From Candidatus Marinacidobacterium sp. (GTDB lineage Bacteria; Acidobacteriota; Vicinamibacteria; Marinacidobacterales; Marinacidobacteraceae): a stretch of 64,000 nucleotides of DNA. The stretch covers positions 2,473,931 to 2,537,930 of the forward strand of contig OZ241856.1 of NCBI GenBank assembly GCA_965202845.1. Direction: 5' to 3'. Below the pieces are notes generated by a model. The model was not told the DNA's origin, made no database searches, and worked only from the letters and a program-made list of their open reading frames with translations. Position numbers and translations under genes: made by a program. Each line of letters begins with the position of its first letter. Within the stretch, counting starts at the first letter, position 1. This document shows, piece after piece, positions 1 to 64,000 of the stretch.

Positions 1-251
1 TTGGACTGGACGGCGGCCCAGGTCACGATGGAGTCCGCGCCCCTGGCTGCGGCGTCCGCGAGGATGTAGCCGAGCTTGCGCGCCTTGTTGCCGCCGAGCG
101 CGTGCCCGGTCATGTCGTCGCGCTTGGCGAAAATCCGGGGGCCGCCGAGGGCGCGGGAAAGGCGGGGCAGCTCCTCCAGCGGGGTGGGCAGCAGGGCGAA
201 ATCCTGCCGGGGGAAGCGGGCGATGGCGCGGTCCAAGGTTTCGGCGAACAT
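1..251 (-). CDS. PLP-dependent D-cysteine desulfhydrase / ACC deaminase family protein, N-terminal part (gene runs off window start)
   Basis: Reverse translation from the ATG at 251..249 gives MFAETLDRAIARFPRQDFALLPTPLEELPRLSRALGGPRIFAKRDDMTGHALGGNKARKLGYILADAAARGADSIVTWAAVQS. GGNKARKL is the PLP-lysine motif of this family. Clear paralog of 2207..3343. Confidence 0.8.
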   Translation of the reverse strand, partial: MFAETLDRAIARFPRQDFALLPTPLEELPRLSRALGGPRIFAKRDDMTGHALGGNKARKLGYILADAAARGADSIVTWAAVQS

Positions 252-325
252 TTCAATCTCCCCCGCCAAGCCGGGGCGGAAGACTCCCGCGGGTAGACTA
301 CAACGGTCCGTCAACAGGAGGAGCG

Positions 326-1218
326 ATGACACATTCCACGTGCGGGAGTTTCCCGGCGATGGACCGGATCGCCGTGGAAGGCTTCCGGAGCATCGCTCGC
401 ATTGAGAATTTACGGCTTGGGCCGATCAACATCCTGATCGGCCCCCATGGATCGGGAAAAACGAATTGCATCGGCGTCTTTCCCTTCCTGCATGCGGTTC
501 GAACTGGCAATCTCTCCAACTACGTCGCACGTGCGGGAGGAGCGGATCGAATTCTTCATTTCGGTTCACAAAACACGAAGGTCATCATCGTTCAGATTTC
601 GTTCCAGGATAAAGGCGGTCCGTATCGGATCGAACTCGCTCCCGACGCCCAGGACGGATTGTTTCCCCTGCGGGAATCGGGATCGCTTCCGGAAAAACAG
701 ATACCGGATCGCTACCATTTTCACGATACCGGCGCGACGTCCCCGATGAAAAAGACAGCGGACCTGAATGACAATCGCTGGCTGCGTCCGGACGGCGCCA
801 ATCTCGCGCCGTTCCTGTTTCTACTTCGCGAGAAACATCGGAAGTCCTATGATCGGATTCGACGAACCATTCGACTCACAGCGCCCTTTTTCGATGATTT
901 CCAGCTGGCGCCGATGCAATGGAACGAAAACAAAATCCAGCTCGAGTGGGCGCACCGGGGATCGGACTCCCGGTTTGATGCGTCCTCGCTCTCCGACGGG
1001 ACTCTCCGTTTCATCGCCCTTGCGACCCTTCTGCTCCAACCGCCTCCACTTCGACCGTCCGTGATCATCATGGATGAACCGGAACTGGGTCTGCATCCCC
1101 ATGCGATCACCCTTCTGGCCGCGGGAATGGCTGCGCGACTTCAGCCTCGGCCAATTGTGGGAAAAGAACGAATTCGGCGGACGCCCCGTCCCCGAAACAG
1201 GATCCGGCTTTCGCGCCT
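326..1218 (+). pseudogene. AAA_15/AAA_21-type (RecF/SMC-like) ATPase remnant with internal deletion and frame change
   Basis: The frame of 326 encodes Walker A (GPHGSGKT) and Walker B (SVIIMDEPELGLHPH) up to about 1130. Beyond that, the 559-aa track ORF is an Arg/Pro-rich shadow of the opposite-strand gene. A family-like C-terminal tail (LRDFSLGQLWEKNEFGGRP..., stop 1216..1218) exists only in the +1 frame from 1131. GC is visibly lower than in the flanks. Confidence 0.6.
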
Positions 1219-1226
1219 GAGTCCGG

Positions 1227-2210
1227 TCAGGAGGTTTCGTCGAGACGGGCGAAGAAATCCTCCTCGCTCGTCGCCACGGCGGCCGCCGTCGCAAGGGTCC
1301 GCCTTGGCCCGCCCGGATCGTCATCGACCGCCGCCGCGAGCCGATCCGCAAACTGCGGGGAGAGCGGGACGCCCCGGGCCGCCAGCACCCCGCGGGCCAT
1401 CGCAAGGACTCCCGCAGTGCGCCCTTCCAGCACGCCGCGGCGAGTCGCCGCCTCCGCGACGCGGCGCACCAGCAGGTCGTCCTCCGGTTCCGTCCCCTCC
1501 CGCCGACCCAGGCCGCGCCCCACCCGCCACAACGCCGCCTCGGTCTCCGGCGAGAGCTCGGACTCGTTCAGCGCCTCGTGGATTTCCTCGGCGCGCCACC
1601 CCGGAAACGACCGGCTCTCGCTGGCCTCGCGGTAGACGCCTTCCTCGTCCAGCAAATGGATGCGAAGGCCGGGGCGGAGTCCGCGCGGCCGGCTCTTCGA
1701 ACGCCGATCCGGAATCTCGACCCAAACTTCGGGAAAACCCCACTCCTGGTAGGCCACCAGCTTGCCGCGCCGCACGTCCGTCGTGTTGTCCACCTCCAGC
1801 ACAACGTCCGGCCAGACGTCCGCATCCACCACGAAGCGACCGTCCCCCTGCAGCTCCGTATGGATGGGGTTCAGGTACACGACCTGGTCCGCCTGCATCA
1901 TGGCCGTCAGCTTCCCGTCGTCGTCCTGGAGCTGAAGGTCGGTCGAGCCGATGCAGCGAGCCGGGGAACCCCGCGCCAAGCAGATTCGGGTCACCAGCTC
2001 GGTGAGCCGGACGCCGGGGGCCTCGTGGAAGAAGGTGACGGACTCCGAAACCATCCAGGCGGTCTTGAGCGCCGCGTCCCAGTATTCGACGCGCCTCCCC
2101 TCCCACTCCGGCTTCTCGAGCTCCTCCGCAGTCACCCGGACGGAGTGGCAGCCGACGAATTCCAATTCGGAGGCCGGCGTCCACCGGCGCTCCAGCTTCA
2201 CCTCGCTCAT
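1227..2210 (-). CDS. Uma2 (DUF820) family endonuclease with C-terminal helical extension
   Basis: 327 aa. The PD-(D/E)xK-like core PDVVLEVDNTTDVRRGKLVAYQEWGFPEVWVEIP is typical of Uma2. The C-terminal ~100 aa (RRGVLEGRTAGVLAMARGVLAARGVPLSPQF...) resembles the DUF4351-type tail of Rpn/YhgA-like proteins. It overlaps the downstream gene by 4 nt. Confidence 0.7.
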   Translation of the reverse strand: MSEVKLERRWTPASELEFVGCHSVRVTAEELEKPEWEGRRVEYWDAALKTAWMVSESVTFFHEAPGVRLTELVTRICLARGSPARCIGSTDLQLQDDDGKLTAMMQADQVVYLNPIHTELQGDGRFVVDADVWPDVVLEVDNTTDVRRGKLVAYQEWGFPEVWVEIPDRRSKSRPRGLRPGLRIHLLDEEGVYREASESRSFPGWRAEEIHEALNESELSPETEAALWRVGRGLGRREGTEPEDDLLVRRVAEAATRRGVLEGRTAGVLAMARGVLAARGVPLSPQFADRLAAAVDDDPGGPRRTLATAAAVATSEEDFFARLDETS

Positions 2211-3343
2211 TCGGTGATGCTACCACGCAGGCCGTCGAGCAGGCCCTCGCGGTAGGGGAAGAGCGCCGGGGTTCCGCCGGTGTGGACGAAGACCACCGTG
2301 TCGTCGCTTCCCAGCTCGCCCCGCGCGACCAGGTCCAGCAGCCCGGCCATCGCCTTCCCGGTGTAGACCGGGTCCAGAAGCAGCCCCTCGGCGCGGGCGA
2401 CCTGCGCGATGTCGGCGACGACGTCCTCGTTCAGAACGCCGTACCCCTCGCCCACGTAGTCGTCCATCACCACCACGTCCTCCGGCCCCACCGCGACCTC
2501 CGGAAGCCCCATCGTCTCCACCGTTTCGCGTGCGATGGCGAGGACGTTGGCTTCGCTCGCCTCCTTGGCTCCGCCGGTGGAGATGCCGATCACCCGCACC
2601 TCGGGCGCGAGCGCCCGCGCTCCCACCACCAGCCCGGCCTGGGTGCTCCCCGAACCGGAGGCGTGGACGATGTGGGTGGGGCGGATTCCCATGTCCCCAG
2701 CCTGGGCGAGCAGCTCCCGGAACGCCTGCGCGTAAGCCACCGCGCCCAGCGGGCGGTCCATCGAATGGCCGGTGCGGGAGCCGCCGACCGCCACCACGTA
2801 CGGCTTGCGCCCGGCGGCGATCTCCGCTTCCGCGATGCGCTCCACCGCGTCTTCCCGGTCTTCGCCCGGCTCCAGAATCCGCACGTCGGCGCCCAGCAGC
2901 CGGTCGAGCAGCAGGTTGCCGTCCGCCGGGTCGACCGTCTGGTCTTCGCCCCGCTGGAGCGCCAGGATCGGCTGCATCCCCAGGTTCCGGGCGCCGGCGG
3001 CGGTCATCCGCGCCCAGTTGGACTGGACTCCGGCCCAGGTGAGCACCGAGTCGCTCCCCTTTTCGGCGGCGTCGGCGAGGATGAACTCCAGCTTCCGCGC
3101 CTTGTTCCCGCCGAACGCCAGGCCGGTCAGGTCCTCCCGCTTCACGAAGAGCCGAGGCCCGCCGAGCTCGGCGGCCAGCGTCGGCATCTCCTCGAAGGGA
3201 GTCGGCAGGTGGGCCAGCTCCACGCGGGGGAACGACGCCACCGCCTGGTCGAACCGGGCCGCGGGGTCGTCGGGTTCGGGAGCGCCGCAGGCGACGGCGG
3301 CCAGCAGAAGAAGGAGGAGTCGGGAACGAATCATGCGCTGCAT
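2207..3343 (-). CDS. PLP-dependent D-cysteine desulfhydrase / ACC deaminase family lipoprotein
   Basis: FGGNKARKLEFILADA motif. The signal peptide plus lipobox (LLLLLLAAVAC) follows Met at 3343 or 3334. The track start at 3370 would overlap the divergent gene, so an internal Met was chosen. Confidence 0.85.
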   Translation of the reverse strand: MQRMIRSRLLLLLLAAVACGAPEPDDPAARFDQAVASFPRVELAHLPTPFEEMPTLAAELGGPRLFVKREDLTGLAFGGNKARKLEFILADAAEKGSDSVLTWAGVQSNWARMTAAGARNLGMQPILALQRGEDQTVDPADGNLLLDRLLGADVRILEPGEDREDAVERIAEAEIAAGRKPYVVAVGGSRTGHSMDRPLGAVAYAQAFRELLAQAGDMGIRPTHIVHASGSGSTQAGLVVGARALAPEVRVIGISTGGAKEASEANVLAIARETVETMGLPEVAVGPEDVVVMDDYVGEGYGVLNEDVVADIAQVARAEGLLLDPVYTGKAMAGLLDLVARGELGSDDTVVFVHTGGTPALFPYREGLLDGLRGSITE

Positions 3344-3363
3344 AGAATTACAATTCCCGAGCG

Positions 3364-4974
3364 TTGGCACGCATCAAGTCGCAAATCCGAACCGGGGCGC
3401 CCGAATTCCTCGAAAATTGGGCGCACAACCGGGCGCTCTGCGAGGAGCTGGAGCAAAAACGCGCCGAGGCGGCGGAGGGCGGCGGGGAGGCCGCGCAGAA
3501 GCGCCACCGGGACCAGGGCAAGCTCCCGGCGCGCGAGCGAATCCGCCTGCTGACCGACCCGGACACCGAGTTCCTCGAAATCGGGGCGCTCGCCGGCCTG
3601 GACTGCTACGACGAAGCCACGCCGGCGGCGGGGCTGGTCGCCGGTGTCGGCGTCGTCTCCGGGCGGATGGCGATGGTGGTCGCCAACGACGCCACCGTGA
3701 AGGGCGGGAGCTACTTCCCGCTCACCGTCAAAAAGCACCTGCGGGCGCAGGAGATCGCCGAAGCCGCGCGCCTCCCCTGCCTCTATCTGGTGGACAGCGG
3801 CGGGGCGTTCCTCCCGCTGCAGGCGGAGGTGTTTCCCGACCGCGACCACTTCGGGCGCATCTTCCGCAACCAGGCGGTGATGAGCGCCGCCGGAATTCCG
3901 CAGCTGGCGGCGGTGATGGGGATGTGCACCGCCGGCGGCGCCTATGTGCCGGCGATGAGCGACGAAGCGGTCATCGTGAACGGCGCCGGGACGATCTATC
4001 TGGGAGGGCCGCCGCTGGTGCGGGCGGCGACCGGGGAAATCGTGACGCCCGAGGAGCTGGGCGGCGCCCGGATCCACACCGAGGAGTCGGGGGTGGCCGA
4101 CCACTACGCGGAGGACGACCGCGCCGCCATCGACATCCTGCGCCGCTCGGCAGCCCGCCTCGCGCCCGCCGGCGGGCGCCCGCTCCCGGACCGCAACGCC
4201 GAGCCGCCCGACTACCCGGAGGAGGAAATCCTGGGGGTCATGCCGAAGGACGCCAGGGTGCGGGTGGACATCCGCGAAGTCCTCGCCCGGTTGCTGGACG
4301 CGAGCCGCCTCGACGAATTCAAGAAGCGGTACGGAACCACCCTGGTCACCGGCTTCGCCCACATCCACGGCATCGGGGTCGGGGTGGTGGCGAGCAACGG
4401 GGTGCTGTTCAGCGAAAGCGCGCTCAAGGGGGCGCACTTCATCCAGATCTGCGCCCGCGAAGGGCTGCCGCTGCTGTTCGTCCAGGACATCACCGGGTTC
4501 ATGGTGGGCGCCCGGTACGAGCGGGGCGGAATCGCCAAGGACGGCGCCAAGATGGTGCACGCGGTCGCCACCGCCGGCGTCCCCCGGATCACCCTGATCG
4601 CCGGGGGCAGCTTCGGCGCCGGCAACTACGCGATGTGCGGGCGCGCCTACGACCCGGTCTTCGCCTGGTCGTGGCCCTCCAGCCGGATCTCGGTGATGGG
4701 CGGCGAGCAGGCGGCTTCGGTGCTCGTCCAGGTCAAGCGCGACCAGCGCGAACGCTCCGGCGGCGAACCGCTCTCCGAGGCGGAGGCGGAGGCCATCGCC
4801 GCCCCGGTGCGCGAGAAATACGAACGCGAGGGCGGGCCGTACTACGCGACCGCCCGGCTCTGGGACGACGGCGTCCAGGACATGCGGCAGACCCGCCGGA
4901 TCCTGGCGCTCAGCCTGGCGGCGACGCTCAACGCCCCGGTTCCGGCGCCCCGGCACGGCGTCTTCCGCATGTGA
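3364..4974 (+). CDS. Acyl-CoA carboxylase carboxyltransferase beta subunit (methylcrotonyl-/geranyl-CoA carboxylase type)
   Basis: 536 aa. Full-length similarity pattern of MccB/AtuC-type carboxyltransferases ([55 protein letters not shown]). TTG start is inferred. Confidence 0.9.
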
Positions 4975-4979
4975 GCGCG

Positions 4980-6797
4980 ATGAAGCGGGACACGGTGCGG
5001 ATCGGCAACGCCGGGGGGTACTGGGGCGACGACCCCCGCGCGCTCGAACGGCAGGTTCTGGGCGCGGACCCGCCCGACTTCGTGACCATCGATTTCCTCG
5101 CGGAAATCACCATGAGCATCCTGCAGCGGCAGCGCGCCGCCGACCCGTCCCGGGGGTACGCCCGCGACTTCGTGAGCCAGGTCGCGCCCCTGCTCCCGGC
5201 GATCCGGGAGCGCGGCATCACCGTGATCACGAACGCCGGGGGGGTGAACCCGCTCGCCTGCGCCCGGGCGGTGCTGGCGGCCGGGGACGTCACGGTGGCG
5301 GTGGTGGACGGCGACGACCTGATGGACCGGGTTCCCGATCTGGTCGCCTCCCCGGACGGCTTCCGGAATCTGGAGACCGGAGCGCCGTTCGACGGGAAGG
5401 CGGCGGAGGTGGGTGCGGCGAACGCCTACCTGGGCGCCGAGCCGGTGGTCGCGGCGCTCGCCCACCGACCGGACGTGGTGGTCACCGGGCGGGTGACCGA
5501 CACCGGCATCACCCTGGCGGCGCTCCGCCACCGGTTCGGCTGGGCGCATGACGACTGGGACCGGATCGCGCAGGGGATCGTCGCCGGGCATCTGATCGAA
5601 TGCGGGACCCAGGCCAGCGGCGGGAACTACACCGACTGGCAGCGGGTGGCCGGATTCGGACGCCTCGGCTTCCCGGTGGTCGAAGTCGGGGAGGACGGCG
5701 CCTTCGTGGTCACGCTCCAACCGGACGCCCCCGGCCTCGTGACCCCGGCGGTCGTGCGCGAGCAACTTCTCTACGAACTGGGCGACCCCGCCGCCTACCT
5801 GTGCCCGGACGCCAGCGTGGATTTCACCGGGCTGACCGCAGTTTCCGACGGACCGAACCGGGTGCGGGTGTCGGGCGCCCGAGGCGGACCGCCGCCGCCC
5901 GACCTGAAGGTGAGCGCCACCGTGGCCGGCGGGTACGCCCTGCGCGGCAGTCTGGTGGTGGGCGGGCCGGACGTCCGGGACAAGACCCGCGCGGTCCGGG
6001 ACGCGCTGGCCGCCCGGCTCGGGGAGGACTGCGTGAAACCGATGCGCGAGTTGCGGGTGGACCTGGTTGGCGACGATGCGGCGCAGCGGGGGTTCGCTGA
6101 CAGCGGCCCCGAACCCTCCGAGGGGCTGATCCGGGTCGCCGCCTGGAGCATCCATCGGGAACCGATCCTCGTGCTGCGCAAGTTGCTTCCGATGATGATC
6201 CTGAACGGCCCCGCCGGGCTTGCGGTCACCGGGGGGGCGCCGGCGGTCGCCGAGGTCGCCGCCTACTGGCCTGCCCGGATCCCCCGCGAGGCCGTCACCC
6301 CCCGGGTGCGCATCCTGCGGCGCAACGGGGTGGTCGCCGAGGAGCGGGTGGCGTTTCCCGGCCCCACCGCCGCCGCGGCGCCAAGCCGAAGCGACGCGGC
6401 GGCGCCGCCTCCCGAAACCGGAATCGAAGTCCCGCTGGGGGCCATCGCCCACGCCCGCAGCGGCGACAAGGGCGATGCGGCGAACATCGGCGTCCTCGCC
6501 CGCAGCCCCGCCGCCTACCGGTTCCTCGCCGAGCATCTGGGCGCCGAAACGGTCGCGGATTGGGCGCGGGATGTTGCGAAGGGTCCGGTCGTCCGCTACC
6601 GGCTGCCCGGGCTCCAGGCGCTCAACTTCGTGCTGGAGCGGGCGCTGGCCGGCGGCGGAACCCGCAGCCTGCTGCTGGACCCCCAGGGCAAGACCCTCGC
6701 CCAGGGAATCCTCCGGCGGCGGCTCAAGGTCCCCGCCGAGGTGCTGGAGAGCATCGCGGAGGAGGATCGACCGCTCTCGCTGGAGTTCCAGCCATGA
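4980..6797 (+). CDS. atuA: AtuA-like acyclic terpene utilisation protein (DUF1446) with fused C-terminal small domain
   Basis: MKRDTVRIGNAGGYWGDDP... is the characteristic DUF1446 N-terminus. The C-terminal HARSGDKGDAANIGV segment is fused. The real gene is the downstream part of the 1341-aa track ORF. ATG lies 5 nt after the upstream stop. Confidence 0.8.
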   Translation: MKRDTVRIGNAGGYWGDDPRALERQVLGADPPDFVTIDFLAEITMSILQRQRAADPSRGYARDFVSQVAPLLPAIRERGITVITNAGGVNPLACARAVLAAGDVTVAVVDGDDLMDRVPDLVASPDGFRNLETGAPFDGKAAEVGAANAYLGAEPVVAALAHRPDVVVTGRVTDTGITLAALRHRFGWAHDDWDRIAQGIVAGHLIECGTQASGGNYTDWQRVAGFGRLGFPVVEVGEDGAFVVTLQPDAPGLVTPAVVREQLLYELGDPAAYLCPDASVDFTGLTAVSDGPNRVRVSGARGGPPPPDLKVSATVAGGYALRGSLVVGGPDVRDKTRAVRDALAARLGEDCVKPMRELRVDLVGDDAAQRGFADSGPEPSEGLIRVAAWSIHREPILVLRKLLPMMILNGPAGLAVTGGAPAVAEVAAYWPARIPREAVTPRVRILRRNGVVAEERVAFPGPTAAAAPSRSDAAAPPPETGIEVPLGAIAHARSGDKGDAANIGVLARSPAAYRFLAEHLGAETVADWARDVAKGPVVRYRLPGLQALNFVLERALAGGGTRSLLLDPQGKTLAQGILRRRLKVPAEVLESIAEEDRPLSLEFQP

Positions 6798-7582
6798 TTC
6801 GTTTCGCTGTGGGCGACGACGGGGTCGTCCGGCTGACGCTGGATCGGCCGGAGGCGCGCAACGCGCTCACCCCGGAGATGGTCGCCGGGATTCCCGAACG
6901 GCTCGCCGAGGCGGAACGGCTGCCGCCGGAGCGATGCCGGGTTCTGGTTCTGGCCGGCGCCGGGCCGGTCTTCTGCGCCGGCGCCGACATCAAGGCGATG
7001 CGGGAATCGGGACAAGCGGACGAGGCCGCCAACCGGGAGGACGCCCGCCGCTTCGCCGTGCTCTTCCGGGCGGTCGCCTCCTTCCCGACGCCGGTGATCG
7101 CGGTCGTCCAGGGCGCCGCCATCGGCGGGGGGTTCGGCCTCGCAGTCGCCGCCGACCACGTGATCGCGTCCCCCGACGCCCGCTTCGGAACCCCGGAAGC
7201 GCGCCTCGGGCTGGTTCCCGCGGTGATTTCGCCCTACGTGGTGCGCCGGCTCGGTCCGGGACGCGCCGCGCCCTTCCTGCTGGGCGGGGAGGTGGCGCTG
7301 GGCGAGGAAGCACTCCGGATCGGCGTCGCGCACGAATGCGCCGAGGACCTGCCGGCCGCGCTGGAAGCGACGCTCGCCCGGTATCTGGAGAGCGCGCCCC
7401 ATGCGGCGCGGCGCACGAAGGCGCTGATGCTGCGGGAGGCGCCGCTGCCGCCGGGGGACATCGAGGAGCTGACGATCCGTACCATCGCCGGAGCGCGCGC
7501 CTCGGCGGAGGGGCAGGAGGGCGCCGCCGCCTTCTTCGGTAAGACCCCGCCCTCCTGGTCGCCGCGGCGGAGCCGCCGCTAG
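6794..7582 (+). CDS. Enoyl-CoA hydratase (methylglutaconyl-/isohexenylglutaconyl-CoA hydratase type)
   Basis: Crotonase motifs RNALT, FCAGADIK, VQGAAIGGGFGLA. ATGA overlap with the atuA-like gene. Confidence 0.85.
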   Translation: MIRFAVGDDGVVRLTLDRPEARNALTPEMVAGIPERLAEAERLPPERCRVLVLAGAGPVFCAGADIKAMRESGQADEAANREDARRFAVLFRAVASFPTPVIAVVQGAAIGGGFGLAVAADHVIASPDARFGTPEARLGLVPAVISPYVVRRLGPGRAAPFLLGGEVALGEEALRIGVAHECAEDLPAALEATLARYLESAPHAARRTKALMLREAPLPPGDIEELTIRTIAGARASAEGQEGAAAFFGKTPPSWSPRRSRR

Positions 7583-9331
7583 TTGCTCTCGATCTGGCGG
7601 CGTCCGGCCCGCTCTCCGGGGACCGGCCGGCGACTGGTGGTAGCGGGCCGGGGGGAGATCGCCCGCCGGGCGCTGGCCGCCGGGCGGAAGCGCGGGTTCC
7701 GGGTGGCGGCGATCTCCACTCCGGCGGACGCCGGATCGCTCCCGCGCCAGGAGGCCGACCAGGTGCTCGAAGTGGGTTCCTTCCTCGATGCGGAGGCGGT
7801 GGTCGCAGCGGCCTCCCGGTGGGGCGCCGACCTGCTGCATCCCGGCTACGGGTTCCTTTCGGAGAACGCCGGGTTCGCGGCGGCGGTCGAGGCGGCCGGG
7901 ATCGCGTTCGTGGGGCCGTCGCCGGAGGCGATGCGGCGGCTGGGCGACAAGCAGGAGGCGCGGGCGCTCGCCGGCGCCGCCGGAGTTCCCGTGTTGCCGG
8001 AGGTCCGTCCCGGCGACGGGAATGTTCCGCTGGCGGTCAAGGCGGCGGCGGGCGGCGGCGGGCGCGGGATCCGGGTGGTGCGCCGGCCGGAGGACCTCGC
8101 GGCCTCGATCGAGGCGGCGTCCCGAGAGGCGGAGAGCGCGTTCGGCGATCCCACCGTCTTCCTCGAACGCTGGATCGACCGCCCGCGGCACGTCGAAGTC
8201 CAGGTGTTCGGCGACGGAGAGGGCGGCGGCGTCCATTTCGGCGAGCGGGAGTGCTCGGCGCAGCGGCGGCGGCAGAAGCTGGTGGAATGGGCGCCGGCGG
8301 CGATCGACGAGGAGATGCGCCAACGGCTGTGCGAGGCGGCGCTGCGGCTGGTGGAGGCGGCGCGCTACCGGGGCGCCGGAACCGTGGAATTCCTGCTGGA
8401 GGGGGATGCGTTCTGGTTCCTCGAAGTGAACACCCGGCTGCAGGTGGAGCACCCGGTGACCGAGGAGGTCCATGGCGTGGACCTGGTGGACTTGCAGCTG
8501 GAGTTGGCGGAGAACGGCTGGCCCGACCGGCTGGCCGGGGAGTTCCCGGCGCGGGGCGCGGCCATCGAGGCGCGGGTGCTGGCGGAGGGCGCCGGATTCG
8601 TTCCCAGCGCGAAGCAGGTGCGGCGGTTCCGGGCGCCAGAGGGGGTTCGCTGCGATTCGGGAGTCGGGGAGGGGTCGCCGGTTCCCCCGGAATTCGACTC
8701 CCTGCTGGCGAAGGTCATCGGAACCGGCGATTCGTTCGAGGAGGCGCGGAAGCGGCTGGTCGCCGGCCTCAAAACGATGGTCGTCCACGGACCGGAGACG
8801 AACCTGGGATTCCTGGGGGCGGTGCTGGAGCACCCCGACTTCCGCGCCGGAAGGGTTCACACCGGCTGGGTCGAGGAGCGCCTTGCGGAGCTCGCCGGAG
8901 AGGAGCCGCCGTTCCCGGGGGACGTCGCGGCGTTGCGGGACCGGGCGGCGGGGCGGCGCGCCGATCCGGGGGTTTCCATCTTCCGCCGGCCCGGCGAGGA
9001 GACGGACGCGGTGGTCACCGAGCTTCCGGGGGGCGTCGCGGTGACGGTGGACGGCAGAACCACGACGCTCCGGGAGGAGACGGCGCGAGCGACTGCGCCC
9101 GGCGAGGCGGGAAGTCCCGAAGTGAAGGCGCCGCTTTCCGGCAAGGTGCTGCGCCTCTTCCGCAACGCAAGGGCGGTGCGGGAGGGGGAGGTCGTGGCGG
9201 TGATCGAGTCGATGAAGATGCGCTGGGAGGTGCGCGCTCCGGCGACGGGGGTTCCGGGGGAGCCCGAAGTGGAAGAGGGGGCGGTCGTGGAGGCCGGCGC
9301 GGTCCTGATGCGGATCGATCCCGAGACGTAG
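7583..9331 (+). CDS. Acyl-CoA carboxylase alpha subunit (biotin carboxylase + biotinyl carrier domain)
   Basis: ATP-grasp biotin carboxylase motifs (HPGYGFLSEN, EVNTRLQVEHPVTE) and the C-terminal biotinylation motif IESMKM. The exact start is uncertain (non-ATG). Confidence 0.85.
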   Translation: MLSIWRRPARSPGTGRRLVVAGRGEIARRALAAGRKRGFRVAAISTPADAGSLPRQEADQVLEVGSFLDAEAVVAAASRWGADLLHPGYGFLSENAGFAAAVEAAGIAFVGPSPEAMRRLGDKQEARALAGAAGVPVLPEVRPGDGNVPLAVKAAAGGGGRGIRVVRRPEDLAASIEAASREAESAFGDPTVFLERWIDRPRHVEVQVFGDGEGGGVHFGERECSAQRRRQKLVEWAPAAIDEEMRQRLCEAALRLVEAARYRGAGTVEFLLEGDAFWFLEVNTRLQVEHPVTEEVHGVDLVDLQLELAENGWPDRLAGEFPARGAAIEARVLAEGAGFVPSAKQVRRFRAPEGVRCDSGVGEGSPVPPEFDSLLAKVIGTGDSFEEARKRLVAGLKTMVVHGPETNLGFLGAVLEHPDFRAGRVHTGWVEERLAELAGEEPPFPGDVAALRDRAAGRRADPGVSIFRRPGEETDAVVTELPGGVAVTVDGRTTTLREETARATAPGEAGSPEVKAPLSGKVLRLFRNARAVREGEVVAVIESMKMRWEVRAPATGVPGEPEVEEGAVVEAGAVLMRIDPET

Positions 9332-9334
9332 AAC

Positions 9335-12010
9335 CTACGGTTCTTCGGTCGGGGTCTCCGGCTGATGCCCCAGGCTCAGCAGGTTGGCGAGCAGGCGGTA
9401 CGCCCCCGGCGTGCCGGCGGGCAGCTGGCGCCACAGGCCGAGCCCCAGGTAGAGCCAGCGTCCCTCGCCGTGCCGGGCCTCCACCAGGATGCCGCGCTTT
9501 TCGCCGGCGTTGTACGGGAAGGGGTCCTCCGACGCCAACAGGTCGGTGTACGCCGGGTCGCCGCCCGGCGCCAGGAAGTAGAGCCCCCGCTCCTGGACCC
9601 ACCCCTCCCAGTCGGCGGGGCCGATGGGGTTCGGGCCGCGAAAGACCGGATGTTCGGGGACCAGCGCCCGCATCGGCGCGTCCTCGTCGGTGATCCGGCC
9701 GCGCCCGACCCGGATCGGGAAGGGCGCCCAGGGGCCGGCGTTGAATTCGAACTTGTTGTACTGGACGAGCAGGGTTCCGCCGCTCGCCACATAGTCCAGC
9801 AGGCGCTGGTTGTGGAGGCGGAGGTCGGGGCGGGCGAGATAGGCGCGCACTCCCAGCACGATGACGTCGAACCGGGAGAGATCGCCCTTCGCCAGGTCCT
9901 CCTCGTCCAGGAAGGTCAGCGGAACGCCGAGCTGGCCGATGGCTTCGGCGACCTCGTCCCCGACCCCCTCCACGTAGGCCGCCGAAACCGGCGCGACGGT
10001 CGCATCCAGCACCCGCGCCAGCGCGGTCGCCGGACGGAAGCGGTAGCGGGTTTCGATGTGGGGGTAGGCGATGGTCTCGACCGTCTCCCGGTAGACCGCA
10101 TCGCCCAGGCGTCCCCAGGCGGCGAGCTGGTAGCCGCCGTCCGCCGCACCGGCTGGAACGGTCGCATGGAATTCGAGGCTCCGCTCCCCGGGACCGGCGA
10201 AGCGGACGGTCGCCGTTTCCGGGGTCACGTCCCAGCCGGACGGGGCTTCAAGACCGACTTCGATTTCGGCTTCGCCGTCGCCCCGCCAGGTCACCCGCGC
10301 CGCCAGCGGTCGGGTGCGCTGCCCTTCGGGAAACACTTCGGGAAACACCACGATCTCCGGCGTCACCCGGAGCGCGACCGCCGGCAGGACGGAGACCTCC
10401 TTCTGCTTCTCGCCGCCCGCCAGCGGGTCCGCGTAGCGGTATTCGACCGGCAGGATGACGCTCGCCGGCACGTCGTCGGTCGTGAAGTCCACCCGGACGC
10501 GCGCCGGGGGCGGGGGCGCGGGGAGGCCGAAGAGCTCCGGCTCGGAGGCGACGAACCGGTCCCGGCCGGGAACCGCCCGGAACGCCTGCCGGCTGAGCCT
10601 GGCGTCCGCCGCCGCCGTCACCCGGAAGGAGGCGCGGACCGCATCGCCGGAGGCCAGCTCCAGCGGAAAGTCGACTGCCGGACGCGCCTGCGAACGGCGG
10701 GCGGGCGCGGACGAAACCGGCGTCGCCTCCCAGCCCGGGGGCGTCTCGATCGCGATTCCGGTCAGCGTCAGCGCCTCCGGGCCGCCCGCCTGCACGAACA
10801 CATCGGTTCCGAAGCTGCCGCCGGGAACCACCTCGCCGGCGTCCGCAACCGGCGCCACCAAAAGTCCGTGGGCGAGCGCGAGCGCCTCCTGAATCTGGAT
10901 TTCCCGGGGAGCGACCCGGTGGCGGATCTCGAAGGCGGCCCCCGGATCCAGGTCGGCGGAGACCTGAAGCGTCCGACGCGCCGCGATCAGAGCCTCCCGG
11001 AGGGCCGAGATGGACTCCCAGGGGGACGCCGAGGAAAAGGCCCATTCGGCGCCCCCGGTCGTCCGCTCCAGGTCGTCCAGCGCCCGTTCGGTCGCGTCCA
11101 CCGCATCCGGGTCGCCGTGAACGAACGCGCGCAGCCGCTCCAACCCGGTGGGAATACCGGCAAAGAGACCGCCGGTCTCCGACGCGAGGTTCCGCATCTC
11201 CACCAGAACCGCCGGCCCCGGCGCGGGCGCGCCGCGGACCTGGCCCATCCCCTGGCAGCGGTGCGCGGCGCGGGCCTCCTGCCCCAGGTCCGCGTACGTC
11301 CGCCCCAGCAGCGGATCCCAGATCGCGGTCTCCACCCGCGCCACCCGGTCTTCATCGGCGACCGGGCTCCCCCCAACGCCCCCCACGAACAGCTTGAGCG
11401 GCTGCCAGGGCGGGAGCCCCAGGTCGGCGAACCGCTCCGCATCGCCGGCGACGTCGAACGCCTCGATGGCGATCCCCCCGGTCGCCTGGTGGTGCTGGCC
11501 GCCCCCCTCGCCCTCGGGCGGGAGGGTCAGGATCACGTCGGGGCGCAGGGTCCGGATCATCCGCACCACCTCGCCGAGCGTCTCCTCGTGCCCCCACTTC
11601 TCCAGGGTCTCCCCGGCGCTGAACGAATAGCCGAAGTCGGAGACCATCCCGAAGTACTGCTCCACCGCGTCCAGCCGGTGCGAGGCCAGGAGCTCCTCGG
11701 TGCGCAGGATGCGGAGGCCGTCGAACAGCTCGGGGCCGATCTCGTTCTGGCCGCCGCCGCCCCGGGTCAGCGAAAGCAGCGCGACCCGCGCTCCCATCCC
11801 CCGGGAGAGGCGGGCGTGGAGGGCGTTGTTCTCGTCGTCCGGGTGGGCGACGATCGTGAGGACCGAGACGCCGCTCGCGATCTTGCGCAGCTTGAGGCCC
11901 AGGCCGGAGGCGCCGCGGTCGTAGGCCAGCGGGCGCAGCTGCGCCGCCGACGCCACCGTCGCGAGCAGGAAGAGGGCGCAAAGGGCCGCCAGCATGTTGC
12001 GAATGGACAT
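9335..12010 (-). CDS. Secreted PIG-L (LmbE-like) family deacetylase with large C-terminal domains
   Basis: 891 aa. Signal peptide, then AHPDDE and HHQATG motifs of the PIG-L/LmbE fold. Confidence 0.8.
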   Translation of the reverse strand: MSIRNMLAALCALFLLATVASAAQLRPLAYDRGASGLGLKLRKIASGVSVLTIVAHPDDENNALHARLSRGMGARVALLSLTRGGGGQNEIGPELFDGLRILRTEELLASHRLDAVEQYFGMVSDFGYSFSAGETLEKWGHEETLGEVVRMIRTLRPDVILTLPPEGEGGGQHHQATGGIAIEAFDVAGDAERFADLGLPPWQPLKLFVGGVGGSPVADEDRVARVETAIWDPLLGRTYADLGQEARAAHRCQGMGQVRGAPAPGPAVLVEMRNLASETGGLFAGIPTGLERLRAFVHGDPDAVDATERALDDLERTTGGAEWAFSSASPWESISALREALIAARRTLQVSADLDPGAAFEIRHRVAPREIQIQEALALAHGLLVAPVADAGEVVPGGSFGTDVFVQAGGPEALTLTGIAIETPPGWEATPVSSAPARRSQARPAVDFPLELASGDAVRASFRVTAAADARLSRQAFRAVPGRDRFVASEPELFGLPAPPPPARVRVDFTTDDVPASVILPVEYRYADPLAGGEKQKEVSVLPAVALRVTPEIVVFPEVFPEGQRTRPLAARVTWRGDGEAEIEVGLEAPSGWDVTPETATVRFAGPGERSLEFHATVPAGAADGGYQLAAWGRLGDAVYRETVETIAYPHIETRYRFRPATALARVLDATVAPVSAAYVEGVGDEVAEAIGQLGVPLTFLDEEDLAKGDLSRFDVIVLGVRAYLARPDLRLHNQRLLDYVASGGTLLVQYNKFEFNAGPWAPFPIRVGRGRITDEDAPMRALVPEHPVFRGPNPIGPADWEGWVQERGLYFLAPGGDPAYTDLLASEDPFPYNAGEKRGILVEARHGEGRWLYLGLGLWRQLPAGTPGAYRLLANLLSLGHQPETPTEEP

Positions 12011-12021
12011 GACGCTCCCCT

Positions 12022-13488
12022 ATGGTAGCCCGCATACTTTCCGGCATGACCCGCGCCCGGATCGGTCTTGTCCTCGGCGCCGGGCTGCTCGTCGGGATCG
12101 CCGCGATCCCGATTCCGGGGATGCCGGAGGAGGCGCGCCGCATGCTGGCGGTGGCGGCGATCATGGCCGCCTGGTGGGTCACCGAGGCGGTTCCCCTCGC
12201 CGTGACCTCGCTGCTGCCGCTGGTCCTGTTTCCGGCGCTCGGCATCCTCGCGGCGCCGCAGGCGGCGGCGCCCTACGCGAACCACCTGGTCTACCTGTTC
12301 CTCGGCGGGTTCATGCTCGCCCAGGCGATGCAACGCTGGAACCTGCACCGCCGGCTCGCGCTCCGCATCGTGCTGCTCATCGGCGGCGCGCCCTCGCGCA
12401 TCGTGCTGGGCTTCATGGCGTCGTCCGCCCTCCTCTCCATGTGGGTCTCCAACACCGCCACCGCGGCGATGATGATGCCGATCGCGGTGGCGGTGGTCCG
12501 CGAGGTCGCCGGCCCGGAGGCCAGGAGCGGTCGATCCCCGTTCGCGGTCTGCTTGATGATCGGGATCGCCTACGCGGCGTCCATCGGCGGGTTCGCCACC
12601 CTGATCGGCACCCCGCCCAACGTCTTCCTGGGGGGCTTCCTCGAGGCCCAGCTGGGGATCCGCATCTCGTTCCTCCAGTGGCTGCTCTTCGCGCTCCCGC
12701 TGAGCGGGCTGTTCGTTCCGGCGGTCTGGCTGTGGCTGACCCGCTTCGCGTTCCCGGTGAGCCGCGAGCCGATTCCCGGCGGCGCCGCCCTGATCCGCGC
12801 CGAATACGCGAAGCTGGGGCCGATCTCCACTCCCGAGAGACGCCTCGCCGCGCTCTTCGGCCTGACCGCGCTCGCCTGGATGCTCCGGCCGGCGTGGACC
12901 GCGCTCCTCCCCACCGGCGCGTTCATCACCGACTCCACCATCGCGATGGCGGCGACCGTGCTCGCCTTCGTGATCCCCGCCGGCGACCCGGGACGCTCCA
13001 CCCCGATCCTGACCTGGAAGTGGGGCGCGCGGATTCCCTGGGACGTCCTGCTGCTCTTCGGCGGCGGCTTCGCGCTCGCCAACGGGCTGGAGGCCAGCGG
13101 GCTGTCCCGGGTGCTGGGCGACCAGCTGGCGCTGGCCGCGGCGCTGCCGCTCCCGATCTTCGTGGCGCTGGTGGTGTTCTTCGTCATCGCGCTCACCGAG
13201 CTGGCGTCCAACCTGGCCTCGACCGCGATGATCCTGCCGATCCTCGCGGCGGTGGCGACGGAGGCCGGGATTCCGCCGCTCCTGCTGCTGGTTCCGGCGA
13301 CGGTGGCGGCGTCGTGCGCGTTCATGCTCCCGGCGGCCACTCCGCCGAACGCCATCCTGTTCGGAACCGGCCACTTCACCATCCCGCAGCTGGTGCGCGC
13401 CGGGCTGGGCGCCAACTTAATCGGCGCCGCGCTCGCTACCCTCTTCGCCGTGTTCTGGGTTCCCCTCGTCTTCGTCGTATTCGCATGA
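12022..13488 (+). CDS. DASS/SLC13 family anion:sodium symporter
   Basis: 488 aa polytopic membrane protein. WWVTEAVPLAVTSLLP and SNTATAAMMMPI motifs are typical of DASS carriers. Alternative start at 12046. Confidence 0.85.
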   Translation: MVARILSGMTRARIGLVLGAGLLVGIAAIPIPGMPEEARRMLAVAAIMAAWWVTEAVPLAVTSLLPLVLFPALGILAAPQAAAPYANHLVYLFLGGFMLAQAMQRWNLHRRLALRIVLLIGGAPSRIVLGFMASSALLSMWVSNTATAAMMMPIAVAVVREVAGPEARSGRSPFAVCLMIGIAYAASIGGFATLIGTPPNVFLGGFLEAQLGIRISFLQWLLFALPLSGLFVPAVWLWLTRFAFPVSREPIPGGAALIRAEYAKLGPISTPERRLAALFGLTALAWMLRPAWTALLPTGAFITDSTIAMAATVLAFVIPAGDPGRSTPILTWKWGARIPWDVLLLFGGGFALANGLEASGLSRVLGDQLALAAALPLPIFVALVVFFVIALTELASNLASTAMILPILAAVATEAGIPPLLLLVPATVAASCAFMLPAATPPNAILFGTGHFTIPQLVRAGLGANLIGAALATLFAVFWVPLVFVVFA

Positions 13489-14168
13489 CCGACCGCTTCA
13501 CCTCCCGCCTCTGGGACGGGATCGCTCCGCTCTACGCGGAAATCCTCAAGCATCCGTTCCTCGACGGCCTCGCCGGGGGCGGGCTGGACCGGGAGATTTT
13601 CCGGTTCTACGTGATCGAGGACGCGCTCTACCTCCACGACTACGCCCGGGCGCTCGCCATCCTGGGCGGCAAGGCGCCCCACCCGGACATCACCGCCGCG
13701 CTCTGCGGGGACGCGGTCGCCACCGTGGAGGCCGAACGCCAGCAGCTGGGCCAGTTCCTCGAGGAGCTGGGCGGAGAGCTGGGCGGAAACCGGGAGGACA
13801 TCTTCGGGAAGACGCCCGCCCCCACCAACCTCGCCTACACCAGCTTCCTGCTGGCGGCGGTCCACGCGCAGCCGTTCCCCGAGGGGCTCGCCGCGGTGTT
13901 GCCGTGCTACTGGATCTATGCCGAAGTGGGGAAGGAACTCCTCGCCCGGCCGCCGTCCCCCGATCCGCTCTACCGCCGCTGGATCGAGAGCTACGGGAGT
14001 CCGGAGTACGACGCGGTGGTCCAGCGGGTTCTCGACCTGACCGACGGGATCGCGGCGCAGCTCGACGAGGCTTCCCGGAGCCGGATGATCCGGAATTTCA
14101 ATTGGACCGCGCGCTACGAATGGATGTTCTGGGACATGGCTTGGCGGCGGGAGGCCTGGCCCGTCTGA
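13485..14168 (+). CDS. tenA: TenA family thiaminase II / aminopyrimidine aminohydrolase
   Basis: 227 aa. HPFLDGLAGGGLDREIFRFYVIEDALYL and CYWIYAEVG match the TenA pattern. ATGA overlap with the transporter gene. Confidence 0.85.
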   Translation: MTDRFTSRLWDGIAPLYAEILKHPFLDGLAGGGLDREIFRFYVIEDALYLHDYARALAILGGKAPHPDITAALCGDAVATVEAERQQLGQFLEELGGELGGNREDIFGKTPAPTNLAYTSFLLAAVHAQPFPEGLAAVLPCYWIYAEVGKELLARPPSPDPLYRRWIESYGSPEYDAVVQRVLDLTDGIAAQLDEASRSRMIRNFNWTARYEWMFWDMAWRREAWPV

Positions 14169-14214
14169 CCCCGCACGACGTTTTCTGTCCGACGCCTGTG
14201 CGATCCTTGCCTCC

Positions 14215-17130
14215 ATGACAAAGACCATCTTTGATTCCTGCCAGCCCCGGCCCGACGTCCTGGCGGGCACGGTGGCGGAAGCCGATTTCGCGGCGGACCT
14301 GGCGCAGGTCCTCGCCGGCAAGGGTGACTACGCGGACCCGACGCAGTTCTTCGCCCGCTCCTGGCCGACGCGGGGGCTACGGAACCTGCTGGCGAACGTC
14401 TGCCGCCGGCTGAGCGGGACGGGCGGCGAGGCGGCGGCGATCTTCCGCCTCGACACCGCCTACGGGGGCGGCAAGACGCACGGCCTGATCGCGCTCTGCC
14501 ACGCCGCCCGCAGCGGCGCCGACTCGCCGGGCATCGCCGAGTTCGTGGATCCGGCCCTGCTGCCGCAGGGGCCGGTGCGGATCGCCGCCTTCGACGGAGA
14601 AAACGCCGACCCCGCCAACGGGCGGGAGATGGAGGCGGGGCATCGCGCTTTCACCCCTTGGGGCGAGATCGCCTCGACGCTCGCCGGCGCCGAGGGGTAC
14701 GAGCGGGTGCGCCAGAGCGACGAGCGGGGGATCGCGCCGGGCGCCGAGACGCTCCGCGAGCTGTTCGGCGGCGAGCCGACGCTGATCCTGCTCGACGAGC
14801 TTTCGATCTACCTGCGCAAGGTCGACAACCGCTCTTCCCAGCTGACCGCGTTCCTGAACGCGCTCTTCAAAGCGGTGGAAAGCGCGCCGAACGCGGCGCT
14901 GGTCTACACGCTGGCGATCGGCAAGACAGACGCTTTCAGCGAGGAAAACCAGTCCATCGCCGACGCGATGGCGGAGCTGGAGAGCGTCTCGGCGCGCAAG
15001 GCGACGCTTCTGAACCCCACCGAGGAAGACGAGACGGTCCAGATCCTGCGCCGTCGCCTGTTCGAGTTCATCGACCAGGAGGCGGCGGCGACGGTCGCCG
15101 AGGACTACCGGAAGCTGTGGAGCGCCCACCCGGGGTCGCTTGCGGAGGTCGCCAACCGGCCGGAGACGGTCGAAGCGTTCCGCGCCAGCTATCCGCTCCA
15201 CCCGGAGGTGCTGGAGACCCTGACGGCGAAGACGGCGACGCTCGGCGACTTCCAGCGGGTGCGGGGGATGCTGCGGCTGCTGGCGCGCACGGTGGCGCAG
15301 CTCTGGGCGGAGCGGCCCGGCGACGCCGCCGCGATCCACCTGCATCACATCGACCCGGGGCATGAGCCGATCAAGCAGGAGTTCACGACCAAGCTCAAAC
15401 AGGAAGCGTTCCTGCCGGCGATCTCCCATGACATTTCCGGGCCGACGGCGCTCGCCTGGCGGATTGACGCCAGGCGTCCGAGCGAGCCGCCCCGGGCGCA
15501 GTACGTCGCCCGCACCATCTTCCTTCATTCGCTCGCCTTCAACGAGGCGCTGAAGGGCATCACCCCCGAGCGGCTGCGGTATTCGCTGCTCGGTCCCCGT
15601 TTGGATATCGAGCTTTTGGAGGAGGCGCGCAAGCAGTTCCTGACCGACTCCGCCTATCTCGACGACCGTCCCGGGCCGCTGATGCGCTTTCTGGCGGAAG
15701 CCAATCTGAGCCAGGTCATCCGGCGCACCGAGGAGCAGGTGGATATGGAAGAGGTGCGGGTGCGGCTGAACGACTGGATTCAGAGCATCTTCAAGGACGG
15801 CCTGTTCGAGGCGATCGTGTTCCCCATCGGAGGCGGCGAAGTTCCGGATGAGATCGGGAACGGCCGCCCCAAATTGGTCGTGCTGGGCTACGACGCGGAG
15901 ACGGTCGGCGGCGGCGAATTCCCGTCCACCGGGTTGATGGAGCGCACCTTCACCCGCACCGGCGCGCACGAGCAGGCGCTTCGCAAGCTGCGGAACAACC
16001 TGGTGTTCGTGGTCGCCGAGGAGACGCGCAAGGGCGTCATGCGCGAGCGCGTCCGGCGCCGGATGGCGCTCGAGGAGATGAAGCGGGAGGAGCGCCTCAA
16101 GCCGCTGGCGAAACACCAGCAGGAGGAGGTGAAGCGGTTGGCGATGGAAGCGGAGAAGGACGCCGCGCTCGCCATCCAGCAGTGCTACCGGCACATCTTC
16201 CATCCGTCGCACGCCCAGGGCGGCGCGGTGGATCTCGCGCACAAGGCGATCGAGGACCCCGCCGCCTCCGACCGGCCGGGCCAGGGGCAAAAGCACATCG
16301 TCCGCGCGCTCCAGGAGATCGGCAAGCTGCGCCCTCCCGAAGGCGACCCCGATTCGCCCGCCTACGTCCGCGACCGGACGCCGCTCCGGAACGGGCAGAT
16401 GTCGACGAGGTCGCTGCGGGACGAATTCCGCCGCGCCCCGGCGCTGCCCATGCTGGTGGGCGACGATGTCTTCCTTCGCGGGGTGCGGGAGGGCATCCAG
16501 AAGGAAGTCTGGGTCTACCAGAGTGGCGATCTGCTCTGCGGCCCGGGCGATCCGCAGACCGCCATTCGCATCGACGAGCAGTCGTTCCTCCTGACGATGG
16601 ACTACGCCAGGGAGAAGGGAATCTGGCCCCGGGACGTTCCCCCGCCTCCTCCCCCGCCACCCCCGCCTCCAGTCCCGGACGATCCCGGGCCGTTCACCGC
16701 CGAGGACGTTCTCAGGGCGGCGCTCGTCAGCGTCTGGGAGCAGGCCCGCGCGAGGAACGTGGAGGCCATCGGATCACTCCAGGTCCGCCTGTTCGGTTCG
16801 CGCGACGCCTTCCGGCTGATCAGTCCAGTGGGCGCGGTGTCCGAGGCGAGCCGCCGGTTCGTCGAGATCGAGGCCGGATTCCAGACCCGGCACGGCAGCC
16901 AATTCAGCTTCGGATTCAAGGGCCCGGTCCAGGAAGCGGACCTGGTCCGGGGATTTCTGGAGCCGAACATGCGCGTCGCCGTGGAATCGAACCTTGACGC
17001 CGACTTCGTCCTCACCTTCGAGGACGGGCTTTCGCTGCGGGGCGACGCGCCGGAGAAGCTGACCGACCGGCTCACCAAGTACGTGAACGGCGCGGCCCAT
17101 GTCACCGCCACGACCCAGGGAAAAGCGTAG
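14215..17130 (+). CDS. DUF499 domain ATPase (BrxC/PglY-related), defence-system component
   Basis: 971 aa. The N-terminus (FAADLAQVL...YADPTQFFARSWPTRGL...TAYGGGKTHGLIALCHA, then LILLDELSIYL) matches the DUF499 P-loop pattern. An 11-Pro linker lies at 16639..16671. Confidence 0.8.
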   Translation: MTKTIFDSCQPRPDVLAGTVAEADFAADLAQVLAGKGDYADPTQFFARSWPTRGLRNLLANVCRRLSGTGGEAAAIFRLDTAYGGGKTHGLIALCHAARSGADSPGIAEFVDPALLPQGPVRIAAFDGENADPANGREMEAGHRAFTPWGEIASTLAGAEGYERVRQSDERGIAPGAETLRELFGGEPTLILLDELSIYLRKVDNRSSQLTAFLNALFKAVESAPNAALVYTLAIGKTDAFSEENQSIADAMAELESVSARKATLLNPTEEDETVQILRRRLFEFIDQEAAATVAEDYRKLWSAHPGSLAEVANRPETVEAFRASYPLHPEVLETLTAKTATLGDFQRVRGMLRLLARTVAQLWAERPGDAAAIHLHHIDPGHEPIKQEFTTKLKQEAFLPAISHDISGPTALAWRIDARRPSEPPRAQYVARTIFLHSLAFNEALKGITPERLRYSLLGPRLDIELLEEARKQFLTDSAYLDDRPGPLMRFLAEANLSQVIRRTEEQVDMEEVRVRLNDWIQSIFKDGLFEAIVFPIGGGEVPDEIGNGRPKLVVLGYDAETVGGGEFPSTGLMERTFTRTGAHEQALRKLRNNLVFVVAEETRKGVMRERVRRRMALEEMKREERLKPLAKHQQEEVKRLAMEAEKDAALAIQQCYRHIFHPSHAQGGAVDLAHKAIEDPAASDRPGQGQKHIVRALQEIGKLRPPEGDPDSPAYVRDRTPLRNGQMSTRSLRDEFRRAPALPMLVGDDVFLRGVREGIQKEVWVYQSGDLLCGPGDPQTAIRIDEQSFLLTMDYAREKGIWPRDVPPPPPPPPPPPVPDDPGPFTAEDVLRAALVSVWEQARARNVEAIGSLQVRLFGSRDAFRLISPVGAVSEASRRFVEIEAGFQTRHGSQFSFGFKGPVQEADLVRGFLEPNMRVAVESNLDADFVLTFEDGLSLRGDAPEKLTDRLTKYVNGAAHVTATTQGKA

Positions 17131-17592
17131 ATGCCGCCCCGCAAGCCGAACCGCCCGAGCCGTCCGCTCCCGCGCTACGAGCTGCGGGTTCGGCGGCACG
17201 GACCGGGGGACACCGGCTACGAGGTCTGGCAGCTGCCGGCCCCGGCCACGCCGCAGGTGACCGCGCCGCTGCGGGTCGCCGGGCTGCGGGGGCGCAATCT
17301 CGGCCTAGTGGAGCGCCGGGTTCTCAAGAGGCTCGCGCAGGCGGGCGTCCGGCCGAGCGGGCGGCGCGCCGAACACCCCCTGAACGAGGACCTGGCGCTG
17401 ACGCTCGGCTTGCTGTTCCGGGCGCTCGCGCCGATGCGCAGCCGGGAGAACATGCGGGCGGTCGCCGAGGGGATCGAGGCGATGGGGCGCGAGGAGGCGG
17501 CGTACTGGCTCGGCATGGCCATGCATCGCCCCCGCCCCCGCCGGGCGCTCCTCGCGCTGCGCATCCTGCTCACCCCGCCGGTGGCGAAGTAG
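17131..17592 (+). CDS. Small basic hypothetical protein translationally coupled to the DUF499 gene
   Basis: ATG immediately follows the TAG of the DUF499 gene. 153 aa, Arg-rich, with a helical C-terminal half (EDLALTLGLLFRALAPM...EEAAYWLGMAMH). No family recognised. Confidence 0.55.
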   Translation: MPPRKPNRPSRPLPRYELRVRRHGPGDTGYEVWQLPAPATPQVTAPLRVAGLRGRNLGLVERRVLKRLAQAGVRPSGRRAEHPLNEDLALTLGLLFRALAPMRSRENMRAVAEGIEAMGREEAAYWLGMAMHRPRPRRALLALRILLTPPVAK

Positions 17593-17597
17593 CGACC

Positions 17598-18868
17598 ATG
17601 AGACTGAAGCGGGTCGCAATCGAGAACTACCGCGCGATCGAAACGCTCAACCTGCCGCTGGACCCGAATCTGACGGTGCTTCACGGGGACAACGCGCACG
17701 GCAAGACCAGCGTCCTGGGCGCGATCACTACCGGTCTCGGCATGATTCCCACGTTCCTCCCCGAAGTGTCGGGCGTCGGATTTCGCAGGACCGACCGACG
17801 CGGCCTCCAGCCGGTGCGCGTCGGACTGACCACCACCAACGGCGTTTTGTGGGAACGGCGCGCCGGAGACCCGTCCCGCCGTCCGTCGTCCACGCGGGAC
17901 TTGCGGGAGGCGATGGAGGCCATCGTGAAAGCGGATCGGAACGGAGCGGAACCGATCGATCTGCCCATCGTGGCCTTCTATGACACCGACCGGGCGGTGT
18001 TCGATCCGCCCCAGCGCCGGAGGGATTTCCGACCGATTTTTCCCGCTACCAAGCGCTCCAGGGCGCGCTTTCCGCCCGCACCGATTTCCGGGATTTCTTC
18101 AAATGGTTCTACGCCAAAGAGGGCGAGGAGCTCCGGGCGCAGAGGGAACGGCTGGACTTCGGCCACCGGCTGCATGACCTGGAGGCGGTGCGCCGGGCGA
18201 TTCAAGCGATGGTTCCCGGAGCGTCCAACCCCCGCATCGAGCTGCGTCCGCTTCGTTTTGTCATCTCGATCCAGCCGGATGAAGGCAGTCCGGAGCATCT
18301 CCGAATTGACCAATTGAGTGGCGGCTTCCGAATCATGCTTGCGCTGGCGGCCGACCTCGCCCGTCGAATGGCCCAGGGGAATCCCCATCTTGACGACCCG
18401 CTCCAGTCGGAGGCGGTGGTTCTCATCGACGAGATCGAATTGCACCTGCACCCGTCGTGGCAACAACGGATTCTGGACGACCTGACCCGCACCTTCCCCA
18501 GGACCCAATTCATCGTCTCCACCCACAGCCCGCAGATTACGACCGTCAAGCCGGAACACATCGTGGAACTGCGCCGGGAAGGGGGTGGCGTCGTGGCCGG
18601 GCAGTCTTCCGCCCCGACGTATGGCGCCGAGGCCGGCGAAGTTCTAGCGAGCGTGATGGGGGTGACCGAACGGCCTGGCGGCAACGAATTCGTGAAATCC
18701 TTGAACACGTACAACCGTTTCGTCAGCCGGGGGCAAGGCGAATCGGAAGCTGCACGGAAGCTGCGACGGAGACTTGACAGGCTCTCGCCTCGCGACCCGG
18801 CGCTCAACCGGGCGGATGTGGAAATTCGACGACAGCGCGTCCTGCGGGCTGTGGGGCGACCGAAGTGA
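17598..18868 (+). pseudogene. AAA_15/AAA_23-type ATPase (COG3950-like), frameshifted
   Basis: The N-terminal part is in the frame of 17598 (MRLKRVAIENYRAIETLNL...LHGDNAHGKTSVLGAI). The continuation (DFSRYQALQGAL...FFKWFYAKE..., QLSGGFR, VLIDEIELHLHP, VSTHSP) is in the frame of ORF 18188..18868. The switch maps to a T5 run at 18037..18041; a T6 run would restore one ~420-aa ORF. Confidence 0.7.
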
Positions 18869-18987
18869 AACGCATCTTATTTCGGCGTCCATGCCGAAAA
18901 AGTTCTCTCCCGGCCTCCCCGTGACTGGATTTGAACGCATGGCCGATTTCCTTCATTTCATGAACCTATCTCGTAATTGAAATTTTG

Positions 18988-20455
18988 GGCTCTTTCAAAT
19001 ACCGAGTGGGTACGCGACATGAGGGTTGAGCTTGGAGAAGTCCAGTTTTCCGGCGATGAGGAAGAACACGGTGCGGATGGTCTGGAAGGTTCCGTAGCCT
19101 CTGGCTTTCCGCTTGGCCGCCTGAAACAGGCCGTTGAGCGCCTCGATGAAGCCGTTGGTCTGGCGGGTTCGGGCCCACGCGACGATGCCCTCGAGATGTT
19201 TGCGGATCATCCGCGCGACGGCTTTCATGGGTTCTACCTTGGAGCGGTTCACGTTGGCGCACCACTGCCGGAGCATGGCTCGGACGACGTTGACCTGCTT
19301 GCGGTTGAGGATGTTCCGGAGTTGTTCGCGGTACATCCAGGCTCGGGCGGTGCGCTTGCCGGGGGCCTGCGCGATGAGGGCGTTGAGTTGGGCGCGTTGT
19401 TCGGCGCCGAGTCGTTCGGGGCTCTTGAGGAGCGCCCAGCGCATGCCCTTGAGTTGCGGGTTGGCGCGCTGCTCGATGCGCCGGGTCTGGTCGAGGGCCT
19501 TGGACGCGTGGGCGATGACGTGGAATTTGTCGAAGGTGATTTGGGCGTTGGGGAGATGCTCTGCGACGCCCTTGATGTAGGCGGGGGACATGTCGCTGGA
19601 GGCGACTTCGACGGCTTCGGGGTCTCCGCCGTGGGCTTCGAGGCTTCGGGCGAATCGGTCGACGGAGTCGGCGGCGCGGCCTTCTCCGACGAAGATGACC
19701 CGGCGTTTTCGGGCGTCTGCGACGACGGTGACGTAGTTGTGGCCGCGCGCGCGGGAGGTTTCGTCGATGGCGACGGCGCGGACGTCGGCTTGGTCGTCGG
19801 TTTCGGTGGCGAGTTCCACATAGCGGTTGGAGATGGCCTGGGTTTGGTGCTGGGAGAGTCCGGCGAGCCGTGCGACGGCGGCGAAGGTCATGTCCTGGCA
19901 CATGGCGAGAATCAAGGCTTCGAAGAGGAGGGAGAACCCGGAGAGCTTGCCGGCCCAGGGCGGCGAGACCAGCGCGACCTTGCCGTTGGGGAGGCGCACC
20001 CGGGGGACGCGCGCCACCAGTTCGCACTCGAATTGGAAGAAGTTGAGGTGGCGGAAGCGCTTGGTCTTGGTGTCGTGGACCGGATGGAGGCCGTCGTGGT
20101 TCTGGTGGGCGAAGCGGGCGCCCCTGCGGAAATCGACGCGGATGCTCAGCTTTCCTTGGTCCTTGTCGAATTCCACGTTCTCGACGAACCAGGGGTCCGG
20201 GATGCCGAGGGCTTGGGCGAAAAGCTCGTGTAGCACTGGATGCGCTCCTTTTTTTCAGGGTCGAAAGCGGGAAAAGTGTTCCATTGGTGTGTGGCGACGC
20301 TGGCTGGGGACGGTTGCGGCTTCCCGCTTTCGACCCTTTTTCGAGCGTGCCCGCCGGATTCCGTGAGTCAAGGGTTCGCTACGCCGTGCAAGCCCGCCCT
20401 TGACACCCGGAATCCCGGCGGTCTCCATTCTACCCACTCAAATCTCAATTGAGGC
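18988..20455 (-). mobile_element. ISL3-family insertion sequence nested in the IS5-family element
   Basis: The ends GGCTCTTTCAAATACCGAGTGGGTA (18988) and TACCCACTCAAATCTCAATTGAGGC (to 20455) form imperfect IRs. They are flanked by the 8-bp direct repeat AAATTTTG (18980..18987 and 20456..20463). Confidence 0.75.
18995..20236 (-). CDS. ISL3 family transposase
   Basis: 413 aa. N-terminal zf-ISL3-like region (DPWFVENVEFDKDQGKLSIRVDF) and a DDE_Tnp_ISL3 body (AIDETSRARGHNYVTVV, DMSPAYIKG, NGFIEALNG). Confidence 0.9.
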   Translation of the reverse strand: MLHELFAQALGIPDPWFVENVEFDKDQGKLSIRVDFRRGARFAHQNHDGLHPVHDTKTKRFRHLNFFQFECELVARVPRVRLPNGKVALVSPPWAGKLSGFSLLFEALILAMCQDMTFAAVARLAGLSQHQTQAISNRYVELATETDDQADVRAVAIDETSRARGHNYVTVVADARKRRVIFVGEGRAADSVDRFARSLEAHGGDPEAVEVASSDMSPAYIKGVAEHLPNAQITFDKFHVIAHASKALDQTRRIEQRANPQLKGMRWALLKSPERLGAEQRAQLNALIAQAPGKRTARAWMYREQLRNILNRKQVNVVRAMLRQWCANVNRSKVEPMKAVARMIRKHLEGIVAWARTRQTNGFIEALNGLFQAAKRKARGYGTFQTIRTVFFLIAGKLDFSKLNPHVAYPLGI

Positions 20456-20488
20456 AAATTTTGGGATGATCTGTGTACAATCCAAACC

Positions 20489-21280
20489 ATGTCCCGCTTG
20501 GCCCACTTGATTCGAATCAGAGAAAAATACTGGGGGAAAATTCAGAAATTCTTCCCGGAAGAAAACATCCCCAAAGGACGTCGGGGACGAAAGCCCGTGC
20601 CCGCACGCGAAGTTCTCGAAGCCGTTCTTTGGCTCCTGCATACCGGTGCGCCGTGGAGGTTTCTGCCGCCAGAGTATCCGAATTACAAAACCGTTCATCG
20701 CAGGTATCAAGCCTGGTGTCGCGCCGGTGTTTATCCGAAAATCATGGAGAGATTGGTAGCTGAACTTCAAGAGTGCGGTCAGTACGATGGATCGGAAGGT
20801 TTTATCGACGGAATGTTCTTACCTGCGAAAGGCGGAGGTCTCGAAATCGGACGGACGAAGCGTGGTAAAGGCATGAGGATCATGGCGATAGTTGAGAAAC
20901 ATGGTTTGCCTTACTCGATCAGCGTACATGCTGCGAATCACCACGAAGTGAAGTTGGTTCAGTTGAATCTGCCATTCCGCATGGTAGAAGAAAAACCGAA
21001 AAATCTGATTGGAGACAAAGCCTACGACAGTGATGCGTTGGACGAGGATATGCGCGAGAAAGGAATCAACATGATCGCGCCGCACCGCAAGAACCGAAAG
21101 AGGCCGAGGACGCAAGACGGACGTCGGCTACGTCGGTATCAGAGGAGGTGGATGGTAGAACGCTTCTTCGCGTGGATACAGTGGCAGCGACGGATTCTGA
21201 TTCGATGGGAATTTCATCCAGAAAACTTCTTGGGTTTCGTTCAGCTGGCCTGCATCACAGTCCTTCTCAGGCAATTTTGA
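20489..21280 (+). CDS. IS5 family transposase
   Basis: 263 aa. DUF4096-like N-terminus (LHTGAPWRFLPPEYPNYKTVHRRYQAWC) and DDE_Tnp_1 (IGDKAYDSDAL, RWMVERFFAWIQWQRR). Confidence 0.9.
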   Translation: MSRLAHLIRIREKYWGKIQKFFPEENIPKGRRGRKPVPAREVLEAVLWLLHTGAPWRFLPPEYPNYKTVHRRYQAWCRAGVYPKIMERLVAELQECGQYDGSEGFIDGMFLPAKGGGLEIGRTKRGKGMRIMAIVEKHGLPYSISVHAANHHEVKLVQLNLPFRMVEEKPKNLIGDKAYDSDALDEDMREKGINMIAPHRKNRKRPRTQDGRRLRRYQRRWMVERFFAWIQWQRRILIRWEFHPENFLGFVQLACITVLLRQF

Positions 21281-21318
21281 GATAGGTTCAAAACAAAACA
21301 GCCAAATTCTCACACAAC

Positions 21319-21723
21319 ATGAGAGCGCCCAAAGACATCATCGCAAAAAGGAATCAACCGGGAGATTCCACGGCCTCGTTCCATGCGTTGCAGGAATGGG
21401 ACGGATATGTAGTTGAGATTTATGAAGATGAATTTGTAGCGCGATTGGTGGATTTGACCGCGGGGCATGTTTATGAAAGCGAGGAAGCCACCATCCCGCT
21501 GAAAGCAATCTCGGAACACGACGCGGCCAACATGGAGCTTGGTAGTTTCTTTCGTTGGGAAATCGGATATGAGACGTCTCTCAAGGGGATCCGGAAAAGA
21601 GTGTCCCGAATCATCTTTTTTCATATTCCAATAACTAAAAGCGACATCGAAAGAGGTCGAAAGTGGGCGGAGGAGATATTGGAAGCCTTCGAATCAAGTG
21701 ATGAAAAATCAAATGTCGAATGA
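21319..21723 (+). CDS. Hypothetical protein (low-GC orphan ORF)
   Basis: 134 aa with non-repetitive composition. GC is about 45% against about 70% in the neighbours. The 3' end overlaps the DUF1156 gene start by 26 nt. No family recognised. Confidence 0.4.
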   Translation: MRAPKDIIAKRNQPGDSTASFHALQEWDGYVVEIYEDEFVARLVDLTAGHVYESEEATIPLKAISEHDAANMELGSFFRWEIGYETSLKGIRKRVSRIIFFHIPITKSDIERGRKWAEEILEAFESSDEKSNVE

Positions 21724-24604
21724 CGAGCGGCTGATCGAGCGGTGGCTCCCGATCGCGGAGATCGGGGAGGAGAGCGCCCGCGAACGGCGGTCCATGACCG
21801 CGCTGCCGCCAACCTACTACCTGCATGTGTGGTGGGCGCGTCGCCCGCTGGTGGCGAGTCGTGCGGCGGTGTTGGCTTCGTTGTTGCCGGGGGATGCGGA
21901 TCGGGGGGCGTTTTTGCATGCGCTGGGGATCCACGGCGACCCGGTGGCCGTGCGCCGCAGGTTGGACGAAGCCAAGCGGACCAAGCCCAGGCAGAACCTC
22001 GGCCCCAATCCCTATGGCTACCGGCGGGCGTTCACGTACTCGCCGAGCGGGGAGGAGTGGGACAAACTTCGGAGTCCCGGGCCAGAAGCCAAAGTCCTGG
22101 ATCCAACCGCCGGCGGGGGCAGCATCCCCTTCGAGGCGGTGCGTCTGGGGTTCGCGGCGCATGCGAATGACCTGAACCCGGTGGCCGCCCTGATCCTGAA
22201 GGCCACGGCGGAATGGCCCGCCGAGCATCATGCCCGGTTGCTTCCCGAGTTCCAGCAACTGGCCGACGAGTTTCTGAGTCGGGCGGCGCCGAAGTACCAG
22301 GGCGTCTTCCCGCCGGAGCCGGAAGGGACTCTCGTTGAGGGCTACCTGTGGGCGCGGACGGTGGGGTGTCCGTACTGCGGGGGGTTGGTTCCGCTTTCGC
22401 CGAACTGGCGGCTGGCGCCGGATGGGACCGGGGTGCGTTTGGCGCCGGAAGTGGGGGAGGGGCCGGGGTCTTCGGGTCGGGTCTGTTCGTTCGAGATTGT
22501 GGGGACGGCTGCGGAGCAGTCGGCGGGGACGGTGGCGCGGGGGGACGGGGCGTGTCCGTTCCCGGATTGCGGGCGGGTGATCGAGGGTTCGGCGATCAAG
22601 GCGCAGGCGCGGGCGGGGGAGATGGGGGAGCAGCTGTACGCGGTGGTGTACAAGCGGCGGGTTCCGCGGATTCTGAAGTCGGGGAAGGCGGGGAAGCCGC
22701 GGTGGGAGCGGGGCTACCGGGCGCCGGGGGCGGGGGACGACGACCGGGAAGCGATCGCGGAGCGGCTTGCGGAGAAGCTGCCGGAGTGGGAGGCGTATGA
22801 CCTGGTTCCGAACGAGCGCATCCCGGACGGCAACAAGACCACCGAGCCGCATCGGTACGGGATGCCGCGCTGGCGGGACTTGTTTTCGCCGCGGCAGTTG
22901 CTGTGCCATGGGACGAGCGTGGAGGTCTTTCGGGAGCTGCTGGAGGCAGATCGGGAGGCGGGGAGGTTGACCGATGCGCGGCAGGCGGCGTATGGCTACC
23001 TGGCGCTCTCGCTGGACAAGGTGCTCAGCTACAACAACATCATGTGCCGCTGGCATTCCGGTCGCGAAGTCATGGCCCAAATCTTCGACCGGCACGACTT
23101 CGCGCTCAAGTGGTCCTATGCGGAGATGGCGCCCTTGGTCGCCGGGGTCGGCTACGACTGGGCCATCGGCCAGACCGCCAAGTGCGTGAAGGAGCTGGTC
23201 GCGCTGCTCCGCCCCGAAGGCCCGCTTCCGGCGCAGCGGGACGCCCCGCCGCCGGTCTCGATCACCGCGAAGCCGGGCGACGCCCTGGACCACCTGGAGG
23301 ACGCCAGCGTGGACGCGGTGGTGATGGACCCGCCCTACTACGACAACGTGATGTACGCCGAGCTTTCGGACTTCTTCTACGTCTGGCTCAAGCGCACCGC
23401 CGGGCATGCGTTCCCGGAGTTGTTCCGGCGCATCCTGACCGACAAGGAGGGGGAGGCGGTGGCGAACCCGGCGCGCTTTCGGGGGGAGAAGGGGGCGAAG
23501 GAGTTGGCCGGGCGGGAGTACCAGGATCGGATGGCGCAGATCTTCGCCGAGTGCCGCCGGGTTCTGAAGCCGGACGGGATTCTGACGCTGATGTTCACGC
23601 ACAAGGCGACCGGGGCGTGGGACGCCTTGACCGCCGGGCTGATCGAGGCGGGGTTCGTCATCACCGCTTCGTGGCCGATCCACACCGAGGCGGAGGGGAG
23701 CTTGCATATCCGGGACAAGGCGGCGGCGAGCAGCACGATCTTTTTGGTCTGCCGTCCGCGCCCGGAGCGGGAGGCGGGAGAGGAGACCCGGTACTGGGAG
23801 GAGGTGGAGGGGGACGTCACGCGGGCGGTGGGGGAGAAGGTCCAACAGTTCGAGGCGGAGGGGATTTCGGGGGTGGACTTGTATCTGGCGTGCTTCGGGC
23901 CGGCGCTTCGGGAGTTTTCGCGGCGTTGGCCGCTGGAGCGGGGGAAGCCGCGCCGGCGGGCGCCGCAAAGTGCGAGGCGGCGGCTGCTGGAGGAGGGGTG
24001 GGATGCGTATGCGGTGACGGCGGAGGACGCGCTGGAGGCGGCGCGTCGGGAGGTGAAGCGGTTCCGGCTGGAGCGGCTGACGCGGATGAAGGCGGGGGCG
24101 GACCTGGACGGGACGACGGCGTTCTTCGTGCTGGCGTGGGACGCCTTCAAGGCGCCTTCGTTTCCTTACGACGAGGCGCTGCGGCTGGCGCGCGCGGTGG
24201 GGGTGGATTTGGAGGGGGATGTGGTGGGGAGGTTGGGGGGGAAGCGGGGGAGTCTGGTGACGCTTTGGGACAGCGGGCAGCGCGCGGCGAAATCGGCGTT
24301 GGGGGCGGAGGATGGTTCCAGGGGGATGATCGACGCTTTGCACCATGCGGCGTGGCGGGGGCGTTCCAGGGGTCTGGAGGATTGCCGGAAGTGGTTGGGG
24401 GAGATGGGTTTGGGGGAGGATGCGGGGTTCCGGACGGCTTTGAAGGCTGCGCTGGAGGTGTTGCCGGTATCGGGGGCGTTCGGGGGGGAGGAGCTGGAAG
24501 GTGAGGCGGCGGCTTCGGGGGACGATTTCGCGGCGCTCGAAAAGCTGCGGCGCACCGTCTTCGAAACAATCGTTCCCGAACCGGAACAGCTGCAGCTGCT
24601 CTGA
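21698..24604 (+). CDS. DUF1156 domain DNA methyltransferase with Zn-ribbon (COG1743-like)
   Basis: 968 aa. N-terminal DUF1156 signature (ERWLPIAEIGEESARER...YYLHVWWARRPLVASRA), Cys pairs CPYCGG...CPFPDCG, and catalytic motif VVMDPPYYDNV. Confidence 0.85.
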   Translation: MMKNQMSNDERLIERWLPIAEIGEESARERRSMTALPPTYYLHVWWARRPLVASRAAVLASLLPGDADRGAFLHALGIHGDPVAVRRRLDEAKRTKPRQNLGPNPYGYRRAFTYSPSGEEWDKLRSPGPEAKVLDPTAGGGSIPFEAVRLGFAAHANDLNPVAALILKATAEWPAEHHARLLPEFQQLADEFLSRAAPKYQGVFPPEPEGTLVEGYLWARTVGCPYCGGLVPLSPNWRLAPDGTGVRLAPEVGEGPGSSGRVCSFEIVGTAAEQSAGTVARGDGACPFPDCGRVIEGSAIKAQARAGEMGEQLYAVVYKRRVPRILKSGKAGKPRWERGYRAPGAGDDDREAIAERLAEKLPEWEAYDLVPNERIPDGNKTTEPHRYGMPRWRDLFSPRQLLCHGTSVEVFRELLEADREAGRLTDARQAAYGYLALSLDKVLSYNNIMCRWHSGREVMAQIFDRHDFALKWSYAEMAPLVAGVGYDWAIGQTAKCVKELVALLRPEGPLPAQRDAPPPVSITAKPGDALDHLEDASVDAVVMDPPYYDNVMYAELSDFFYVWLKRTAGHAFPELFRRILTDKEGEAVANPARFRGEKGAKELAGREYQDRMAQIFAECRRVLKPDGILTLMFTHKATGAWDALTAGLIEAGFVITASWPIHTEAEGSLHIRDKAAASSTIFLVCRPRPEREAGEETRYWEEVEGDVTRAVGEKVQQFEAEGISGVDLYLACFGPALREFSRRWPLERGKPRRRAPQSARRRLLEEGWDAYAVTAEDALEAARREVKRFRLERLTRMKAGADLDGTTAFFVLAWDAFKAPSFPYDEALRLARAVGVDLEGDVVGRLGGKRGSLVTLWDSGQRAAKSALGAEDGSRGMIDALHHAAWRGRSRGLEDCRKWLGEMGLGEDAGFRTALKAALEVLPVSGAFGGEELEGEAAASGDDFAALEKLRRTVFETIVPEPEQLQLL

Positions 24605-27600
24605 TGCTGCGCGACCACGACTGGAAACCCAGGTACACATCCGATGACGGAAACCTGGCCCGGTTGCTCCATGTCCCGGCGCTCCGGGACGCGGTGCGCT
24701 ACGACCGGCTGACCGGGTTCTTCAACGCGGCGGCGCTGACGCTCGCGGCGCGTGGGATCGAGGACCTGGCGCGAAACGGCGGAAAGATGCGGCTGGTGGT
24801 CGGCTGCACGCTGGAGCCCGACGAAATCAAGGCGATCCAGAATGGTGAGGCGCTCCGGGAGCAGGTCGAACGGCGGATGGCGGGCGCCCCGCTGGCGCCG
24901 CCCGACGATGTGGCGGCGGACGCGCGGGAGTTGCTGGCGTGGATGGTCAAACACCGGTTGCTTGATGTGAAGGTCGCCGTGCCCTGCGACGAGGGGGGCG
25001 CGCCGGTTTCCGACAATTCCCTTTTTCACGTGAAGATCGGCGTCATCGAGGACAAGAGCGGCGACAAGCTGGCGTGGGACGGGAGCGTCAACGAAACCGA
25101 AGCCGGCTTGCGGCGCAATTGGGAGAGCGTCAACGTCTTTGCGAGTTGGGACGATCCGAAGCGGGTCGAGCTGGACGAGGCCGAGTTCAACCGCGTCTGG
25201 ACCGGGAAGGCGAAGCGCCTGATCGTGATGGACGTGCCGGAAGCGGTGCGCCGGGAGCTGCTGAAGCACGCGCCGCGGTCGGGGAAGCCGAAACGCCTCC
25301 GGGAGGACGACGACTTGCGGAACCGGGTCTGGGCGTTCCTCCGGGACGCGCCGAAACAGCCGGGCGGCGGCGAACGCATCGGCGAGGCGACCGCGGCGGT
25401 GGACCCGTGGCCGCACCAGGCGCGGGCGCTGGCGCGCCTCTACCAGAATTGGCCGCCGCGCCTTTTGATCGCCGACGAGGTGGGGCTCGGCAAGACCATC
25501 GAGGCCGGACTGCTGCTGCGCCAGGCGTGGCTCGCCGGGAAGGCGAGGCGGGTTCTGATCCTCGCGCCCAAGGCGGTGCTGGGGCAGTGGCAGGTCGAAC
25601 TACGGGAGAAGTTCAATCTCGACTGGCCGATCTACGACGCCGGCAAGCTCCGGTGGTATCCGACGCTGGCGAGCGGGCGGCGCGAACGGGAGGTCGGGCG
25701 CGACGCATGGCGCAAGGAGCCGTTCGTCATCGCCTCCAGCCAGCTGATGCGCCGGAAGGATCGGATGGACGAGCTTCTGCGCTCCGACGCCAGGTGGGAC
25801 CTGATCGTGCTGGACGAGGCGCACCACGCCCGGAAAAGTCCTGGCGGAAGCGCCAACCACCTGCTCCGGCTCATGCGGGGACTCAAGGATCGGGCGCCGG
25901 GACTCCTGCTCCTCACCGCGACGCCGATGCAGGTGCATCCGGTCGAGGTCTGGTGCTTGCTGGACCTGCTGGGACTGCCGCCGGAATGGAGCGAGGAGGC
26001 GTTTTTGCGCTTCTTCGAGGACGTGGAGGCGGAGGCGCCGTCGCGTGACGCGAGGGATCGGATGGCGGCGCTCTTCCAGGCGACCGAGAAGGCCTGCGGA
26101 CCGGTCGTGGAGGAGGAGAGCCTTTCGGGAAGAGCGGCGCTCCGGGCGCTGCGGGACCCCGCCTCGATCCCCCGCCGGAACCTCGAAGGCGAAACGCTGC
26201 GGACGGCGCTGCGGATCCTGCGGGCCGGAAGTCCGGCGCGGCGGCTGATCTCGCGCAACACCCGGGAGCTGCTGCGCCGCTACCGCAAGAAGGGGGTGAT
26301 GGACTTGCCGGTGGCGGAGCGCGACGTGGCGGATCGCTGGCTCGGCATGAGCGACGGCGAGCGGGCGCTCTACGAGGACGTCAAGGACTACATCCGGACG
26401 ACCTTCAACCGGGCCGAATCCGGCCAGCGGCGCGCGGTCGGCTTCGTGATGACGGTGTACGCCCGCCGTCTCGCCAGCAGCCTGGAGGCGCTCCGGCGGA
26501 CGCTCGAAAGGCGGCTTCAAGGCGAGTTCAAGGCTGTTGAGGACGACGTCCCGGACGACGAAACCCGGGACGACGCGACCCAGGACGTCCTGGACGCCGA
26601 GGAGACCGGGAGGCTGGCGCGGGAGGCGTTCGCCGTCGAGGAGCGAACCGGAATCGAGGAGCTGCTCGCGGCGATCCGGGAGCTTCCGACCGACAGCAAG
26701 CTGCAGTCGCTCCGGGCCGAACTCGCCGACCTGCGCAAGGCCGGCTACGAGCAGGTGATGGTCTTCACCCAGTACGCCGACACCATGGACTTCCTGCGCC
26801 GCATGCTGATCGGGGAAACGGGCGGGGCGCTCATGTGCTACTCCGGGCGCGGCGGCGAAATCCCGGAGGCATCGGGAGGCTGGCGGGTCATCCGGCGCGA
26901 GGAGGCCAGGCGGCGCTTCCAGGAGGGCGGGGCGGACATCCTGCTCTGCACCGACGCCGCCGCCGAGGGACTCAACTTCCAGTTCTGCGGCGCGGTCGTC
27001 AACTACGACATGCCGTGGAACCCGATGCGGGTCGAGCAGCGGATCGGGCGCATCGACCGGCTGGGGCAGAGGCATCCGACCATCCGCATCCGCAACCTGT
27101 TCTACCGGGAGTCGGTCGAGACGAACGTCTACGCCACGCTCCGCAACAGCCACGGCCTGTTCCAGAAGGTGGTGGGGCGGCTCCAGCCGATCCTGGCGAA
27201 GCTGCCCGGCCGGATCCAGAAGGAGCTGCTGGAAGGCGAAACGGCGGTGGTCGAAGACGAGCCGGAGGGGCCGGGGTTTGACCTGGATCGGATCGCCGAG
27301 GCCGATCTGGTCATGCCGGAGCGCCCGGCGCCGACGGCGACGATGGCGGATCTGGAGCGGATTCTGGCGGCGGCGGAGCGGCTGATGCCGCCCGGCTACG
27401 AGGTGGAGCGGTTGCCGCCGCACGGGTACAAGCTGCGCAAGCCGGGAGGGGAGTGGGCGCGCGTGACGACCGACGTCGGGTTCTTCGAGGAGCACTCCGA
27501 CAGCGTGGAGCTCTGGTCGCCCGGGAACCCGCTCTTTCCCGAACCGGCGATCCCCGAGGGGTTGGAGCCGGAGCGCCGCCGGACGCTGAGGGAGATTCTG

Positions 27601-27615
27601 GACGAAGCCGGGTGA
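24604..27615 (+). CDS. PLD-like nuclease domain fused to SNF2-family helicase
   Basis: 1003 aa. N-terminal PLD-like HxK segment (LFHVKIGVIEDK...GSVNET). SNF2 motifs LIADEVGLGKTIEAG and VLDEAHHAR. C-terminal helicase motifs (LLCTDAAAEGLNFQ, NPMRVEQRIGRIDRLGQ). The start overlaps the methyltransferase stop (TGATG). Confidence 0.85.
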   Translation: MLRDHDWKPRYTSDDGNLARLLHVPALRDAVRYDRLTGFFNAAALTLAARGIEDLARNGGKMRLVVGCTLEPDEIKAIQNGEALREQVERRMAGAPLAPPDDVAADARELLAWMVKHRLLDVKVAVPCDEGGAPVSDNSLFHVKIGVIEDKSGDKLAWDGSVNETEAGLRRNWESVNVFASWDDPKRVELDEAEFNRVWTGKAKRLIVMDVPEAVRRELLKHAPRSGKPKRLREDDDLRNRVWAFLRDAPKQPGGGERIGEATAAVDPWPHQARALARLYQNWPPRLLIADEVGLGKTIEAGLLLRQAWLAGKARRVLILAPKAVLGQWQVELREKFNLDWPIYDAGKLRWYPTLASGRREREVGRDAWRKEPFVIASSQLMRRKDRMDELLRSDARWDLIVLDEAHHARKSPGGSANHLLRLMRGLKDRAPGLLLLTATPMQVHPVEVWCLLDLLGLPPEWSEEAFLRFFEDVEAEAPSRDARDRMAALFQATEKACGPVVEEESLSGRAALRALRDPASIPRRNLEGETLRTALRILRAGSPARRLISRNTRELLRRYRKKGVMDLPVAERDVADRWLGMSDGERALYEDVKDYIRTTFNRAESGQRRAVGFVMTVYARRLASSLEALRRTLERRLQGEFKAVEDDVPDDETRDDATQDVLDAEETGRLAREAFAVEERTGIEELLAAIRELPTDSKLQSLRAELADLRKAGYEQVMVFTQYADTMDFLRRMLIGETGGALMCYSGRGGEIPEASGGWRVIRREEARRRFQEGGADILLCTDAAAEGLNFQFCGAVVNYDMPWNPMRVEQRIGRIDRLGQRHPTIRIRNLFYRESVETNVYATLRNSHGLFQKVVGRLQPILAKLPGRIQKELLEGETAVVEDEPEGPGFDLDRIAEADLVMPERPAPTATMADLERILAAAERLMPPGYEVERLPPHGYKLRKPGGEWARVTTDVGFFEEHSDSVELWSPGNPLFPEPAIPEGLEPERRRTLREILDEAG

Positions 27616-27633
27616 GGGCGCGGCCCGCTCCGA

Positions 27634-28116
27634 TCAGCCGCCGCCCAGGAGCGCCGCGATCAGCCGTTCCAGGACCGGGCGCAGGAACGAGCCGATCACC
27701 AGCAGGGCGAATCCGGCCGCCACCGCCACTCCGACTCCCACCTCGAATTTGCGGCGATGCGCCTCCCGCTCCAGCATCGCCCTGTTCTGGGCGCGGATCT
27801 CCAGCACCACCTCCTTGAGATCGACGAGCTCTTCCCGCAACGCGGTCTCGATCCGCTTCCGATCCGCCGCCGCCTCGCGAAACCCCTCCCGGACCTGCTG
27901 CCGCAGATCCCCGATGTCCCGGCGGTTCACCTGAACCGCCTCCCGGAGACCGCCCATCTGCACATTGAGCCAATCGAGCCGGTCCAGCTCGTTGGGCCGA
28001 TCCGAACGATCCGGGCCGTCCCGGCGCCCCGTCATCCGATCCCCTTTTGCATCGTGATCCTCAGTGTACAACGCGGCGACAGCCGCGTCGGTTGGCTTCG
28101 TTGCGGGCGCACCCAT
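27634..28116 (-). CDS. Tail-anchored coiled-coil membrane protein, paralog 1 (160 aa)
   Basis: ATG preceded by GAAGGAGG. Acidic/Pro-rich N-terminus, conserved LDRLDWLNVQMGGLREAV, a Glu/Arg/Ala helix, a C-terminal TM segment (VGVGVAVAAGFALLVIGSFL) and an ERLIAALLGGG tail. Confidence 0.65.
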   Translation of the reverse strand: MGAPATKPTDAAVAALYTEDHDAKGDRMTGRRDGPDRSDRPNELDRLDWLNVQMGGLREAVQVNRRDIGDLRQQVREGFREAAADRKRIETALREELVDLKEVVLEIRAQNRAMLEREAHRRKFEVGVGVAVAAGFALLVIGSFLRPVLERLIAALLGGG

Positions 28117-28223
28117 GAGCGGTGACCTCCTTCTCTACCCATATATACACGCACGGGAAGCGATTTTGTCCCGCCACTTGCCCAAATTGTGGAAAACTCG
28201 GCGAAAAGAGGCCTTCCCTCCGG
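28117..28223 (-). promoter_or_regulatory. Conserved leader/promoter spacer of array unit 1
   Basis: On the coding strand: TTTTCCACAATTTGGGCAAGTGGCGGGACAAAATCGCTTCCCGTGCGTGTATATATGGGTAGAGAAGGAGGTCACCGCTCATG. It contains an AT-rich TATATAT box and a strong SD. It is repeated at 28836..28941 and 29467..29573, and in diverged form at 30144..30245. Confidence 0.35.
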
Positions 28224-28835
28224 TCAGCCGCCGCCCAGGAGCGCCGCGATCAGGCGTTCGAGGACCGGGCGCAGGAACGAGCCGACCACCAGCAGGGCGA
28301 GTCCGGCAGCCACCGCCACCCCGACTCCCACCTCGAATTTGCGGCGATGCGCCTCCCGCTCCAGCATCGCCCTGTTCTGGGCGCGGATCTCCAGCACCAC
28401 CTCCTTGAGATCGACGAGCTCTTCCCGCAACGCGGCGCGTTCGGCGGCGGCGCGCTCCTCGATCCGCTTCCGCTCCGCTGCCGCCTCGCGCAGACCGTCC
28501 GCGAGCTCCTTCCGCAGCGCGGTCTCGATCCGCTTCCGCTCCGCAGCCGCCTCCCTCTCGACCCGCTTCCGCTCCGCCGCCGCCTCGCGAAACCCCTCCC
28601 GGACCTGCTGCCGCAGATCCCCGATGTCCCGGCGATTCACATGAACCGCCTCCCGGAGACCGCCCATCTGCACATTGAGCCAATCGAGCCGGTCCAGCTC
28701 ATTGGGCCGACCCGAACGATCCGGCCGATCCGGGCCGCTCTGGCGCCCCGTCATCCGATCCCCTTCTGCATCGTGATCCCCAGTGTGCAACGCGGCGACA
28801 GCCGCGTCGGTTGGCTTCGTTGCGGGCGCACCCAT
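28224..28835 (-). CDS. Tail-anchored coiled-coil membrane protein, paralog 2 (203 aa)
   Basis: Same architecture as paralog 1, carrying both the extra 11-aa cassette (VEREAAAERKR) and the 29-aa insert (KELADGLREAAAERKRIEERAAAERAALR). Confidence 0.65.
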   Translation of the reverse strand: MGAPATKPTDAAVAALHTGDHDAEGDRMTGRQSGPDRPDRSGRPNELDRLDWLNVQMGGLREAVHVNRRDIGDLRQQVREGFREAAAERKRVEREAAAERKRIETALRKELADGLREAAAERKRIEERAAAERAALREELVDLKEVVLEIRAQNRAMLEREAHRRKFEVGVGVAVAAGLALLVVGSFLRPVLERLIAALLGGG

Positions 28836-28941
28836 GAGCGGTGACCTCCTTCTCTACCCATATATACACGCACGGGAAGCGATTTTGTCCCGCCACTTGC
28901 CCAAATTGTGGAAAACTCGGCGAAAGGAGGCCTTCCTCCGG
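28836..28941 (-). promoter_or_regulatory. Conserved leader/promoter spacer of array unit 2
   Basis: Near-identical copy of 28117..28223. Confidence 0.35.
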
Positions 28942-29466
28942 TCAGCCGCCGCCCAGGAGCGCCGCGATCAGGCGTTCCAGGACCGGGCGCAGGAACGAGC
29001 CGATCACCAGCAGGGCGAGTCCGGCAGCCACCGCCACTCCGACTCCCACCTCGAATTTGCGGCGATGCGCCTCCCGCTCCAGCATCGCCCTGTTCTGGGC
29101 GCGGATCTCCAGCACCACCTCCTTGAGCTCGGCGAGCTCTCCCCGCAACGCGGTCTCGATCCGCTTCCGCTCCGCCGCCGCCTCCCTCTCGACCCGCTTC
29201 CGCTCCGCCGCCGCCTCGCGAAACCCCTCCCGGACCTGCTGACGCAGATCCCCGATGTCCCGGCGATTCACCTGAACCGCCTCCCGAAGACCGCCCATCT
29301 GCACATTGAGCCAGTCGAGCCGGTCCAGCTCGTTGGGCCGATCCGAACGATCCGGCCGATCCGGGCCGCTCTGGCGCCCCGTCATCCGATCCCCTTCCGC
29401 ATCGTGATCCTCAGTGTACAACGCGGCGACGGTCGCGTCGGTTGGCTTCGTTGCGGGTTCACCCAT
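28942..29466 (-). CDS. Tail-anchored coiled-coil membrane protein, paralog 3 (174 aa)
   Basis: Same architecture, carrying only the 11-aa cassette. Confidence 0.65.
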   Translation of the reverse strand: MGEPATKPTDATVAALYTEDHDAEGDRMTGRQSGPDRPDRSDRPNELDRLDWLNVQMGGLREAVQVNRRDIGDLRQQVREGFREAAAERKRVEREAAAERKRIETALRGELAELKEVVLEIRAQNRAMLEREAHRRKFEVGVGVAVAAGLALLVIGSFLRPVLERLIAALLGGG

Positions 29467-29573
29467 GAGCGGTGACCTCCTTCTCTACCCATATATACAC
29501 GCACGGGAAGCGATTTTGTCCCGCCACTTGCCCAAATTGTGGAAAACTCGGCGAAAAGAGGCCTTCCCTCCGG
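29467..29573 (-). promoter_or_regulatory. Conserved leader/promoter spacer of array unit 3
   Basis: Near-identical copy of 28117..28223. Confidence 0.35.
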
Positions 29574-30143
29574 TCAGCCGCCGCCCAGGAGCGCCGCGAT
29601 CAGGCGTTCCAGAACGGGGCGCAGGAACGAGCCGACCACCAGCAGGGCGAATCCGGCCGCCACCGCCACTCCAACTCCCACCTCGAATCTGCGGCGATGC
29701 GCCTCCCGCTCCAGCATCGCCCTGTTCTGGGCGCGGATCTCCAGCACCACCTCCTTGAGATCGACGAGCTCTTCCCGCAACGCGGCGCGTTCGGCGGCGG
29801 CGCGCTCCTCGATCCGCTTCCGCTCCGCTGCCGCCTCGCGCAGACCGTCCGCGAGCTCCTTCCGCAGCGCGGTCTCGATCCGCTTCCGCTCCGCTGCCGC
29901 CTCGCGAAACCCCTCCCGGACCTGCTGCCGCAGATCCCCGATGTCCCGGCGGTTCACCTGAACCGCCTCCCGGAGACCGCCCATCTGCACGTTGAGCCAA
30001 TCGAGCCGGTCCAGCTCGTTGGGCCGATCCGGCCGATCCGGGCCGTCCCGGCGCCCCGTCATCCGATCCCCTTCCGCATCGTGATCCTCAGTGTACAACG
30101 CGGCGACGGTCGCGTCGGTTGGCTTCGTTGCGGGCGCACCCAT
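29574..30143 (-). CDS. Tail-anchored coiled-coil membrane protein, paralog 4 (189 aa)
   Basis: Same architecture, carrying only the 29-aa insert. Confidence 0.65.
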   Translation of the reverse strand: MGAPATKPTDATVAALYTEDHDAEGDRMTGRRDGPDRPDRPNELDRLDWLNVQMGGLREAVQVNRRDIGDLRQQVREGFREAAAERKRIETALRKELADGLREAAAERKRIEERAAAERAALREELVDLKEVVLEIRAQNRAMLEREAHRRRFEVGVGVAVAAGFALLVVGSFLRPVLERLIAALLGGG

Positions 30144-30245
30144 GAACGGTGACCTCCTTTGCTACGTATACATACACGCACGGGAAGCCGTTTTGTTGCG
30201 TCGCTTTTCCAAATTGTGGAAAACTCGGCGAAGAAAGCCGAATTC
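30144..30245 (-). promoter_or_regulatory. Diverged leader/promoter region of array unit 4
   Basis: Same layout (SD, ATACATAC box, CCAAATTGTGGAAAACTCGGCGAA core) with several substitutions. Bounded by the stop of the dmpA-like gene. Confidence 0.3.
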
Positions 30246-31409
30246 TCAGTCTCCCCCTTCCGGCGGGTGGAGCCGGTTGTACTTGCGTCCCACCTCCAGC
30301 AGGTCGGAGAGCGGCAGCGCCTCCCGGCGGTTCCCGTCCCGCCCGACCACGGTGGTCGCCTTGAGCATGGAGTTGTAGACCGCCTCCTCGGTCGCTTCGA
30401 TCACTGCCTGGAAGAGCGGGGAGAGGGCGTCGCCGCGCAGGGTCCGGCCCGGCTCCAGGGGGTCCTCCGAATCGAAGCCGCTGCGGAGCGCGGGCGCGGT
30501 CGAAAAGGCGATCACGAAGTCGCCGCTGCCGTGCGAGGAGGTGGCGCCGGTGCGGGCCAGGCCGAGCATCGCCCGCCGCGCCAGCCGGGTCAGGCCGAGC
30601 GAGCGGATGGGGGCGTCGGTCGCCACCACCATCATGATCGACCCGTCCGGGTTCGAGGACCCGGCGTCCTCCGCCGCGTCCCGGAGGTAGTGCCGACCGA
30701 GCTCCTGGCCCACCGGCAAGCCGTCCATCGTGAGCACCCCGCCGTAGTTGCTCTGGACCAGCGCGCCCACCGTGTATCCGCCGAGCGAAGCCGGCAGCCG
30801 GCGCGAGGATGCGCCGATGCCGCCCTTCCAGCCGAAAGCCGATGTGCCGGTTCCGGCGCCCACCGACCCCTCTTCGACCGGGCCTTGGTTCGCGGCGCGG
30901 ATCGCCTCCAGGACGTGGCGCTCCTCCACGTGGAAACCGCGGATGTCGTTGAGGAAGCCGTCGTTGGTCTCCCCCACCACCGGATTCACCGAGCGCACCG
31001 CCTCGTTGCCCGGAGCGGCCAGGGTGTGGCGCGCCACCGCCCGGGCGGCGTCCCAGACCGAAAGGGTGTTGGTCAGCACCACCGGGGTCTCGATGGTCCC
31101 CAGCTCGATCACCTGGGCGGCGCCCACCAGCTTGCCGAAGGCGTTGCCGACGTGGATCGCGCCGGGAACCTTCTCCTGGAACAGGTTTCCGCCGTGCGGC
31201 AGGATCGCGGTGACGCCGGTGCGGACGCTCTCGCCCTCGATCAGGGTGACCTGCCCCACCCGGACGTCGGGGACGTCGGTGATCGAGTTCAACGGGCCGG
31301 GCGCCAGCACGCCGGGCGCCAGGCCGATGTCCCGGGCGCGGGGGCGCGGCTCCTGCCCGAATACGACAGCAGCAGCGATCCAAAAGCATGGAACGAGGAG
31401 GGAGCGCAT
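30246..31409 (-). CDS. P1/S58 family peptidase (DmpA-like L-aminopeptidase/D-esterase), secreted
   Basis: 387 aa with a signal peptide. GVTAILP, GETNDG and GAGTGT motifs of the DmpA/Ntn fold. Confidence 0.85.
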   Translation of the reverse strand: MRSLLVPCFWIAAAVVFGQEPRPRARDIGLAPGVLAPGPLNSITDVPDVRVGQVTLIEGESVRTGVTAILPHGGNLFQEKVPGAIHVGNAFGKLVGAAQVIELGTIETPVVLTNTLSVWDAARAVARHTLAAPGNEAVRSVNPVVGETNDGFLNDIRGFHVEERHVLEAIRAANQGPVEEGSVGAGTGTSAFGWKGGIGASSRRLPASLGGYTVGALVQSNYGGVLTMDGLPVGQELGRHYLRDAAEDAGSSNPDGSIMMVVATDAPIRSLGLTRLARRAMLGLARTGATSSHGSGDFVIAFSTAPALRSGFDSEDPLEPGRTLRGDALSPLFQAVIEATEEAVYNSMLKATTVVGRDGNRREALPLSDLLEVGRKYNRLHPPEGGD

Positions 31410-31465
31410 GGGAAACGCAAGAATACGGGAACCTTTCCGGAGGCGCCTTCGTAATCCTTCTTCCC

Positions 31466-32218
31466 ATGCCCCGCGCGCTCGCCCTCCTCGTCCTTTTCGC
31501 CGCCTCCGGGTGCTCGGCGTCCTTTCCCGGAGGGTCCGGTTCGGAAGAGACCCAGGTCTTCCGCGAGGACTTCCAGGACGGCGAAGCGTTCGAACTCCGC
31601 AACATCAACGGGAAGGTGCGGGTCGAAAGCTGGGAGGAGGCGGGCGCCGAAATCCACGCGCGCAAGGTCGCGGCGAACCCGGCGGCGCTCCGGGAGACCA
31701 CCGTCGAAATCCGCCGCACCGGCGACGGGCTGCGGGTGCGCACCCGCCACGCCAAGCGGTTCTTCGGACAGGGCGTCCGGGTGCACTACCGGGTGCGGCT
31801 GCCGGCCGCCGCCGAAGTCCGGATCGAAACCGTCAACGGACCGGTGGAGGTCGCCGGATTCTCCGGGCCGGTGGAGGCGCAGACAGTCAACAGCGGGATC
31901 CGGCTGGAGGGCCAGCGCGGGCGGGTCAACGCCAGGACGGTCAACGGCGCCATCGAATGCGAGCTGGAGGAGCTGGGCGCCGACCACTCCCTCCGCACGG
32001 TGAACGGACAGGTGGAACTGACCCTGGGGGCCGGCGCAAGCGGCGAGGTGGACGCGCAGGCGATGAACGGGAGGGTGCGGCTGGATCTGCCCGACGCCAC
32101 CAACCTGAAGACGCCGACCCGGCGCGGGAAGAAGGTGCGGCTGGGCGACGGCGACGGGGGCACCTGCCGCATCCGCACCATGAACGGGACGATCCGGGTG
32201 GCCAGCCGGGACGACTGA
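31466..32218 (+). CDS. DUF4097-like beta-repeat lipoprotein
   Basis: Lipobox LFAASGC after Met at 31466. Repeated V(N/T)G.(V/I) beta-strand units (NINGKVRVE, TVNGPVEV, TVNGAIEC, TVNGQVEL, MNGRVRL, MNGTIRV). Confidence 0.75.
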   Translation: MPRALALLVLFAASGCSASFPGGSGSEETQVFREDFQDGEAFELRNINGKVRVESWEEAGAEIHARKVAANPAALRETTVEIRRTGDGLRVRTRHAKRFFGQGVRVHYRVRLPAAAEVRIETVNGPVEVAGFSGPVEAQTVNSGIRLEGQRGRVNARTVNGAIECELEELGADHSLRTVNGQVELTLGAGASGEVDAQAMNGRVRLDLPDATNLKTPTRRGKKVRLGDGDGGTCRIRTMNGTIRVASRDD

Positions 32219-32253
32219 CGTTCGGCGGATAGGCTTCCCGGCGGCCGCCGCCC

Positions 32254-32373
32254 ATGCCAGAGCCTTCCCCACCCGAACGCGACGGGTTCGCCCGCCTGTA
32301 CGCGGCGGCGCTGGCGGTGGAGTTCCTCTTCTGCCTGCTGCTCCTGTGGTTCTCCGGGGCGTTCCGGGGCTGA
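32254..32373 (+). CDS. Putative 39-aa membrane peptide coupled to the symporter gene
   Basis: Own translation: MPEPSPPERDGFARLYAAALAVEFLFCLLLLWFSGAFRG. The TGA is immediately followed by the ATG of the SSS gene (TGAATG). It has one hydrophobic helix and is below the ORF-track size cut-off. Confidence 0.35.
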   Translation: MPEPSPPERDGFARLYAAALAVEFLFCLLLLWFSGAFRG

Positions 32374-34053
32374 ATGCAACTCCTGGACTGGGCCGTCGTC
32401 GCCGCCTACTTCGGGCTGATCGCCTTCATCGGGTACTGGACCGGGAGGGGCAACCGCGGCCTCGAGGACTACTTCCTGGCCAGGCGCTCCATGCCCTGGT
32501 ACGCGATGGGGCTTTCGGTGATGGCCACCCAGGCCAGCGCCATCACCCTGGTGGGGACCACCGGGCAGGCGTACGTGGACGGCATGCGCTTCCTCCAGAT
32601 CTATCTGGGGCTGCCGATCGCCATGGTGATCCTGTGCGTCACCCTGGTGCCGCTGTTCTACCGGGCGAAGGTCTTCACCGCCTACCAGTACCTCGAGGAA
32701 CGCTGCGGACCCAGGGCGCGGACCCTCACCAGCCTGCTGTTCCTGTTCGGCCGGGCGCTTTCGGGGGCGGTGGTGATCTACGCCCCTTCGGTGGTGCTGT
32801 CGGTGGTGTTCGCCCTCGACGAGACCTGGACGATCCTCATCATCGGCGGCTTCGCCACCGTGTACACCGCGCTCGGCGGGATGCGGGCGGTCATGTGGGT
32901 GGAGACCTGGCAGATGCTCATCATCCTGCTGGGCATCTGCTTCTGCCTCGGCTCGGTGATCTTCGGCCTGCCGGGGGAGGTGGGGCTCGGCGAGGCGCTC
33001 CGGCTGGCGGGCGCCACCGGAAGGCTGGAGACGCTCTCCTTCGACCCCGACCCCCGCCTCACCTACACCGTCTGGACCGGGATCCTCGGCGGGCTGTTCC
33101 TCATGCTCTCCTACTTCGGGTGCGACCAGAGCCAGGTGCAGCGCTACCTGACCGGCAAGTCGCTCGCCGAAAGCCGCCGCTCGCTGCTCTTCAACGCCTT
33201 CGCCAAGCTGCCGGTGCAGTTCGTGATCCTGCTGACCGGGGCGCTACTCTTCGTCTTCCACCAGTTCGAGCGGCCCCCCATCCTCTTCGACCCGGCGATG
33301 CTGGAGCGGGCGCGGGCGGAGCGCCCGGCGGAGATGGCGGAGACCGAAGCGCGCTATGAGGACGCCTTCCGGGAGCGGCGGGAGGCGGCGTTCGCCTTCG
33401 CCGACGCGGCGGAGGGCCGGGAGCGGTTCCTCGCCGCCAACGCCCGCTTCGAGGACGTGCGCGCCGACGCGGTGCGCGCCGTCTCCGAGATCCGGGGCGA
33501 ACCCTGGACCGACACGAACCACGTCTTCCCGAGCTTCGTGTTCAACCGGCTTCCGGCCGGGATGGTCGGGCTGATCCTGATCGCGGTGCTGGCGGCCGCC
33601 ATGTCCACTGTGGAGTCCGAGCTTTCGGCGCTCTCCACCGCCTCGGTGGTGGATTTCTACCGGCGCTTCCGACGAAAACCGGCTTCGGAGCGCCACTACC
33701 TGCGCGCCGGGCGGATCGGCATCCTGTTCTGGGGCGCGGTCGCCACCACCGCCGCGCTCTGGATGGGACGCCTGGGCTCGGCGGTGGAGGCGGTGAACCG
33801 GATCGGCTCCTTCTTCTACGGGCCGATTCTGGGCGCCTTCGTGCTGGCGGCCGCCTTCCCCGGACGCGGGGCGCGGCAGGCGTTCCCGGCGGTGCTCGCC
33901 GGGGTCGCGGCGGTCTGGATCGCCGACCTGACCCCGCGCGCGCTCGGAGTTCCCGGCGTCTCCTACCTCTACTACAACCTCATCGGCGCCGGGGTGACGG
34001 TCGCAGTGGGGCTGGGGCTGGGGGCGCTGCGGAAGCGGCAGACCGCCCGATGA
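32374..34053 (+). CDS. Sodium:solute symporter (SSS/SLC5) family transporter
   Basis: 559 aa polytopic protein. N-terminus DWAVVAAYFGLIAFIGYWTGR...YFLARRSMPWYAMGLS is typical of SSS. Confidence 0.9.
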   Translation: MQLLDWAVVAAYFGLIAFIGYWTGRGNRGLEDYFLARRSMPWYAMGLSVMATQASAITLVGTTGQAYVDGMRFLQIYLGLPIAMVILCVTLVPLFYRAKVFTAYQYLEERCGPRARTLTSLLFLFGRALSGAVVIYAPSVVLSVVFALDETWTILIIGGFATVYTALGGMRAVMWVETWQMLIILLGICFCLGSVIFGLPGEVGLGEALRLAGATGRLETLSFDPDPRLTYTVWTGILGGLFLMLSYFGCDQSQVQRYLTGKSLAESRRSLLFNAFAKLPVQFVILLTGALLFVFHQFERPPILFDPAMLERARAERPAEMAETEARYEDAFRERREAAFAFADAAEGRERFLAANARFEDVRADAVRAVSEIRGEPWTDTNHVFPSFVFNRLPAGMVGLILIAVLAAAMSTVESELSALSTASVVDFYRRFRRKPASERHYLRAGRIGILFWGAVATTAALWMGRLGSAVEAVNRIGSFFYGPILGAFVLAAAFPGRGARQAFPAVLAGVAAVWIADLTPRALGVPGVSYLYYNLIGAGVTVAVGLGLGALRKRQTAR

Positions 34054-35804
34054 TCCGGCGGCTGCTCCGGATCTACGACGCGCTGGCCGGCGCCGCCCGG
34101 CTGCTCGCATCCGCGGAGATCCGGCGCCATCCGGGGTTTTTCACCGCGCTCCACCTGGCGGTGGGGGCGACGGTTGGCGGCGCCATCGTCTGCTTCATCC
34201 TGGTGACCGAGGAACTCGCCGACTTCGTGGCCCACGGGGCGGAGCTCGGCGCCTGGCGGTACGCCGCGCCGGTGGCGGGCGCCCTGGTGTCCGGCGTGTT
34301 GATGTGGCGGTGGTTCGGGGAGGCCAGGGGCAGCGGGATTCCGCAGACCAAGGCGGCGCTGCTGGCGGGCGGCGGGCGCATCCCCTTTTCGGTGGTGATC
34401 GGCAAATTCCTGTGCGGCGGGCTGACCATCGGGAGCGGAATTCCGCTGGGGCGCGAGGGTCCCTCGGCCCAGATCGGCGCCGGAATCGCATCCACCTTCG
34501 GATCGTTCCTGAAGCTGGACGGCGAGCGGCGCCAGCAATTGGTGCCGGTGGGGACCGCGGCCGCCATCGCCGCCGCGTTCAACACCCCGATCGCCGCGAT
34601 CCTCTTCTCGCTCGAGGAGATCGTGGGGAACCTGCACGCGCGGGTTCTGGGGTCGGTGGTGCTGAGCGCGGTGGCGAGCTGGCTGGTGCTCCGGCTCTCG
34701 CTGGGCGACCAGCCGCTCTTCAAGGTGCCGCCCTACGAGCTCGGGCATCCGGCGGAACTCTTGATCTACGGGGCGCTCGGCCTGCTGGGCGGGCTGATGT
34801 CGGTGGCCTTCGTGCGGGCGCTGCTCCGGCTCCGCCGCGAGTTCCGCAAGCTCCCCGCCCGCACCGTCTGGCTCCAGCCGGCGATCGGGGCGTCGGCGGT
34901 GACCGCTTCCTGGCTGCTGCTCCCCGGCCTCTTCGAGGTCGGCTACGGGCCGGTGGGCCAGGCGCTCGCCGGCGAGCTGCCGACCCTGACGATGGCGATC
35001 CTCCTCGTGCTCCATCTCGCGCTGGTGGTCATCGCCTACGCCTCCGGTAACGCCGGCGGCATCTTCGGCCCCAGCATCTTTCTGGGCGCGATGTTGGGCG
35101 GGTGCGTCGGGGGGCTGGCGAATCTCTGGTTCGACTTCGCCAGCGGCCCCGGCGCCTATGCGCTGGTGGGGATGGGCGCCGCCTTCGCCGGCATCCTGCG
35201 GGCGCCGATGGCGTCGGTGTTCATGATCTTCGAGATCACCCAGAGCTACGCGGTCATCGTGCCGCTGATGATCGGCAACCTGGTCTCCTTCTTCGTCTCC
35301 CGGCGGCTGCAGCCGGTCACCGTCTACGAGGCGCTCGCCGCCCAGGACGGGGTGAGCCTGCCCGCCGGGGAGGAGGTCCACGAGCATCCGGTGGTGCGGG
35401 CCGCCATGCACCCGCCGCGCGAGATGCTGGTTCCCGAATGGACCGTGGAGGAGGCGATCGAGCGGGTGGCGCTTTCCGGCAGGCAGGCGTGGCCGGTGGT
35501 TCGCGGGTCGCGCCTCTTCGGCTTCGTGACGCTCGCCGAGCTGGAGCGTTCCCACGAATGGGGCCAGGGTCGGGAGACGCTCGGCGACCTGCTGCGCGGG
35601 CGGCGGGTTCCCCGGGTGTACGCCGACCAGTCCATCGACCACGCGCTGGCGCACATGGGGCGTCTCGGGCTCGAGTCCATCCCGGTGGTGAGCCGGGTGG
35701 ACGGGCGGCGGTTGGAGGGGGTGGTGACGGTGGCGGATCTGATGCGCGCCTACGGGCTCGCCGCTCCGGTGACGGAGGCGCCGCCCCGGGGGACTCCGGG
35801 ATGA
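34050..35804 (+). CDS. ClC family chloride channel/antiporter with C-terminal CBS pair
   Basis: GSGIPQ and GREGPSAQIG selectivity motifs. The C-terminal region is CBS-like. ATGA overlap with the upstream gene. Confidence 0.9.
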   Translation: MIRRLLRIYDALAGAARLLASAEIRRHPGFFTALHLAVGATVGGAIVCFILVTEELADFVAHGAELGAWRYAAPVAGALVSGVLMWRWFGEARGSGIPQTKAALLAGGGRIPFSVVIGKFLCGGLTIGSGIPLGREGPSAQIGAGIASTFGSFLKLDGERRQQLVPVGTAAAIAAAFNTPIAAILFSLEEIVGNLHARVLGSVVLSAVASWLVLRLSLGDQPLFKVPPYELGHPAELLIYGALGLLGGLMSVAFVRALLRLRREFRKLPARTVWLQPAIGASAVTASWLLLPGLFEVGYGPVGQALAGELPTLTMAILLVLHLALVVIAYASGNAGGIFGPSIFLGAMLGGCVGGLANLWFDFASGPGAYALVGMGAAFAGILRAPMASVFMIFEITQSYAVIVPLMIGNLVSFFVSRRLQPVTVYEALAAQDGVSLPAGEEVHEHPVVRAAMHPPREMLVPEWTVEEAIERVALSGRQAWPVVRGSRLFGFVTLAELERSHEWGQGRETLGDLLRGRRVPRVYADQSIDHALAHMGRLGLESIPVVSRVDGRRLEGVVTVADLMRAYGLAAPVTEAPPRGTPG

Positions 35805-36259
35805 TCGCGGTGATCCAGCGGGTGCGACGGGCGGCGGTCCGGGTTTCCGGGGAGACGGTCGGAGAGATCGGACCCGGGCTGCTGGCGCTGCTGGGAGTGG
35901 GGGTTCGCGACTCCCGGGAGGACGCGGCGTGGCTGGCCGGGAAGGTCGCAAGCCTCCGGGTGTTTCCTGGCCCCGACGGGACGCCGTCCCGCTTCAGCGT
36001 CCTGGAAACCGGGGGCGCGGCGCTGGTGGTCTCCCAGTTCACCCTGCTGGGCGACTGCCGGAAGGGGCGCCGCCCGTCGTTCTCCCGCGCCGCCCCCGGG
36101 CCCCGGGCGGAGGCGCTCTATCTCGATTTCTGCGAGCGGCTCGCCGCGACCGGGACGCCAGTCGAACGGGGGGTGTTCGGCGCCATGATGGAGGTCTCGC
36201 TGGTGAACGACGGGCCGTTCACCCTGCTGGTCGAAAGCCCGGACCGGCCGGTGGGATAA
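35801..36259 (+). CDS. dtd: D-aminoacyl-tRNA deacylase
   Basis: MIAVIQRVRRAAVRV...SQFTLLGDCRKGRRPSF...NDGPFTLL is the canonical Dtd pattern. ATGA overlap. Confidence 0.9.
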   Translation: MIAVIQRVRRAAVRVSGETVGEIGPGLLALLGVGVRDSREDAAWLAGKVASLRVFPGPDGTPSRFSVLETGGAALVVSQFTLLGDCRKGRRPSFSRAAPGPRAEALYLDFCERLAATGTPVERGVFGAMMEVSLVNDGPFTLLVESPDRPVG

Positions 36260-36285
36260 CCTTCCCCGGCGAGGTGCCCCCCCTC

Positions 36286-37368
36286 ATGTTGAAGAGATGT
36301 TTCCAGGCGCTGCGGACCGCGGCGCTTCTTGGAGTCGCCGCCGGCTGCGGCGCCGCCGCCGGGCCCCGGAGCCAGACGGCTTGGAACGAGGACAGCCTGC
36401 TGCCGCCGACCATTCCGTCGGAGGTGCTGGGCGAGCTGAACGGGGTGGAGCTCACCCTGGACGACCTGGCCGAACGCGACCGGTTCCGGCTGGCGCAGCT
36501 CAAGAGCGACTACTTCACCGAAGCGCACCAGATACTGGAAGGCGGGGCGCTCCAGGCGGCGCGCGACCGGCTGATCGAGGAGGCCGCCGCCGAGATGGGC
36601 CTCAGCGTCCAGCAGTACTACTTCGACGAGATCGGGCTGCCGGAGCTGGGCGACGAACAGGTGCGGAACATCTACGAAGCGAACCAGGGGCAGATGGGCG
36701 GGATGTCGCTCGAGGAGGCGGCGCCGATGATCCGCCGCCAGGTGGGCAACCAGATGCTCGAGCAGGCGGTGGCGCAGCGCGGCGACGAGCTTCTGGGGAA
36801 CGCCGCCTGGGAGCTTCGGGTGCCGGCGTTCCGGGTGCAGGTCGAAACCGAGGGACACGCCTCCCTGGGTCCGGCGGACGCTCCGGTGACGGTGGTCGTC
36901 TTTTCCGACTTCGAGTGTCCGTACTGCCGCCGGTTCAACGACGCGCTGGACCGGGTGCGGGAGGAGTTCTCCGACCAGATGCGCCTGGTGTTCCGGCACT
37001 ATCCGCTGCGCGCCATCCATCCGCTGGCGCAAAAGGCCGGCGAGGCCGCCGTCTGCGCCGGGGACCAGGGGAAATTCTGGGAATACCACGACGCGCTCTG
37101 GACGGATACCAGCCTGGCGCCGGACACGCTGGAGCAGCACGCCCGGCTGGTCGGGCTGGACACCGAGGAGTTCGCCGAGTGTCTGAACTCGGGGCGCAAC
37201 TACCAGCGGGTGCAGACGGATGTGGAAACGGCGATGGACCTGGGGCAGAGCGGGACGCCGGCGGTGTTCGTGAACGGGCGCAAGGTCGGCGGCGCGATCG
37301 GGTACACGCAGTTCCGCGCCGAGATCGAGCGCGAGCTTCCGAAGGCGGAAGAGGATGCCGAAAACTGA
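36286..37368 (+). CDS. DsbA-like thioredoxin-fold lipoprotein
   Basis: Lipobox LGVAAGC. C-terminal thioredoxin domain with FECPYCRRF active site and GTPAVFVNG. Confidence 0.8.
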   Translation: MLKRCFQALRTAALLGVAAGCGAAAGPRSQTAWNEDSLLPPTIPSEVLGELNGVELTLDDLAERDRFRLAQLKSDYFTEAHQILEGGALQAARDRLIEEAAAEMGLSVQQYYFDEIGLPELGDEQVRNIYEANQGQMGGMSLEEAAPMIRRQVGNQMLEQAVAQRGDELLGNAAWELRVPAFRVQVETEGHASLGPADAPVTVVVFSDFECPYCRRFNDALDRVREEFSDQMRLVFRHYPLRAIHPLAQKAGEAAVCAGDQGKFWEYHDALWTDTSLAPDTLEQHARLVGLDTEEFAECLNSGRNYQRVQTDVETAMDLGQSGTPAVFVNGRKVGGAIGYTQFRAEIERELPKAEEDAEN

Positions 37369-37759
37369 CGTCCTGAGCCCGGAGGTTCGCGCGTTTCTGG
37401 CGGCGAAGACCTTCATCCACCTGGCCACCCGGATGCCCGACGGCGGCCCGCAGGTCTCCCCGGTCTGGGTGGAGACCGACGGGGACTTGATCCTGGTCAA
37501 CTCGGCGGTGGGCCGGATCAAGGACCGGAACATCCGCGCCGACCAGCGGGTGGCGCTCTCCGCCGTCCATCCCGACGATCCCTACCGGGCGCTCATGATC
37601 CGGGGTCGGGTGGTGCGGATCACCGAAGAGGGCGGCGAGGAGGGGATCGACCGGCTGGCGCGGAAGTATGTGGGGACCGACCGCTACCAGTGGCGGCGCC
37701 CCGGCGAAGTCCGGGTCGTGTACCACATCCAGCCGGAAACCGTGGCGACGATGGGGTGA
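37355..37759 (+). CDS. PPOX-class (pyridoxamine 5'-phosphate oxidase-like, probably F420/FMN-binding) protein
   Basis: 134 aa. FIHLATRMPDGGPQVSPVWVE...LILVNS pattern of split-barrel PPOX proteins. Confidence 0.75.
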   Translation: MPKTDVLSPEVRAFLAAKTFIHLATRMPDGGPQVSPVWVETDGDLILVNSAVGRIKDRNIRADQRVALSAVHPDDPYRALMIRGRVVRITEEGGEEGIDRLARKYVGTDRYQWRRPGEVRVVYHIQPETVATMG

Positions 37760-38001
37760 TCGCCCGCCCGCGCTGCCGGATGCCCCGGTTCGTCCGGGAG
37801 GCGCTGGAGGCGGAGGGTCTGATGGAGGACTACCGGGCGCGGCCCGCCTACCAGCGGAACGACTACCTGGGCTGGATCCTCCGCGCCAAACGGCCGGAGA
37901 CCGGTCACCGCCGGCTGCGCCGGATGCTGGACGAGCTGTGCGCCGGCGGGGTGTACATGGGGATGGAGCACCGGCCGAGCCGCCGGAGCGACGCGACCTG
38001 A
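37756..38001 (+). CDS. YdeI/OmpD-associated family small protein
   Basis: PAYQRNDYLGWILRAKRPETGHRRLRRMLDEL matches the YdeI C-terminal pattern. GTGA overlap start; alternative ATG at 37780. Confidence 0.55.
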   Translation: MIARPRCRMPRFVREALEAEGLMEDYRARPAYQRNDYLGWILRAKRPETGHRRLRRMLDELCAGGVYMGMEHRPSRRSDAT

Positions 38002-39743
38002 TGCCCTCCGACGAGACCCTCCGCCAGCGACTGCGGCTGGGCGAGGACAGCGGATGGGAGTTCAAGCAGGTGGAGTTTGCCGGCGACCGCCCCCGGAGCC
38101 CGGGACGGGACGCGCTCGCCCAGGAGATGGTCGCGTTCGCCAACGCGAGCGGCGGACGCCTCCTGCTGGGCGTGACCGACGAGGGGTCGCTCCAGGGGCT
38201 GTCCCGGGAGCAGCTGGACGCGCTCGGCGACCTGCTGGCCGAATTGGGCGCGGACGCCATCAAGCCGCCGCTGCGCATCGACGTGCACAAACGCCGTCTG
38301 GACGGCAAGTCGTTCCTTCTGGTCGATGTTCCCCGGGGCGATTCGCTGCACGAACTCGGCGGACGAAGCTGGGTCCGGGTCGGGGCGGGCAAGCGCCGGA
38401 TGACCGGCGACGAACCGATGCGGCTGGCGCAGCGTCGCGGACAGGCCCGGCGCGCGTCGTTCGACGAGCAGCCGGTGGCGGGGACCGGTTTCGACACACT
38501 GGATCCCGAACTCTGGCGGCCGCTGCTGAGCGCCGAGGGTGCCGCCGAGCCGGAGATCGCGCTGGAGAAGCTCGCGCTCCTCGGCGTGGACGAATCCGGC
38601 GTCCGGCGCGCCACCGTGGCCGGTCTGCTTCTTTGCGCCCGGAGTCCCGAGCAGTGGCTTCCGGGCGCGGTGATCACGGCGACCCGGTATCAAGGGACGG
38701 ACCGCGCATCCGGCCAGCTGGACGCGCAGGAAATCACCGGCCCGCTCCCCCGGCAGATTGCGGACGCGGTGGGGTTCGCAAAGCGGAACATGCTGGTCTC
38801 CGCCCGCAAGACCCCGGAACGAAGCGACATGCCGCAGTACAGCGACAAGGCGGTTTTCGAGGCGATCGTGAACGCGGCGGCGCACCGCGACTACGCGGTC
38901 CGGGGCAGTCGAATCCGGCTGTCCATGTTCTCCGACCGCCTGGAAATCCAGTCGCCTGGCGCGCTCCCGAACAACCTGACTCTGGAAGGCATGGCGCTGC
39001 GGCAATCGACCCGGAACGAGGCCGTCGTTTCGGCGCTGGGCCGCATCGGGGTGGGCGCCACGCACGGCGCCGGGGAACGGCGGTACTTCATCGAGCGGCG
39101 CGGAGACGGGGTGCCCATCATCCAGCGCGAGACCCGCGCGCTTTCGGGGCGGCTCCCGGAGTACCGGACGCCCGACGGCGCAGAGGTCCTGCTGCGGATT
39201 CCCGCCGCGCTCCAGCGCGCCGCTCCGGCGCGGGTGGTCATCACCGTGCAGGCCGGGGGACGTCCCCTGCCGGGAGCGGAGGTTCTGGCGCTGTTTCCGA
39301 ATCGGACCTGGAAGCAGGCGACCGCGGACGAAAACGGGGAAGCGGTCATGGACTTGTATACGACCGAACTGCCGATGGCCGTGTTCGGGGCGGCGCCCGG
39401 ACACGCGGCCCGCTTCGAGCCGGAGTGGCGCCCCGCCGACGGCGCCCTGGCGCTCGATCTGCGTCCGCTGCCCGGAGGCGGAAGCGTCATCTTCCCGGAA
39501 GCGACCGGCCAGCTGCCGGGGTTGAAGGGGCGCCTGAACCCGATCCGCGACGAAATGGATCGCACCTGCCTGTACGCTTCCAACATCGCGGTAGGCCGGG
39601 GACGGGCGCAGCCGGTTTTCTTCGTTCCCGGCGAAGCGCTCCGGCTGACCGATGCGGACGGCGCGGCGCGCACCGTGCGCATCCTTGCGGTCGTCGGGCG
39701 CTCCGCGCTGGTGGAGTATCAGACGCCGCCGGAAGGGGAGTAA
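38001..39743 (+). CDS. AlbA_2 (Schlafen-like) + HATPase_c_4 putative DNA-binding protein with extra C-terminal beta-rich domain
   Basis: 580 aa. GEDSGWEFKQV...AFANASGGRLLLGV (AlbA_2), VFEAIVNAAAHRDY (HATPase_c_4-like), and a ~170-aa C-terminal extension starting VVITVQAGGRPLPGAEVLAL. Confidence 0.7.
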   Translation: MPSDETLRQRLRLGEDSGWEFKQVEFAGDRPRSPGRDALAQEMVAFANASGGRLLLGVTDEGSLQGLSREQLDALGDLLAELGADAIKPPLRIDVHKRRLDGKSFLLVDVPRGDSLHELGGRSWVRVGAGKRRMTGDEPMRLAQRRGQARRASFDEQPVAGTGFDTLDPELWRPLLSAEGAAEPEIALEKLALLGVDESGVRRATVAGLLLCARSPEQWLPGAVITATRYQGTDRASGQLDAQEITGPLPRQIADAVGFAKRNMLVSARKTPERSDMPQYSDKAVFEAIVNAAAHRDYAVRGSRIRLSMFSDRLEIQSPGALPNNLTLEGMALRQSTRNEAVVSALGRIGVGATHGAGERRYFIERRGDGVPIIQRETRALSGRLPEYRTPDGAEVLLRIPAALQRAAPARVVITVQAGGRPLPGAEVLALFPNRTWKQATADENGEAVMDLYTTELPMAVFGAAPGHAARFEPEWRPADGALALDLRPLPGGGSVIFPEATGQLPGLKGRLNPIRDEMDRTCLYASNIAVGRGRAQPVFFVPGEALRLTDADGAARTVRILAVVGRSALVEYQTPPEGE

Positions 39744-39760
39744 GCGCCGCGGATCCAGAA

Positions 39761-40108
39761 TCAGCGAATCCGCCTGACCGCAACCGCCTCGTCCATGCCT
39801 TCAACGAGCATCTTGCAGCGACCGGACGCGGCGTAAATCGCCACTTCCGGCATGTACCGGTACGCATATGCGTACACGTACTCCGCCTGCTCCCAGACCT
39901 GTCCGTTGACGAGCTCGACGATCGTGTCTCCGTCCCAGCCTTCGAACTCCCCGTCAATGTGACTCCTGACGGTCGGAAGGCAGCTGATCCGGCCTGATTC
40001 CGCGCGCAGCCACGCCCCCTCGATGGCCTGCTCCTTCCGGAACCCCTGCGCGGCTGCGATCCCGCTGAAAAGGGCGACCAGGATCGCAACAAGCGCCAAG
40101 CGCCGCAC
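39761..40108 (-). CDS. Small secreted hypothetical protein
   Basis: 115 aa with a signal peptide (LVAILVALFSGIAAAQG). No family recognised. Confidence 0.5.
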   Translation of the reverse strand: MRRLALVAILVALFSGIAAAQGFRKEQAIEGAWLRAESGRISCLPTVRSHIDGEFEGWDGDTIVELVNGQVWEQAEYVYAYAYRYMPEVAIYAASGRCKMLVEGMDEAVAVRRIR

Positions 40109-40124
40109 AAGCGCCTCCGGCCGG

Positions 40125-40553
40125 TCAGATGCCGATGACCTGGGCGGTCACCGTCCGCTGGCGCGGGCCGTCCAGCTCGGCGAACAGGATGCTCTGCCAC
40201 TGCCCCATACGGAGCTCCCCTTCCTGGATCGGGATGGTCACGTTGTTGCCCAGCAGCGTCGCGCGCAGGTGGGCGGCGGCGTTCTTGCGCTCGCAATCGG
40301 AGCAGTCCTCGCAGTTGTGGAGGTAGCCGGCGTCGGTCTCCACCAGCCGCTCGAGGAATTCGTTCAGGTCCGCCATCAGCGCCGCCTGGAACTCGTTCAG
40401 GAAGAGCGCGGTGGTGGTGTGGAGCGTCGAGAGCACGAGGAACCCGGCCCGGATGCCCGAAGCCCGCACCTGCTCGCGCACCTTCTCGCTGATGTTCTGC
40501 ATCTCCACCCGCGACTTGGTGACCACCCGGAACGTCCGGGCCATGACCTTCAT
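40125..40553 (-). CDS. YjbQ/UPF0047 family protein (secondary thiamine-phosphate synthase-like)
   Basis: STLHTTTALFLNE and AAAHLRATLLG motifs. Start set at internal Met (MKVMARTF) to match the usual ~140-aa family length. Confidence 0.8.
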   Translation of the reverse strand: MKVMARTFRVVTKSRVEMQNISEKVREQVRASGIRAGFLVLSTLHTTTALFLNEFQAALMADLNEFLERLVETDAGYLHNCEDCSDCERKNAAAHLRATLLGNNVTIPIQEGELRMGQWQSILFAELDGPRQRTVTAQVIGI

Positions 40554-40699
40554 CTGGCCCTCCAGGGCCGGGCCGTCTTTCAGGGAAGTCCCAGTGGGGG
40601 CGGGTGATGTCTCGACGGGGGACAAGGGCTTACACTCCTCTTCGGTCGGAACGCGATGACCGGCAGCGCAGTGTATCAATCCGGGGCGGTTCCGGCGGA

Positions 40700-42154
40700 G
40701 TGAGCGGCGGGGCGTCTGCGCTGGAAGCGCTCGCGGCCGAGCTCGGCCCGCTTTTGGGCGCCGACCGCTTCCTCGTGCGCCCGGAGCACGTGCTCCCCTA
40801 CGAGTGCGACGGCAGCACCGCCTACCGGAGCTGCCCGGAGGCGGTGGCGCTGCCGCGCTCCACCGAAGAAGTCGCGGCCATCGTCCGGGCAGCGGCGCGG
40901 CTGGGCGTCCCGTGCACCGCCCGGGGCGCCGGCACCGGGCTTTCGGGGGGCGCCACCCCGCTCGAGGGCGGCGTGGTCGTTTCGCTGGCCGCGATGAACC
41001 GGGTGCTCGCCGTCGATCCCGACGAGCGCGCCGCCCGCTGCCAAACCGGCGTGGTGAACCTGGACATCTCCCGCGCCGCCGCGCCCCACCGGCTGTTCTT
41101 CGCGCCCGACCCCTCCAGCCAGTCCGCCTGCACGCTGGGCGGCAACATCGCCGAGAACTCCGGCGGCCCCCACTGTCTCAAGCTCGGCGCCACCGCCGCG
41201 CACATCATCGCCGCCGCCGTGGTGCTGGACGACGGCGAGGTGGTCGAGCTCGCCGAGGGGGACCCCGGATTCGACCTGCTCGGCCTGTTCATCGGGTCGG
41301 AAGGCACCTTCGGCATCGCCACCGAAGCCACCGTGCGATTGCTCCCCATTCCGGACGAGACCGCGACCCTGCTCGCTCCCTTCGCCGACCTGGTTCCGGC
41401 CTGCGAGGCGGTCTCGCGGATCGTCGCCCGCGGGGTGCTGCCGGTGGCCATGGAGATGCTCGACCAGGCCGCCATCCAGGTGGTGGAGGCCGGGGTCGGC
41501 GCCGGATATCCGAAGGACGCCGGGGCGGTGCTGCTGGTGGAGCTGGACGGAACCGCGCCGGCGGTCGCGCGCCAGCGGAAGGAGGTGGAGCGGTCGCTCG
41601 CCGCCTGCGGCGCGCTCGAGATCCGGGTCGCCGAGGACGCGAAGGAGCGCGAACTGCTCTGGCTGGGGCGGAAGCGGGCGTTCGGGGCGATGGGACGGAT
41701 CTCCACCGATCTCTACGTTCAGGACGGGGTGGTGCCGCGCTCGGCGCTCCCCGAAGTGATCGCCGAGGTGGAGCGGATCGGGAAGCGCCACCGGGTACGC
41801 ATCGCCAACGTCTTCCACGCCGGCGACGGGAACCTGCACCCTTGCATCTCCTACGACGGGCGCGACCCCGACGAGAAGGCGCGGGTGCTGCGCGCCAGCC
41901 ACGAACTGCTGGAGCTCTGCGCGCGTTCGGGGGGCGTGCTTTCCGGCGAGCACGGCGTGGGGATCGAGAAGCGGGACGCCCTGTCGCTGCTGTTCGGCGA
42001 GGCGGACATCGCCGCCATGGAGCGCGTCCGGGACGCCTGGAACCGGAAGGGCTTGCTGAACCCCGGCAAGATCCTGCCGAGCGGCGGGGGAGGCTGCGGC
42101 GAGGCGCTTGCCGCCGGCCGGGTGGCGGCGGCGGGGCCGGGAGCCTGGATCTGA
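40700..42154 (+). CDS. glcD: Glycolate oxidase FAD-linked subunit GlcD
   Basis: FAD_binding_4 motifs (ARGAGTGLSGGA, NIAENSGGPHCLK) and C-terminal GEHGVGIEK. Start uncertain (GTG at 40700 chosen). Confidence 0.8.
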   Translation: MSGGASALEALAAELGPLLGADRFLVRPEHVLPYECDGSTAYRSCPEAVALPRSTEEVAAIVRAAARLGVPCTARGAGTGLSGGATPLEGGVVVSLAAMNRVLAVDPDERAARCQTGVVNLDISRAAAPHRLFFAPDPSSQSACTLGGNIAENSGGPHCLKLGATAAHIIAAAVVLDDGEVVELAEGDPGFDLLGLFIGSEGTFGIATEATVRLLPIPDETATLLAPFADLVPACEAVSRIVARGVLPVAMEMLDQAAIQVVEAGVGAGYPKDAGAVLLVELDGTAPAVARQRKEVERSLAACGALEIRVAEDAKERELLWLGRKRAFGAMGRISTDLYVQDGVVPRSALPEVIAEVERIGKRHRVRIANVFHAGDGNLHPCISYDGRDPDEKARVLRASHELLELCARSGGVLSGEHGVGIEKRDALSLLFGEADIAAMERVRDAWNRKGLLNPGKILPSGGGGCGEALAAGRVAAAGPGAWI

Positions 42155-43284
42155 ACCCTCCGGTTCTCCGTCCCGAAGACGAGGCGGAGGCCGCCGCCGT
42201 GCTGGCCGCCGCGAACGCCGACGGCCGCAAGGCGCTCCTGGAGGGCGGCGGAACCCGCATGCGCCTGGGGGCGCCGCCCGACCGGGTGGACCTGAAGCTC
42301 TCCACCACCGGCCTCGCCGGAATCGTCGAACACCACCGGAGCGACCACACCGTCGAAGTCCGGGCCGGAACCACGGTGGCCGCCCTCAACCGGGAGCTGG
42401 CGCCCTCCGGCCAGTTCCTGCCGCTGGATCCGCCGCTCCCCGACCGGGCCACGCTCGGCGGGGTGATCGCCGCCGGCGACCCCGGCTATCGAAGGGCGCC
42501 CGGAGCGCGTCCCGGCGATCTGCTGCTCGGCCTCTCCGCAGTGCTGGGCGACGGAACGCCCATCCACTCCGGCGGCCGGGTCGTAAAGAACGTCACCGGC
42601 TACGAACTGGGGCGGCTGTTCACCGGCTCGCTGGGGACGCTCGGCATGCTCACCCGGGTGGTGCTGCGCCTGCGGGCGCTCCCCGAAGCGTCGCGCACCG
42701 TCCTGCTGCCGCTGCCGCCGGGGGACCCGGTCGAAACCTTCGTGAACAGGGCGCTTGCCGGGAGCGGCGGAGAGGCGACGGCGATAGCCCCTCCGGGCAC
42801 CGGGATTCCCGGTCTTCCCGAAGGGCACGACGGCTTCACGCTGGCGGTGCGCCACGAGGGGCTCCGGGAGGAGGCCGCCGCCGGGAAGGGGCCGGCGATG
42901 GAACCCGACGAGGAAGCCCGCTTCTGGGCCGGGGTGCGGGACTTTCCGGTCGTCGCGCCGCAGCGTCTCGGCGGATGCGGCCTTCGGGGGACGGGGCGCC
43001 GGACCGCAGTGCTGCGTACCGCCTGGAAATGGGCAGCGTTCGGGCCGGCACTCGCGCTTCCCGACGTCCCGCGGGTCTTCGCCGCCGTGCCGCCGGACCG
43101 TCTGGACGCCGCCCTCGAGACGGCGCGGGAGGAAGGCGTCGCGGTGGGGATCGAGAACGCGGCCGCCGGGGAGGCGTTCCACCCGCCGCCGTCCGCCCCG
43201 GCGGCCGCATTGATGCGCCGGATCCGGATCGCCCTGGATCCGCGGGATACCCTCGCGCCCGGACGCTTCCCGTGGACCCGATGA
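42145..43284 (+). CDS. glcE: Glycolate oxidase FAD-binding subunit GlcE
   Basis: GGGTRMRLG...VEVRAGTTVAALNRELAPSGQFLPLDPP...VKNVTGYEL pattern. No ATG or GTG is available near the expected N-terminus, so the start (CTG?) is uncertain. Confidence 0.6.
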   Translation: MDLNPPVLRPEDEAEAAAVLAAANADGRKALLEGGGTRMRLGAPPDRVDLKLSTTGLAGIVEHHRSDHTVEVRAGTTVAALNRELAPSGQFLPLDPPLPDRATLGGVIAAGDPGYRRAPGARPGDLLLGLSAVLGDGTPIHSGGRVVKNVTGYELGRLFTGSLGTLGMLTRVVLRLRALPEASRTVLLPLPPGDPVETFVNRALAGSGGEATAIAPPGTGIPGLPEGHDGFTLAVRHEGLREEAAAGKGPAMEPDEEARFWAGVRDFPVVAPQRLGGCGLRGTGRRTAVLRTAWKWAAFGPALALPDVPRVFAAVPPDRLDAALETAREEGVAVGIENAAAGEAFHPPPSAPAAALMRRIRIALDPRDTLAPGRFPWTR

Positions 43285-44555
43285 CGACCGCCGCAACCCA
43301 CCACCGGAAGCTCTACGAGCAGACGCTCGCCTGCGTCCACTGCGGCCTCTGCCTCCCGGCGTGCCCGGCCTACGAGAACGCGCCCCGGGAATCGCTCGCG
43401 CCCCGCGGCCAGGTCTTCAATGCGCGGGCGGTGCTGGAGGGGCGACTCGAACCGAACGCCGGATTCGCCGAGGACCTCCACGAGTGCCTCGCCTGCCGCG
43501 GCTGCGAGACGGTCTGCCCCGCCGGGGTGCAGGTGGGGGCCATCGTCGAGGGGATGCGCGGCCTGGTGACCGAAGCGGCGAGCGAACCGTGGCGCGTCCG
43601 GTTCCTTCGCCGGATCGCCCTGGGGCAGATCGTGGCGCGTCCGACGGCGCTGCGGCTGGCGATGGCGCTGCTGCGGCTCTCGGAGCGCCTGGGGTTGCGG
43701 CGGCTGGCGCGGCGCATCCTCCCCAGAATGTCTCCGGCGCTCGCCGCCGCCGAACGCATGCTTCCCGAAGTTCCGACGCGGCGGCGGTTGCCCCGACGCA
43801 GTACGCCCGCGACCGAAGTCCGGCGCGGCCAGGTCGCCCTGTTCGCCGGGTGCGTCGCGCCCCATCTCCGCCCCCGGACGTCGCTCGCCACCATCGAAGC
43901 GCTGACCCGCAACGGCTGGGAGGTGATCGTTCCCGAACGTCAGGGGTGCTGCGGCGCGCTCCATCTCCACGCCGGTCTCCCGGACGTCGCCCGCAGGCTG
44001 GCGCGGCGAAACCTCGCGGCGTTCCCGGGCGGCATCCCGATCCTCACCACCGCCGCCGGCTGCGGCGCGGCGCTGGCCGAAACCAGGGACCTCCTCCCCG
44101 GCGACGACGAGGCCCGCGGCTTCGGGGCGCGGGTGCGGGATGTTTCGGCGTTCCTTGACGACGAGGGGTTCGCGCCGCCGGACGCGCCGCCGCGCGACCG
44201 CCCGCTCCGGGTGGTGTATGACGCCCCCTGCCATCTCTTCCACGCGCAGCGGGTCCGGGACCAGCCGCTTCGCCTGCTGGAAGCGATTCCGGGGGTGGAG
44301 ATGGTGACGGTGCGCGACCCGGAGCGGTGCTGCGGCAGCGCCGGCATCTACAACATCACCCGGCGGGAGACCTCGATGGCGGTTCTCGACCGGAAGATGG
44401 CGAACATCGCGCCCGCCCGCCCCGACTGCATCGCCACCGGGAACATCGGCTGCCACCTGCAGCTTGCCGAGGGCGTCCGCCGCGCCGGGATCGAGGCCGA
44501 GGTGGCCCACCCGGTGGAACTGCTCGCCGACGCCTACCGGAGGGGGTACGGATAG
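43281..44555 (+). CDS. glcF: Glycolate oxidase iron-sulfur subunit GlcF
   Basis: Two 4Fe-4S motifs (CVHCGLCLPACP, CLACRGCETVCP) followed by CCG domains. ATGA overlap with glcE. Confidence 0.8.
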   Translation: MTTAATHHRKLYEQTLACVHCGLCLPACPAYENAPRESLAPRGQVFNARAVLEGRLEPNAGFAEDLHECLACRGCETVCPAGVQVGAIVEGMRGLVTEAASEPWRVRFLRRIALGQIVARPTALRLAMALLRLSERLGLRRLARRILPRMSPALAAAERMLPEVPTRRRLPRRSTPATEVRRGQVALFAGCVAPHLRPRTSLATIEALTRNGWEVIVPERQGCCGALHLHAGLPDVARRLARRNLAAFPGGIPILTTAAGCGAALAETRDLLPGDDEARGFGARVRDVSAFLDDEGFAPPDAPPRDRPLRVVYDAPCHLFHAQRVRDQPLRLLEAIPGVEMVTVRDPERCCGSAGIYNITRRETSMAVLDRKMANIAPARPDCIATGNIGCHLQLAEGVRRAGIEAEVAHPVELLADAYRRGYG

Positions 44556-45133
44556 CGAAGCTGTAGCGTCTTCTGGAACGCCCGAAACGCGCTCAGATGT
44601 TCGAGCGGACTGAAGTCGGCGATGTGATTCGCGACGCTCACCCGGCGTTTCCGAAGATCGCGCTGGAAGCGCTCGCCGCGGCGACCGGTCGGCGAACCGG
44701 CTGCCTCAATCAGAAGAGTGGTCAGTTTTTCCTTGGGGTTCGCAATGTTCTCGATTTCGCGGAGGGCGGGGACGGACACGCGGGCCTTCGGCGAACCGGC
44801 CGCTCGCGCAATGGCGGAGCCGTCGATCAGCAACCAGGCCTCGGACATCCGAACCGGGATGACCGGCACGACGTCCTGGCGTTCGTCAAGTTCGAATTCC
44901 CGCAGGCGCTCCTCCAACGTGGCGTTCTCCGCATCACGATGGACGAATATCAACATCACTTCGGGCCGGCGCGAAGCGAGGAATTCGGCGACGCTCCCGG
45001 TACGTTTTCGGAACACGGGTTCGAGTATCTCCACATTGGGATCAAGTCGATGCACCGCCCACTGCATGATGGGAATGAGCATGCGGTCCGTGCCCCCATC
45101 GGCCACCACCGCATACGTCAACTGCCGATTCAC
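44534..45133 (-). CDS. DUF4276-like (TOPRIM-like?) protein partnered with the upstream AAA ATPase
   Basis: GTG start overlaps the ATPase stop (GTGA). 199 aa. The acidic motifs VADGGTD, FVHRDAE and MSEAWLLIDG are spaced as I recall for DUF4276. The track start at 45253 is rejected. Confidence 0.5.
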   Translation of the reverse strand: MNRQLTYAVVADGGTDRMLIPIMQWAVHRLDPNVEILEPVFRKRTGSVAEFLASRRPEVMLIFVHRDAENATLEERLREFELDERQDVVPVIPVRMSEAWLLIDGSAIARAAGSPKARVSVPALREIENIANPKEKLTTLLIEAAGSPTGRRGERFQRDLRKRRVSVANHIADFSPLEHLSAFRAFQKTLQLRYPYPLR

Positions 45134-46488
45134 GTAACCGATCCGATTTCCAGCTTGAGTTGTCTCAGCCCCTTGCTGACCGGGGCGCCCCCGAGATAGT
45201 CGGCGAGCCTTTGCCGATCCACCGGGAGCGAGGCTCCCGGTTCGGCCCGCCACGTATCGCGGACCGGCCGGAACGCGCTGACGGGGCCGTCGTCGCCGGT
45301 GAGCGCCCGCTCCACGAACACGAAGTCGTCATATCCGAGACGGCGGGCCACTTCCGGCGAGTGGGTATTGAGGACGACCTGCCGCAAAGGATTGTCGGCG
45401 GCCACCGCTTTCCCAGGATCCACCGCGTAGTCCTGGAGCAGTTCCACCAGGGCGGGAACCCGCGAGGGGTGGATGCCGTTCTCCGGTTCCTCGATACAGA
45501 GAACAGCGCGGTCGCGGACATCCACAAGCTTGAGCGTCAGGGCGATGTATCGCAACGCGCCTTCGGAGAGGGAACGGCCGTACAACCATTCGTCCACCCC
45601 GCGAATCCGGGCCCGCAGGGCAAGCTGGCCGCGCGCCTCGTCGGAATCCACGTCCAGCTCCTGGATGTCCGCATCCAGTTGCTGCAGCTTGAACAGAATC
45701 TCGCTGCGGACGGCGCCCGAATCCCCCTGGAGCAGCGCATGAAGCGTGGCCGCGAGATGGGCGCCAGAGGAGACGATGTGGGGAGGCGTCCCGCGGTCGT
45801 CCGGGGCGCGCATGGCGCTGGGCTCCAGATGCAGCGACTTCCAGGAGGACATCTCGCGCTTGGCGGCAAGAACCGTGGGGTAATGGAAGGTGTTTGTTCC
45901 GCCCACCACGGTGCGGGGAGAGGCGCCAATGGGCGACGGGCGCCCCCGGCTGCCGCCGTCCTGATGCAGCCGGACGGATTCCCCATTGGTGGAGAGGAAC
46001 GGCCCGCGCCGGCGTCCTCCCAGCGCAACGGATTGCCGGAACGCCGGTTTCGCCCCGAAACCGACAAAATTCCTGAAATCCTTGATCCTTGCGGGGAGAA
46101 GACTCTCGTGCTCCACCAGCAGAAGGCCGGAATCCAAGGCGTATCGCAACCGAACGGCGTACGTCAGGAGCGTCGTGCTCGGCTCGGCCGGTTGGCCGAA
46201 ATCATCCTCCACCTCGGCTGGCGCCAGCATGTCCGCCGAAAGCTCGATCGCGCGATTCGGATCCCGGCGGAAGATCAGATCAAGGGGCGAAGCGCGGCCT
46301 CCGGAGCGCCGCACTTCGGCGGCCGCGTAGGCGCTGTCGTGTTCCGCCAAGGCGCCGAGAAAGCGGATCGCGTCGAACAGGTTGCTCTTCCCGGCGCCGT
46401 TGTGTCCCAGGAAGCAGGTGAGCGGACCGAAGCGAACCTCGGCGTCGCGGATGCTCTTGAAGTTCTTGACGGAAAGGCGGAGGAGCAT
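45130..46488 (-). CDS. AAA_15/AAA_21-type (ABC/RecF-like) ATPase
   Basis: MLLRLSVKNFKSIRDAEVRFGPLTCFLGHNGAGKSNLFDAIRFL (Walker A), LSEGALRYIAL (signature), VLCIEEPENGIHP (Walker B), LNTHSP (H-loop). Confidence 0.8.
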   Translation of the reverse strand: MLLRLSVKNFKSIRDAEVRFGPLTCFLGHNGAGKSNLFDAIRFLGALAEHDSAYAAAEVRRSGGRASPLDLIFRRDPNRAIELSADMLAPAEVEDDFGQPAEPSTTLLTYAVRLRYALDSGLLLVEHESLLPARIKDFRNFVGFGAKPAFRQSVALGGRRRGPFLSTNGESVRLHQDGGSRGRPSPIGASPRTVVGGTNTFHYPTVLAAKREMSSWKSLHLEPSAMRAPDDRGTPPHIVSSGAHLAATLHALLQGDSGAVRSEILFKLQQLDADIQELDVDSDEARGQLALRARIRGVDEWLYGRSLSEGALRYIALTLKLVDVRDRAVLCIEEPENGIHPSRVPALVELLQDYAVDPGKAVAADNPLRQVVLNTHSPEVARRLGYDDFVFVERALTGDDGPVSAFRPVRDTWRAEPGASLPVDRQRLADYLGGAPVSKGLRQLKLEIGSVT

Positions 46489-46596
46489 GCCGGGACCGGT
46501 AGAGAATACCGGGTCTCCGCTAGGAGCCATTGAGCTTGCGCCCGCGATCCGGGATCATGCGGAGCGCCCAGGGAGGACGCATGACCCGAGCAGACG

Positions 46597-46860
46597 ATGT
46601 TCGGCGAGCCGCTCTACCGCAGCCGCGAGGAGAAGGCGGCGCACCTGCTCTATTTCATCGTCAAGGATCGTCCGTTCACCGATGGCAACAAGCGGATCGG
46701 CGCGCTCCTGTTCCTGCTCTATCTCGCCCAGGAGGGCGTCGCGCACGCGCTCGACTCCCGGTCGCTGACCGCGCTCACCCTGCTGCTCGCCGAGAGCGCG
46801 CCGGACAACAAGGATCTGATGGTGCGGCTCGTGATGAACCTGCTGGCGGAATCAGAGTGA
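46597..46860 (+). pseudogene. Doc/Fic family toxin fragment (N-terminally truncated, catalytic His replaced)
   Basis: The 87-aa ORF contains EEKAAHLLYFIVKDRPFTDGNKRIGALLFL. The Fic/Doc motif HxFxDGNKR reads RPFTDGNKR here. An in-frame stop lies 15 nt upstream of the ATG, so the usual N-terminal ~40-50 aa are missing. Confidence 0.55.
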
Positions 46861-46873
46861 CACATTTCGTCAC

Positions 46874-46888
46874 GGGGGGGGGGGGGGG
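46874..46888 (+). repeat. Homopolymeric G15 tract
   Basis: Counted directly; 75 bp upstream of the ATG at 46963. Confidence 0.95.
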
Positions 46889-46899
46889 TACAATCGGCC

Positions 46900-46964
46900 G
46901 CCGATCCCTGATGCCGATCCCTGATGCCGATCCCTGATGCCGATCCCTGATGCCGATCCCTGAT
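46900..46964 (+). repeat. Five perfect tandem copies of the 13-bp unit GCCGATCCCTGAT
   Basis: Counted directly. The last unit supplies the AT of the ATG start codon of the Type ISP-like gene (its G lies just outside the array). Each unit holds a GATC, and an ATG is formed across each unit junction. Confidence 0.95.
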
Positions 46965-49900
46965 GACGGACCTTGATCTCGCCGGGCGGCCCCGTGCGGG
47001 CAGCGTCTTGGACCGCATCCGGAAAACGAGCCGCGACCAGGCCGAGAAGGGGCGCTGGTTCGAGCAGCTGTTCATGCGGGTCGCGCGGCAGGAGCCGGAG
47101 TTCGAGATCGAGGACATCCACCGCTGGCCGGATTGGCCGGAACGCGAGGAGCTAACCGGCCTGAGCGGGGAGGACACCGGAATCGACCTGGTGGCGCGAC
47201 GGACTTCGGGCGAGTGGATCGCCATCCAGTGCAAGTGCTACGACAAGAAGCGGCGGGTCAACAAAGAGGACATCGACTCCTTCCTCGGCAGATCCGGGCA
47301 CAAGCTCTTCGACCTGCGCTGGATCGTGGCGACTTGTGATTGGGGACGGAAAGCCGAGAGCGCGATCCGGAACATGAATCCCGAAGTCCGGCAGATCGAT
47401 TTCCGCGAATACCTCGACGTCCGGGTCGAGGAGCGGGACGCGAAGCGGCCGGTGCAGGCCCCGTGGCCGCTCCAGGAGGAAGCCATCGAGAACGTCGTCC
47501 GCGGTCTCGGCAACCACGACCGGGGCCGGCTGGTGATGGCGTGCGGCACCGGCAAGACGTTCACCTCGCTTCGCATCGCCGAGCAGGTGGTTGAGGACGG
47601 GGGGCGCATCCTCTTCGTCGCTCCCACCATCGCGCTGGTCTCGCAGGCGCGGCGGGAATGGCTGCGGCAGACGACCCGCAGGCTGCATGGCGTCGTCGTG
47701 TGCTCCGATGCGACCGCCGGGGGACGCCAGGAAAACACCGAGGACATCCGGACCACCGAGCTGGAATGCCCGGTGACCACCAAGCCCGCCGAAATCGCGA
47801 AGAAGCTCCTCGAGGGGGAGGACACCCGCGTCGTCTTTTGCACCTACCACTCGCTCCGCCGGGTGACCGAGGCCCAGGCGAAGCACGGCGCCCCGGCGTT
47901 CGATCTCGCCATCGCCGACGAGGCGCATCGCACCACCGGCCTGGAACGAAAAATCCCGTCCGGGGAGGAGGATCGCAAGGTCGACTTCCAGGAATTCCAC
48001 GACGACGAGCGGCTTTCCGCCCAAAAGCGCCTCTACATGACCGCAACGCCGCGGATCTACACCGAGACCTCCAAACGCAAGTTGGGCCGGCTGGGGATCG
48101 ACGTCGTCGACATGGGCGACTTCAAGGTCTACGGCCCCGAAATGCACCGGCTTTCGTTCAAGAAGGCGGTGAGGAAACGCATCCTCTCCGACTACCGGGT
48201 GATCGTTCTGGGCGTGGGCCGGGGCAGCGTCACGTCCGCGCTCCGGCGGCGACTCGAACGGCTCGTCGACAAGGAGGCGAAGAATGCACCGACAACCAAC
48301 GAGATGACCCGGGTGCTGGGGGTTTCGCTCGCGATCAACGGCTTCACCCGGGGCAAGGCGCTGGAACGGCCGGGACGGCTGCCGCGCACCATGATGTTCG
48401 CCAACAACATCGCCCGCTCCAAGTGGTACGCGGATGCGCTCATGGATCGCCAAGTCCGGGGGACCACCACCCGGAGACTGGAGGACGGCGCGGCGATGAA
48501 GGTGGACGCCCGGCACCTCGACGCTTCGGCGAGCGCGCTCCAGCGCAACCAGGCACTGCGACGGCTCGCCTCCGCCGACGAGCGGACATGCCGGGTGGTG
48601 AGCAATGTCAAGCTCTTCACCGAGGGGGTGGACGTCCCCTCGCTGGACGCGGTCGCCTTCCTCGACCCCCGGGACAGCCAGGTGGACGTCGTCCAGGCGG
48701 TCGGGCGGGTCATGCGGAAGGCGCCGGGCAAGCGCTTCGGCTACATCATCGTTCCGGTGGTCGTCCCGCCGGGAAGCGATGTGGTGGCCGCGCTCGAATG
48801 GGGGAGCGAGGGATACCAGACGGTGGGTCGGGTGCTGCGGGCGCTCCAGGCGCACGACGGACGCCTCGCGGAGGACACCGCCACCTTCGTCCAAGTGTAC
48901 GAAACGGATCCCGTGCCCAAGCCGAACGGCGAAGAGACGGACATCCAGCCGAAGCTGGACCTGAGGGAGGCCGAGACCGGGATTTTCGCGCACATCGGCG
49001 CGGCGGCGGGTCTTGGAAAGCCGGGACAGGTCGTCGCCAGCGAGATCATCCAGGCCGTCCAGGACGCGAGCGCCATCTTCGCGGAGGAGGCGCTGGAAGG
49101 TCCGCTGGCCCAGGCGCTCGACCTGACCCCGGAGGACGACGGCGGCGCGAAGGGCGTTTGCACCATCGCCGCGCTCATGCTGGCGAACGCCTGCCTGCTG
49201 CAGCGCCGGCTCCGCGACGAACCGGGAATGGAAATGATCACGTCGCTGGATGCGGTCTCCGGGTCCTCGCACCCGATCGCGGCGCTGGAAGCCGCATGGA
49301 AGACGATCCTCGAAACGGACTACGAGAAGGTGTTCGAGCCGGCGCTCGACGTGCTGGGCGCCCTGCCGGAAGGCAGGGGGATCGAAGACGCCGTCCGGAT
49401 CGTGGTCGAATGCGCCAACCGGGTCGCCGATTCGCTCAGCGAGCTCGGCCTCGACTACGCCGGACCCCTCTACCACCGGATTCTGGGATCGGCGAAAAGC
49501 GACGGGGCGTTCTACACGAACAACATCTCCGCGATCCTGCTGGCGCGGCTGGCGTTCCCGCGCGACTTCGCCGACTGGTCGGACCCGAAGGCGGTCGCAA
49601 AACTCCGGATCCTGGATCCCGCCTGCGGCACCGGAACCCTGCTCATGGCGGCGCTCCGGACCCTCAAGGACCGGGTGGCGGAGGCCCGGGAGCTGAGCGA
49701 CGAGGACCAGCGCGCGCTGCACCGGGAGCTGGTGGAGGAGACGCTCTGCGGACTGGACATCAACGCGTACGGCCTGCAGCTGGCGGCCTGCAACATGATC
49801 CTGGGCGCGCCGACCGTCAAATACGGGCGCCTGAACCTGGTCGCCGCGCCCCACGGTCCGCAAAAGAAGGGACCGCCCCGGGCCGGTTCGCTGGACATCC

Positions 49901-50427
49901 TGGACCAGGAGCAGCCCCCCCGGCTGTTCGTTACCGATCCGCCGCCGGAGTTCGAGACCGTCGCCGGCGACAAGAAGAAGGTCGAGTTCCCGCTGCACGA
50001 CTTGGACGCGGTGATCATGAACGCGCCCTTCACCGCGAACAAGAACCGCAGCCTGAAGTACGGCGAGGCGGGGCGCCGGGCGATGCAGGAGCACGAGCTC
50101 GGCATCCAGCGGCGGCTGGGCGAGCGGGATCCGGAGGCGGCGCGGTGCGTGACCGCGAACAGCATCGGAACGTTTTTCACCCCGCTCGCCGAAAAGCTGG
50201 TCCGCAAGGATTCCGGGGCGCTCGCGAAGGTGATTCCCACCACCGCCTGCACCAATGCCAGCGGGAAGCCGGAGCGCCAGTTCCTAGCCGAGCGCTTCCA
50301 CGTCGAAACCGTGGTGACCAGCCACGATCCGGGACGGATTCACTTCAGCGAAAACACCGCGATCCACGAGTCGCTGCTGGTCTGCCGCCGGCGCCGTCCC
50401 GAATTCGGGGGGGGGGGGGGGGGGTAG
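46963..50427 (+). CDS. Type ISP-like restriction-modification enzyme, N-terminal 1154 aa (Mrr-like nuclease + SF2 helicase-like ATPase + N6-adenine methyltransferase)
   Basis: Mrr-cat-like GIDLVARRTSGEWIAIQCKCY. Helicase motifs MACGTGKTFTS and IADEAHRTTG. MTase motif I ILDPACGTGTLL and motif IV VIMNAPFTAN. The ORF ends in six Gly codons (the G18 tract) followed by TAG. Confidence 0.8.
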   Translation: MTDLDLAGRPRAGSVLDRIRKTSRDQAEKGRWFEQLFMRVARQEPEFEIEDIHRWPDWPEREELTGLSGEDTGIDLVARRTSGEWIAIQCKCYDKKRRVNKEDIDSFLGRSGHKLFDLRWIVATCDWGRKAESAIRNMNPEVRQIDFREYLDVRVEERDAKRPVQAPWPLQEEAIENVVRGLGNHDRGRLVMACGTGKTFTSLRIAEQVVEDGGRILFVAPTIALVSQARREWLRQTTRRLHGVVVCSDATAGGRQENTEDIRTTELECPVTTKPAEIAKKLLEGEDTRVVFCTYHSLRRVTEAQAKHGAPAFDLAIADEAHRTTGLERKIPSGEEDRKVDFQEFHDDERLSAQKRLYMTATPRIYTETSKRKLGRLGIDVVDMGDFKVYGPEMHRLSFKKAVRKRILSDYRVIVLGVGRGSVTSALRRRLERLVDKEAKNAPTTNEMTRVLGVSLAINGFTRGKALERPGRLPRTMMFANNIARSKWYADALMDRQVRGTTTRRLEDGAAMKVDARHLDASASALQRNQALRRLASADERTCRVVSNVKLFTEGVDVPSLDAVAFLDPRDSQVDVVQAVGRVMRKAPGKRFGYIIVPVVVPPGSDVVAALEWGSEGYQTVGRVLRALQAHDGRLAEDTATFVQVYETDPVPKPNGEETDIQPKLDLREAETGIFAHIGAAAGLGKPGQVVASEIIQAVQDASAIFAEEALEGPLAQALDLTPEDDGGAKGVCTIAALMLANACLLQRRLRDEPGMEMITSLDAVSGSSHPIAALEAAWKTILETDYEKVFEPALDVLGALPEGRGIEDAVRIVVECANRVADSLSELGLDYAGPLYHRILGSAKSDGAFYTNNISAILLARLAFPRDFADWSDPKAVAKLRILDPACGTGTLLMAALRTLKDRVAEARELSDEDQRALHRELVEETLCGLDINAYGLQLAACNMILGAPTVKYGRLNLVAAPHGPQKKGPPRAGSLDILDQEQPPRLFVTDPPPEFETVAGDKKKVEFPLHDLDAVIMNAPFTANKNRSLKYGEAGRRAMQEHELGIQRRLGERDPEAARCVTANSIGTFFTPLAEKLVRKDSGALAKVIPTTACTNASGKPERQFLAERFHVETVVTSHDPGRIHFSENTAIHESLLVCRRRRPEFGGGGGG
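50407..50424 (+). repeat. Homopolymeric G18 tract inside the Type ISP-like coding region
   Basis: Counted directly. It separates the two reading frames of the gene. Confidence 0.95.
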
Positions 50428-50461
50428 GCACAACGCGACCCGCTTCGTCGCCCTCCGCCGG

Positions 50462-51316
50462 ATGCCCCGGGATGTCAAGGAGGTGCTGGAGGTGGTGGCG
50501 GCCATCGAGGCCGGGGTTCCGAACTCATGGTGCAGCATCTCGGAACAGCCGGAGAAGCGGGTCCGCGCCGGCGACTGGCGCCCCTGCCAGTTCTTCGACC
50601 CGGAGCTTCCCCGCGCCGCGATGCGGCTGGAGGCGGACCCGGACCTCGTACCGCTGAAGAAGCGCTACTCGCTGGGACCTGCGGGCCAAGGAATCCGGGC
50701 CGCCTTCCGCCCTATCCCGGAGGACGACGACGGATACCGGGTGTTCTGGAGCCGCTCCCAGGGGCTGCGGTTCACGATGCTGGCGCTCCCCGAACAGCGG
50801 GTGGCGGAGCGGAAGTCGGGGCTCGCCGCCCGCTACCGGCGGCAGGCGGGACACGTGCTGGTGGCCGCGAAGTTCCGAACGGATTCCGGGCGGCTGCTCG
50901 CCCTCTTCAGCGAGGAGCCGGCGCTCGGATCCATGTGGGTTCCCATCCGCACCCCGGAAGGCGCCGAGGAGGAGGCGAAGGCGCTCTGCGCCTGGCTGAA
51001 CAGCACCCTGGGCGCGCTGCAGTTCCTGATGCGGCGCTCCACCACGCTCACCAACCCTTCGTTTTCCCAGGCCGACCTGGAGACGATCCGCATCCCCGAC
51101 TTCCGCAAGGTTCCGGCGGCGCCCCTCGCCGAAGCCTACGAGCGGTTGCGGTTCTCCACGGTGCGCCCCTGGAGGGAGGCCGCCCAAAACGACCTCCGCG
51201 ACGATCTGGACCGGGCGGCCCGCGCCACCGTCGGAATCGACCTGGCGACGATCCGGGATCTGCGGACGCGGATCAGCAAGGAGCCGACCGTCTCCAACCA
51301 GACCGCCCCAGCGTAA
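50462..51316 (+). CDS. C-terminal (target-recognition-like) segment of the split Type ISP-like gene
   Basis: This frame is open back into the G tract (GRHNATRFVALRRMPRDVKEV...). It lies +1 relative to 46963..50427. No independent SD is obvious. Its size (~295 aa) fits the TRD expected after the MTase domain. Confidence 0.6.
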   Translation: MPRDVKEVLEVVAAIEAGVPNSWCSISEQPEKRVRAGDWRPCQFFDPELPRAAMRLEADPDLVPLKKRYSLGPAGQGIRAAFRPIPEDDDGYRVFWSRSQGLRFTMLALPEQRVAERKSGLAARYRRQAGHVLVAAKFRTDSGRLLALFSEEPALGSMWVPIRTPEGAEEEAKALCAWLNSTLGALQFLMRRSTTLTNPSFSQADLETIRIPDFRKVPAAPLAEAYERLRFSTVRPWREAAQNDLRDDLDRAARATVGIDLATIRDLRTRISKEPTVSNQTAPA

Positions 51317-51319
51317 CGT

Positions 51320-51556
51320 TCAGCGGTCGCGCTCCTCCCGCAGGAGGGCGACGCTGTCAGGCTCCCAGATTTTGTCCTGTTTCTCGAGCAGCCGGGCGGT
51401 GCGTTCCCGGAACCGCTTCATCGCCTGGTTCCGGTCCGTGTGCCGGGAAAGCAGGACACGAACCTCGGCCGACAGGGACCGCTGGTTGCCCCGCGCCTGC
51501 GACTTGAGCGCCTGGATCACCCGGTCATCCAGATTACGAATGGTGAGAGTTCCCAT
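51320..51556 (-). CDS. Ribbon-helix-helix antitoxin-like protein (FitA/VapB-type), no cognate toxin adjacent
   Basis: MGTLTIRNLDDRVIQALKSQARGNQRSLSAEVRVLL is the classic RHH antitoxin N-terminus. Start set at the internal Met of the track ORF. Confidence 0.65.
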   Translation of the reverse strand: MGTLTIRNLDDRVIQALKSQARGNQRSLSAEVRVLLSRHTDRNQAMKRFRERTARLLEKQDKIWEPDSVALLREERDR

Positions 51557-51606
51557 GAGACGTGCCTCCAGAGACGGAATGATAGACCCTGAAAAAGCGA
51601 CCGCCT

Positions 51607-52482
51607 TCAAGCGGGCGGGAGGCGGAGGAACACCTTCGGCGGGTCGTCGCCGGCGCAGACGCCCCACGCCATGTGCGACGTGGTGTGCGCCGCAGCGTAG
51701 CGACCCTCCGGGGTGAGCAGCATCAGCCCGGCCCTTCCGGCGAGCCGCTCGTGGAGGCGCCGCAGAAGCTCCGCCGCCGTATCCCCGGGCGTCCCTCCGG
51801 CCTCCAGGCGCGCGACCGCGGCGCGGGCGAGGCCCAAGCGGATCGCCCCCTCGCCCCAGCCGGTGGCCACCGCTCCGCCCGCTTCGGCGTCGGCGTAGAA
51901 CCCGGCGCCCACTTGCGGGGTGTCCCCGACGCGACCCGGCATCTTGCCGAGGGTTCCCCCTGTGGAGCCGGCGACCGCGATCCGCCCCTCCCGGTCGAGC
52001 GCCGCCGCGCCCACCGTGTCCGCGGGCGCCGCACGCGCGCGCCAGGCGGCCAGCCGCTCGCGCTCCCGGGGCGTGATCAGCTTTCTCGGATTGATCTCCG
52101 GAAAACCCTCTTCCAGGGCGAAGCGCTCCGCCCCGGTTTCCACCAGCAGAACGTGGGAGGTGGTTTCCATCACCCGGCGCGCCACCCGAATCGGGTTGCG
52201 AACCGTGCGGACTCCGGCCACCGCGCCGGCGCGAAGACCGTCGCCATCCATGATCCCGGCGTCCAGCGACACGGAGCCATCCCGGTCCAGCACCGACCCG
52301 GTTCCGGCGTTCAGCGCCGGATTGTCCTCCATCATGGCGACCGCCCGCTCCACCGCCGTGAGCGCCGACCCCGTCCCGGCCAGGGCGCCGAATCCGACGC
52401 GAAGCGCCGTCTCCACCCCCCGGCGGTGGGCTTCTTGTTCGTCCGCCGGAATCGCCCAGGCCCCGGCGTGAACCAGCAACAC
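51607..52482 (-). CDS. Isoaspartyl peptidase / L-asparaginase (Ntn hydrolase, plant-type)
   Basis: HAGAW..., NAGTGSVL, and the autoprocessing site DTVGAAALD. Confidence 0.85.
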   Translation of the reverse strand: MLLVHAGAWAIPADEQEAHRRGVETALRVGFGALAGTGSALTAVERAVAMMEDNPALNAGTGSVLDRDGSVSLDAGIMDGDGLRAGAVAGVRTVRNPIRVARRVMETTSHVLLVETGAERFALEEGFPEINPRKLITPRERERLAAWRARAAPADTVGAAALDREGRIAVAGSTGGTLGKMPGRVGDTPQVGAGFYADAEAGGAVATGWGEGAIRLGLARAAVARLEAGGTPGDTAAELLRRLHERLAGRAGLMLLTPEGRYAAAHTTSHMAWGVCAGDDPPKVFLRLPPA

Positions 52483-52514
52483 CGGCGGCGCGCCCGCCCC
52501 GGCGAGCGCGCGGA

Positions 52515-54626
52515 TCAGCGGATCTCCCGGGCGGCGCGGGCCACGATGTCCCGGGGCGAGACCATCTCCTCCGCCTCCTCCAGAACCGCCAGCGCCGCCT
52601 CCCCGCCGATCGCGCCCAGCGCCGTCACCGCCGCCGCCTGGGCCCGGTAGCTGGAATCGGCGCGGAACCGCTCGATCAGGAAGGCCGCTCCCGCCGCCGC
52701 GCCCAGCCGGGTGAGCGCCGCAGTCCGCACATAGGAATTAGGATCGTGCGCCGCCGCCGCCCGGAGCGCATCCGCATCCTCCGCCGGGTCGAGCCCCTCC
52801 ACCGCCGCCTGCCGCACCGCCCAGAAGGGATCGCCCGCCGCCGCGGCCCGCAGCGCCGCCCGGGCTTCGGCGCCTCCCAGCTCCCCGAGCGCGACCGCCG
52901 CCCGCCGGCGTCCGGCGCCGTCGTCGTCCCCGAGCTGCGCCATCCATTCGCCCGGCGGCTTCCGGATGCGGAGTTCGGCCAGCAGCACGTCGTCCGCGTC
53001 GAAGCGGAGATAGCGGGGGCGCCCGGCGGCCGGGAAGCGCAGCGTCTGTTCGCGGCCTTCCAGCAGGAACCGATGGATTTCGGATCCTCCGGAATCGGTC
53101 GCGATCCGGACGGAGAGCGGGGCGCGGTACGCCTCGGGAACCACGCCCATGCTGGCTTCGGGGGACTGGACCTGCCGGATCCGCATCTCCACCTCGCCGT
53201 CGGACCAGGCGGACTCGACTTCGAGCGTCGGGTGCCCCGGGCGGCGCAGCCACATGTCCACGAACCAGCGGATGTCCACGTCGGCGGCTTCGGCGAAGGC
53301 GACGATGAAATCCTCGGTGTCCACCGGCTGGAAGGCGTGCTTCGTGAGGAAATGCCGGATGCCCTCGTGGAAGGCGTCCGCGCCGACGGTGTGCCGCAGC
53401 AGGCGGATCAGCGCCGCGCCCTTCGGGTAGGTGTGCGCGTCGAAGTTGTCGTTCGGGCGGCGCCAGCGGTTCGTCACCACCGGTCGGAGCGCCGTCTCCG
53501 CCTGCCGGAAGTACGCGGCGCGCTTGCGGCGCATGTTCTCGCCCGCCTCGTCGGGTCCGAGCTCCTCGGCGTGCCAGCGATACTCGGACCAGGTGGCGAA
53601 GCTCTCGCTGAGCCAGGTCTCGCCCCAGTCCCGGTAGGAGACCAGGTTGCCCCACCAGTGATGGGCGGCCTCGTGGGCCACCAGGCCGTGGCTCGGAAAA
53701 TCCTGCTCGGCGCGCGCATCGTGGATCGTGCTCTGCCCCAGGACGGTGGCGGTGGTGCTCTCGGCGCCGCCGCCGATGCCGGGGACGGTGACCTGGTCGT
53801 ACTTGTTCCAGGGGTACGCAACCCCGTATTCCTCCTCGAAGAACGTCATCATCGCCGGCGTCCTGTGGAAGCTGCGCTCCGCATCCTCCACGTCCTGCGG
53901 ATACACCCAGTAGCGCACCGGGACGTCCCGGTGGGAGTCCTCGAGGACCTCGTACGGGCCGGCGGCCAGCACCGAGAGATAGGTCGGGTGCGGCTCGTCG
54001 AGCCGCCAGTGGTGGGTCCGGGTTCCCGGACGGGCGCCGGGGCGGACGCCGAGCAGCCGGCCGTTGGAGAGCACGCTCCAGTCCTCGCGCACCGTCGCCA
54101 GCAGCTCGAAGGAGGCGCGGTCGACGGGGTGGTCCACCGACGGATACCAGTGGCGGGCGCCCTCCGGGAACGAAAGGGTGTTGACGAGTCGGGGGTTGGC
54201 AGCGGTCTCCGCCTTGAAGTCGAGCCCCAGGTCGTAGCTCGCCGGCATCCCGAACCGGGTCGCGTCCACATCCATGCCGCGGGCCTGGTAGCGCACTTCG
54301 AGAGCCATCTCCGCGCCGGTTTCGAGGATTTCCGGGAGGGCGACGGCCAGGGTCCCGTCCTCGTGGGAAAACTCCAGCGACTCGCCTGCCGAGCGCGCGC
54401 CGGTCACCCGGAACGACTCGGCGTCCAGCCGGATTTCGTCGATCGGCTCCCGGGCGGCGAGGCGGATCGTCGCCCGCCCGTCCAGACTCTTCGTCGCCTC
54501 CTCCAGATCCAGCTCCACCCGGTAGTGGAGCACGTCGAACGGCTCGGCGCGGAGCTCCTGGACCGGCCAGTCGGAGCGGTCCTCCAGCTGCGCGAACCCG
54601 ACCAGCAGGAGCAGCGTCGGAATCAT
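52515..54626 (-). CDS. M1 family metallopeptidase (aminopeptidase N-like) with C-terminal HEAT-like repeats
   Basis: HEAAHHWWGN...WLSESFATW zinc motif (HExxH-18-E). The C-terminus is rich in Ala/Leu HEAT-like repeats. Confidence 0.85.
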   Translation of the reverse strand: MIPTLLLLVGFAQLEDRSDWPVQELRAEPFDVLHYRVELDLEEATKSLDGRATIRLAAREPIDEIRLDAESFRVTGARSAGESLEFSHEDGTLAVALPEILETGAEMALEVRYQARGMDVDATRFGMPASYDLGLDFKAETAANPRLVNTLSFPEGARHWYPSVDHPVDRASFELLATVREDWSVLSNGRLLGVRPGARPGTRTHHWRLDEPHPTYLSVLAAGPYEVLEDSHRDVPVRYWVYPQDVEDAERSFHRTPAMMTFFEEEYGVAYPWNKYDQVTVPGIGGGAESTTATVLGQSTIHDARAEQDFPSHGLVAHEAAHHWWGNLVSYRDWGETWLSESFATWSEYRWHAEELGPDEAGENMRRKRAAYFRQAETALRPVVTNRWRRPNDNFDAHTYPKGAALIRLLRHTVGADAFHEGIRHFLTKHAFQPVDTEDFIVAFAEAADVDIRWFVDMWLRRPGHPTLEVESAWSDGEVEMRIRQVQSPEASMGVVPEAYRAPLSVRIATDSGGSEIHRFLLEGREQTLRFPAAGRPRYLRFDADDVLLAELRIRKPPGEWMAQLGDDDGAGRRRAAVALGELGGAEARAALRAAAAGDPFWAVRQAAVEGLDPAEDADALRAAAAHDPNSYVRTAALTRLGAAAGAAFLIERFRADSSYRAQAAAVTALGAIGGEAALAVLEEAEEMVSPRDIVARAAREIR

Positions 54627-56488
54627 GATGGGTTCAGGCGGAAATCGAGGCCCACGTGGAGGGCGCGGGGAGTGCCCAGGGTTTCGATCGGCGTCCGGGC
54701 GCTGATGATTTCGGCGTCCAGCAGGTTCTCGCCGGCGGCGTAGAGGCGCACCCGGTCGCCCAGGGGCAGGGCGACCCGGACGCCGACCGCGGCGAACCCG
54801 TCCATCGGCAGTTCGTTCCGGTCATCCTCGAACTGGGCGCCCATGAACCGCAGGTCGGCGTGGACGGACACCGGGCCCTCCCAGGAAATCCCCATCGCGC
54901 CCTGGTGGAGCGGAACCTGCGGGATGCGGAGGCCGGTTTCGGGAATCGAACTGCTGGAAAGCAACCAGGCGACGAACATCTCGGTGCGGTCGTCCAGCCG
55001 GAGCCACATCTCGGCTTCGGCGCCCCGGACTTCCGCTTTTCCGATGTTTTGTCGCTGGCGGAACACGCCTTCGTCGTTCACCTCGAGGGTGATGTTGCCG
55101 ACCACGTTCCGCATGGTGTTCCAGAAGACGTTGCCGCGCAGCAGGACGCGGCGGTTCGGGTACAGGTCGATCCCCATTTCGGCGCCGTAGAGCGTCTCCT
55201 CGCCCAGCTGGTCGTTCGCCGCGGTGCGGACGTTGCCGACCCGGAAGGGGCGGTACAGCTCGTTGAGCGAGGGCGCCCGGAACCCGCGGTAGGCGGACGC
55301 CCGGAGCGAGGCCTGGGGCGTCGGGTGGGCGACCAGCGCGAGGCGCGGGTTGAAACTCGCCCTGGTCCCGGCGTTCTGCCAGAAATCCAGCCGGCCGTCG
55401 GCCAGCAATTCGATGTCCCCGGTCAGCTCCAGGCGCTTCTGGAGAAAGACCCCGGCGCGGTTCTGCCGGCGCTCCTCCCAGCTGGAGCGCATCCAGTCGG
55501 CGCCCAGCTGGAGGCCGTCGGCCAGGCGGGCGGAGAAGACCGCGCCCTGGCCGGCGTATTCGTAGCTCTGCTGCGAGGTGGGAATTTCGCGGGCGCGTCC
55601 GGGGAGGATGCGCGAGAAATCGCTGTTCAGGCGGGCGGTCTGCGAAAACGCCAGCAGCGACCAATTCTCGCGGCGGACGCCGCCGTCGAAGGCGAGCATC
55701 CCCGAATCGTTCACCTGGAGCGGGGTGCCGTTGCGGCGGTCCTCGGTGTGCCAGTTCACCGAGAGGTGGGCCGGGCCGGCCTCGAACCGCCCGTAGGCGG
55801 AGCGGAAGTTCACGCCCGCCGGCCGGTCCACCGCGCCCCGCTCCGCCTCCCGGATCCGATGGTAGCCCTCCCCGTTGAACATCCGGCCGGCGCCGACGAA
55901 CCCGAAGTCGCCGGAGCGGTGGGAGACCAGCGCTTCGCCGTCGCGGATGCCGAGCGTCCCCAGGCTGGCGCGTCCCCGGAGAACCGACGGTTCCGGGCGG
56001 CGGGTGAACAACTGGATGGCGCCGCCGAGCGCCGAGCTTCCGTAGAGCGGGCTGGCGGCGCCCCGGGCGATTTCCACCCGGTCCAGCAGCAGCGTGGGCA
56101 GGCGGTTCCAGTACACCCAGTTCCCGAAGGGGTCGTTCAGCGGAATCCCGTCCCGGAGCGCCAGCGCGCGGCTCGCTCCGCTCGGCCCGATGCCCCGCAG
56201 CGAGACGCCGGTGGTGGTCGGGTGGGAGATGAGGCTGGTGTTCCGGCGGAAGAGCCCGAAGCCCGGCACCCGCAGGAGCGCCTCGTCCAGCAGGATGCCC
56301 GGGGACTCGGCGAGCGCCTCGGCGTCCAGCGAGGTCGCAAACGCCACCGAGTCCACGATCGTCTCCTCGCCGCGCTCGGCGGTCACCACCACCGTCTCGG
56401 CGCGGGAAAGCGGGGGATCGTGGGGATCGTCGTCCTGGGCGGAGGCGACCCCCGCCCCCACCAGGAACAGAAGCGCCGTGTTCTTCAT
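54623..56488 (-). CDS. TonB-dependent receptor
   Basis: Signal peptide, plug-domain motifs (ETVVVTAER, RGIGPSGASRALALRDGIPLNDP), and a long beta-barrel body. Confidence 0.85.
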   Translation of the reverse strand: MKNTALLFLVGAGVASAQDDDPHDPPLSRAETVVVTAERGEETIVDSVAFATSLDAEALAESPGILLDEALLRVPGFGLFRRNTSLISHPTTTGVSLRGIGPSGASRALALRDGIPLNDPFGNWVYWNRLPTLLLDRVEIARGAASPLYGSSALGGAIQLFTRRPEPSVLRGRASLGTLGIRDGEALVSHRSGDFGFVGAGRMFNGEGYHRIREAERGAVDRPAGVNFRSAYGRFEAGPAHLSVNWHTEDRRNGTPLQVNDSGMLAFDGGVRRENWSLLAFSQTARLNSDFSRILPGRAREIPTSQQSYEYAGQGAVFSARLADGLQLGADWMRSSWEERRQNRAGVFLQKRLELTGDIELLADGRLDFWQNAGTRASFNPRLALVAHPTPQASLRASAYRGFRAPSLNELYRPFRVGNVRTAANDQLGEETLYGAEMGIDLYPNRRVLLRGNVFWNTMRNVVGNITLEVNDEGVFRQRQNIGKAEVRGAEAEMWLRLDDRTEMFVAWLLSSSSIPETGLRIPQVPLHQGAMGISWEGPVSVHADLRFMGAQFEDDRNELPMDGFAAVGVRVALPLGDRVRLYAAGENLLDAEIISARTPIETLGTPRALHVGLDFRLNPS

Positions 56489-56506
56489 ATCCTCTGTGTT
56501 CTTCGC

Positions 56507-56582
56507 TGGCGCGCCCTGGGCGATTCGAACACCCGACCTACAGGTTCGTAGCCTGTTGCTCTATCCGCTGAGCTAAGGGCGC
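56507..56582 (-). tRNA. tRNA-Arg (anticodon ACG), CCA encoded
   Basis: Folded by hand: acceptor GCGCCCT/AGGGCGC, D arm GCTC-AGCGGATA-GAGC, anticodon arm ACAGG-CTACGAA-CCTGT, T arm GGGTG-TTCGAAT-CGCCC, and G-CCA at the 3' end. Confidence 0.9.
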
Positions 56583-56603
56583 GACCGGGAGCCGGGGTCG
56601 GGG

Positions 56604-56675
56604 TACCGCTACGGGGATTCGAACCCCGGTTTGATGGCTGAGAACCACCCGTCCTAACCCCTAGACGATAGCGGC
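56604..56675 (-). tRNA. tRNA-Glu (anticodon CTC)
   Basis: Folded by hand: acceptor GCCGCTA/TAGCGGT (G1-U72 wobble), D arm GTCT-AGGGGTTA-GGAC, anticodon arm GGTGG-TTCTCAG-CCATC, T arm CGGGG-TTCGAAT-CCCCG. CCA is not encoded. Confidence 0.85.
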
Positions 56676-57437
56676 CCCGACCGAAGTCGCAGGCCCGAAC
56701 TCTAGCACATCGTGGAGGCCGAACGATGCGGCGGAGGGAGGCCGGCCGGCGATGCCTCCCTCGTCGCGGACCAGAACCCGGGCGCGGGAGCGTCCGGGGA
56801 GGAAGCCGCCCAGAACCAGGCCGTGGCCGATCCGGCGGTGCGGGGTCTCGAACGCCAGCCGGCGGATCCCCAGGTCCCCGGCGCGACGCGCCGCCTCCCG
56901 GGCGAGGAAGCCGACGAGGTCGGGATCGTCGGGCGGAGCGAACCACTCGGCGACTTCCGTCTCCCCTCCGAAACGGGCGAAGGCGGCGGGCGCCCCGTCC
57001 ACCCGGACCGTCACGCCCTCCGCGCCCCCTTCGGTTCCGCCGGCCGCGAGCGCGGCGAAGCGGGAGCGATGCCGCTCCCGGAGCGCCGCCTGCTCCCCCG
57101 CATCAAGAACTTCCGGGGAAGCCGTCGCGCCGGGCGGTTTCCGGAAGTGGGGCGCGAACAGCCAGCGCGCCGCCCGGCGCCACGCCCCGGGAGCGGTCGG
57201 CGCGACGTAGCGCGCCAGCGGGCCGGCGTCCTCGAAGCCGAGCGCCCGGAAGGCGCCGTGGAGCCGGTCCGCCGCCGGCAGGACCGCCGCCGCGAGCGGC
57301 GCGGAGCGGGACCACCTGGCGAGCGCCGCCAGCTCGTCGCGCCGGGACTCCCCCTCCGACCACTCGATCCGCGTCAGAAGCCTTCCGGGGTCCGCCGACG
57401 GATCGGCGAGGAGGAGCGGGCGATCCTGGAGGATCAC
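56661..57437 (-). CDS. Hypothetical protein (possibly GNAT-like)
   Basis: 258 aa with GTGA-overlap start on the PspC-domain gene. Composition is non-repetitive (FRALGFEDAG, RRLAFETPHRRIGHGLVLGGF). The last five codons and the stop lie inside tRNA-Glu. Confidence 0.45.
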   Translation of the reverse strand: MILQDRPLLLADPSADPGRLLTRIEWSEGESRRDELAALARWSRSAPLAAAVLPAADRLHGAFRALGFEDAGPLARYVAPTAPGAWRRAARWLFAPHFRKPPGATASPEVLDAGEQAALRERHRSRFAALAAGGTEGGAEGVTVRVDGAPAAFARFGGETEVAEWFAPPDDPDLVGFLAREAARRAGDLGIRRLAFETPHRRIGHGLVLGGFLPGRSRARVLVRDEGGIAGRPPSAASFGLHDVLEFGPATSVGAAIV

Positions 57438-57622
57438 TCCTCCGGCTGCATCACGATGGCGAGGATGAGGTAGACCAGGATGCCGGGGAACGCGGCGGAG
57501 CAGACGCTGGCCAGCACGAACAGCACCCGCACCAGCGTCCGGTCCAGCTGCCACCATTTGGCCAGCCCGGCGCAGACGCCCAGCAGCAGCCGGCCGTCCC
57601 GGGGTCTTTCGAGTCGCGCCAT
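57434..57622 (-). CDS. PspC domain-containing small membrane protein
   Basis: MARLERPRDGRLLLGVCAGLAKWWQLDRTLVRVLFVL matches the PspC pattern. 62 aa. Confidence 0.7.
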   Translation of the reverse strand: MARLERPRDGRLLLGVCAGLAKWWQLDRTLVRVLFVLASVCSAAFPGILVYLILAIVMQPEE

Positions 57623-57636
57623 GTCGTTTCCCCCCT

Positions 57637-58476
57637 TCAGGAGGTTGTGATCAGGGAGTACAGGATGGCGACCAAGCTGACCCCCAGCAGGACGGCGCCC
57701 TGGATGGCGTGCTTGCCCCGCTCCGGCTCGAACGCGCCGAACCGGGACGCCATGAAGTAGCCGCCGAGGAACCCGCCGAGGTGGGCGGCGTTGTCGATTC
57801 CCGGCATCAGAAAGCCGACGACGGCGAGGAAGAGCACCACCCGCCAGACCGAACGGGCGACTTCCGAGCTGGTGCGCCGCCCGTAGTAGAGCAGCGCGCC
57901 GAGCAGACCGCACAGCGACGCCGAAGCGCCGATGGTGATGCTGGGCGCGCCGCCGAACATGGGGATGAAGGGGGCATACGCTCCCATGAACGAAGAAAGG
58001 AGGAATCCGGTTCCGGCGCTGACCTGGTAGATGATCAGCGCGCGCCCCGCGCCGAAGGCGTCGCTGACCGGCGGAAAGAGGTTCCAGACCCAGTACATGT
58101 TGAACAGGATGTGGAGCAGGCCGCCGTGGAGCCAGCCGGCGCTGAAGATCGCCCAGGGCTTGCCGAGGCCGAACACCGGGACCGCGCCGGCGGCGCCCAG
58201 CCGGAAGAGGGCGCGCCCGTCCGGGCTCAGGAAGTCCAGCATCCCGGACATCCCGATCCGCCCGATGCTCATCAGGAGGGCCGCCAGGAAGAGCGCGATG
58301 TTGGCGCCCAGAATCAGCCAGGCCAGCTGCGCCGCTTCGAACCGGAACGCCCCGGCGAACCCGAACATGCCGGGGTGGCGGCGCCCGCAGCCCAGGCACT
58401 CGGCGTCCCGGACGCCGACCAGCTGGCCGCAGCCGGGGCACAGCACGGAACCGGAGCGGCGGCCGGCGAACTTCAT
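57637..58476 (-). CDS. Rhomboid family intramembrane serine protease with N-terminal zinc-ribbon
   Basis: CPGCG...CLGCG ribbon, HGGLLHILFNM, catalytic GASASLCG and AHLGGFLGG. Start at MKFAGRR (internal Met of the track ORF). Confidence 0.85.
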   Translation of the reverse strand: MKFAGRRSGSVLCPGCGQLVGVRDAECLGCGRRHPGMFGFAGAFRFEAAQLAWLILGANIALFLAALLMSIGRIGMSGMLDFLSPDGRALFRLGAAGAVPVFGLGKPWAIFSAGWLHGGLLHILFNMYWVWNLFPPVSDAFGAGRALIIYQVSAGTGFLLSSFMGAYAPFIPMFGGAPSITIGASASLCGLLGALLYYGRRTSSEVARSVWRVVLFLAVVGFLMPGIDNAAHLGGFLGGYFMASRFGAFEPERGKHAIQGAVLLGVSLVAILYSLITTS

Positions 58477-58644
58477 CCCGCCTATTCTGGCGCACCCGGC
58501 CCGCTCGTTCAGCACGACGCAACCACCATCCCGATCACCAGGTACATGCCCAGCCAGATGGGGAAAAGGCAGATCGCCAAAACCACCCGGAAACAGCCCT
58601 TTCCCATTCGAAGCTTCCATTCGGGCATCTCCGGAAGCTGAATT
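58128..58644. repeat. 517-bp direct repeat, copy A (flanks IS1634-family element)
   Basis: Identical by eye, base for base, to 60566..61082. Covers rhomboid codons 1-116 plus 168 bp upstream. Confidence 0.9.
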
Positions 58645-60565
58645 CTTGACTTCGACAGTTTTGATCGATAAGTCCTTGACTGTCAATAGCCGACATTTCT
58701 GGCTAGGCACTACAAACGTAGCCCTCTGAAGGCTACGCCGGCGGAGGTTCGGCCCTCAGGCGAGCTGGTACGGCGTGGTCGGCAGGGGAAGTCTCATCGC
58801 GGCGTAGATAGCCTCGGCCTCCAGGGACGGCTTCGAGGGGATGGCGTATCGCTCTCCCGTTTTCTCGCAAAGCAACACCGTGCACTTGCGGTGCGCCAGC
58901 GCGTTGCGGATGACTTCGGGAGACATCCGTTCCTTCTGGAGCGCGACCCGATAGGCCAGATGGCGCACGCAGGCGAACGCCATGAAGGCGATCGCGATGT
59001 GGGCGCGGATCCGTTGTTCGGTCCAGTGCCAGATCGGCCGGACGCGCAGATCGTGCTTGGTGATGCGGAAGCTCTCCTCGACCCGCCAGAGTCCCCGGTA
59101 GTGCGACAGCACCTCGGCGGCCCGCGCGTCGCGCAGGTTGGTGATGACGCCGGCCAGTCCGTCCCAGCGCGCCGCCTCGTCGATCTTCTTCTGATCCAGG
59201 ACGAGTCGCGCATCCCCTTCAACGGCGATGAAGCGCTTGGCGCCATGCTGGGACAACAGCGCTTTGGGGTTGTCGCTTTGCGACAGCTTGTCGAACGCCC
59301 GCTGGATCGCCTTGCGGCGATCGTGGGCGTCCTTGTGCGCTCGCTTGGCGGACCACGTGACGATCAACCGTCGCCCCTGGTGCTCCCATTCGTTCACCCG
59401 GCGCTCCGAGGAGCCTTCCAACGGGCCGTAGGAGTCCAGGTTCCAGATCTTCTTGCGTAGCGCGCCGGGGAGCTGGCGCAGCCGGGCGCCCACCACATAG
59501 CCGCCGCCCATCGCGTCCAGAGCCTCCAGGTTGGCGGCGCTGAGCATCCCCCGATCCGCCACGCAGACCGCCTGCTGCGCCGGATGACGCCGCAGCAAGC
59601 CCTCGAACACCGGAACCAGGCTGTGCCCCTCGTAGGCGGCGCCGGGGAACACCTCGTAGCTCACCGGAAGCCCCTCGCGGGTGACCATCAGCGCCAGCAG
59701 CACCTGCGAGTAGCGGTGCTTGCCGTCCTTGCTGTACCCCTTCTGGCGGAGTTCGTCCTCCTCCTCCGTCGCAAAGGCCAGCGTGGTGCAGTCGAAGAAC
59801 AGCACCGAGACCGGATCGGGCAACACCGAGCGGGTGGCGTCGCCGACCCGGGCGCGAAGCCGTTCGATTGTCCTCGCGTCCAGCCGATCCATCATCCGGT
59901 AGACCTTGTGAAGCGGAAGGCTCACCCCGAAGTCGTCTTCAAGATTCCGCACGCTGCCGCGCTTGCTGTCCGGGTTGGCGATCCGCGCCATCACCGTGTG
60001 GAAGAGCGCGTCGTGGTACGCCCGATAGCGGGAGCGCGGCAACAGCGCATGCAGCCCCAGATGCCGGTAGACCTCGCCGTAGACCTCATGGATCCCGGTC
60101 GTGATCGGTTGCGCTTCCTTCAGTTGCTTGAGATCGACCGGGAGGGACTCCTTGCCGTCCCCCTCGCGCCCAACGCGGATGACCTGCTCGGCGATCTTCT
60201 CGGAGGAGAAGAGGAGAGGCGGCTGGCGTTCGTCCTTGAGCTTGTCCTTGATGAACTCGCCGAGCCGCTTCAGGCGTTCGAGCTCCTTGTCGTCCTTTGC
60301 GACGCCGACGTGGCGGACGATGCGCTGGCGGACCTTGGTTCCTTTGCGTACGCCTTCGACGAGTTGTACGGAGCGCCGGGGGCTGTTGGGAGTGGACTTG
60401 ACGCGAACGAACATGGGTGGAGTATAGCACAGAAGTCAAACCAGAAAAATCGCTAGGCACAACAGAGCGAGTAGCGAAAAGCTCCCTTGTTTCAGAACAT
60501 GTTTGTTTTCAACAGCTTCCCGATCCGACGCTCCGACCGAAATCGGGCTCAAACTGTCAAAGTCG
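58645..60565 (-). mobile_element. IS1634-family insertion sequence
   Basis: Imperfect terminal IRs: CTTGACTTCGACAGTTTTGA at 58645, and the complement of CCGACTTTGACAGTTTGAG ending at 60565. Single 552-aa transposase. Bracketed by the 517-bp direct repeats. Confidence 0.8.
58756..60414 (-). CDS. IS1634 family (IS4-related) transposase
   Basis: N-terminus MFVRVKSTPNSPRRSVQLVEGVRKGTKVRQRIVRHVG is typical of IS1634/IS1549-type enzymes. DDE context: FFDCTTL, VADRGM, YRGLWRVEESFRITKHDL. Confidence 0.9.
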   Translation of the reverse strand: MFVRVKSTPNSPRRSVQLVEGVRKGTKVRQRIVRHVGVAKDDKELERLKRLGEFIKDKLKDERQPPLLFSSEKIAEQVIRVGREGDGKESLPVDLKQLKEAQPITTGIHEVYGEVYRHLGLHALLPRSRYRAYHDALFHTVMARIANPDSKRGSVRNLEDDFGVSLPLHKVYRMMDRLDARTIERLRARVGDATRSVLPDPVSVLFFDCTTLAFATEEEDELRQKGYSKDGKHRYSQVLLALMVTREGLPVSYEVFPGAAYEGHSLVPVFEGLLRRHPAQQAVCVADRGMLSAANLEALDAMGGGYVVGARLRQLPGALRKKIWNLDSYGPLEGSSERRVNEWEHQGRRLIVTWSAKRAHKDAHDRRKAIQRAFDKLSQSDNPKALLSQHGAKRFIAVEGDARLVLDQKKIDEAARWDGLAGVITNLRDARAAEVLSHYRGLWRVEESFRITKHDLRVRPIWHWTEQRIRAHIAIAFMAFACVRHLAYRVALQKERMSPEVIRNALAHRKCTVLLCEKTGERYAIPSKPSLEAEAIYAAMRLPLPTTPYQLA

Positions 60566-60914
60566 GGAGCCAGCCGGCGCTGAAGATCGCCCAGGGCTTG
60601 CCGAGGCCGAACACCGGGACCGCGCCGGCGGCGCCCAGCCGGAAGAGGGCGCGCCCGTCCGGGCTCAGGAAGTCCAGCATCCCGGACATCCCGATCCGCC
60701 CGATGCTCATCAGGAGGGCCGCCAGGAAGAGCGCGATGTTGGCGCCCAGAATCAGCCAGGCCAGCTGCGCCGCTTCGAACCGGAACGCCCCGGCGAACCC
60801 GAACATGCCGGGGTGGCGGCGCCCGCAGCCCAGGCACTCGGCGTCCCGGACGCCGACCAGCTGGCCGCAGCCGGGGCACAGCACGGAACCGGAGCGGCGG
60901 CCGGCGAACTTCAT
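60566..60914 (-). pseudogene. 5' fragment (116 codons) of the rhomboid protease gene created by the duplication
   Basis: Same sequence as codons 1-116 of 57637..58476, then reads into the IS end (…SAGWLPTLTV stop). Confidence 0.75.
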
Positions 60915-61082
60915 CCCGCCTATTCTGGCGCACCCGGCCCGCTCGTTCAGCACGACGCAACCACCATCCCGATCACCAGGTACATGCCCAGCCAGATGGG
61001 GAAAAGGCAGATCGCCAAAACCACCCGGAAACAGCCCTTTCCCATTCGAAGCTTCCATTCGGGCATCTCCGGAAGCTGAATT
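60566..61082. repeat. 517-bp direct repeat, copy B
   Basis: Identical to 58128..58644. Confidence 0.9.
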
Positions 61083-61222
61083 TCTTCGGGAAAATCAATT
61101 TTTATTCTCGCGATGCGGTCGCACAGCAGCAGGTGCAACGCGGTGGCAAGAAACAGGACGAGGCCCGTGGGATAAGACGAATCCGCCCGCGCCGCCAACG
61201 CAAGCAGAAACGGAACGCCCAC
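60947..61222 (-). CDS. Small hydrophobic membrane protein upstream of the original rhomboid gene
   Basis: 91 aa with two to three hydrophobic segments. Its 3' two-fifths lies in the duplicated block, so copy A retains only a truncated version. Confidence 0.4.
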   Translation of the reverse strand: MGVPFLLALAARADSSYPTGLVLFLATALHLLLCDRIARIKIDFPEEIQLPEMPEWKLRMGKGCFRVVLAICLFPIWLGMYLVIGMVVASC

Positions 61223-61237
61223 GAATCGTTTCCCCGG

Positions 61238-61759
61238 TCAGCAGGTCAGCACCATGACGATCACGAGCAGAAGCAGGCCGACGGCCACGACGCACCCGCA
61301 ACCGGGGATGCCCTCCGCAGCCGCCGCCTTGCGCCGTCGTCGCGCCTCGTCGGGGAACAGCGTTTCGGAGGCGCCGCCGCCGGAGCGGGGCGGCAGGGTG
61401 TAGGGGGGCGGACGGAGCGGGCGGGACGGCGGTTCCGGATCCTCCGCGGGCTCCTCGGGCCGAAGGGCCTCCTGCCAGGGCGGGACGACCGGGACGATCC
61501 TTCCGGCGGGCAGGCGGATCCGCGGAATCCGGACCTCCAGCTCGCACTCGTGCTGGAAGAAGCTGGAGTGCGGAACGCGCCGGGTCTCGACGTCGTGGAC
61601 CGGGTACTCGCCCGGACGCTCCCCGTGGGTGAAGCGGGCGCCGTCCCGGAAATCCAGGTGGATGGTCAGCCTGCCCCGGGTTTCGTCGAACTCGACGCGC
61701 TTGACGAACCAGGGGTCCGAAACGCCGAGCGCCGACTGGAACAGTCCGTGTTCCGTCAT
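61238..61759 (-). CDS. ISL3 transposase N-terminal domain fragment fused to Pro-rich linker and C-terminal hydrophobic anchor
   Basis: The first ~95 aa align to the N-terminus of the intact ISL3 transposase at 18995..20236 (DPWFV..VEFD, FFQ.ECEL, PPW). The catalytic DDE body is absent. The tail GCGCVVAVGLLLLVIVMVLTC is TM-like. Confidence 0.5.
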   Translation of the reverse strand: MTEHGLFQSALGVSDPWFVKRVEFDETRGRLTIHLDFRDGARFTHGERPGEYPVHDVETRRVPHSSFFQHECELEVRIPRIRLPAGRIVPVVPPWQEALRPEEPAEDPEPPSRPLRPPPYTLPPRSGGGASETLFPDEARRRRKAAAAEGIPGCGCVVAVGLLLLVIVMVLTC

Positions 61760-61763
61760 CCTC

Positions 61764-62123
61764 TCACCGCACCAGGTCCGGCCAGCGGGTGCGCGCCAGC
61801 CGCCGAGCGGCGGCGTGGACAGCCTCGAAGTCGCCGTCCCGGGCGTCGGGACGGGCGAGCGCCGCCACCGGGAAGCGGTCGGCGTGACGCGTGCCGGCGA
61901 AGTAGTAGTGCTGCCCGTTTTCGATCACCAGCGACACCCGGCCCTGGGTGCAGCACGAAACCTGGACGGTCTCCCCGGGGAACGGCCACGCGCCGGCGAC
62001 GTCCTCCGGGGCGAGCAGCAGGGGCGGCTCCTCGTTGAAGAATTCCACGACGGTCGCGATGCCGACGGCCGCCGCCATGAAGACGACGAAAAACACCGCG
62101 GACAGCAGGATGGTCTTGATCAT
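61764..62123 (-). CDS. Membrane-anchored hypothetical protein
   Basis: 119 aa with an N-terminal TM segment (ILLSAVFFVVFMAAAVGIATVV). No family recognised. Confidence 0.45.
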   Translation of the reverse strand: MIKTILLSAVFFVVFMAAAVGIATVVEFFNEEPPLLLAPEDVAGAWPFPGETVQVSCCTQGRVSLVIENGQHYYFAGTRHADRFPVAALARPDARDGDFEAVHAAARRLARTRWPDLVR

Positions 62124-62150
62124 GGTCCGTTCCTCCGGTTCAAGGGGGAA

Positions 62151-63254
62151 TCATTGTCCCCCAGGGGTGACAAAAAAGCGACGGATGGCATCCGCCACCG
62201 CATCCGTCTCTTCGTCATCAAGATCGGGGCGGAGGGGCAGGCTGAGCGCCTCCCGCGCCGCCCGGTCCGCCTCCGGGCAGTCCCACGGGTTCCCGGCGAA
62301 GGCTGCCTGGCGATGGAGCGGAATCGGGTAGTGCACCAGCGTCTCCACCCCCGCTTCGGCCAGAAACCGCCGGAGCCGGTCGCGCTCCGGAGTCCGGATC
62401 ACGAACAGGTGCGCCGCGCTTTGCGTTCCCTCGCCCGGCGTCGCGAACCGCAGCGGCAGACCCGCAAGCCCCTCCCGATAGCGCGCCGCCAGTTCCCGGC
62501 GCCGGGCGTTTCCAGCGTCCAGCTCGCTCAACCGGACGCCCAGAATCGCCGCCTGCAGCTCGTCGAGACGGCTGTTCCAACCCGGTTCGGCGTGGTCGTG
62601 GCGCGCCCGCTGCCCGCCGGAACGGAGCCGCCGGACGCGCTCGGCGAGCGCCGGATCGTCGGTTCCCACCAGCCCGCCGTCGCCGACCCCGCCCAGGTTC
62701 TTGGTGGGGTAGAAGCTGAACGCAGACGCCTTGCCGAACGAGCCGAGCGGCCGCCCCCGGAACGCCGCGCCGTGCGCCTGGGCGGCGTCCTCCACCACCG
62801 GAACCCCCCGCGCCGCCTCAAGAAGCTCCGGCCAGTCCGAACCGGCGTGGCCGGCGAAGTGCACCGGCAGGATCGCCCGGATGGTTTCCCGCATGGTTTC
62901 CCGCCGGAGGGCGTCCCGCACCGCGTCGGCGCGCAGGCAGAGACTCTGCGGGTCGATGTCCGCGAACACCGGAACCGCCCCGGCGCGCTGGATGCCGATC
63001 GCGGTGTACCCGGCGGAAAACGCGGAGGTGAGAACCCGGTCTCCCGGTCCGACGCCGACCGCGGCGAGCGCCAGCGTGATCGCGTCGGTGCCCGAAGCGA
63101 CGCCGACCCCGCGCCGCACGCCGATCCGCGCCGCGAACGCCCGCTCGAAGGCCTCCACCCGGGGACCCAGCACGAACCGTTCCGAATCCAGAACCTCCGC
63201 CACCGCCGCCCGGACCCCGAGGCCGACCGCCAGCCGGGCGAACGGAATCCTCAT
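62151..63254 (-). CDS. DegT/DnrJ/EryC1/StrS family sugar aminotransferase
   Basis: GTDAITLAL, EDAAQAHG and SFYPTKNLG (PLP lysine). Start at MRIPFARL; ATGA overlap with the upstream gene. The track ORF N-terminal extension is rejected. Confidence 0.85.
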   Translation of the reverse strand: MRIPFARLAVGLGVRAAVAEVLDSERFVLGPRVEAFERAFAARIGVRRGVGVASGTDAITLALAAVGVGPGDRVLTSAFSAGYTAIGIQRAGAVPVFADIDPQSLCLRADAVRDALRRETMRETIRAILPVHFAGHAGSDWPELLEAARGVPVVEDAAQAHGAAFRGRPLGSFGKASAFSFYPTKNLGGVGDGGLVGTDDPALAERVRRLRSGGQRARHDHAEPGWNSRLDELQAAILGVRLSELDAGNARRRELAARYREGLAGLPLRFATPGEGTQSAAHLFVIRTPERDRLRRFLAEAGVETLVHYPIPLHRQAAFAGNPWDCPEADRAAREALSLPLRPDLDDEETDAVADAIRRFFVTPGGQ

Positions 63255-64000
63255 GCCGGGATCCGCTCCGGTTCCGACCGGAAGAAGCGCACCGTTTCCG
63301 CGAGCCCCTGCGCCAGGTCCCGCAGCGGTTCCCAGCCCAGATCGGCCCGGATCCGGGACCAATCCGAGTGGATGTCCCCGACCGCGATCCGCCGGAGCGC
63401 GTCCGGGAGCGGCGCGCACTCGATGCGCGACGGCTCCCCCAGCGCCTCCCAGACCGCAAGGGCGAAATCCCGGAGGCGGATCGGCGGCGCTCCCAGGTTC
63501 CACAGGCCGGACGGCGCCGCCGGATCGCCAGCCAGCAACAGCGCCTCGACCACGTCGTCCGCGTGGTTGAAGTCGCGCAGGAGGTCCGGGTTTCCGAGGA
63601 TGGGGATCGGCCGTCCTCCGAGCGCTCGTCCCAGGGCGTGGCCGGTGAACCCGGCGGCGGGGCCCCGAAGCGCCTGGCGCGGTCCGTAGCAGCCGGTCAG
63701 CCGCAGGATCGCCCACGACGACGGCGCCAGCCGCCGCGCCAGATGCTCTACCGCCTCCTTGTGGACGCCGTGCGCGTCGGGCGGCGCCAGCGGATCGTCC
63801 TCCCGCACCGGAAGCCGCTGCGGCAAGGCGTAGTTCTGGCGGGTTCCGGTGAAGACGAGGCGCGCTCCGGGCGCCCGCCGCCGCATCGCCTCGAACAGAT
63901 GGATCGAAGCCTCGACTCCGTGCCGGTAGTCGCGCAAGGGCGCGTCCATGCTCGCCCGGTGGCCGGAAGGCGCCGCCAGGTGGAACACGACCCGGGCGCC
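63251..64000 (-). CDS. NAD-dependent epimerase/dehydratase family protein, C-terminal part (gene starts beyond window end)
   Basis: VVFHLAAPS... and a C-terminal substrate-binding domain pattern (DFNHADDVVEAL, NLG). The frame is open to the window edge. Confidence 0.8.
   Translation of the reverse strand, partial: GARVVFHLAAPSGHRASMDAPLRDYRHGVEASIHLFEAMRRRAPGARLVFTGTRQNYALPQRLPVREDDPLAPPDAHGVHKEAVEHLARRLAPSSWAILRLTGCYGPRQALRGPAAGFTGHALGRALGGRPIPILGNPDLLRDFNHADDVVEALLLAGDPAAPSGLWNLGAPPIRLRDFALAVWEALGEPSRIECAPLPDALRRIAVGDIHSDWSRIRADLGWEPLRDLAQGLAETVRFFRSEPERIPA

Follow-up and report, generated by a model that had tools for sequence, protein, structure and literature searches.

Tandem amplification of a gene for a predicted tail-anchored coiled-coil protein beside an Hma island in Candidatus Marinacidobacterium

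Introduction

Several described protein families combine a helical body with a single C-terminal transmembrane (TM) helix. In the YqjD/ElaB/YgaM family (DUF883), the defining features are a C-tail anchor whose TM helix contains a conserved glycine and is flanked by a helix-breaking proline (bioRxiv 10.1101/2024.08.16.608256), and ElaB is linked to oxidative stress (PMC6389858). The order of coiled coil and C-terminal TM helix recurs in XhlA (PF10779), which occurs in prophage lysis cassettes, as well as in DUF1640/CCDC90-like (PF07798) and DUF1664 proteins. Small single-TM proteins are, moreover, common defence effectors. With regard to transcriptional control, published ECF promoters have a CGT(C) -10 element and a 16-17-nt spacer (PMC5758882).

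Here we analyze a 64,000-nucleotide stretch of the genome of Candidatus Marinacidobacterium sp. (contig OZ241856.1, positions 2,473,931 to 2,537,930), hereafter called the window, for which a preliminary description had noted four tandem, near-identical genes abutting a defence locus. The array is the product of a recent amplification: it comprises four genes, nearly identical to each other, that encode a small helical protein anchored in the membrane, and a conserved promoter precedes each of them. The analysis brings to light a previously unrecognised, phylum-restricted family of tail-anchored coiled-coil proteins, as well as a previously unrecognised family promoter, which makes a candidate regulon in uncultured Acidobacteria traceable by DNA motif alone. 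It also corrects an attractive reading of the products as defence effectors, in that the adjacency to an anti-phage island appears to reflect a shared insertion slot and not a shared system.

Results

The four genes lie head to tail on the minus strand and encode proteins of 160, 203, 174, and 189 aa, each behind a leader of ~107 bp, just as the preliminary description had laid them out. All were delineated from open reading frames and alignments, supplemented for copy 1 by GC3 and codon-position bias. Copy 1 (27634-28116, 160 aa) is the shortest variant, having neither an extra 11-aa module nor a 29-aa repeat module, and copy 2 (28224-28835, 203 aa) carries both, with a 33-bp repeat at 28523-28586 underlying the former. 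The extra 11-aa module is present in copy 3 (28942-29466, 174 aa; 33-bp repeat at 29154-29217), where the 29-aa module is absent; the reverse holds for copy 4 (29574-30143, 189 aa), the first in the direction of transcription, with a 66-bp repeat at 29800-29933. Elsewhere in the same genome are a fifth copy that is almost identical to these four, P0004, and a paralog that has diverged, P0006.

Protein identity to copy 1 is 93-96%, and the sequence blocks singled out in the preliminary description are invariant in the alignment of the four products. The nucleotide units can be aligned end to end, their length differences being confined to in-frame indels of 9, 33, and 87 bp. Pairwise dS is 0.05-0.09, and dN/dS between the copies, a comparison already proposed in that description, amounts to 0.22-0.72, which points to purifying selection. 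Variable sites are distributed over codon positions 1:2:3 of the minus frame as 7:8:20, GC3 is 0.82-0.84 for the minus-strand genes versus 0.77-0.78 for the plus-strand mirror ORFs, and homologs of the protein read in the minus frame exist in other genomes. Judged by these sequence signatures and by the in-frame indels, the minus frame is the coding frame and the four are real genes under purifying selection; the mirror ORFs were rejected on GC3, codon-position bias, and cross-genome homology. The array GC3 is below the 0.90-0.95 of the surrounding core genes, which could reflect either repeat composition or foreign origin.

The leaders of units 1-3 are 100% identical over 92 nt and do not differ at any of the 88 aligned positions upstream of the ATG, despite dS values of 0.05-0.08, and the leader of unit 4, at the edge of the array, is 85% identical to the others (14 of 88 positions differ). 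The SNPs represent all three possible bipartitions of the four copies, and each of the four combinations of the 33-bp and 87-bp indels is present, which gives a four-gamete pattern. Both observations support the earlier suggestion of recent duplication or gene conversion.

The window proteins have no significant match in Pfam, PHROGs, NCBIfam, or PADLOC, in keeping with the earlier inability to assign a family. A homology search of 1.84 billion proteins returned 29 representatives at E<1e-3, and one of 5.8 billion proteins returned 140 clusters; none of the clusters carries a functional name, and those named by source read 'hypothetical protein [Acidobacteriota bacterium]'. The family was not found in phage, plasmid, and IMG/VR collections (50,697 phage records among those searched), and scans of genome contigs and metagenome contigs gave no match to the window subtype. 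The searches thus assign the products to a rare, uncharacterised, Acidobacteria-only family.

Eleven homolog loci from at least 10 other genomes were compared. The main type (type A) is single-copy, with two copies in locus L004, and the eight loci from Acidobacteria genomes are single-copy bar that same locus. Type-A loci share the gene order M10-like peptidase, HhH-GPD, family gene, CDGSH, and MBL hydrolase, in a core chromosomal neighbourhood near Suf and PGI from which the Hma system is absent, while the two type-B loci examined have unrelated, housekeeping-like contexts. In the type-A loci, the homologs are therefore single-copy but for L004, core in setting, and outside defence loci, which is largely the result that the preliminary description had named in advance as speaking against its interpretation.

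The tail-anchored coiled-coil architecture proposed earlier is supported by predictions of structure, hydropathy, and periodicity. AlphaFold2 models residues 1-45 as disordered and residues 46-200 as a single helix; pLDDT exceeds 90 for about 100 residues. The N-terminus, disordered and charged, contains an invariant Tyr-Thr motif; in the window copies it is acidic or Pro-rich. It is followed by a long helix, predicted to be amphipathic and of coiled-coil type, whose 11/18/29-residue repeats vary in number. The hydrophobic period is about 3.6 residues, and charged residues make up 37-52%. The only hydrophobic stretch, about 19 residues long and 16 aa from the C-terminus, corresponds to a single Gly-rich TM helix that precedes a short conserved tail, LRPxLERxxAALxGG. 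In an alignment of 17 sequences, the Tyr-Thr pair and G193 in the TM helix are invariant, and P198 behind the TM helix is nearly so. A profile search of the PDB yielded coiled-coil noise only (spike HR1, ApoA-I chains). C-terminal sorting signals of the GlyGly-CTERM kind were rejected on reading the sequence, which has the wrong motif order and no signal peptide.

By its sequence, the ~107-bp leader reads as the conserved promoter region of the family, a point missed in the preliminary description. The copy 1 leader (28117-28223, minus strand, as are the others) contains CGAGTTTTCCACA (28200-28188), a -35-like GGGAC (28172-28168), a -10-like CGTGTA (28151-28146), and an AAGGAGG Shine-Dalgarno sequence (28132-28126). 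Leader alignments place the corresponding promoter blocks at 28919-28865 for copy 2 (leader 28836-28941) and at 29550-29496 for copy 3 (leader 29467-29573); the copy 4 leader (30144-30245), which begins right behind the stop codon of an S58 peptidase gene, retains CGAGTTTTCCACA (30227-30215) and has GCAAC, not GGGAC, as its -35-like block. The leader consensus is CGA[CG]TTTTCCACA-N14/15-GGGA[AC]-N16/17-CGT[CG], of which CGA[CG]TTTTCCACA is an invariant 13-mer. In 378 kb searched on both strands, TTTTCCACA occurs 20 times, and in 19 cases a family or family-like gene follows downstream at a constant distance. Across the 19 promoters, CGT is invariant, the spacer is 16-17 nt, and the -35 block is GGGAA[AG] or GGGAC, with GCAAC occurring solely in the unit 4 leader; the canonical 'AAC' of ECF promoters is not fixed. 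The promoter blocks are invariant while the proteins share only 30-60% identity.

The -10 element and spacer agree with those of the published ECF promoters, and we infer from this resemblance candidate control by an alternative sigma factor; the conserved family promoter would thus define a candidate alternative-sigma regulon. Neither a sigma-70 promoter nor an intrinsic terminator was found in the leaders, and no sigma or anti-sigma gene was found adjoining any instance of the motif. A structured leader RNA or riboswitch was also considered, but Rfam gave noise only (gathering threshold and E<=10) and RNAalifold detected no conserved fold in 12 leaders (-1.0 kcal/mol with 4 pairs); the idea was therefore dropped for a DNA-level promoter. 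A further match to the -35/-10 pattern, at 57573-57600, is located inside a PspC-like coding sequence and was taken as chance. When metagenomes were searched with the motif, 25 loci were recovered. In 21 of them, it lies upstream of genes for small coiled-coil proteins that span the membrane once and have an [AP]-Y-T motif; the remainder comprise two upstream of ComM and two upstream of a T2SSE/MshEN (PilB-like) ATPase. Alignment of the family with co-regulated 'type C' proteins by hhalign (probability 52%, E=1.4e-4) covers the coiled coil and TM helix only.

A 16.1-kb segment of the window (14171-30254), delimited by blastn breakpoints, the gene maps of relatives, PADLOC, and Pfam, is missing from the three closest genomes. 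It contains HmaC (14215-17130), DUF7680, a split PtuA-like ATPase, ISL3 and IS5 transposases, HmaB (21698-24604), and HmaA (24604-27615), and then the four-gene array. The insertion site is the convergent TENA/S58 junction, and two of the three closest genomes have 7-23 bp there; the flanking S58/P1-family peptidase (30246-31409, minus strand) is a core gene, 83-88% identical to the orthologs that anchor synteny. Array and Hma genes are contiguous, and nothing else at this junction distinguishes the window from the three closest genomes. The array is thus at the island edge, as originally described, and since both lie in one 16-kb insertion, their adjacency is real. The array converges on HmaA, identified earlier as a PLD-SNF2 helicase gene: the HmaA stop codon ends at 27615 and that of unit 1 starts at 27634, which leaves the 18 nt already reported. 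Separately, the closest relative has an array of its own, independent of this one and made up of another membrane coiled-coil family, which suggests that such arrays recur in the lineage.

Discussion

The explanation that we favour, and hold to be somewhat more probable than all others taken together, is that a self-contained cassette, consisting of promoter and gene, was amplified in tandem in this lineage, and that it encodes an Acidobacteria-specific, C-tail-anchored inner-membrane protein that would act as a regulated tether outside the Hma system. The four copies arose through unequal crossing-over between cassettes and are kept similar by gene conversion, their main differences stemming from in-frame gain or loss of repeat modules. 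The genome therefore has four copies (five with P0004), each behind its own promoter, with stalks of 160-203 aa. Each copy would be transcribed from its own ECF-like promoter, which would define a small regulon of similar single-pass coiled-coil proteins. With a predicted cytoplasmic N-terminus and an anchor in the inner membrane, the protein could serve as a membrane tether or scaffold that displays the N-terminal motif at a defined height above the membrane, following a logic analogous, although not homologous, to that of the stress-induced tail-anchored YqjD/ElaB. Amplification would both raise dosage and supply length variants, and the array provides a clear example of how concerted evolution and repeat slippage can generate a set of stalk-length variants.

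A broader reading, which we regard as possible at perhaps one chance in four, places the array in a so far unrecognised regulon of Acidobacteria from marine and perhaps also sponge-associated settings, as its most strongly expanded member. Four or more families of small single-pass coiled-coil membrane proteins, different in architecture but all with an N-terminal [AP]-Tyr-Thr, would be under the control of one dedicated alternative-sigma promoter, CGACTTTTCCACA-N14/15-GGGAA-N16/17-CGTC, along with ComM and the PilB/MshE-type ATPase. The Tyr-Thr peptide would be a common docking or modification site. The differences in stalk length that the repeats create, multiplied by the tandem arrays, would serve to adjust a machine close to the membrane that may have to do with DNA uptake, pili, or host interaction.

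It is unlikely that the proteins are functional equivalents of YqjD/ElaB/YgaM, that is, stress-induced tail-anchored proteins that bind ribosomes through the N-terminus, tethering or inactivating them at the membrane, although the design is the same in several respects. Both groups are small, alpha-helical, and devoid of a signal peptide, with several paralogs per genome and a single C-terminal TM helix marked by a conserved Gly and a helix-breaking Pro (G193 and P198 here); both have a stress- or alternative-sigma-type promoter, putative for the array, and a cytoplasmic N-terminal part that carries the function, predicted for the array. The type-A ortholog, moreover, is located among Suf, CDGSH, and HhH-GPD genes, which would fit the connection of ElaB with oxidative stress (PMC6389858). 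However, the window proteins have no DUF883 match in Pfam at E<=10, nor is DUF883 among the families recurring in the 17 relatives, and the acidic/Pro-rich N-terminus of the window copies is not obviously ribosome-binding. The array stalk is also 2-3 times longer and varies in length through its 11/18/29-residue repeats, the tail has 13-15 conserved residues after the TM helix and ends in GG rather than RR, and the invariant N-terminal Tyr-Thr and restriction to Acidobacteria are peculiar to the array family.

Slightly less credible still is that the array forms an accessory or effector module of Hma (helicase-methylase-ATPase), for instance membrane-disrupting abortive-infection effectors amplified under phage pressure. 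The convergent stop codons 18 nt apart, the joint 16.1-kb insertion at an otherwise narrow junction, and the frequency of small single-TM proteins among defence effectors all make it attractive, and the two may have arrived together on one mobile segment, which would allow a functional link. Against this, the family gene never has Hma genes beside it at the 13 homolog loci surveyed beyond the window (L001-L010 and L015-L017), and P0004 and P0006 sit elsewhere in the same genome. PADLOC gave no match for the 203-aa copy, whereas its neighbours match HmaC, HmaB, and HmaA; the family-specific promoter would also drive non-defence genes such as those for ComM and the PilB-like ATPase; and the convergent orientation places the array outside the Hma operon. 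With homologs in core neighbourhoods devoid of Hma and absent from phage, plasmid, and IMG/VR collections, the defence or membrane-disrupting effector role put forward in the preliminary description is unsupported. We infer instead that the array is not a component of the adjacent anti-phage system and that both occupy a shared variable intergenic slot.

The four-copy count comes from one assembly, and a 2.6-kb array of ~96%-identical, ~650-bp units is hard to assemble, but an over-expanded or mis-joined repeat is very improbable: all four units can be told apart by SNPs and three indels, so that they are no simple duplication made in assembly, the array passes cleanly into conserved flanks at both edges, and the 2.86 Mb contig suggests long reads.

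Derivation from XhlA/holin-type lysis proteins of a prophage remnant is effectively refuted: despite the coiled coil and C-terminal TM helix, Pfam XhlA matches in two of the 17 relatives (E>=0.0058, below threshold), and PHROG holin and hemolysin matches in the relative P0016, the four window proteins have no XhlA match at E<=10 and no XhlA, holin, or PHROG match better than E=0.05, the P0016 matches are confined to internal repeats of that one relative, no phage genes are nearby, the 50,697 phage records and IMG/VR gave no match, and the orthologs occupy a core chromosomal neighbourhood.

The cassette amplification that we favour can be set against known systems as follows. The likeness to XhlA/DUF1640 noted earlier is confined to architecture, the HMM matches being sub-threshold and patchy. 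XhlA has a short coiled coil and a C-terminal TM helix in common with the array proteins, but belongs to lysis cassettes, whereas the array neighbours are Hma genes and the S58 peptidase. DUF1640 and DUF1664 proteins likewise share the order of coiled coil and C-terminal anchor; five of the 17 relatives match each weakly, all under the gathering score (best E=6.5e-4; P0010 scores 15.2 bits against the 33.5 bits for DUF1640), and the window proteins match neither. The N-terminal ..AG[VA]xxxxAAYTA.. helix of the 'type C' proteins presumably recalls the DUF1640 N-terminus. As in apolipoprotein/LEA-type 11-mer proteins, the repeats are of 11 residues or combinations of 11 + 7, and the weak Pfam Apolipoprotein matches in seven of the 17 relatives, far below threshold, are of a compositional/periodicity type; unlike those proteins, the array family is membrane-anchored and has its conserved parts outside the repeats. 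An integron cassette array was discarded, there being no attC, no integrase in the flanks, and inter-gene sequence that is the promoter of the single-copy orthologs, as were diversity-generating retroelement targets, there being no reverse transcriptase and the variation consisting of repeat-module indels and scattered SNPs. Finally, the leaders resemble ECF-sigma promoters in three respects: their -10 element is an invariant CGT(C/G), a G-rich/A block in the -35 position precedes it by 16-17 nt, and a short putative 5' UTR ends in a strong Shine-Dalgarno sequence. They differ in their GGGAA/GGGAC -35 block, which has no fixed AAC, and in the invariant 13-mer located 14-15 nt further upstream.

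The four genes and their family

The four minus-strand open reading frames lie exactly where the preliminary description placed them, at 27634-28116 (copy 1, 160 aa), 28224-28835 (copy 2, 203 aa), 28942-29466 (copy 3, 174 aa) and 29574-30143 (copy 4, 189 aa), and the stop codons of copy 1 and the PLD-SNF2 helicase gene converge across an 18-nt gap, as it had also stated. The products are 93–96% identical, and the four leader-plus-gene units can be aligned over their full length, varying in length solely through three in-frame indels of 9 bp (a PDR/SGR unit), 33 bp (one additional 11-residue module, EAAAERKRVER) and 87 bp (a 29-residue module). The minus frame is the coding frame: variable sites are distributed over codon positions 1:2:3 as 7:8:20, GC3 is 0.82–0.84 compared with 0.77–0.78 for the plus-strand mirror ORFs, dN/dS between copies is 0.22–0.72 at a dS of 0.05–0.09, and homologs of the minus-frame protein are present in other genomes. 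The same observations rule out the mirror ORFs as coding sequence.

The preliminary description could assign no family, and the curated libraries Pfam, PHROGs, NCBIfam and PADLOC likewise recognized nothing in the array proteins. Among 5.8 billion proteins, a word-indexed search detected no more than six close members. All six map to a single 2.86-Mb contig and comprise the four window copies and two paralogs from elsewhere in the genome, P0004 (159 aa, 91% identical) and P0006 (178 aa, 42% identical). When 1.84 billion representatives were searched exhaustively with a profile, 29 proteins scored at E<1e-3, and a second profile search yielded 140 clusters. None of the 140 has a functional name; the sources that give any name give 'hypothetical protein [Acidobacteriota bacterium]'.

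A putative promoter and its candidate regulon

The ~107-bp leader in front of each gene is probably the promoter of the family. The 9-mer TTTTCCACA occurs 20 times in the window and the loci from other genomes (378 kb, both strands), and after 19 of these occurrences a family or family-like gene follows downstream at a constant distance. From its 5' end the leader reads CGA[CG]TTTTCCACA, 14–15 nt, GGGA[AC], 16–17 nt and CGT[CG]TG, followed by ~20 nt with a GGAGG ribosome-binding site and the start codon, and these blocks are invariant despite protein identity of only 30–60%. Together with this invariance, the failure of RNAalifold to find conserved structure in the aligned leaders (−1.0 kcal/mol) and of an Rfam search to match them points to a DNA-level signal, and a structured leader RNA was dropped. 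In its invariant CGT(C) −10 element, 16–17-nt spacer and short UTR the leader resembles ECF-type promoters (PMC5758882). Because its −35 block differs from theirs in that AAC is not fixed, and because nearby genes include no sigma factor, we go no further than to infer a putative ECF-type promoter. Each array unit is thus probably a full promoter-plus-gene cassette.

Scanning the motif across JGI metagenomes gave 25 loci. The downstream gene is a family gene at two, a tail-anchored coiled-coil protein that we call type C at 11 (..LFRALxxAG....AAYTA.., 7- or 11-residue repeats, C-terminal TM helix), and a type D protein at eight (N-terminal [SP]-Y-T, central TM helix, C-terminal coiled coil with 11-residue repeats); ComM/YifB and a T2SSE+MshEN (PilB/MshE-like) ATPase account for two each. 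The motif instances before these last two kinds of gene (L020:1628-1679, L031:9387-9438, L022:5487-5538 on the minus strand, and L037:2008-2059) hint at a broader regulon. At L010:7042-8612, a type C gene (7142-7621, 159 aa) and a gene of the second family subtype, type B (8001-8612, 203 aa), form tandem cassettes with near-identical ~100-nt leaders. Despite a probability of only 52% in a profile–profile comparison of the family with type C, the promoter and Tyr-Thr motif held in common argue for a common functional programme.

Genomic context and history of the array

Family genes were recovered at eight genome loci, all in Acidobacteria MAGs (Vicinamibacteria, Ca. Marinacidobacterium and unclassified Acidobacteria bins), as single copies except for two at L004. 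They lie in a conserved order of M10-like peptidase (−), HhH-GPD glycosylase (+), family gene (+), Fer4_19/CDGSH (+) and MBL hydrolase (−), adjoining the Suf operon, an amidase and PGI; none of the conserved neighbours is found within the window. Type B occurs in different, housekeeping-like surroundings, and phage, plasmid and IMG/VR collections contain no family match. The observations in the preliminary description held and its interpretation did so in part. Single-copy homologs in a core context, away from mobile and defence loci, are a finding that the description itself had named as refuting it, and together with the empty phage, plasmid and IMG/VR searches they tell against a defence or mobile-element association of the family.

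Defence-type genes do occur in the wider homolog neighbourhoods, neither adjacent nor consistent: a PhdYeFM/PIN pair lies ~8 kb from the family gene at several loci, and in one relative a CTD10/MC6/DUF2326 three-gene module of conflict-system type (L015:3926-6821) is inserted ~3 kb from a gene of the main homolog type, type A. In a Vicinamibacteria type A ortholog, the PYT motif is directly followed by a MITE-like element of 183 bp (L003:10085-10267) that interrupts the gene and has 25-nt terminal inverted repeats (AACAGCCTGTGGTGAAAGTGACGCG).

In the three closest genomes, identified through S58 peptidase orthologs (83–88% identical), either 7–23 bp or one aldehyde dehydrogenase gene separates the stop codons of S58 and TENA. 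In the window, 16.1 kb (14171-30254) fills this junction, with the Hma anti-phage island first and the array after it; the array is therefore not ancestral at its site and occupies a variable slot in common with the island. PADLOC and Pfam assign to the island HmaC (DUF499; 14215-17130), a DUF7680 gene (17131-17592), a split Septu PtuA-like ATPase (overlapping ORFs at 17598-18317 and 18188-18868), ISL3 (18995-20236, minus strand) and IS5-family (20489-21280) transposases, HmaB (DUF1156 methylase) and HmaA (PLD-SNF2). The island is itself mosaic at 17131-21723, with the DUF7680, PtuA-like and transposase genes between HmaC and HmaB, and GC drops to 0.54–0.55 at 20–22 kb.

That the array genes are defence effectors is unlikely: their adjacency to the island stands, as a single 16.1-kb segment, but they are convergent to the Hma operon, carry what appears to be their own host-family promoter and have paralogs elsewhere in the genome, and no functional association emerged.

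Leaders 1–3 show no differences in 88 nt compared with a synonymous divergence of 5–8%, at which roughly 4–7 differences per pair would be expected under neutrality, whereas the edge leader of unit 4 differs at 14 of 88 positions. SNPs support every one of the three ways in which four copies can be grouped, and all four combinations of the 33-bp and 87-bp indels are present. These patterns are characteristic of unequal crossing-over and internal-repeat slippage, together with gene conversion whose effect is least at the array edge, in agreement with the recent duplication or conversion proposed earlier. We regard an assembly artefact in copy number or order as quite improbable.

Several other features were seen around the junction and beyond. 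Around the junction, gene order is rearranged with respect to the closest genomes (window 7000-14170 and 30255-36000 against L012): in the window, PIG-L, a Na/sulfate symporter and TENA separate biotin carboxylase from the island, whereas in L012 they stand between S58/Aldedh and an SSF transporter. In the genome whose S58 ortholog is closest, a different tandem array (L011:5142-8979, minus strand) of 5–6 near-identical genes (108–144 aa), with ~330-bp leaders without the TTTTCCACA motif, occupies the opposite side of the same DUF4097–S58 pair. Each product has a TM helix at the N-terminus and 11-residue repeats (RIDAQGEQLRQ) that vary in number, and the C-terminus is conserved (..LRERMARVEGLLEGLRESITGKRAA). 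Elsewhere in the window, a minus-strand ORF (56661-57621, start 57621) with an N-terminus (MARLERPRDGRLLLGVCAGLAKWW..) resembling that of PspC domains adjoins a rhomboid protease gene (57637-58710), beside two tRNAs (56510-56675) and near an IS4/5-type transposase (58756-60414).

Predicted architecture

AlphaFold2 predicts a disordered N-terminal segment (residues 1–45) and a single uninterrupted helix (46–200), with pLDDT >90 across about 100 residues. In the helical core, hydrophobic residues recur with a period of ~3.6 and 37–52% of positions are charged; the single hydrophobic stretch in the hydropathy profile (~19 residues) precedes a 16-residue tail (LRPVLERLIAALLGGG), and a signal peptide is absent. 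The natural reading of these features is an inner-membrane protein that would be anchored by its C-terminal tail and carry a coiled-coil-type stalk in the cytoplasm, which agrees with the tail-anchored architecture described at the outset.

Across the family, the N-terminus follows M..P.KKP...[AP]-Y-T with invariant Tyr-Thr, and the blocks ALDRxLTDGLNLxH and RENRRDIKxLR are conserved. The core contains 11-, 18-, 22- or 29-residue repeats, which are coiled-coil periodicities and differ in number by lineage (total length 166 to 348 aa). The C-terminal part combines a conserved LERS..RRL segment with a TM helix that contains Gly, a Pro that is almost invariant and a terminal LERAVAALFGG. Weak, sub-threshold Pfam matches in 17 relatives (Apolipoprotein in seven; CCDC90-like/DUF1640, DUF1664 and DUF3040 in five each; XhlA in two) reflect architecture and periodicity, with homology not demonstrable, so that the suggested likeness to XhlA/DUF1640 proteins extends to architecture only. 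PHROG holin and haemolysin matches, which might have pointed to phage lysis proteins, are confined to the internal repeats of one relative, and we consider such a role highly implausible.

Proposed role and comparison with known systems

Our favoured reading is that the array protein serves as a membrane tether or scaffold, regulated and anchored by its tail, in which repeat number would set stalk length and the N-terminal Tyr-Thr peptide would be the functional end; the array would then supply both dosage and stalk-length variants. The conserved promoter and its candidate regulon are an unexpected by-product of the analysis. Tandem amplification of this kind is an ordinary evolutionary configuration, and tail-anchored coiled-coil proteins are a known kind, to which the array family is an uncharacterized addition. 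Membership of YqjD/ElaB/YgaM fails on sequence, but these proteins offer the nearest functional analogy.
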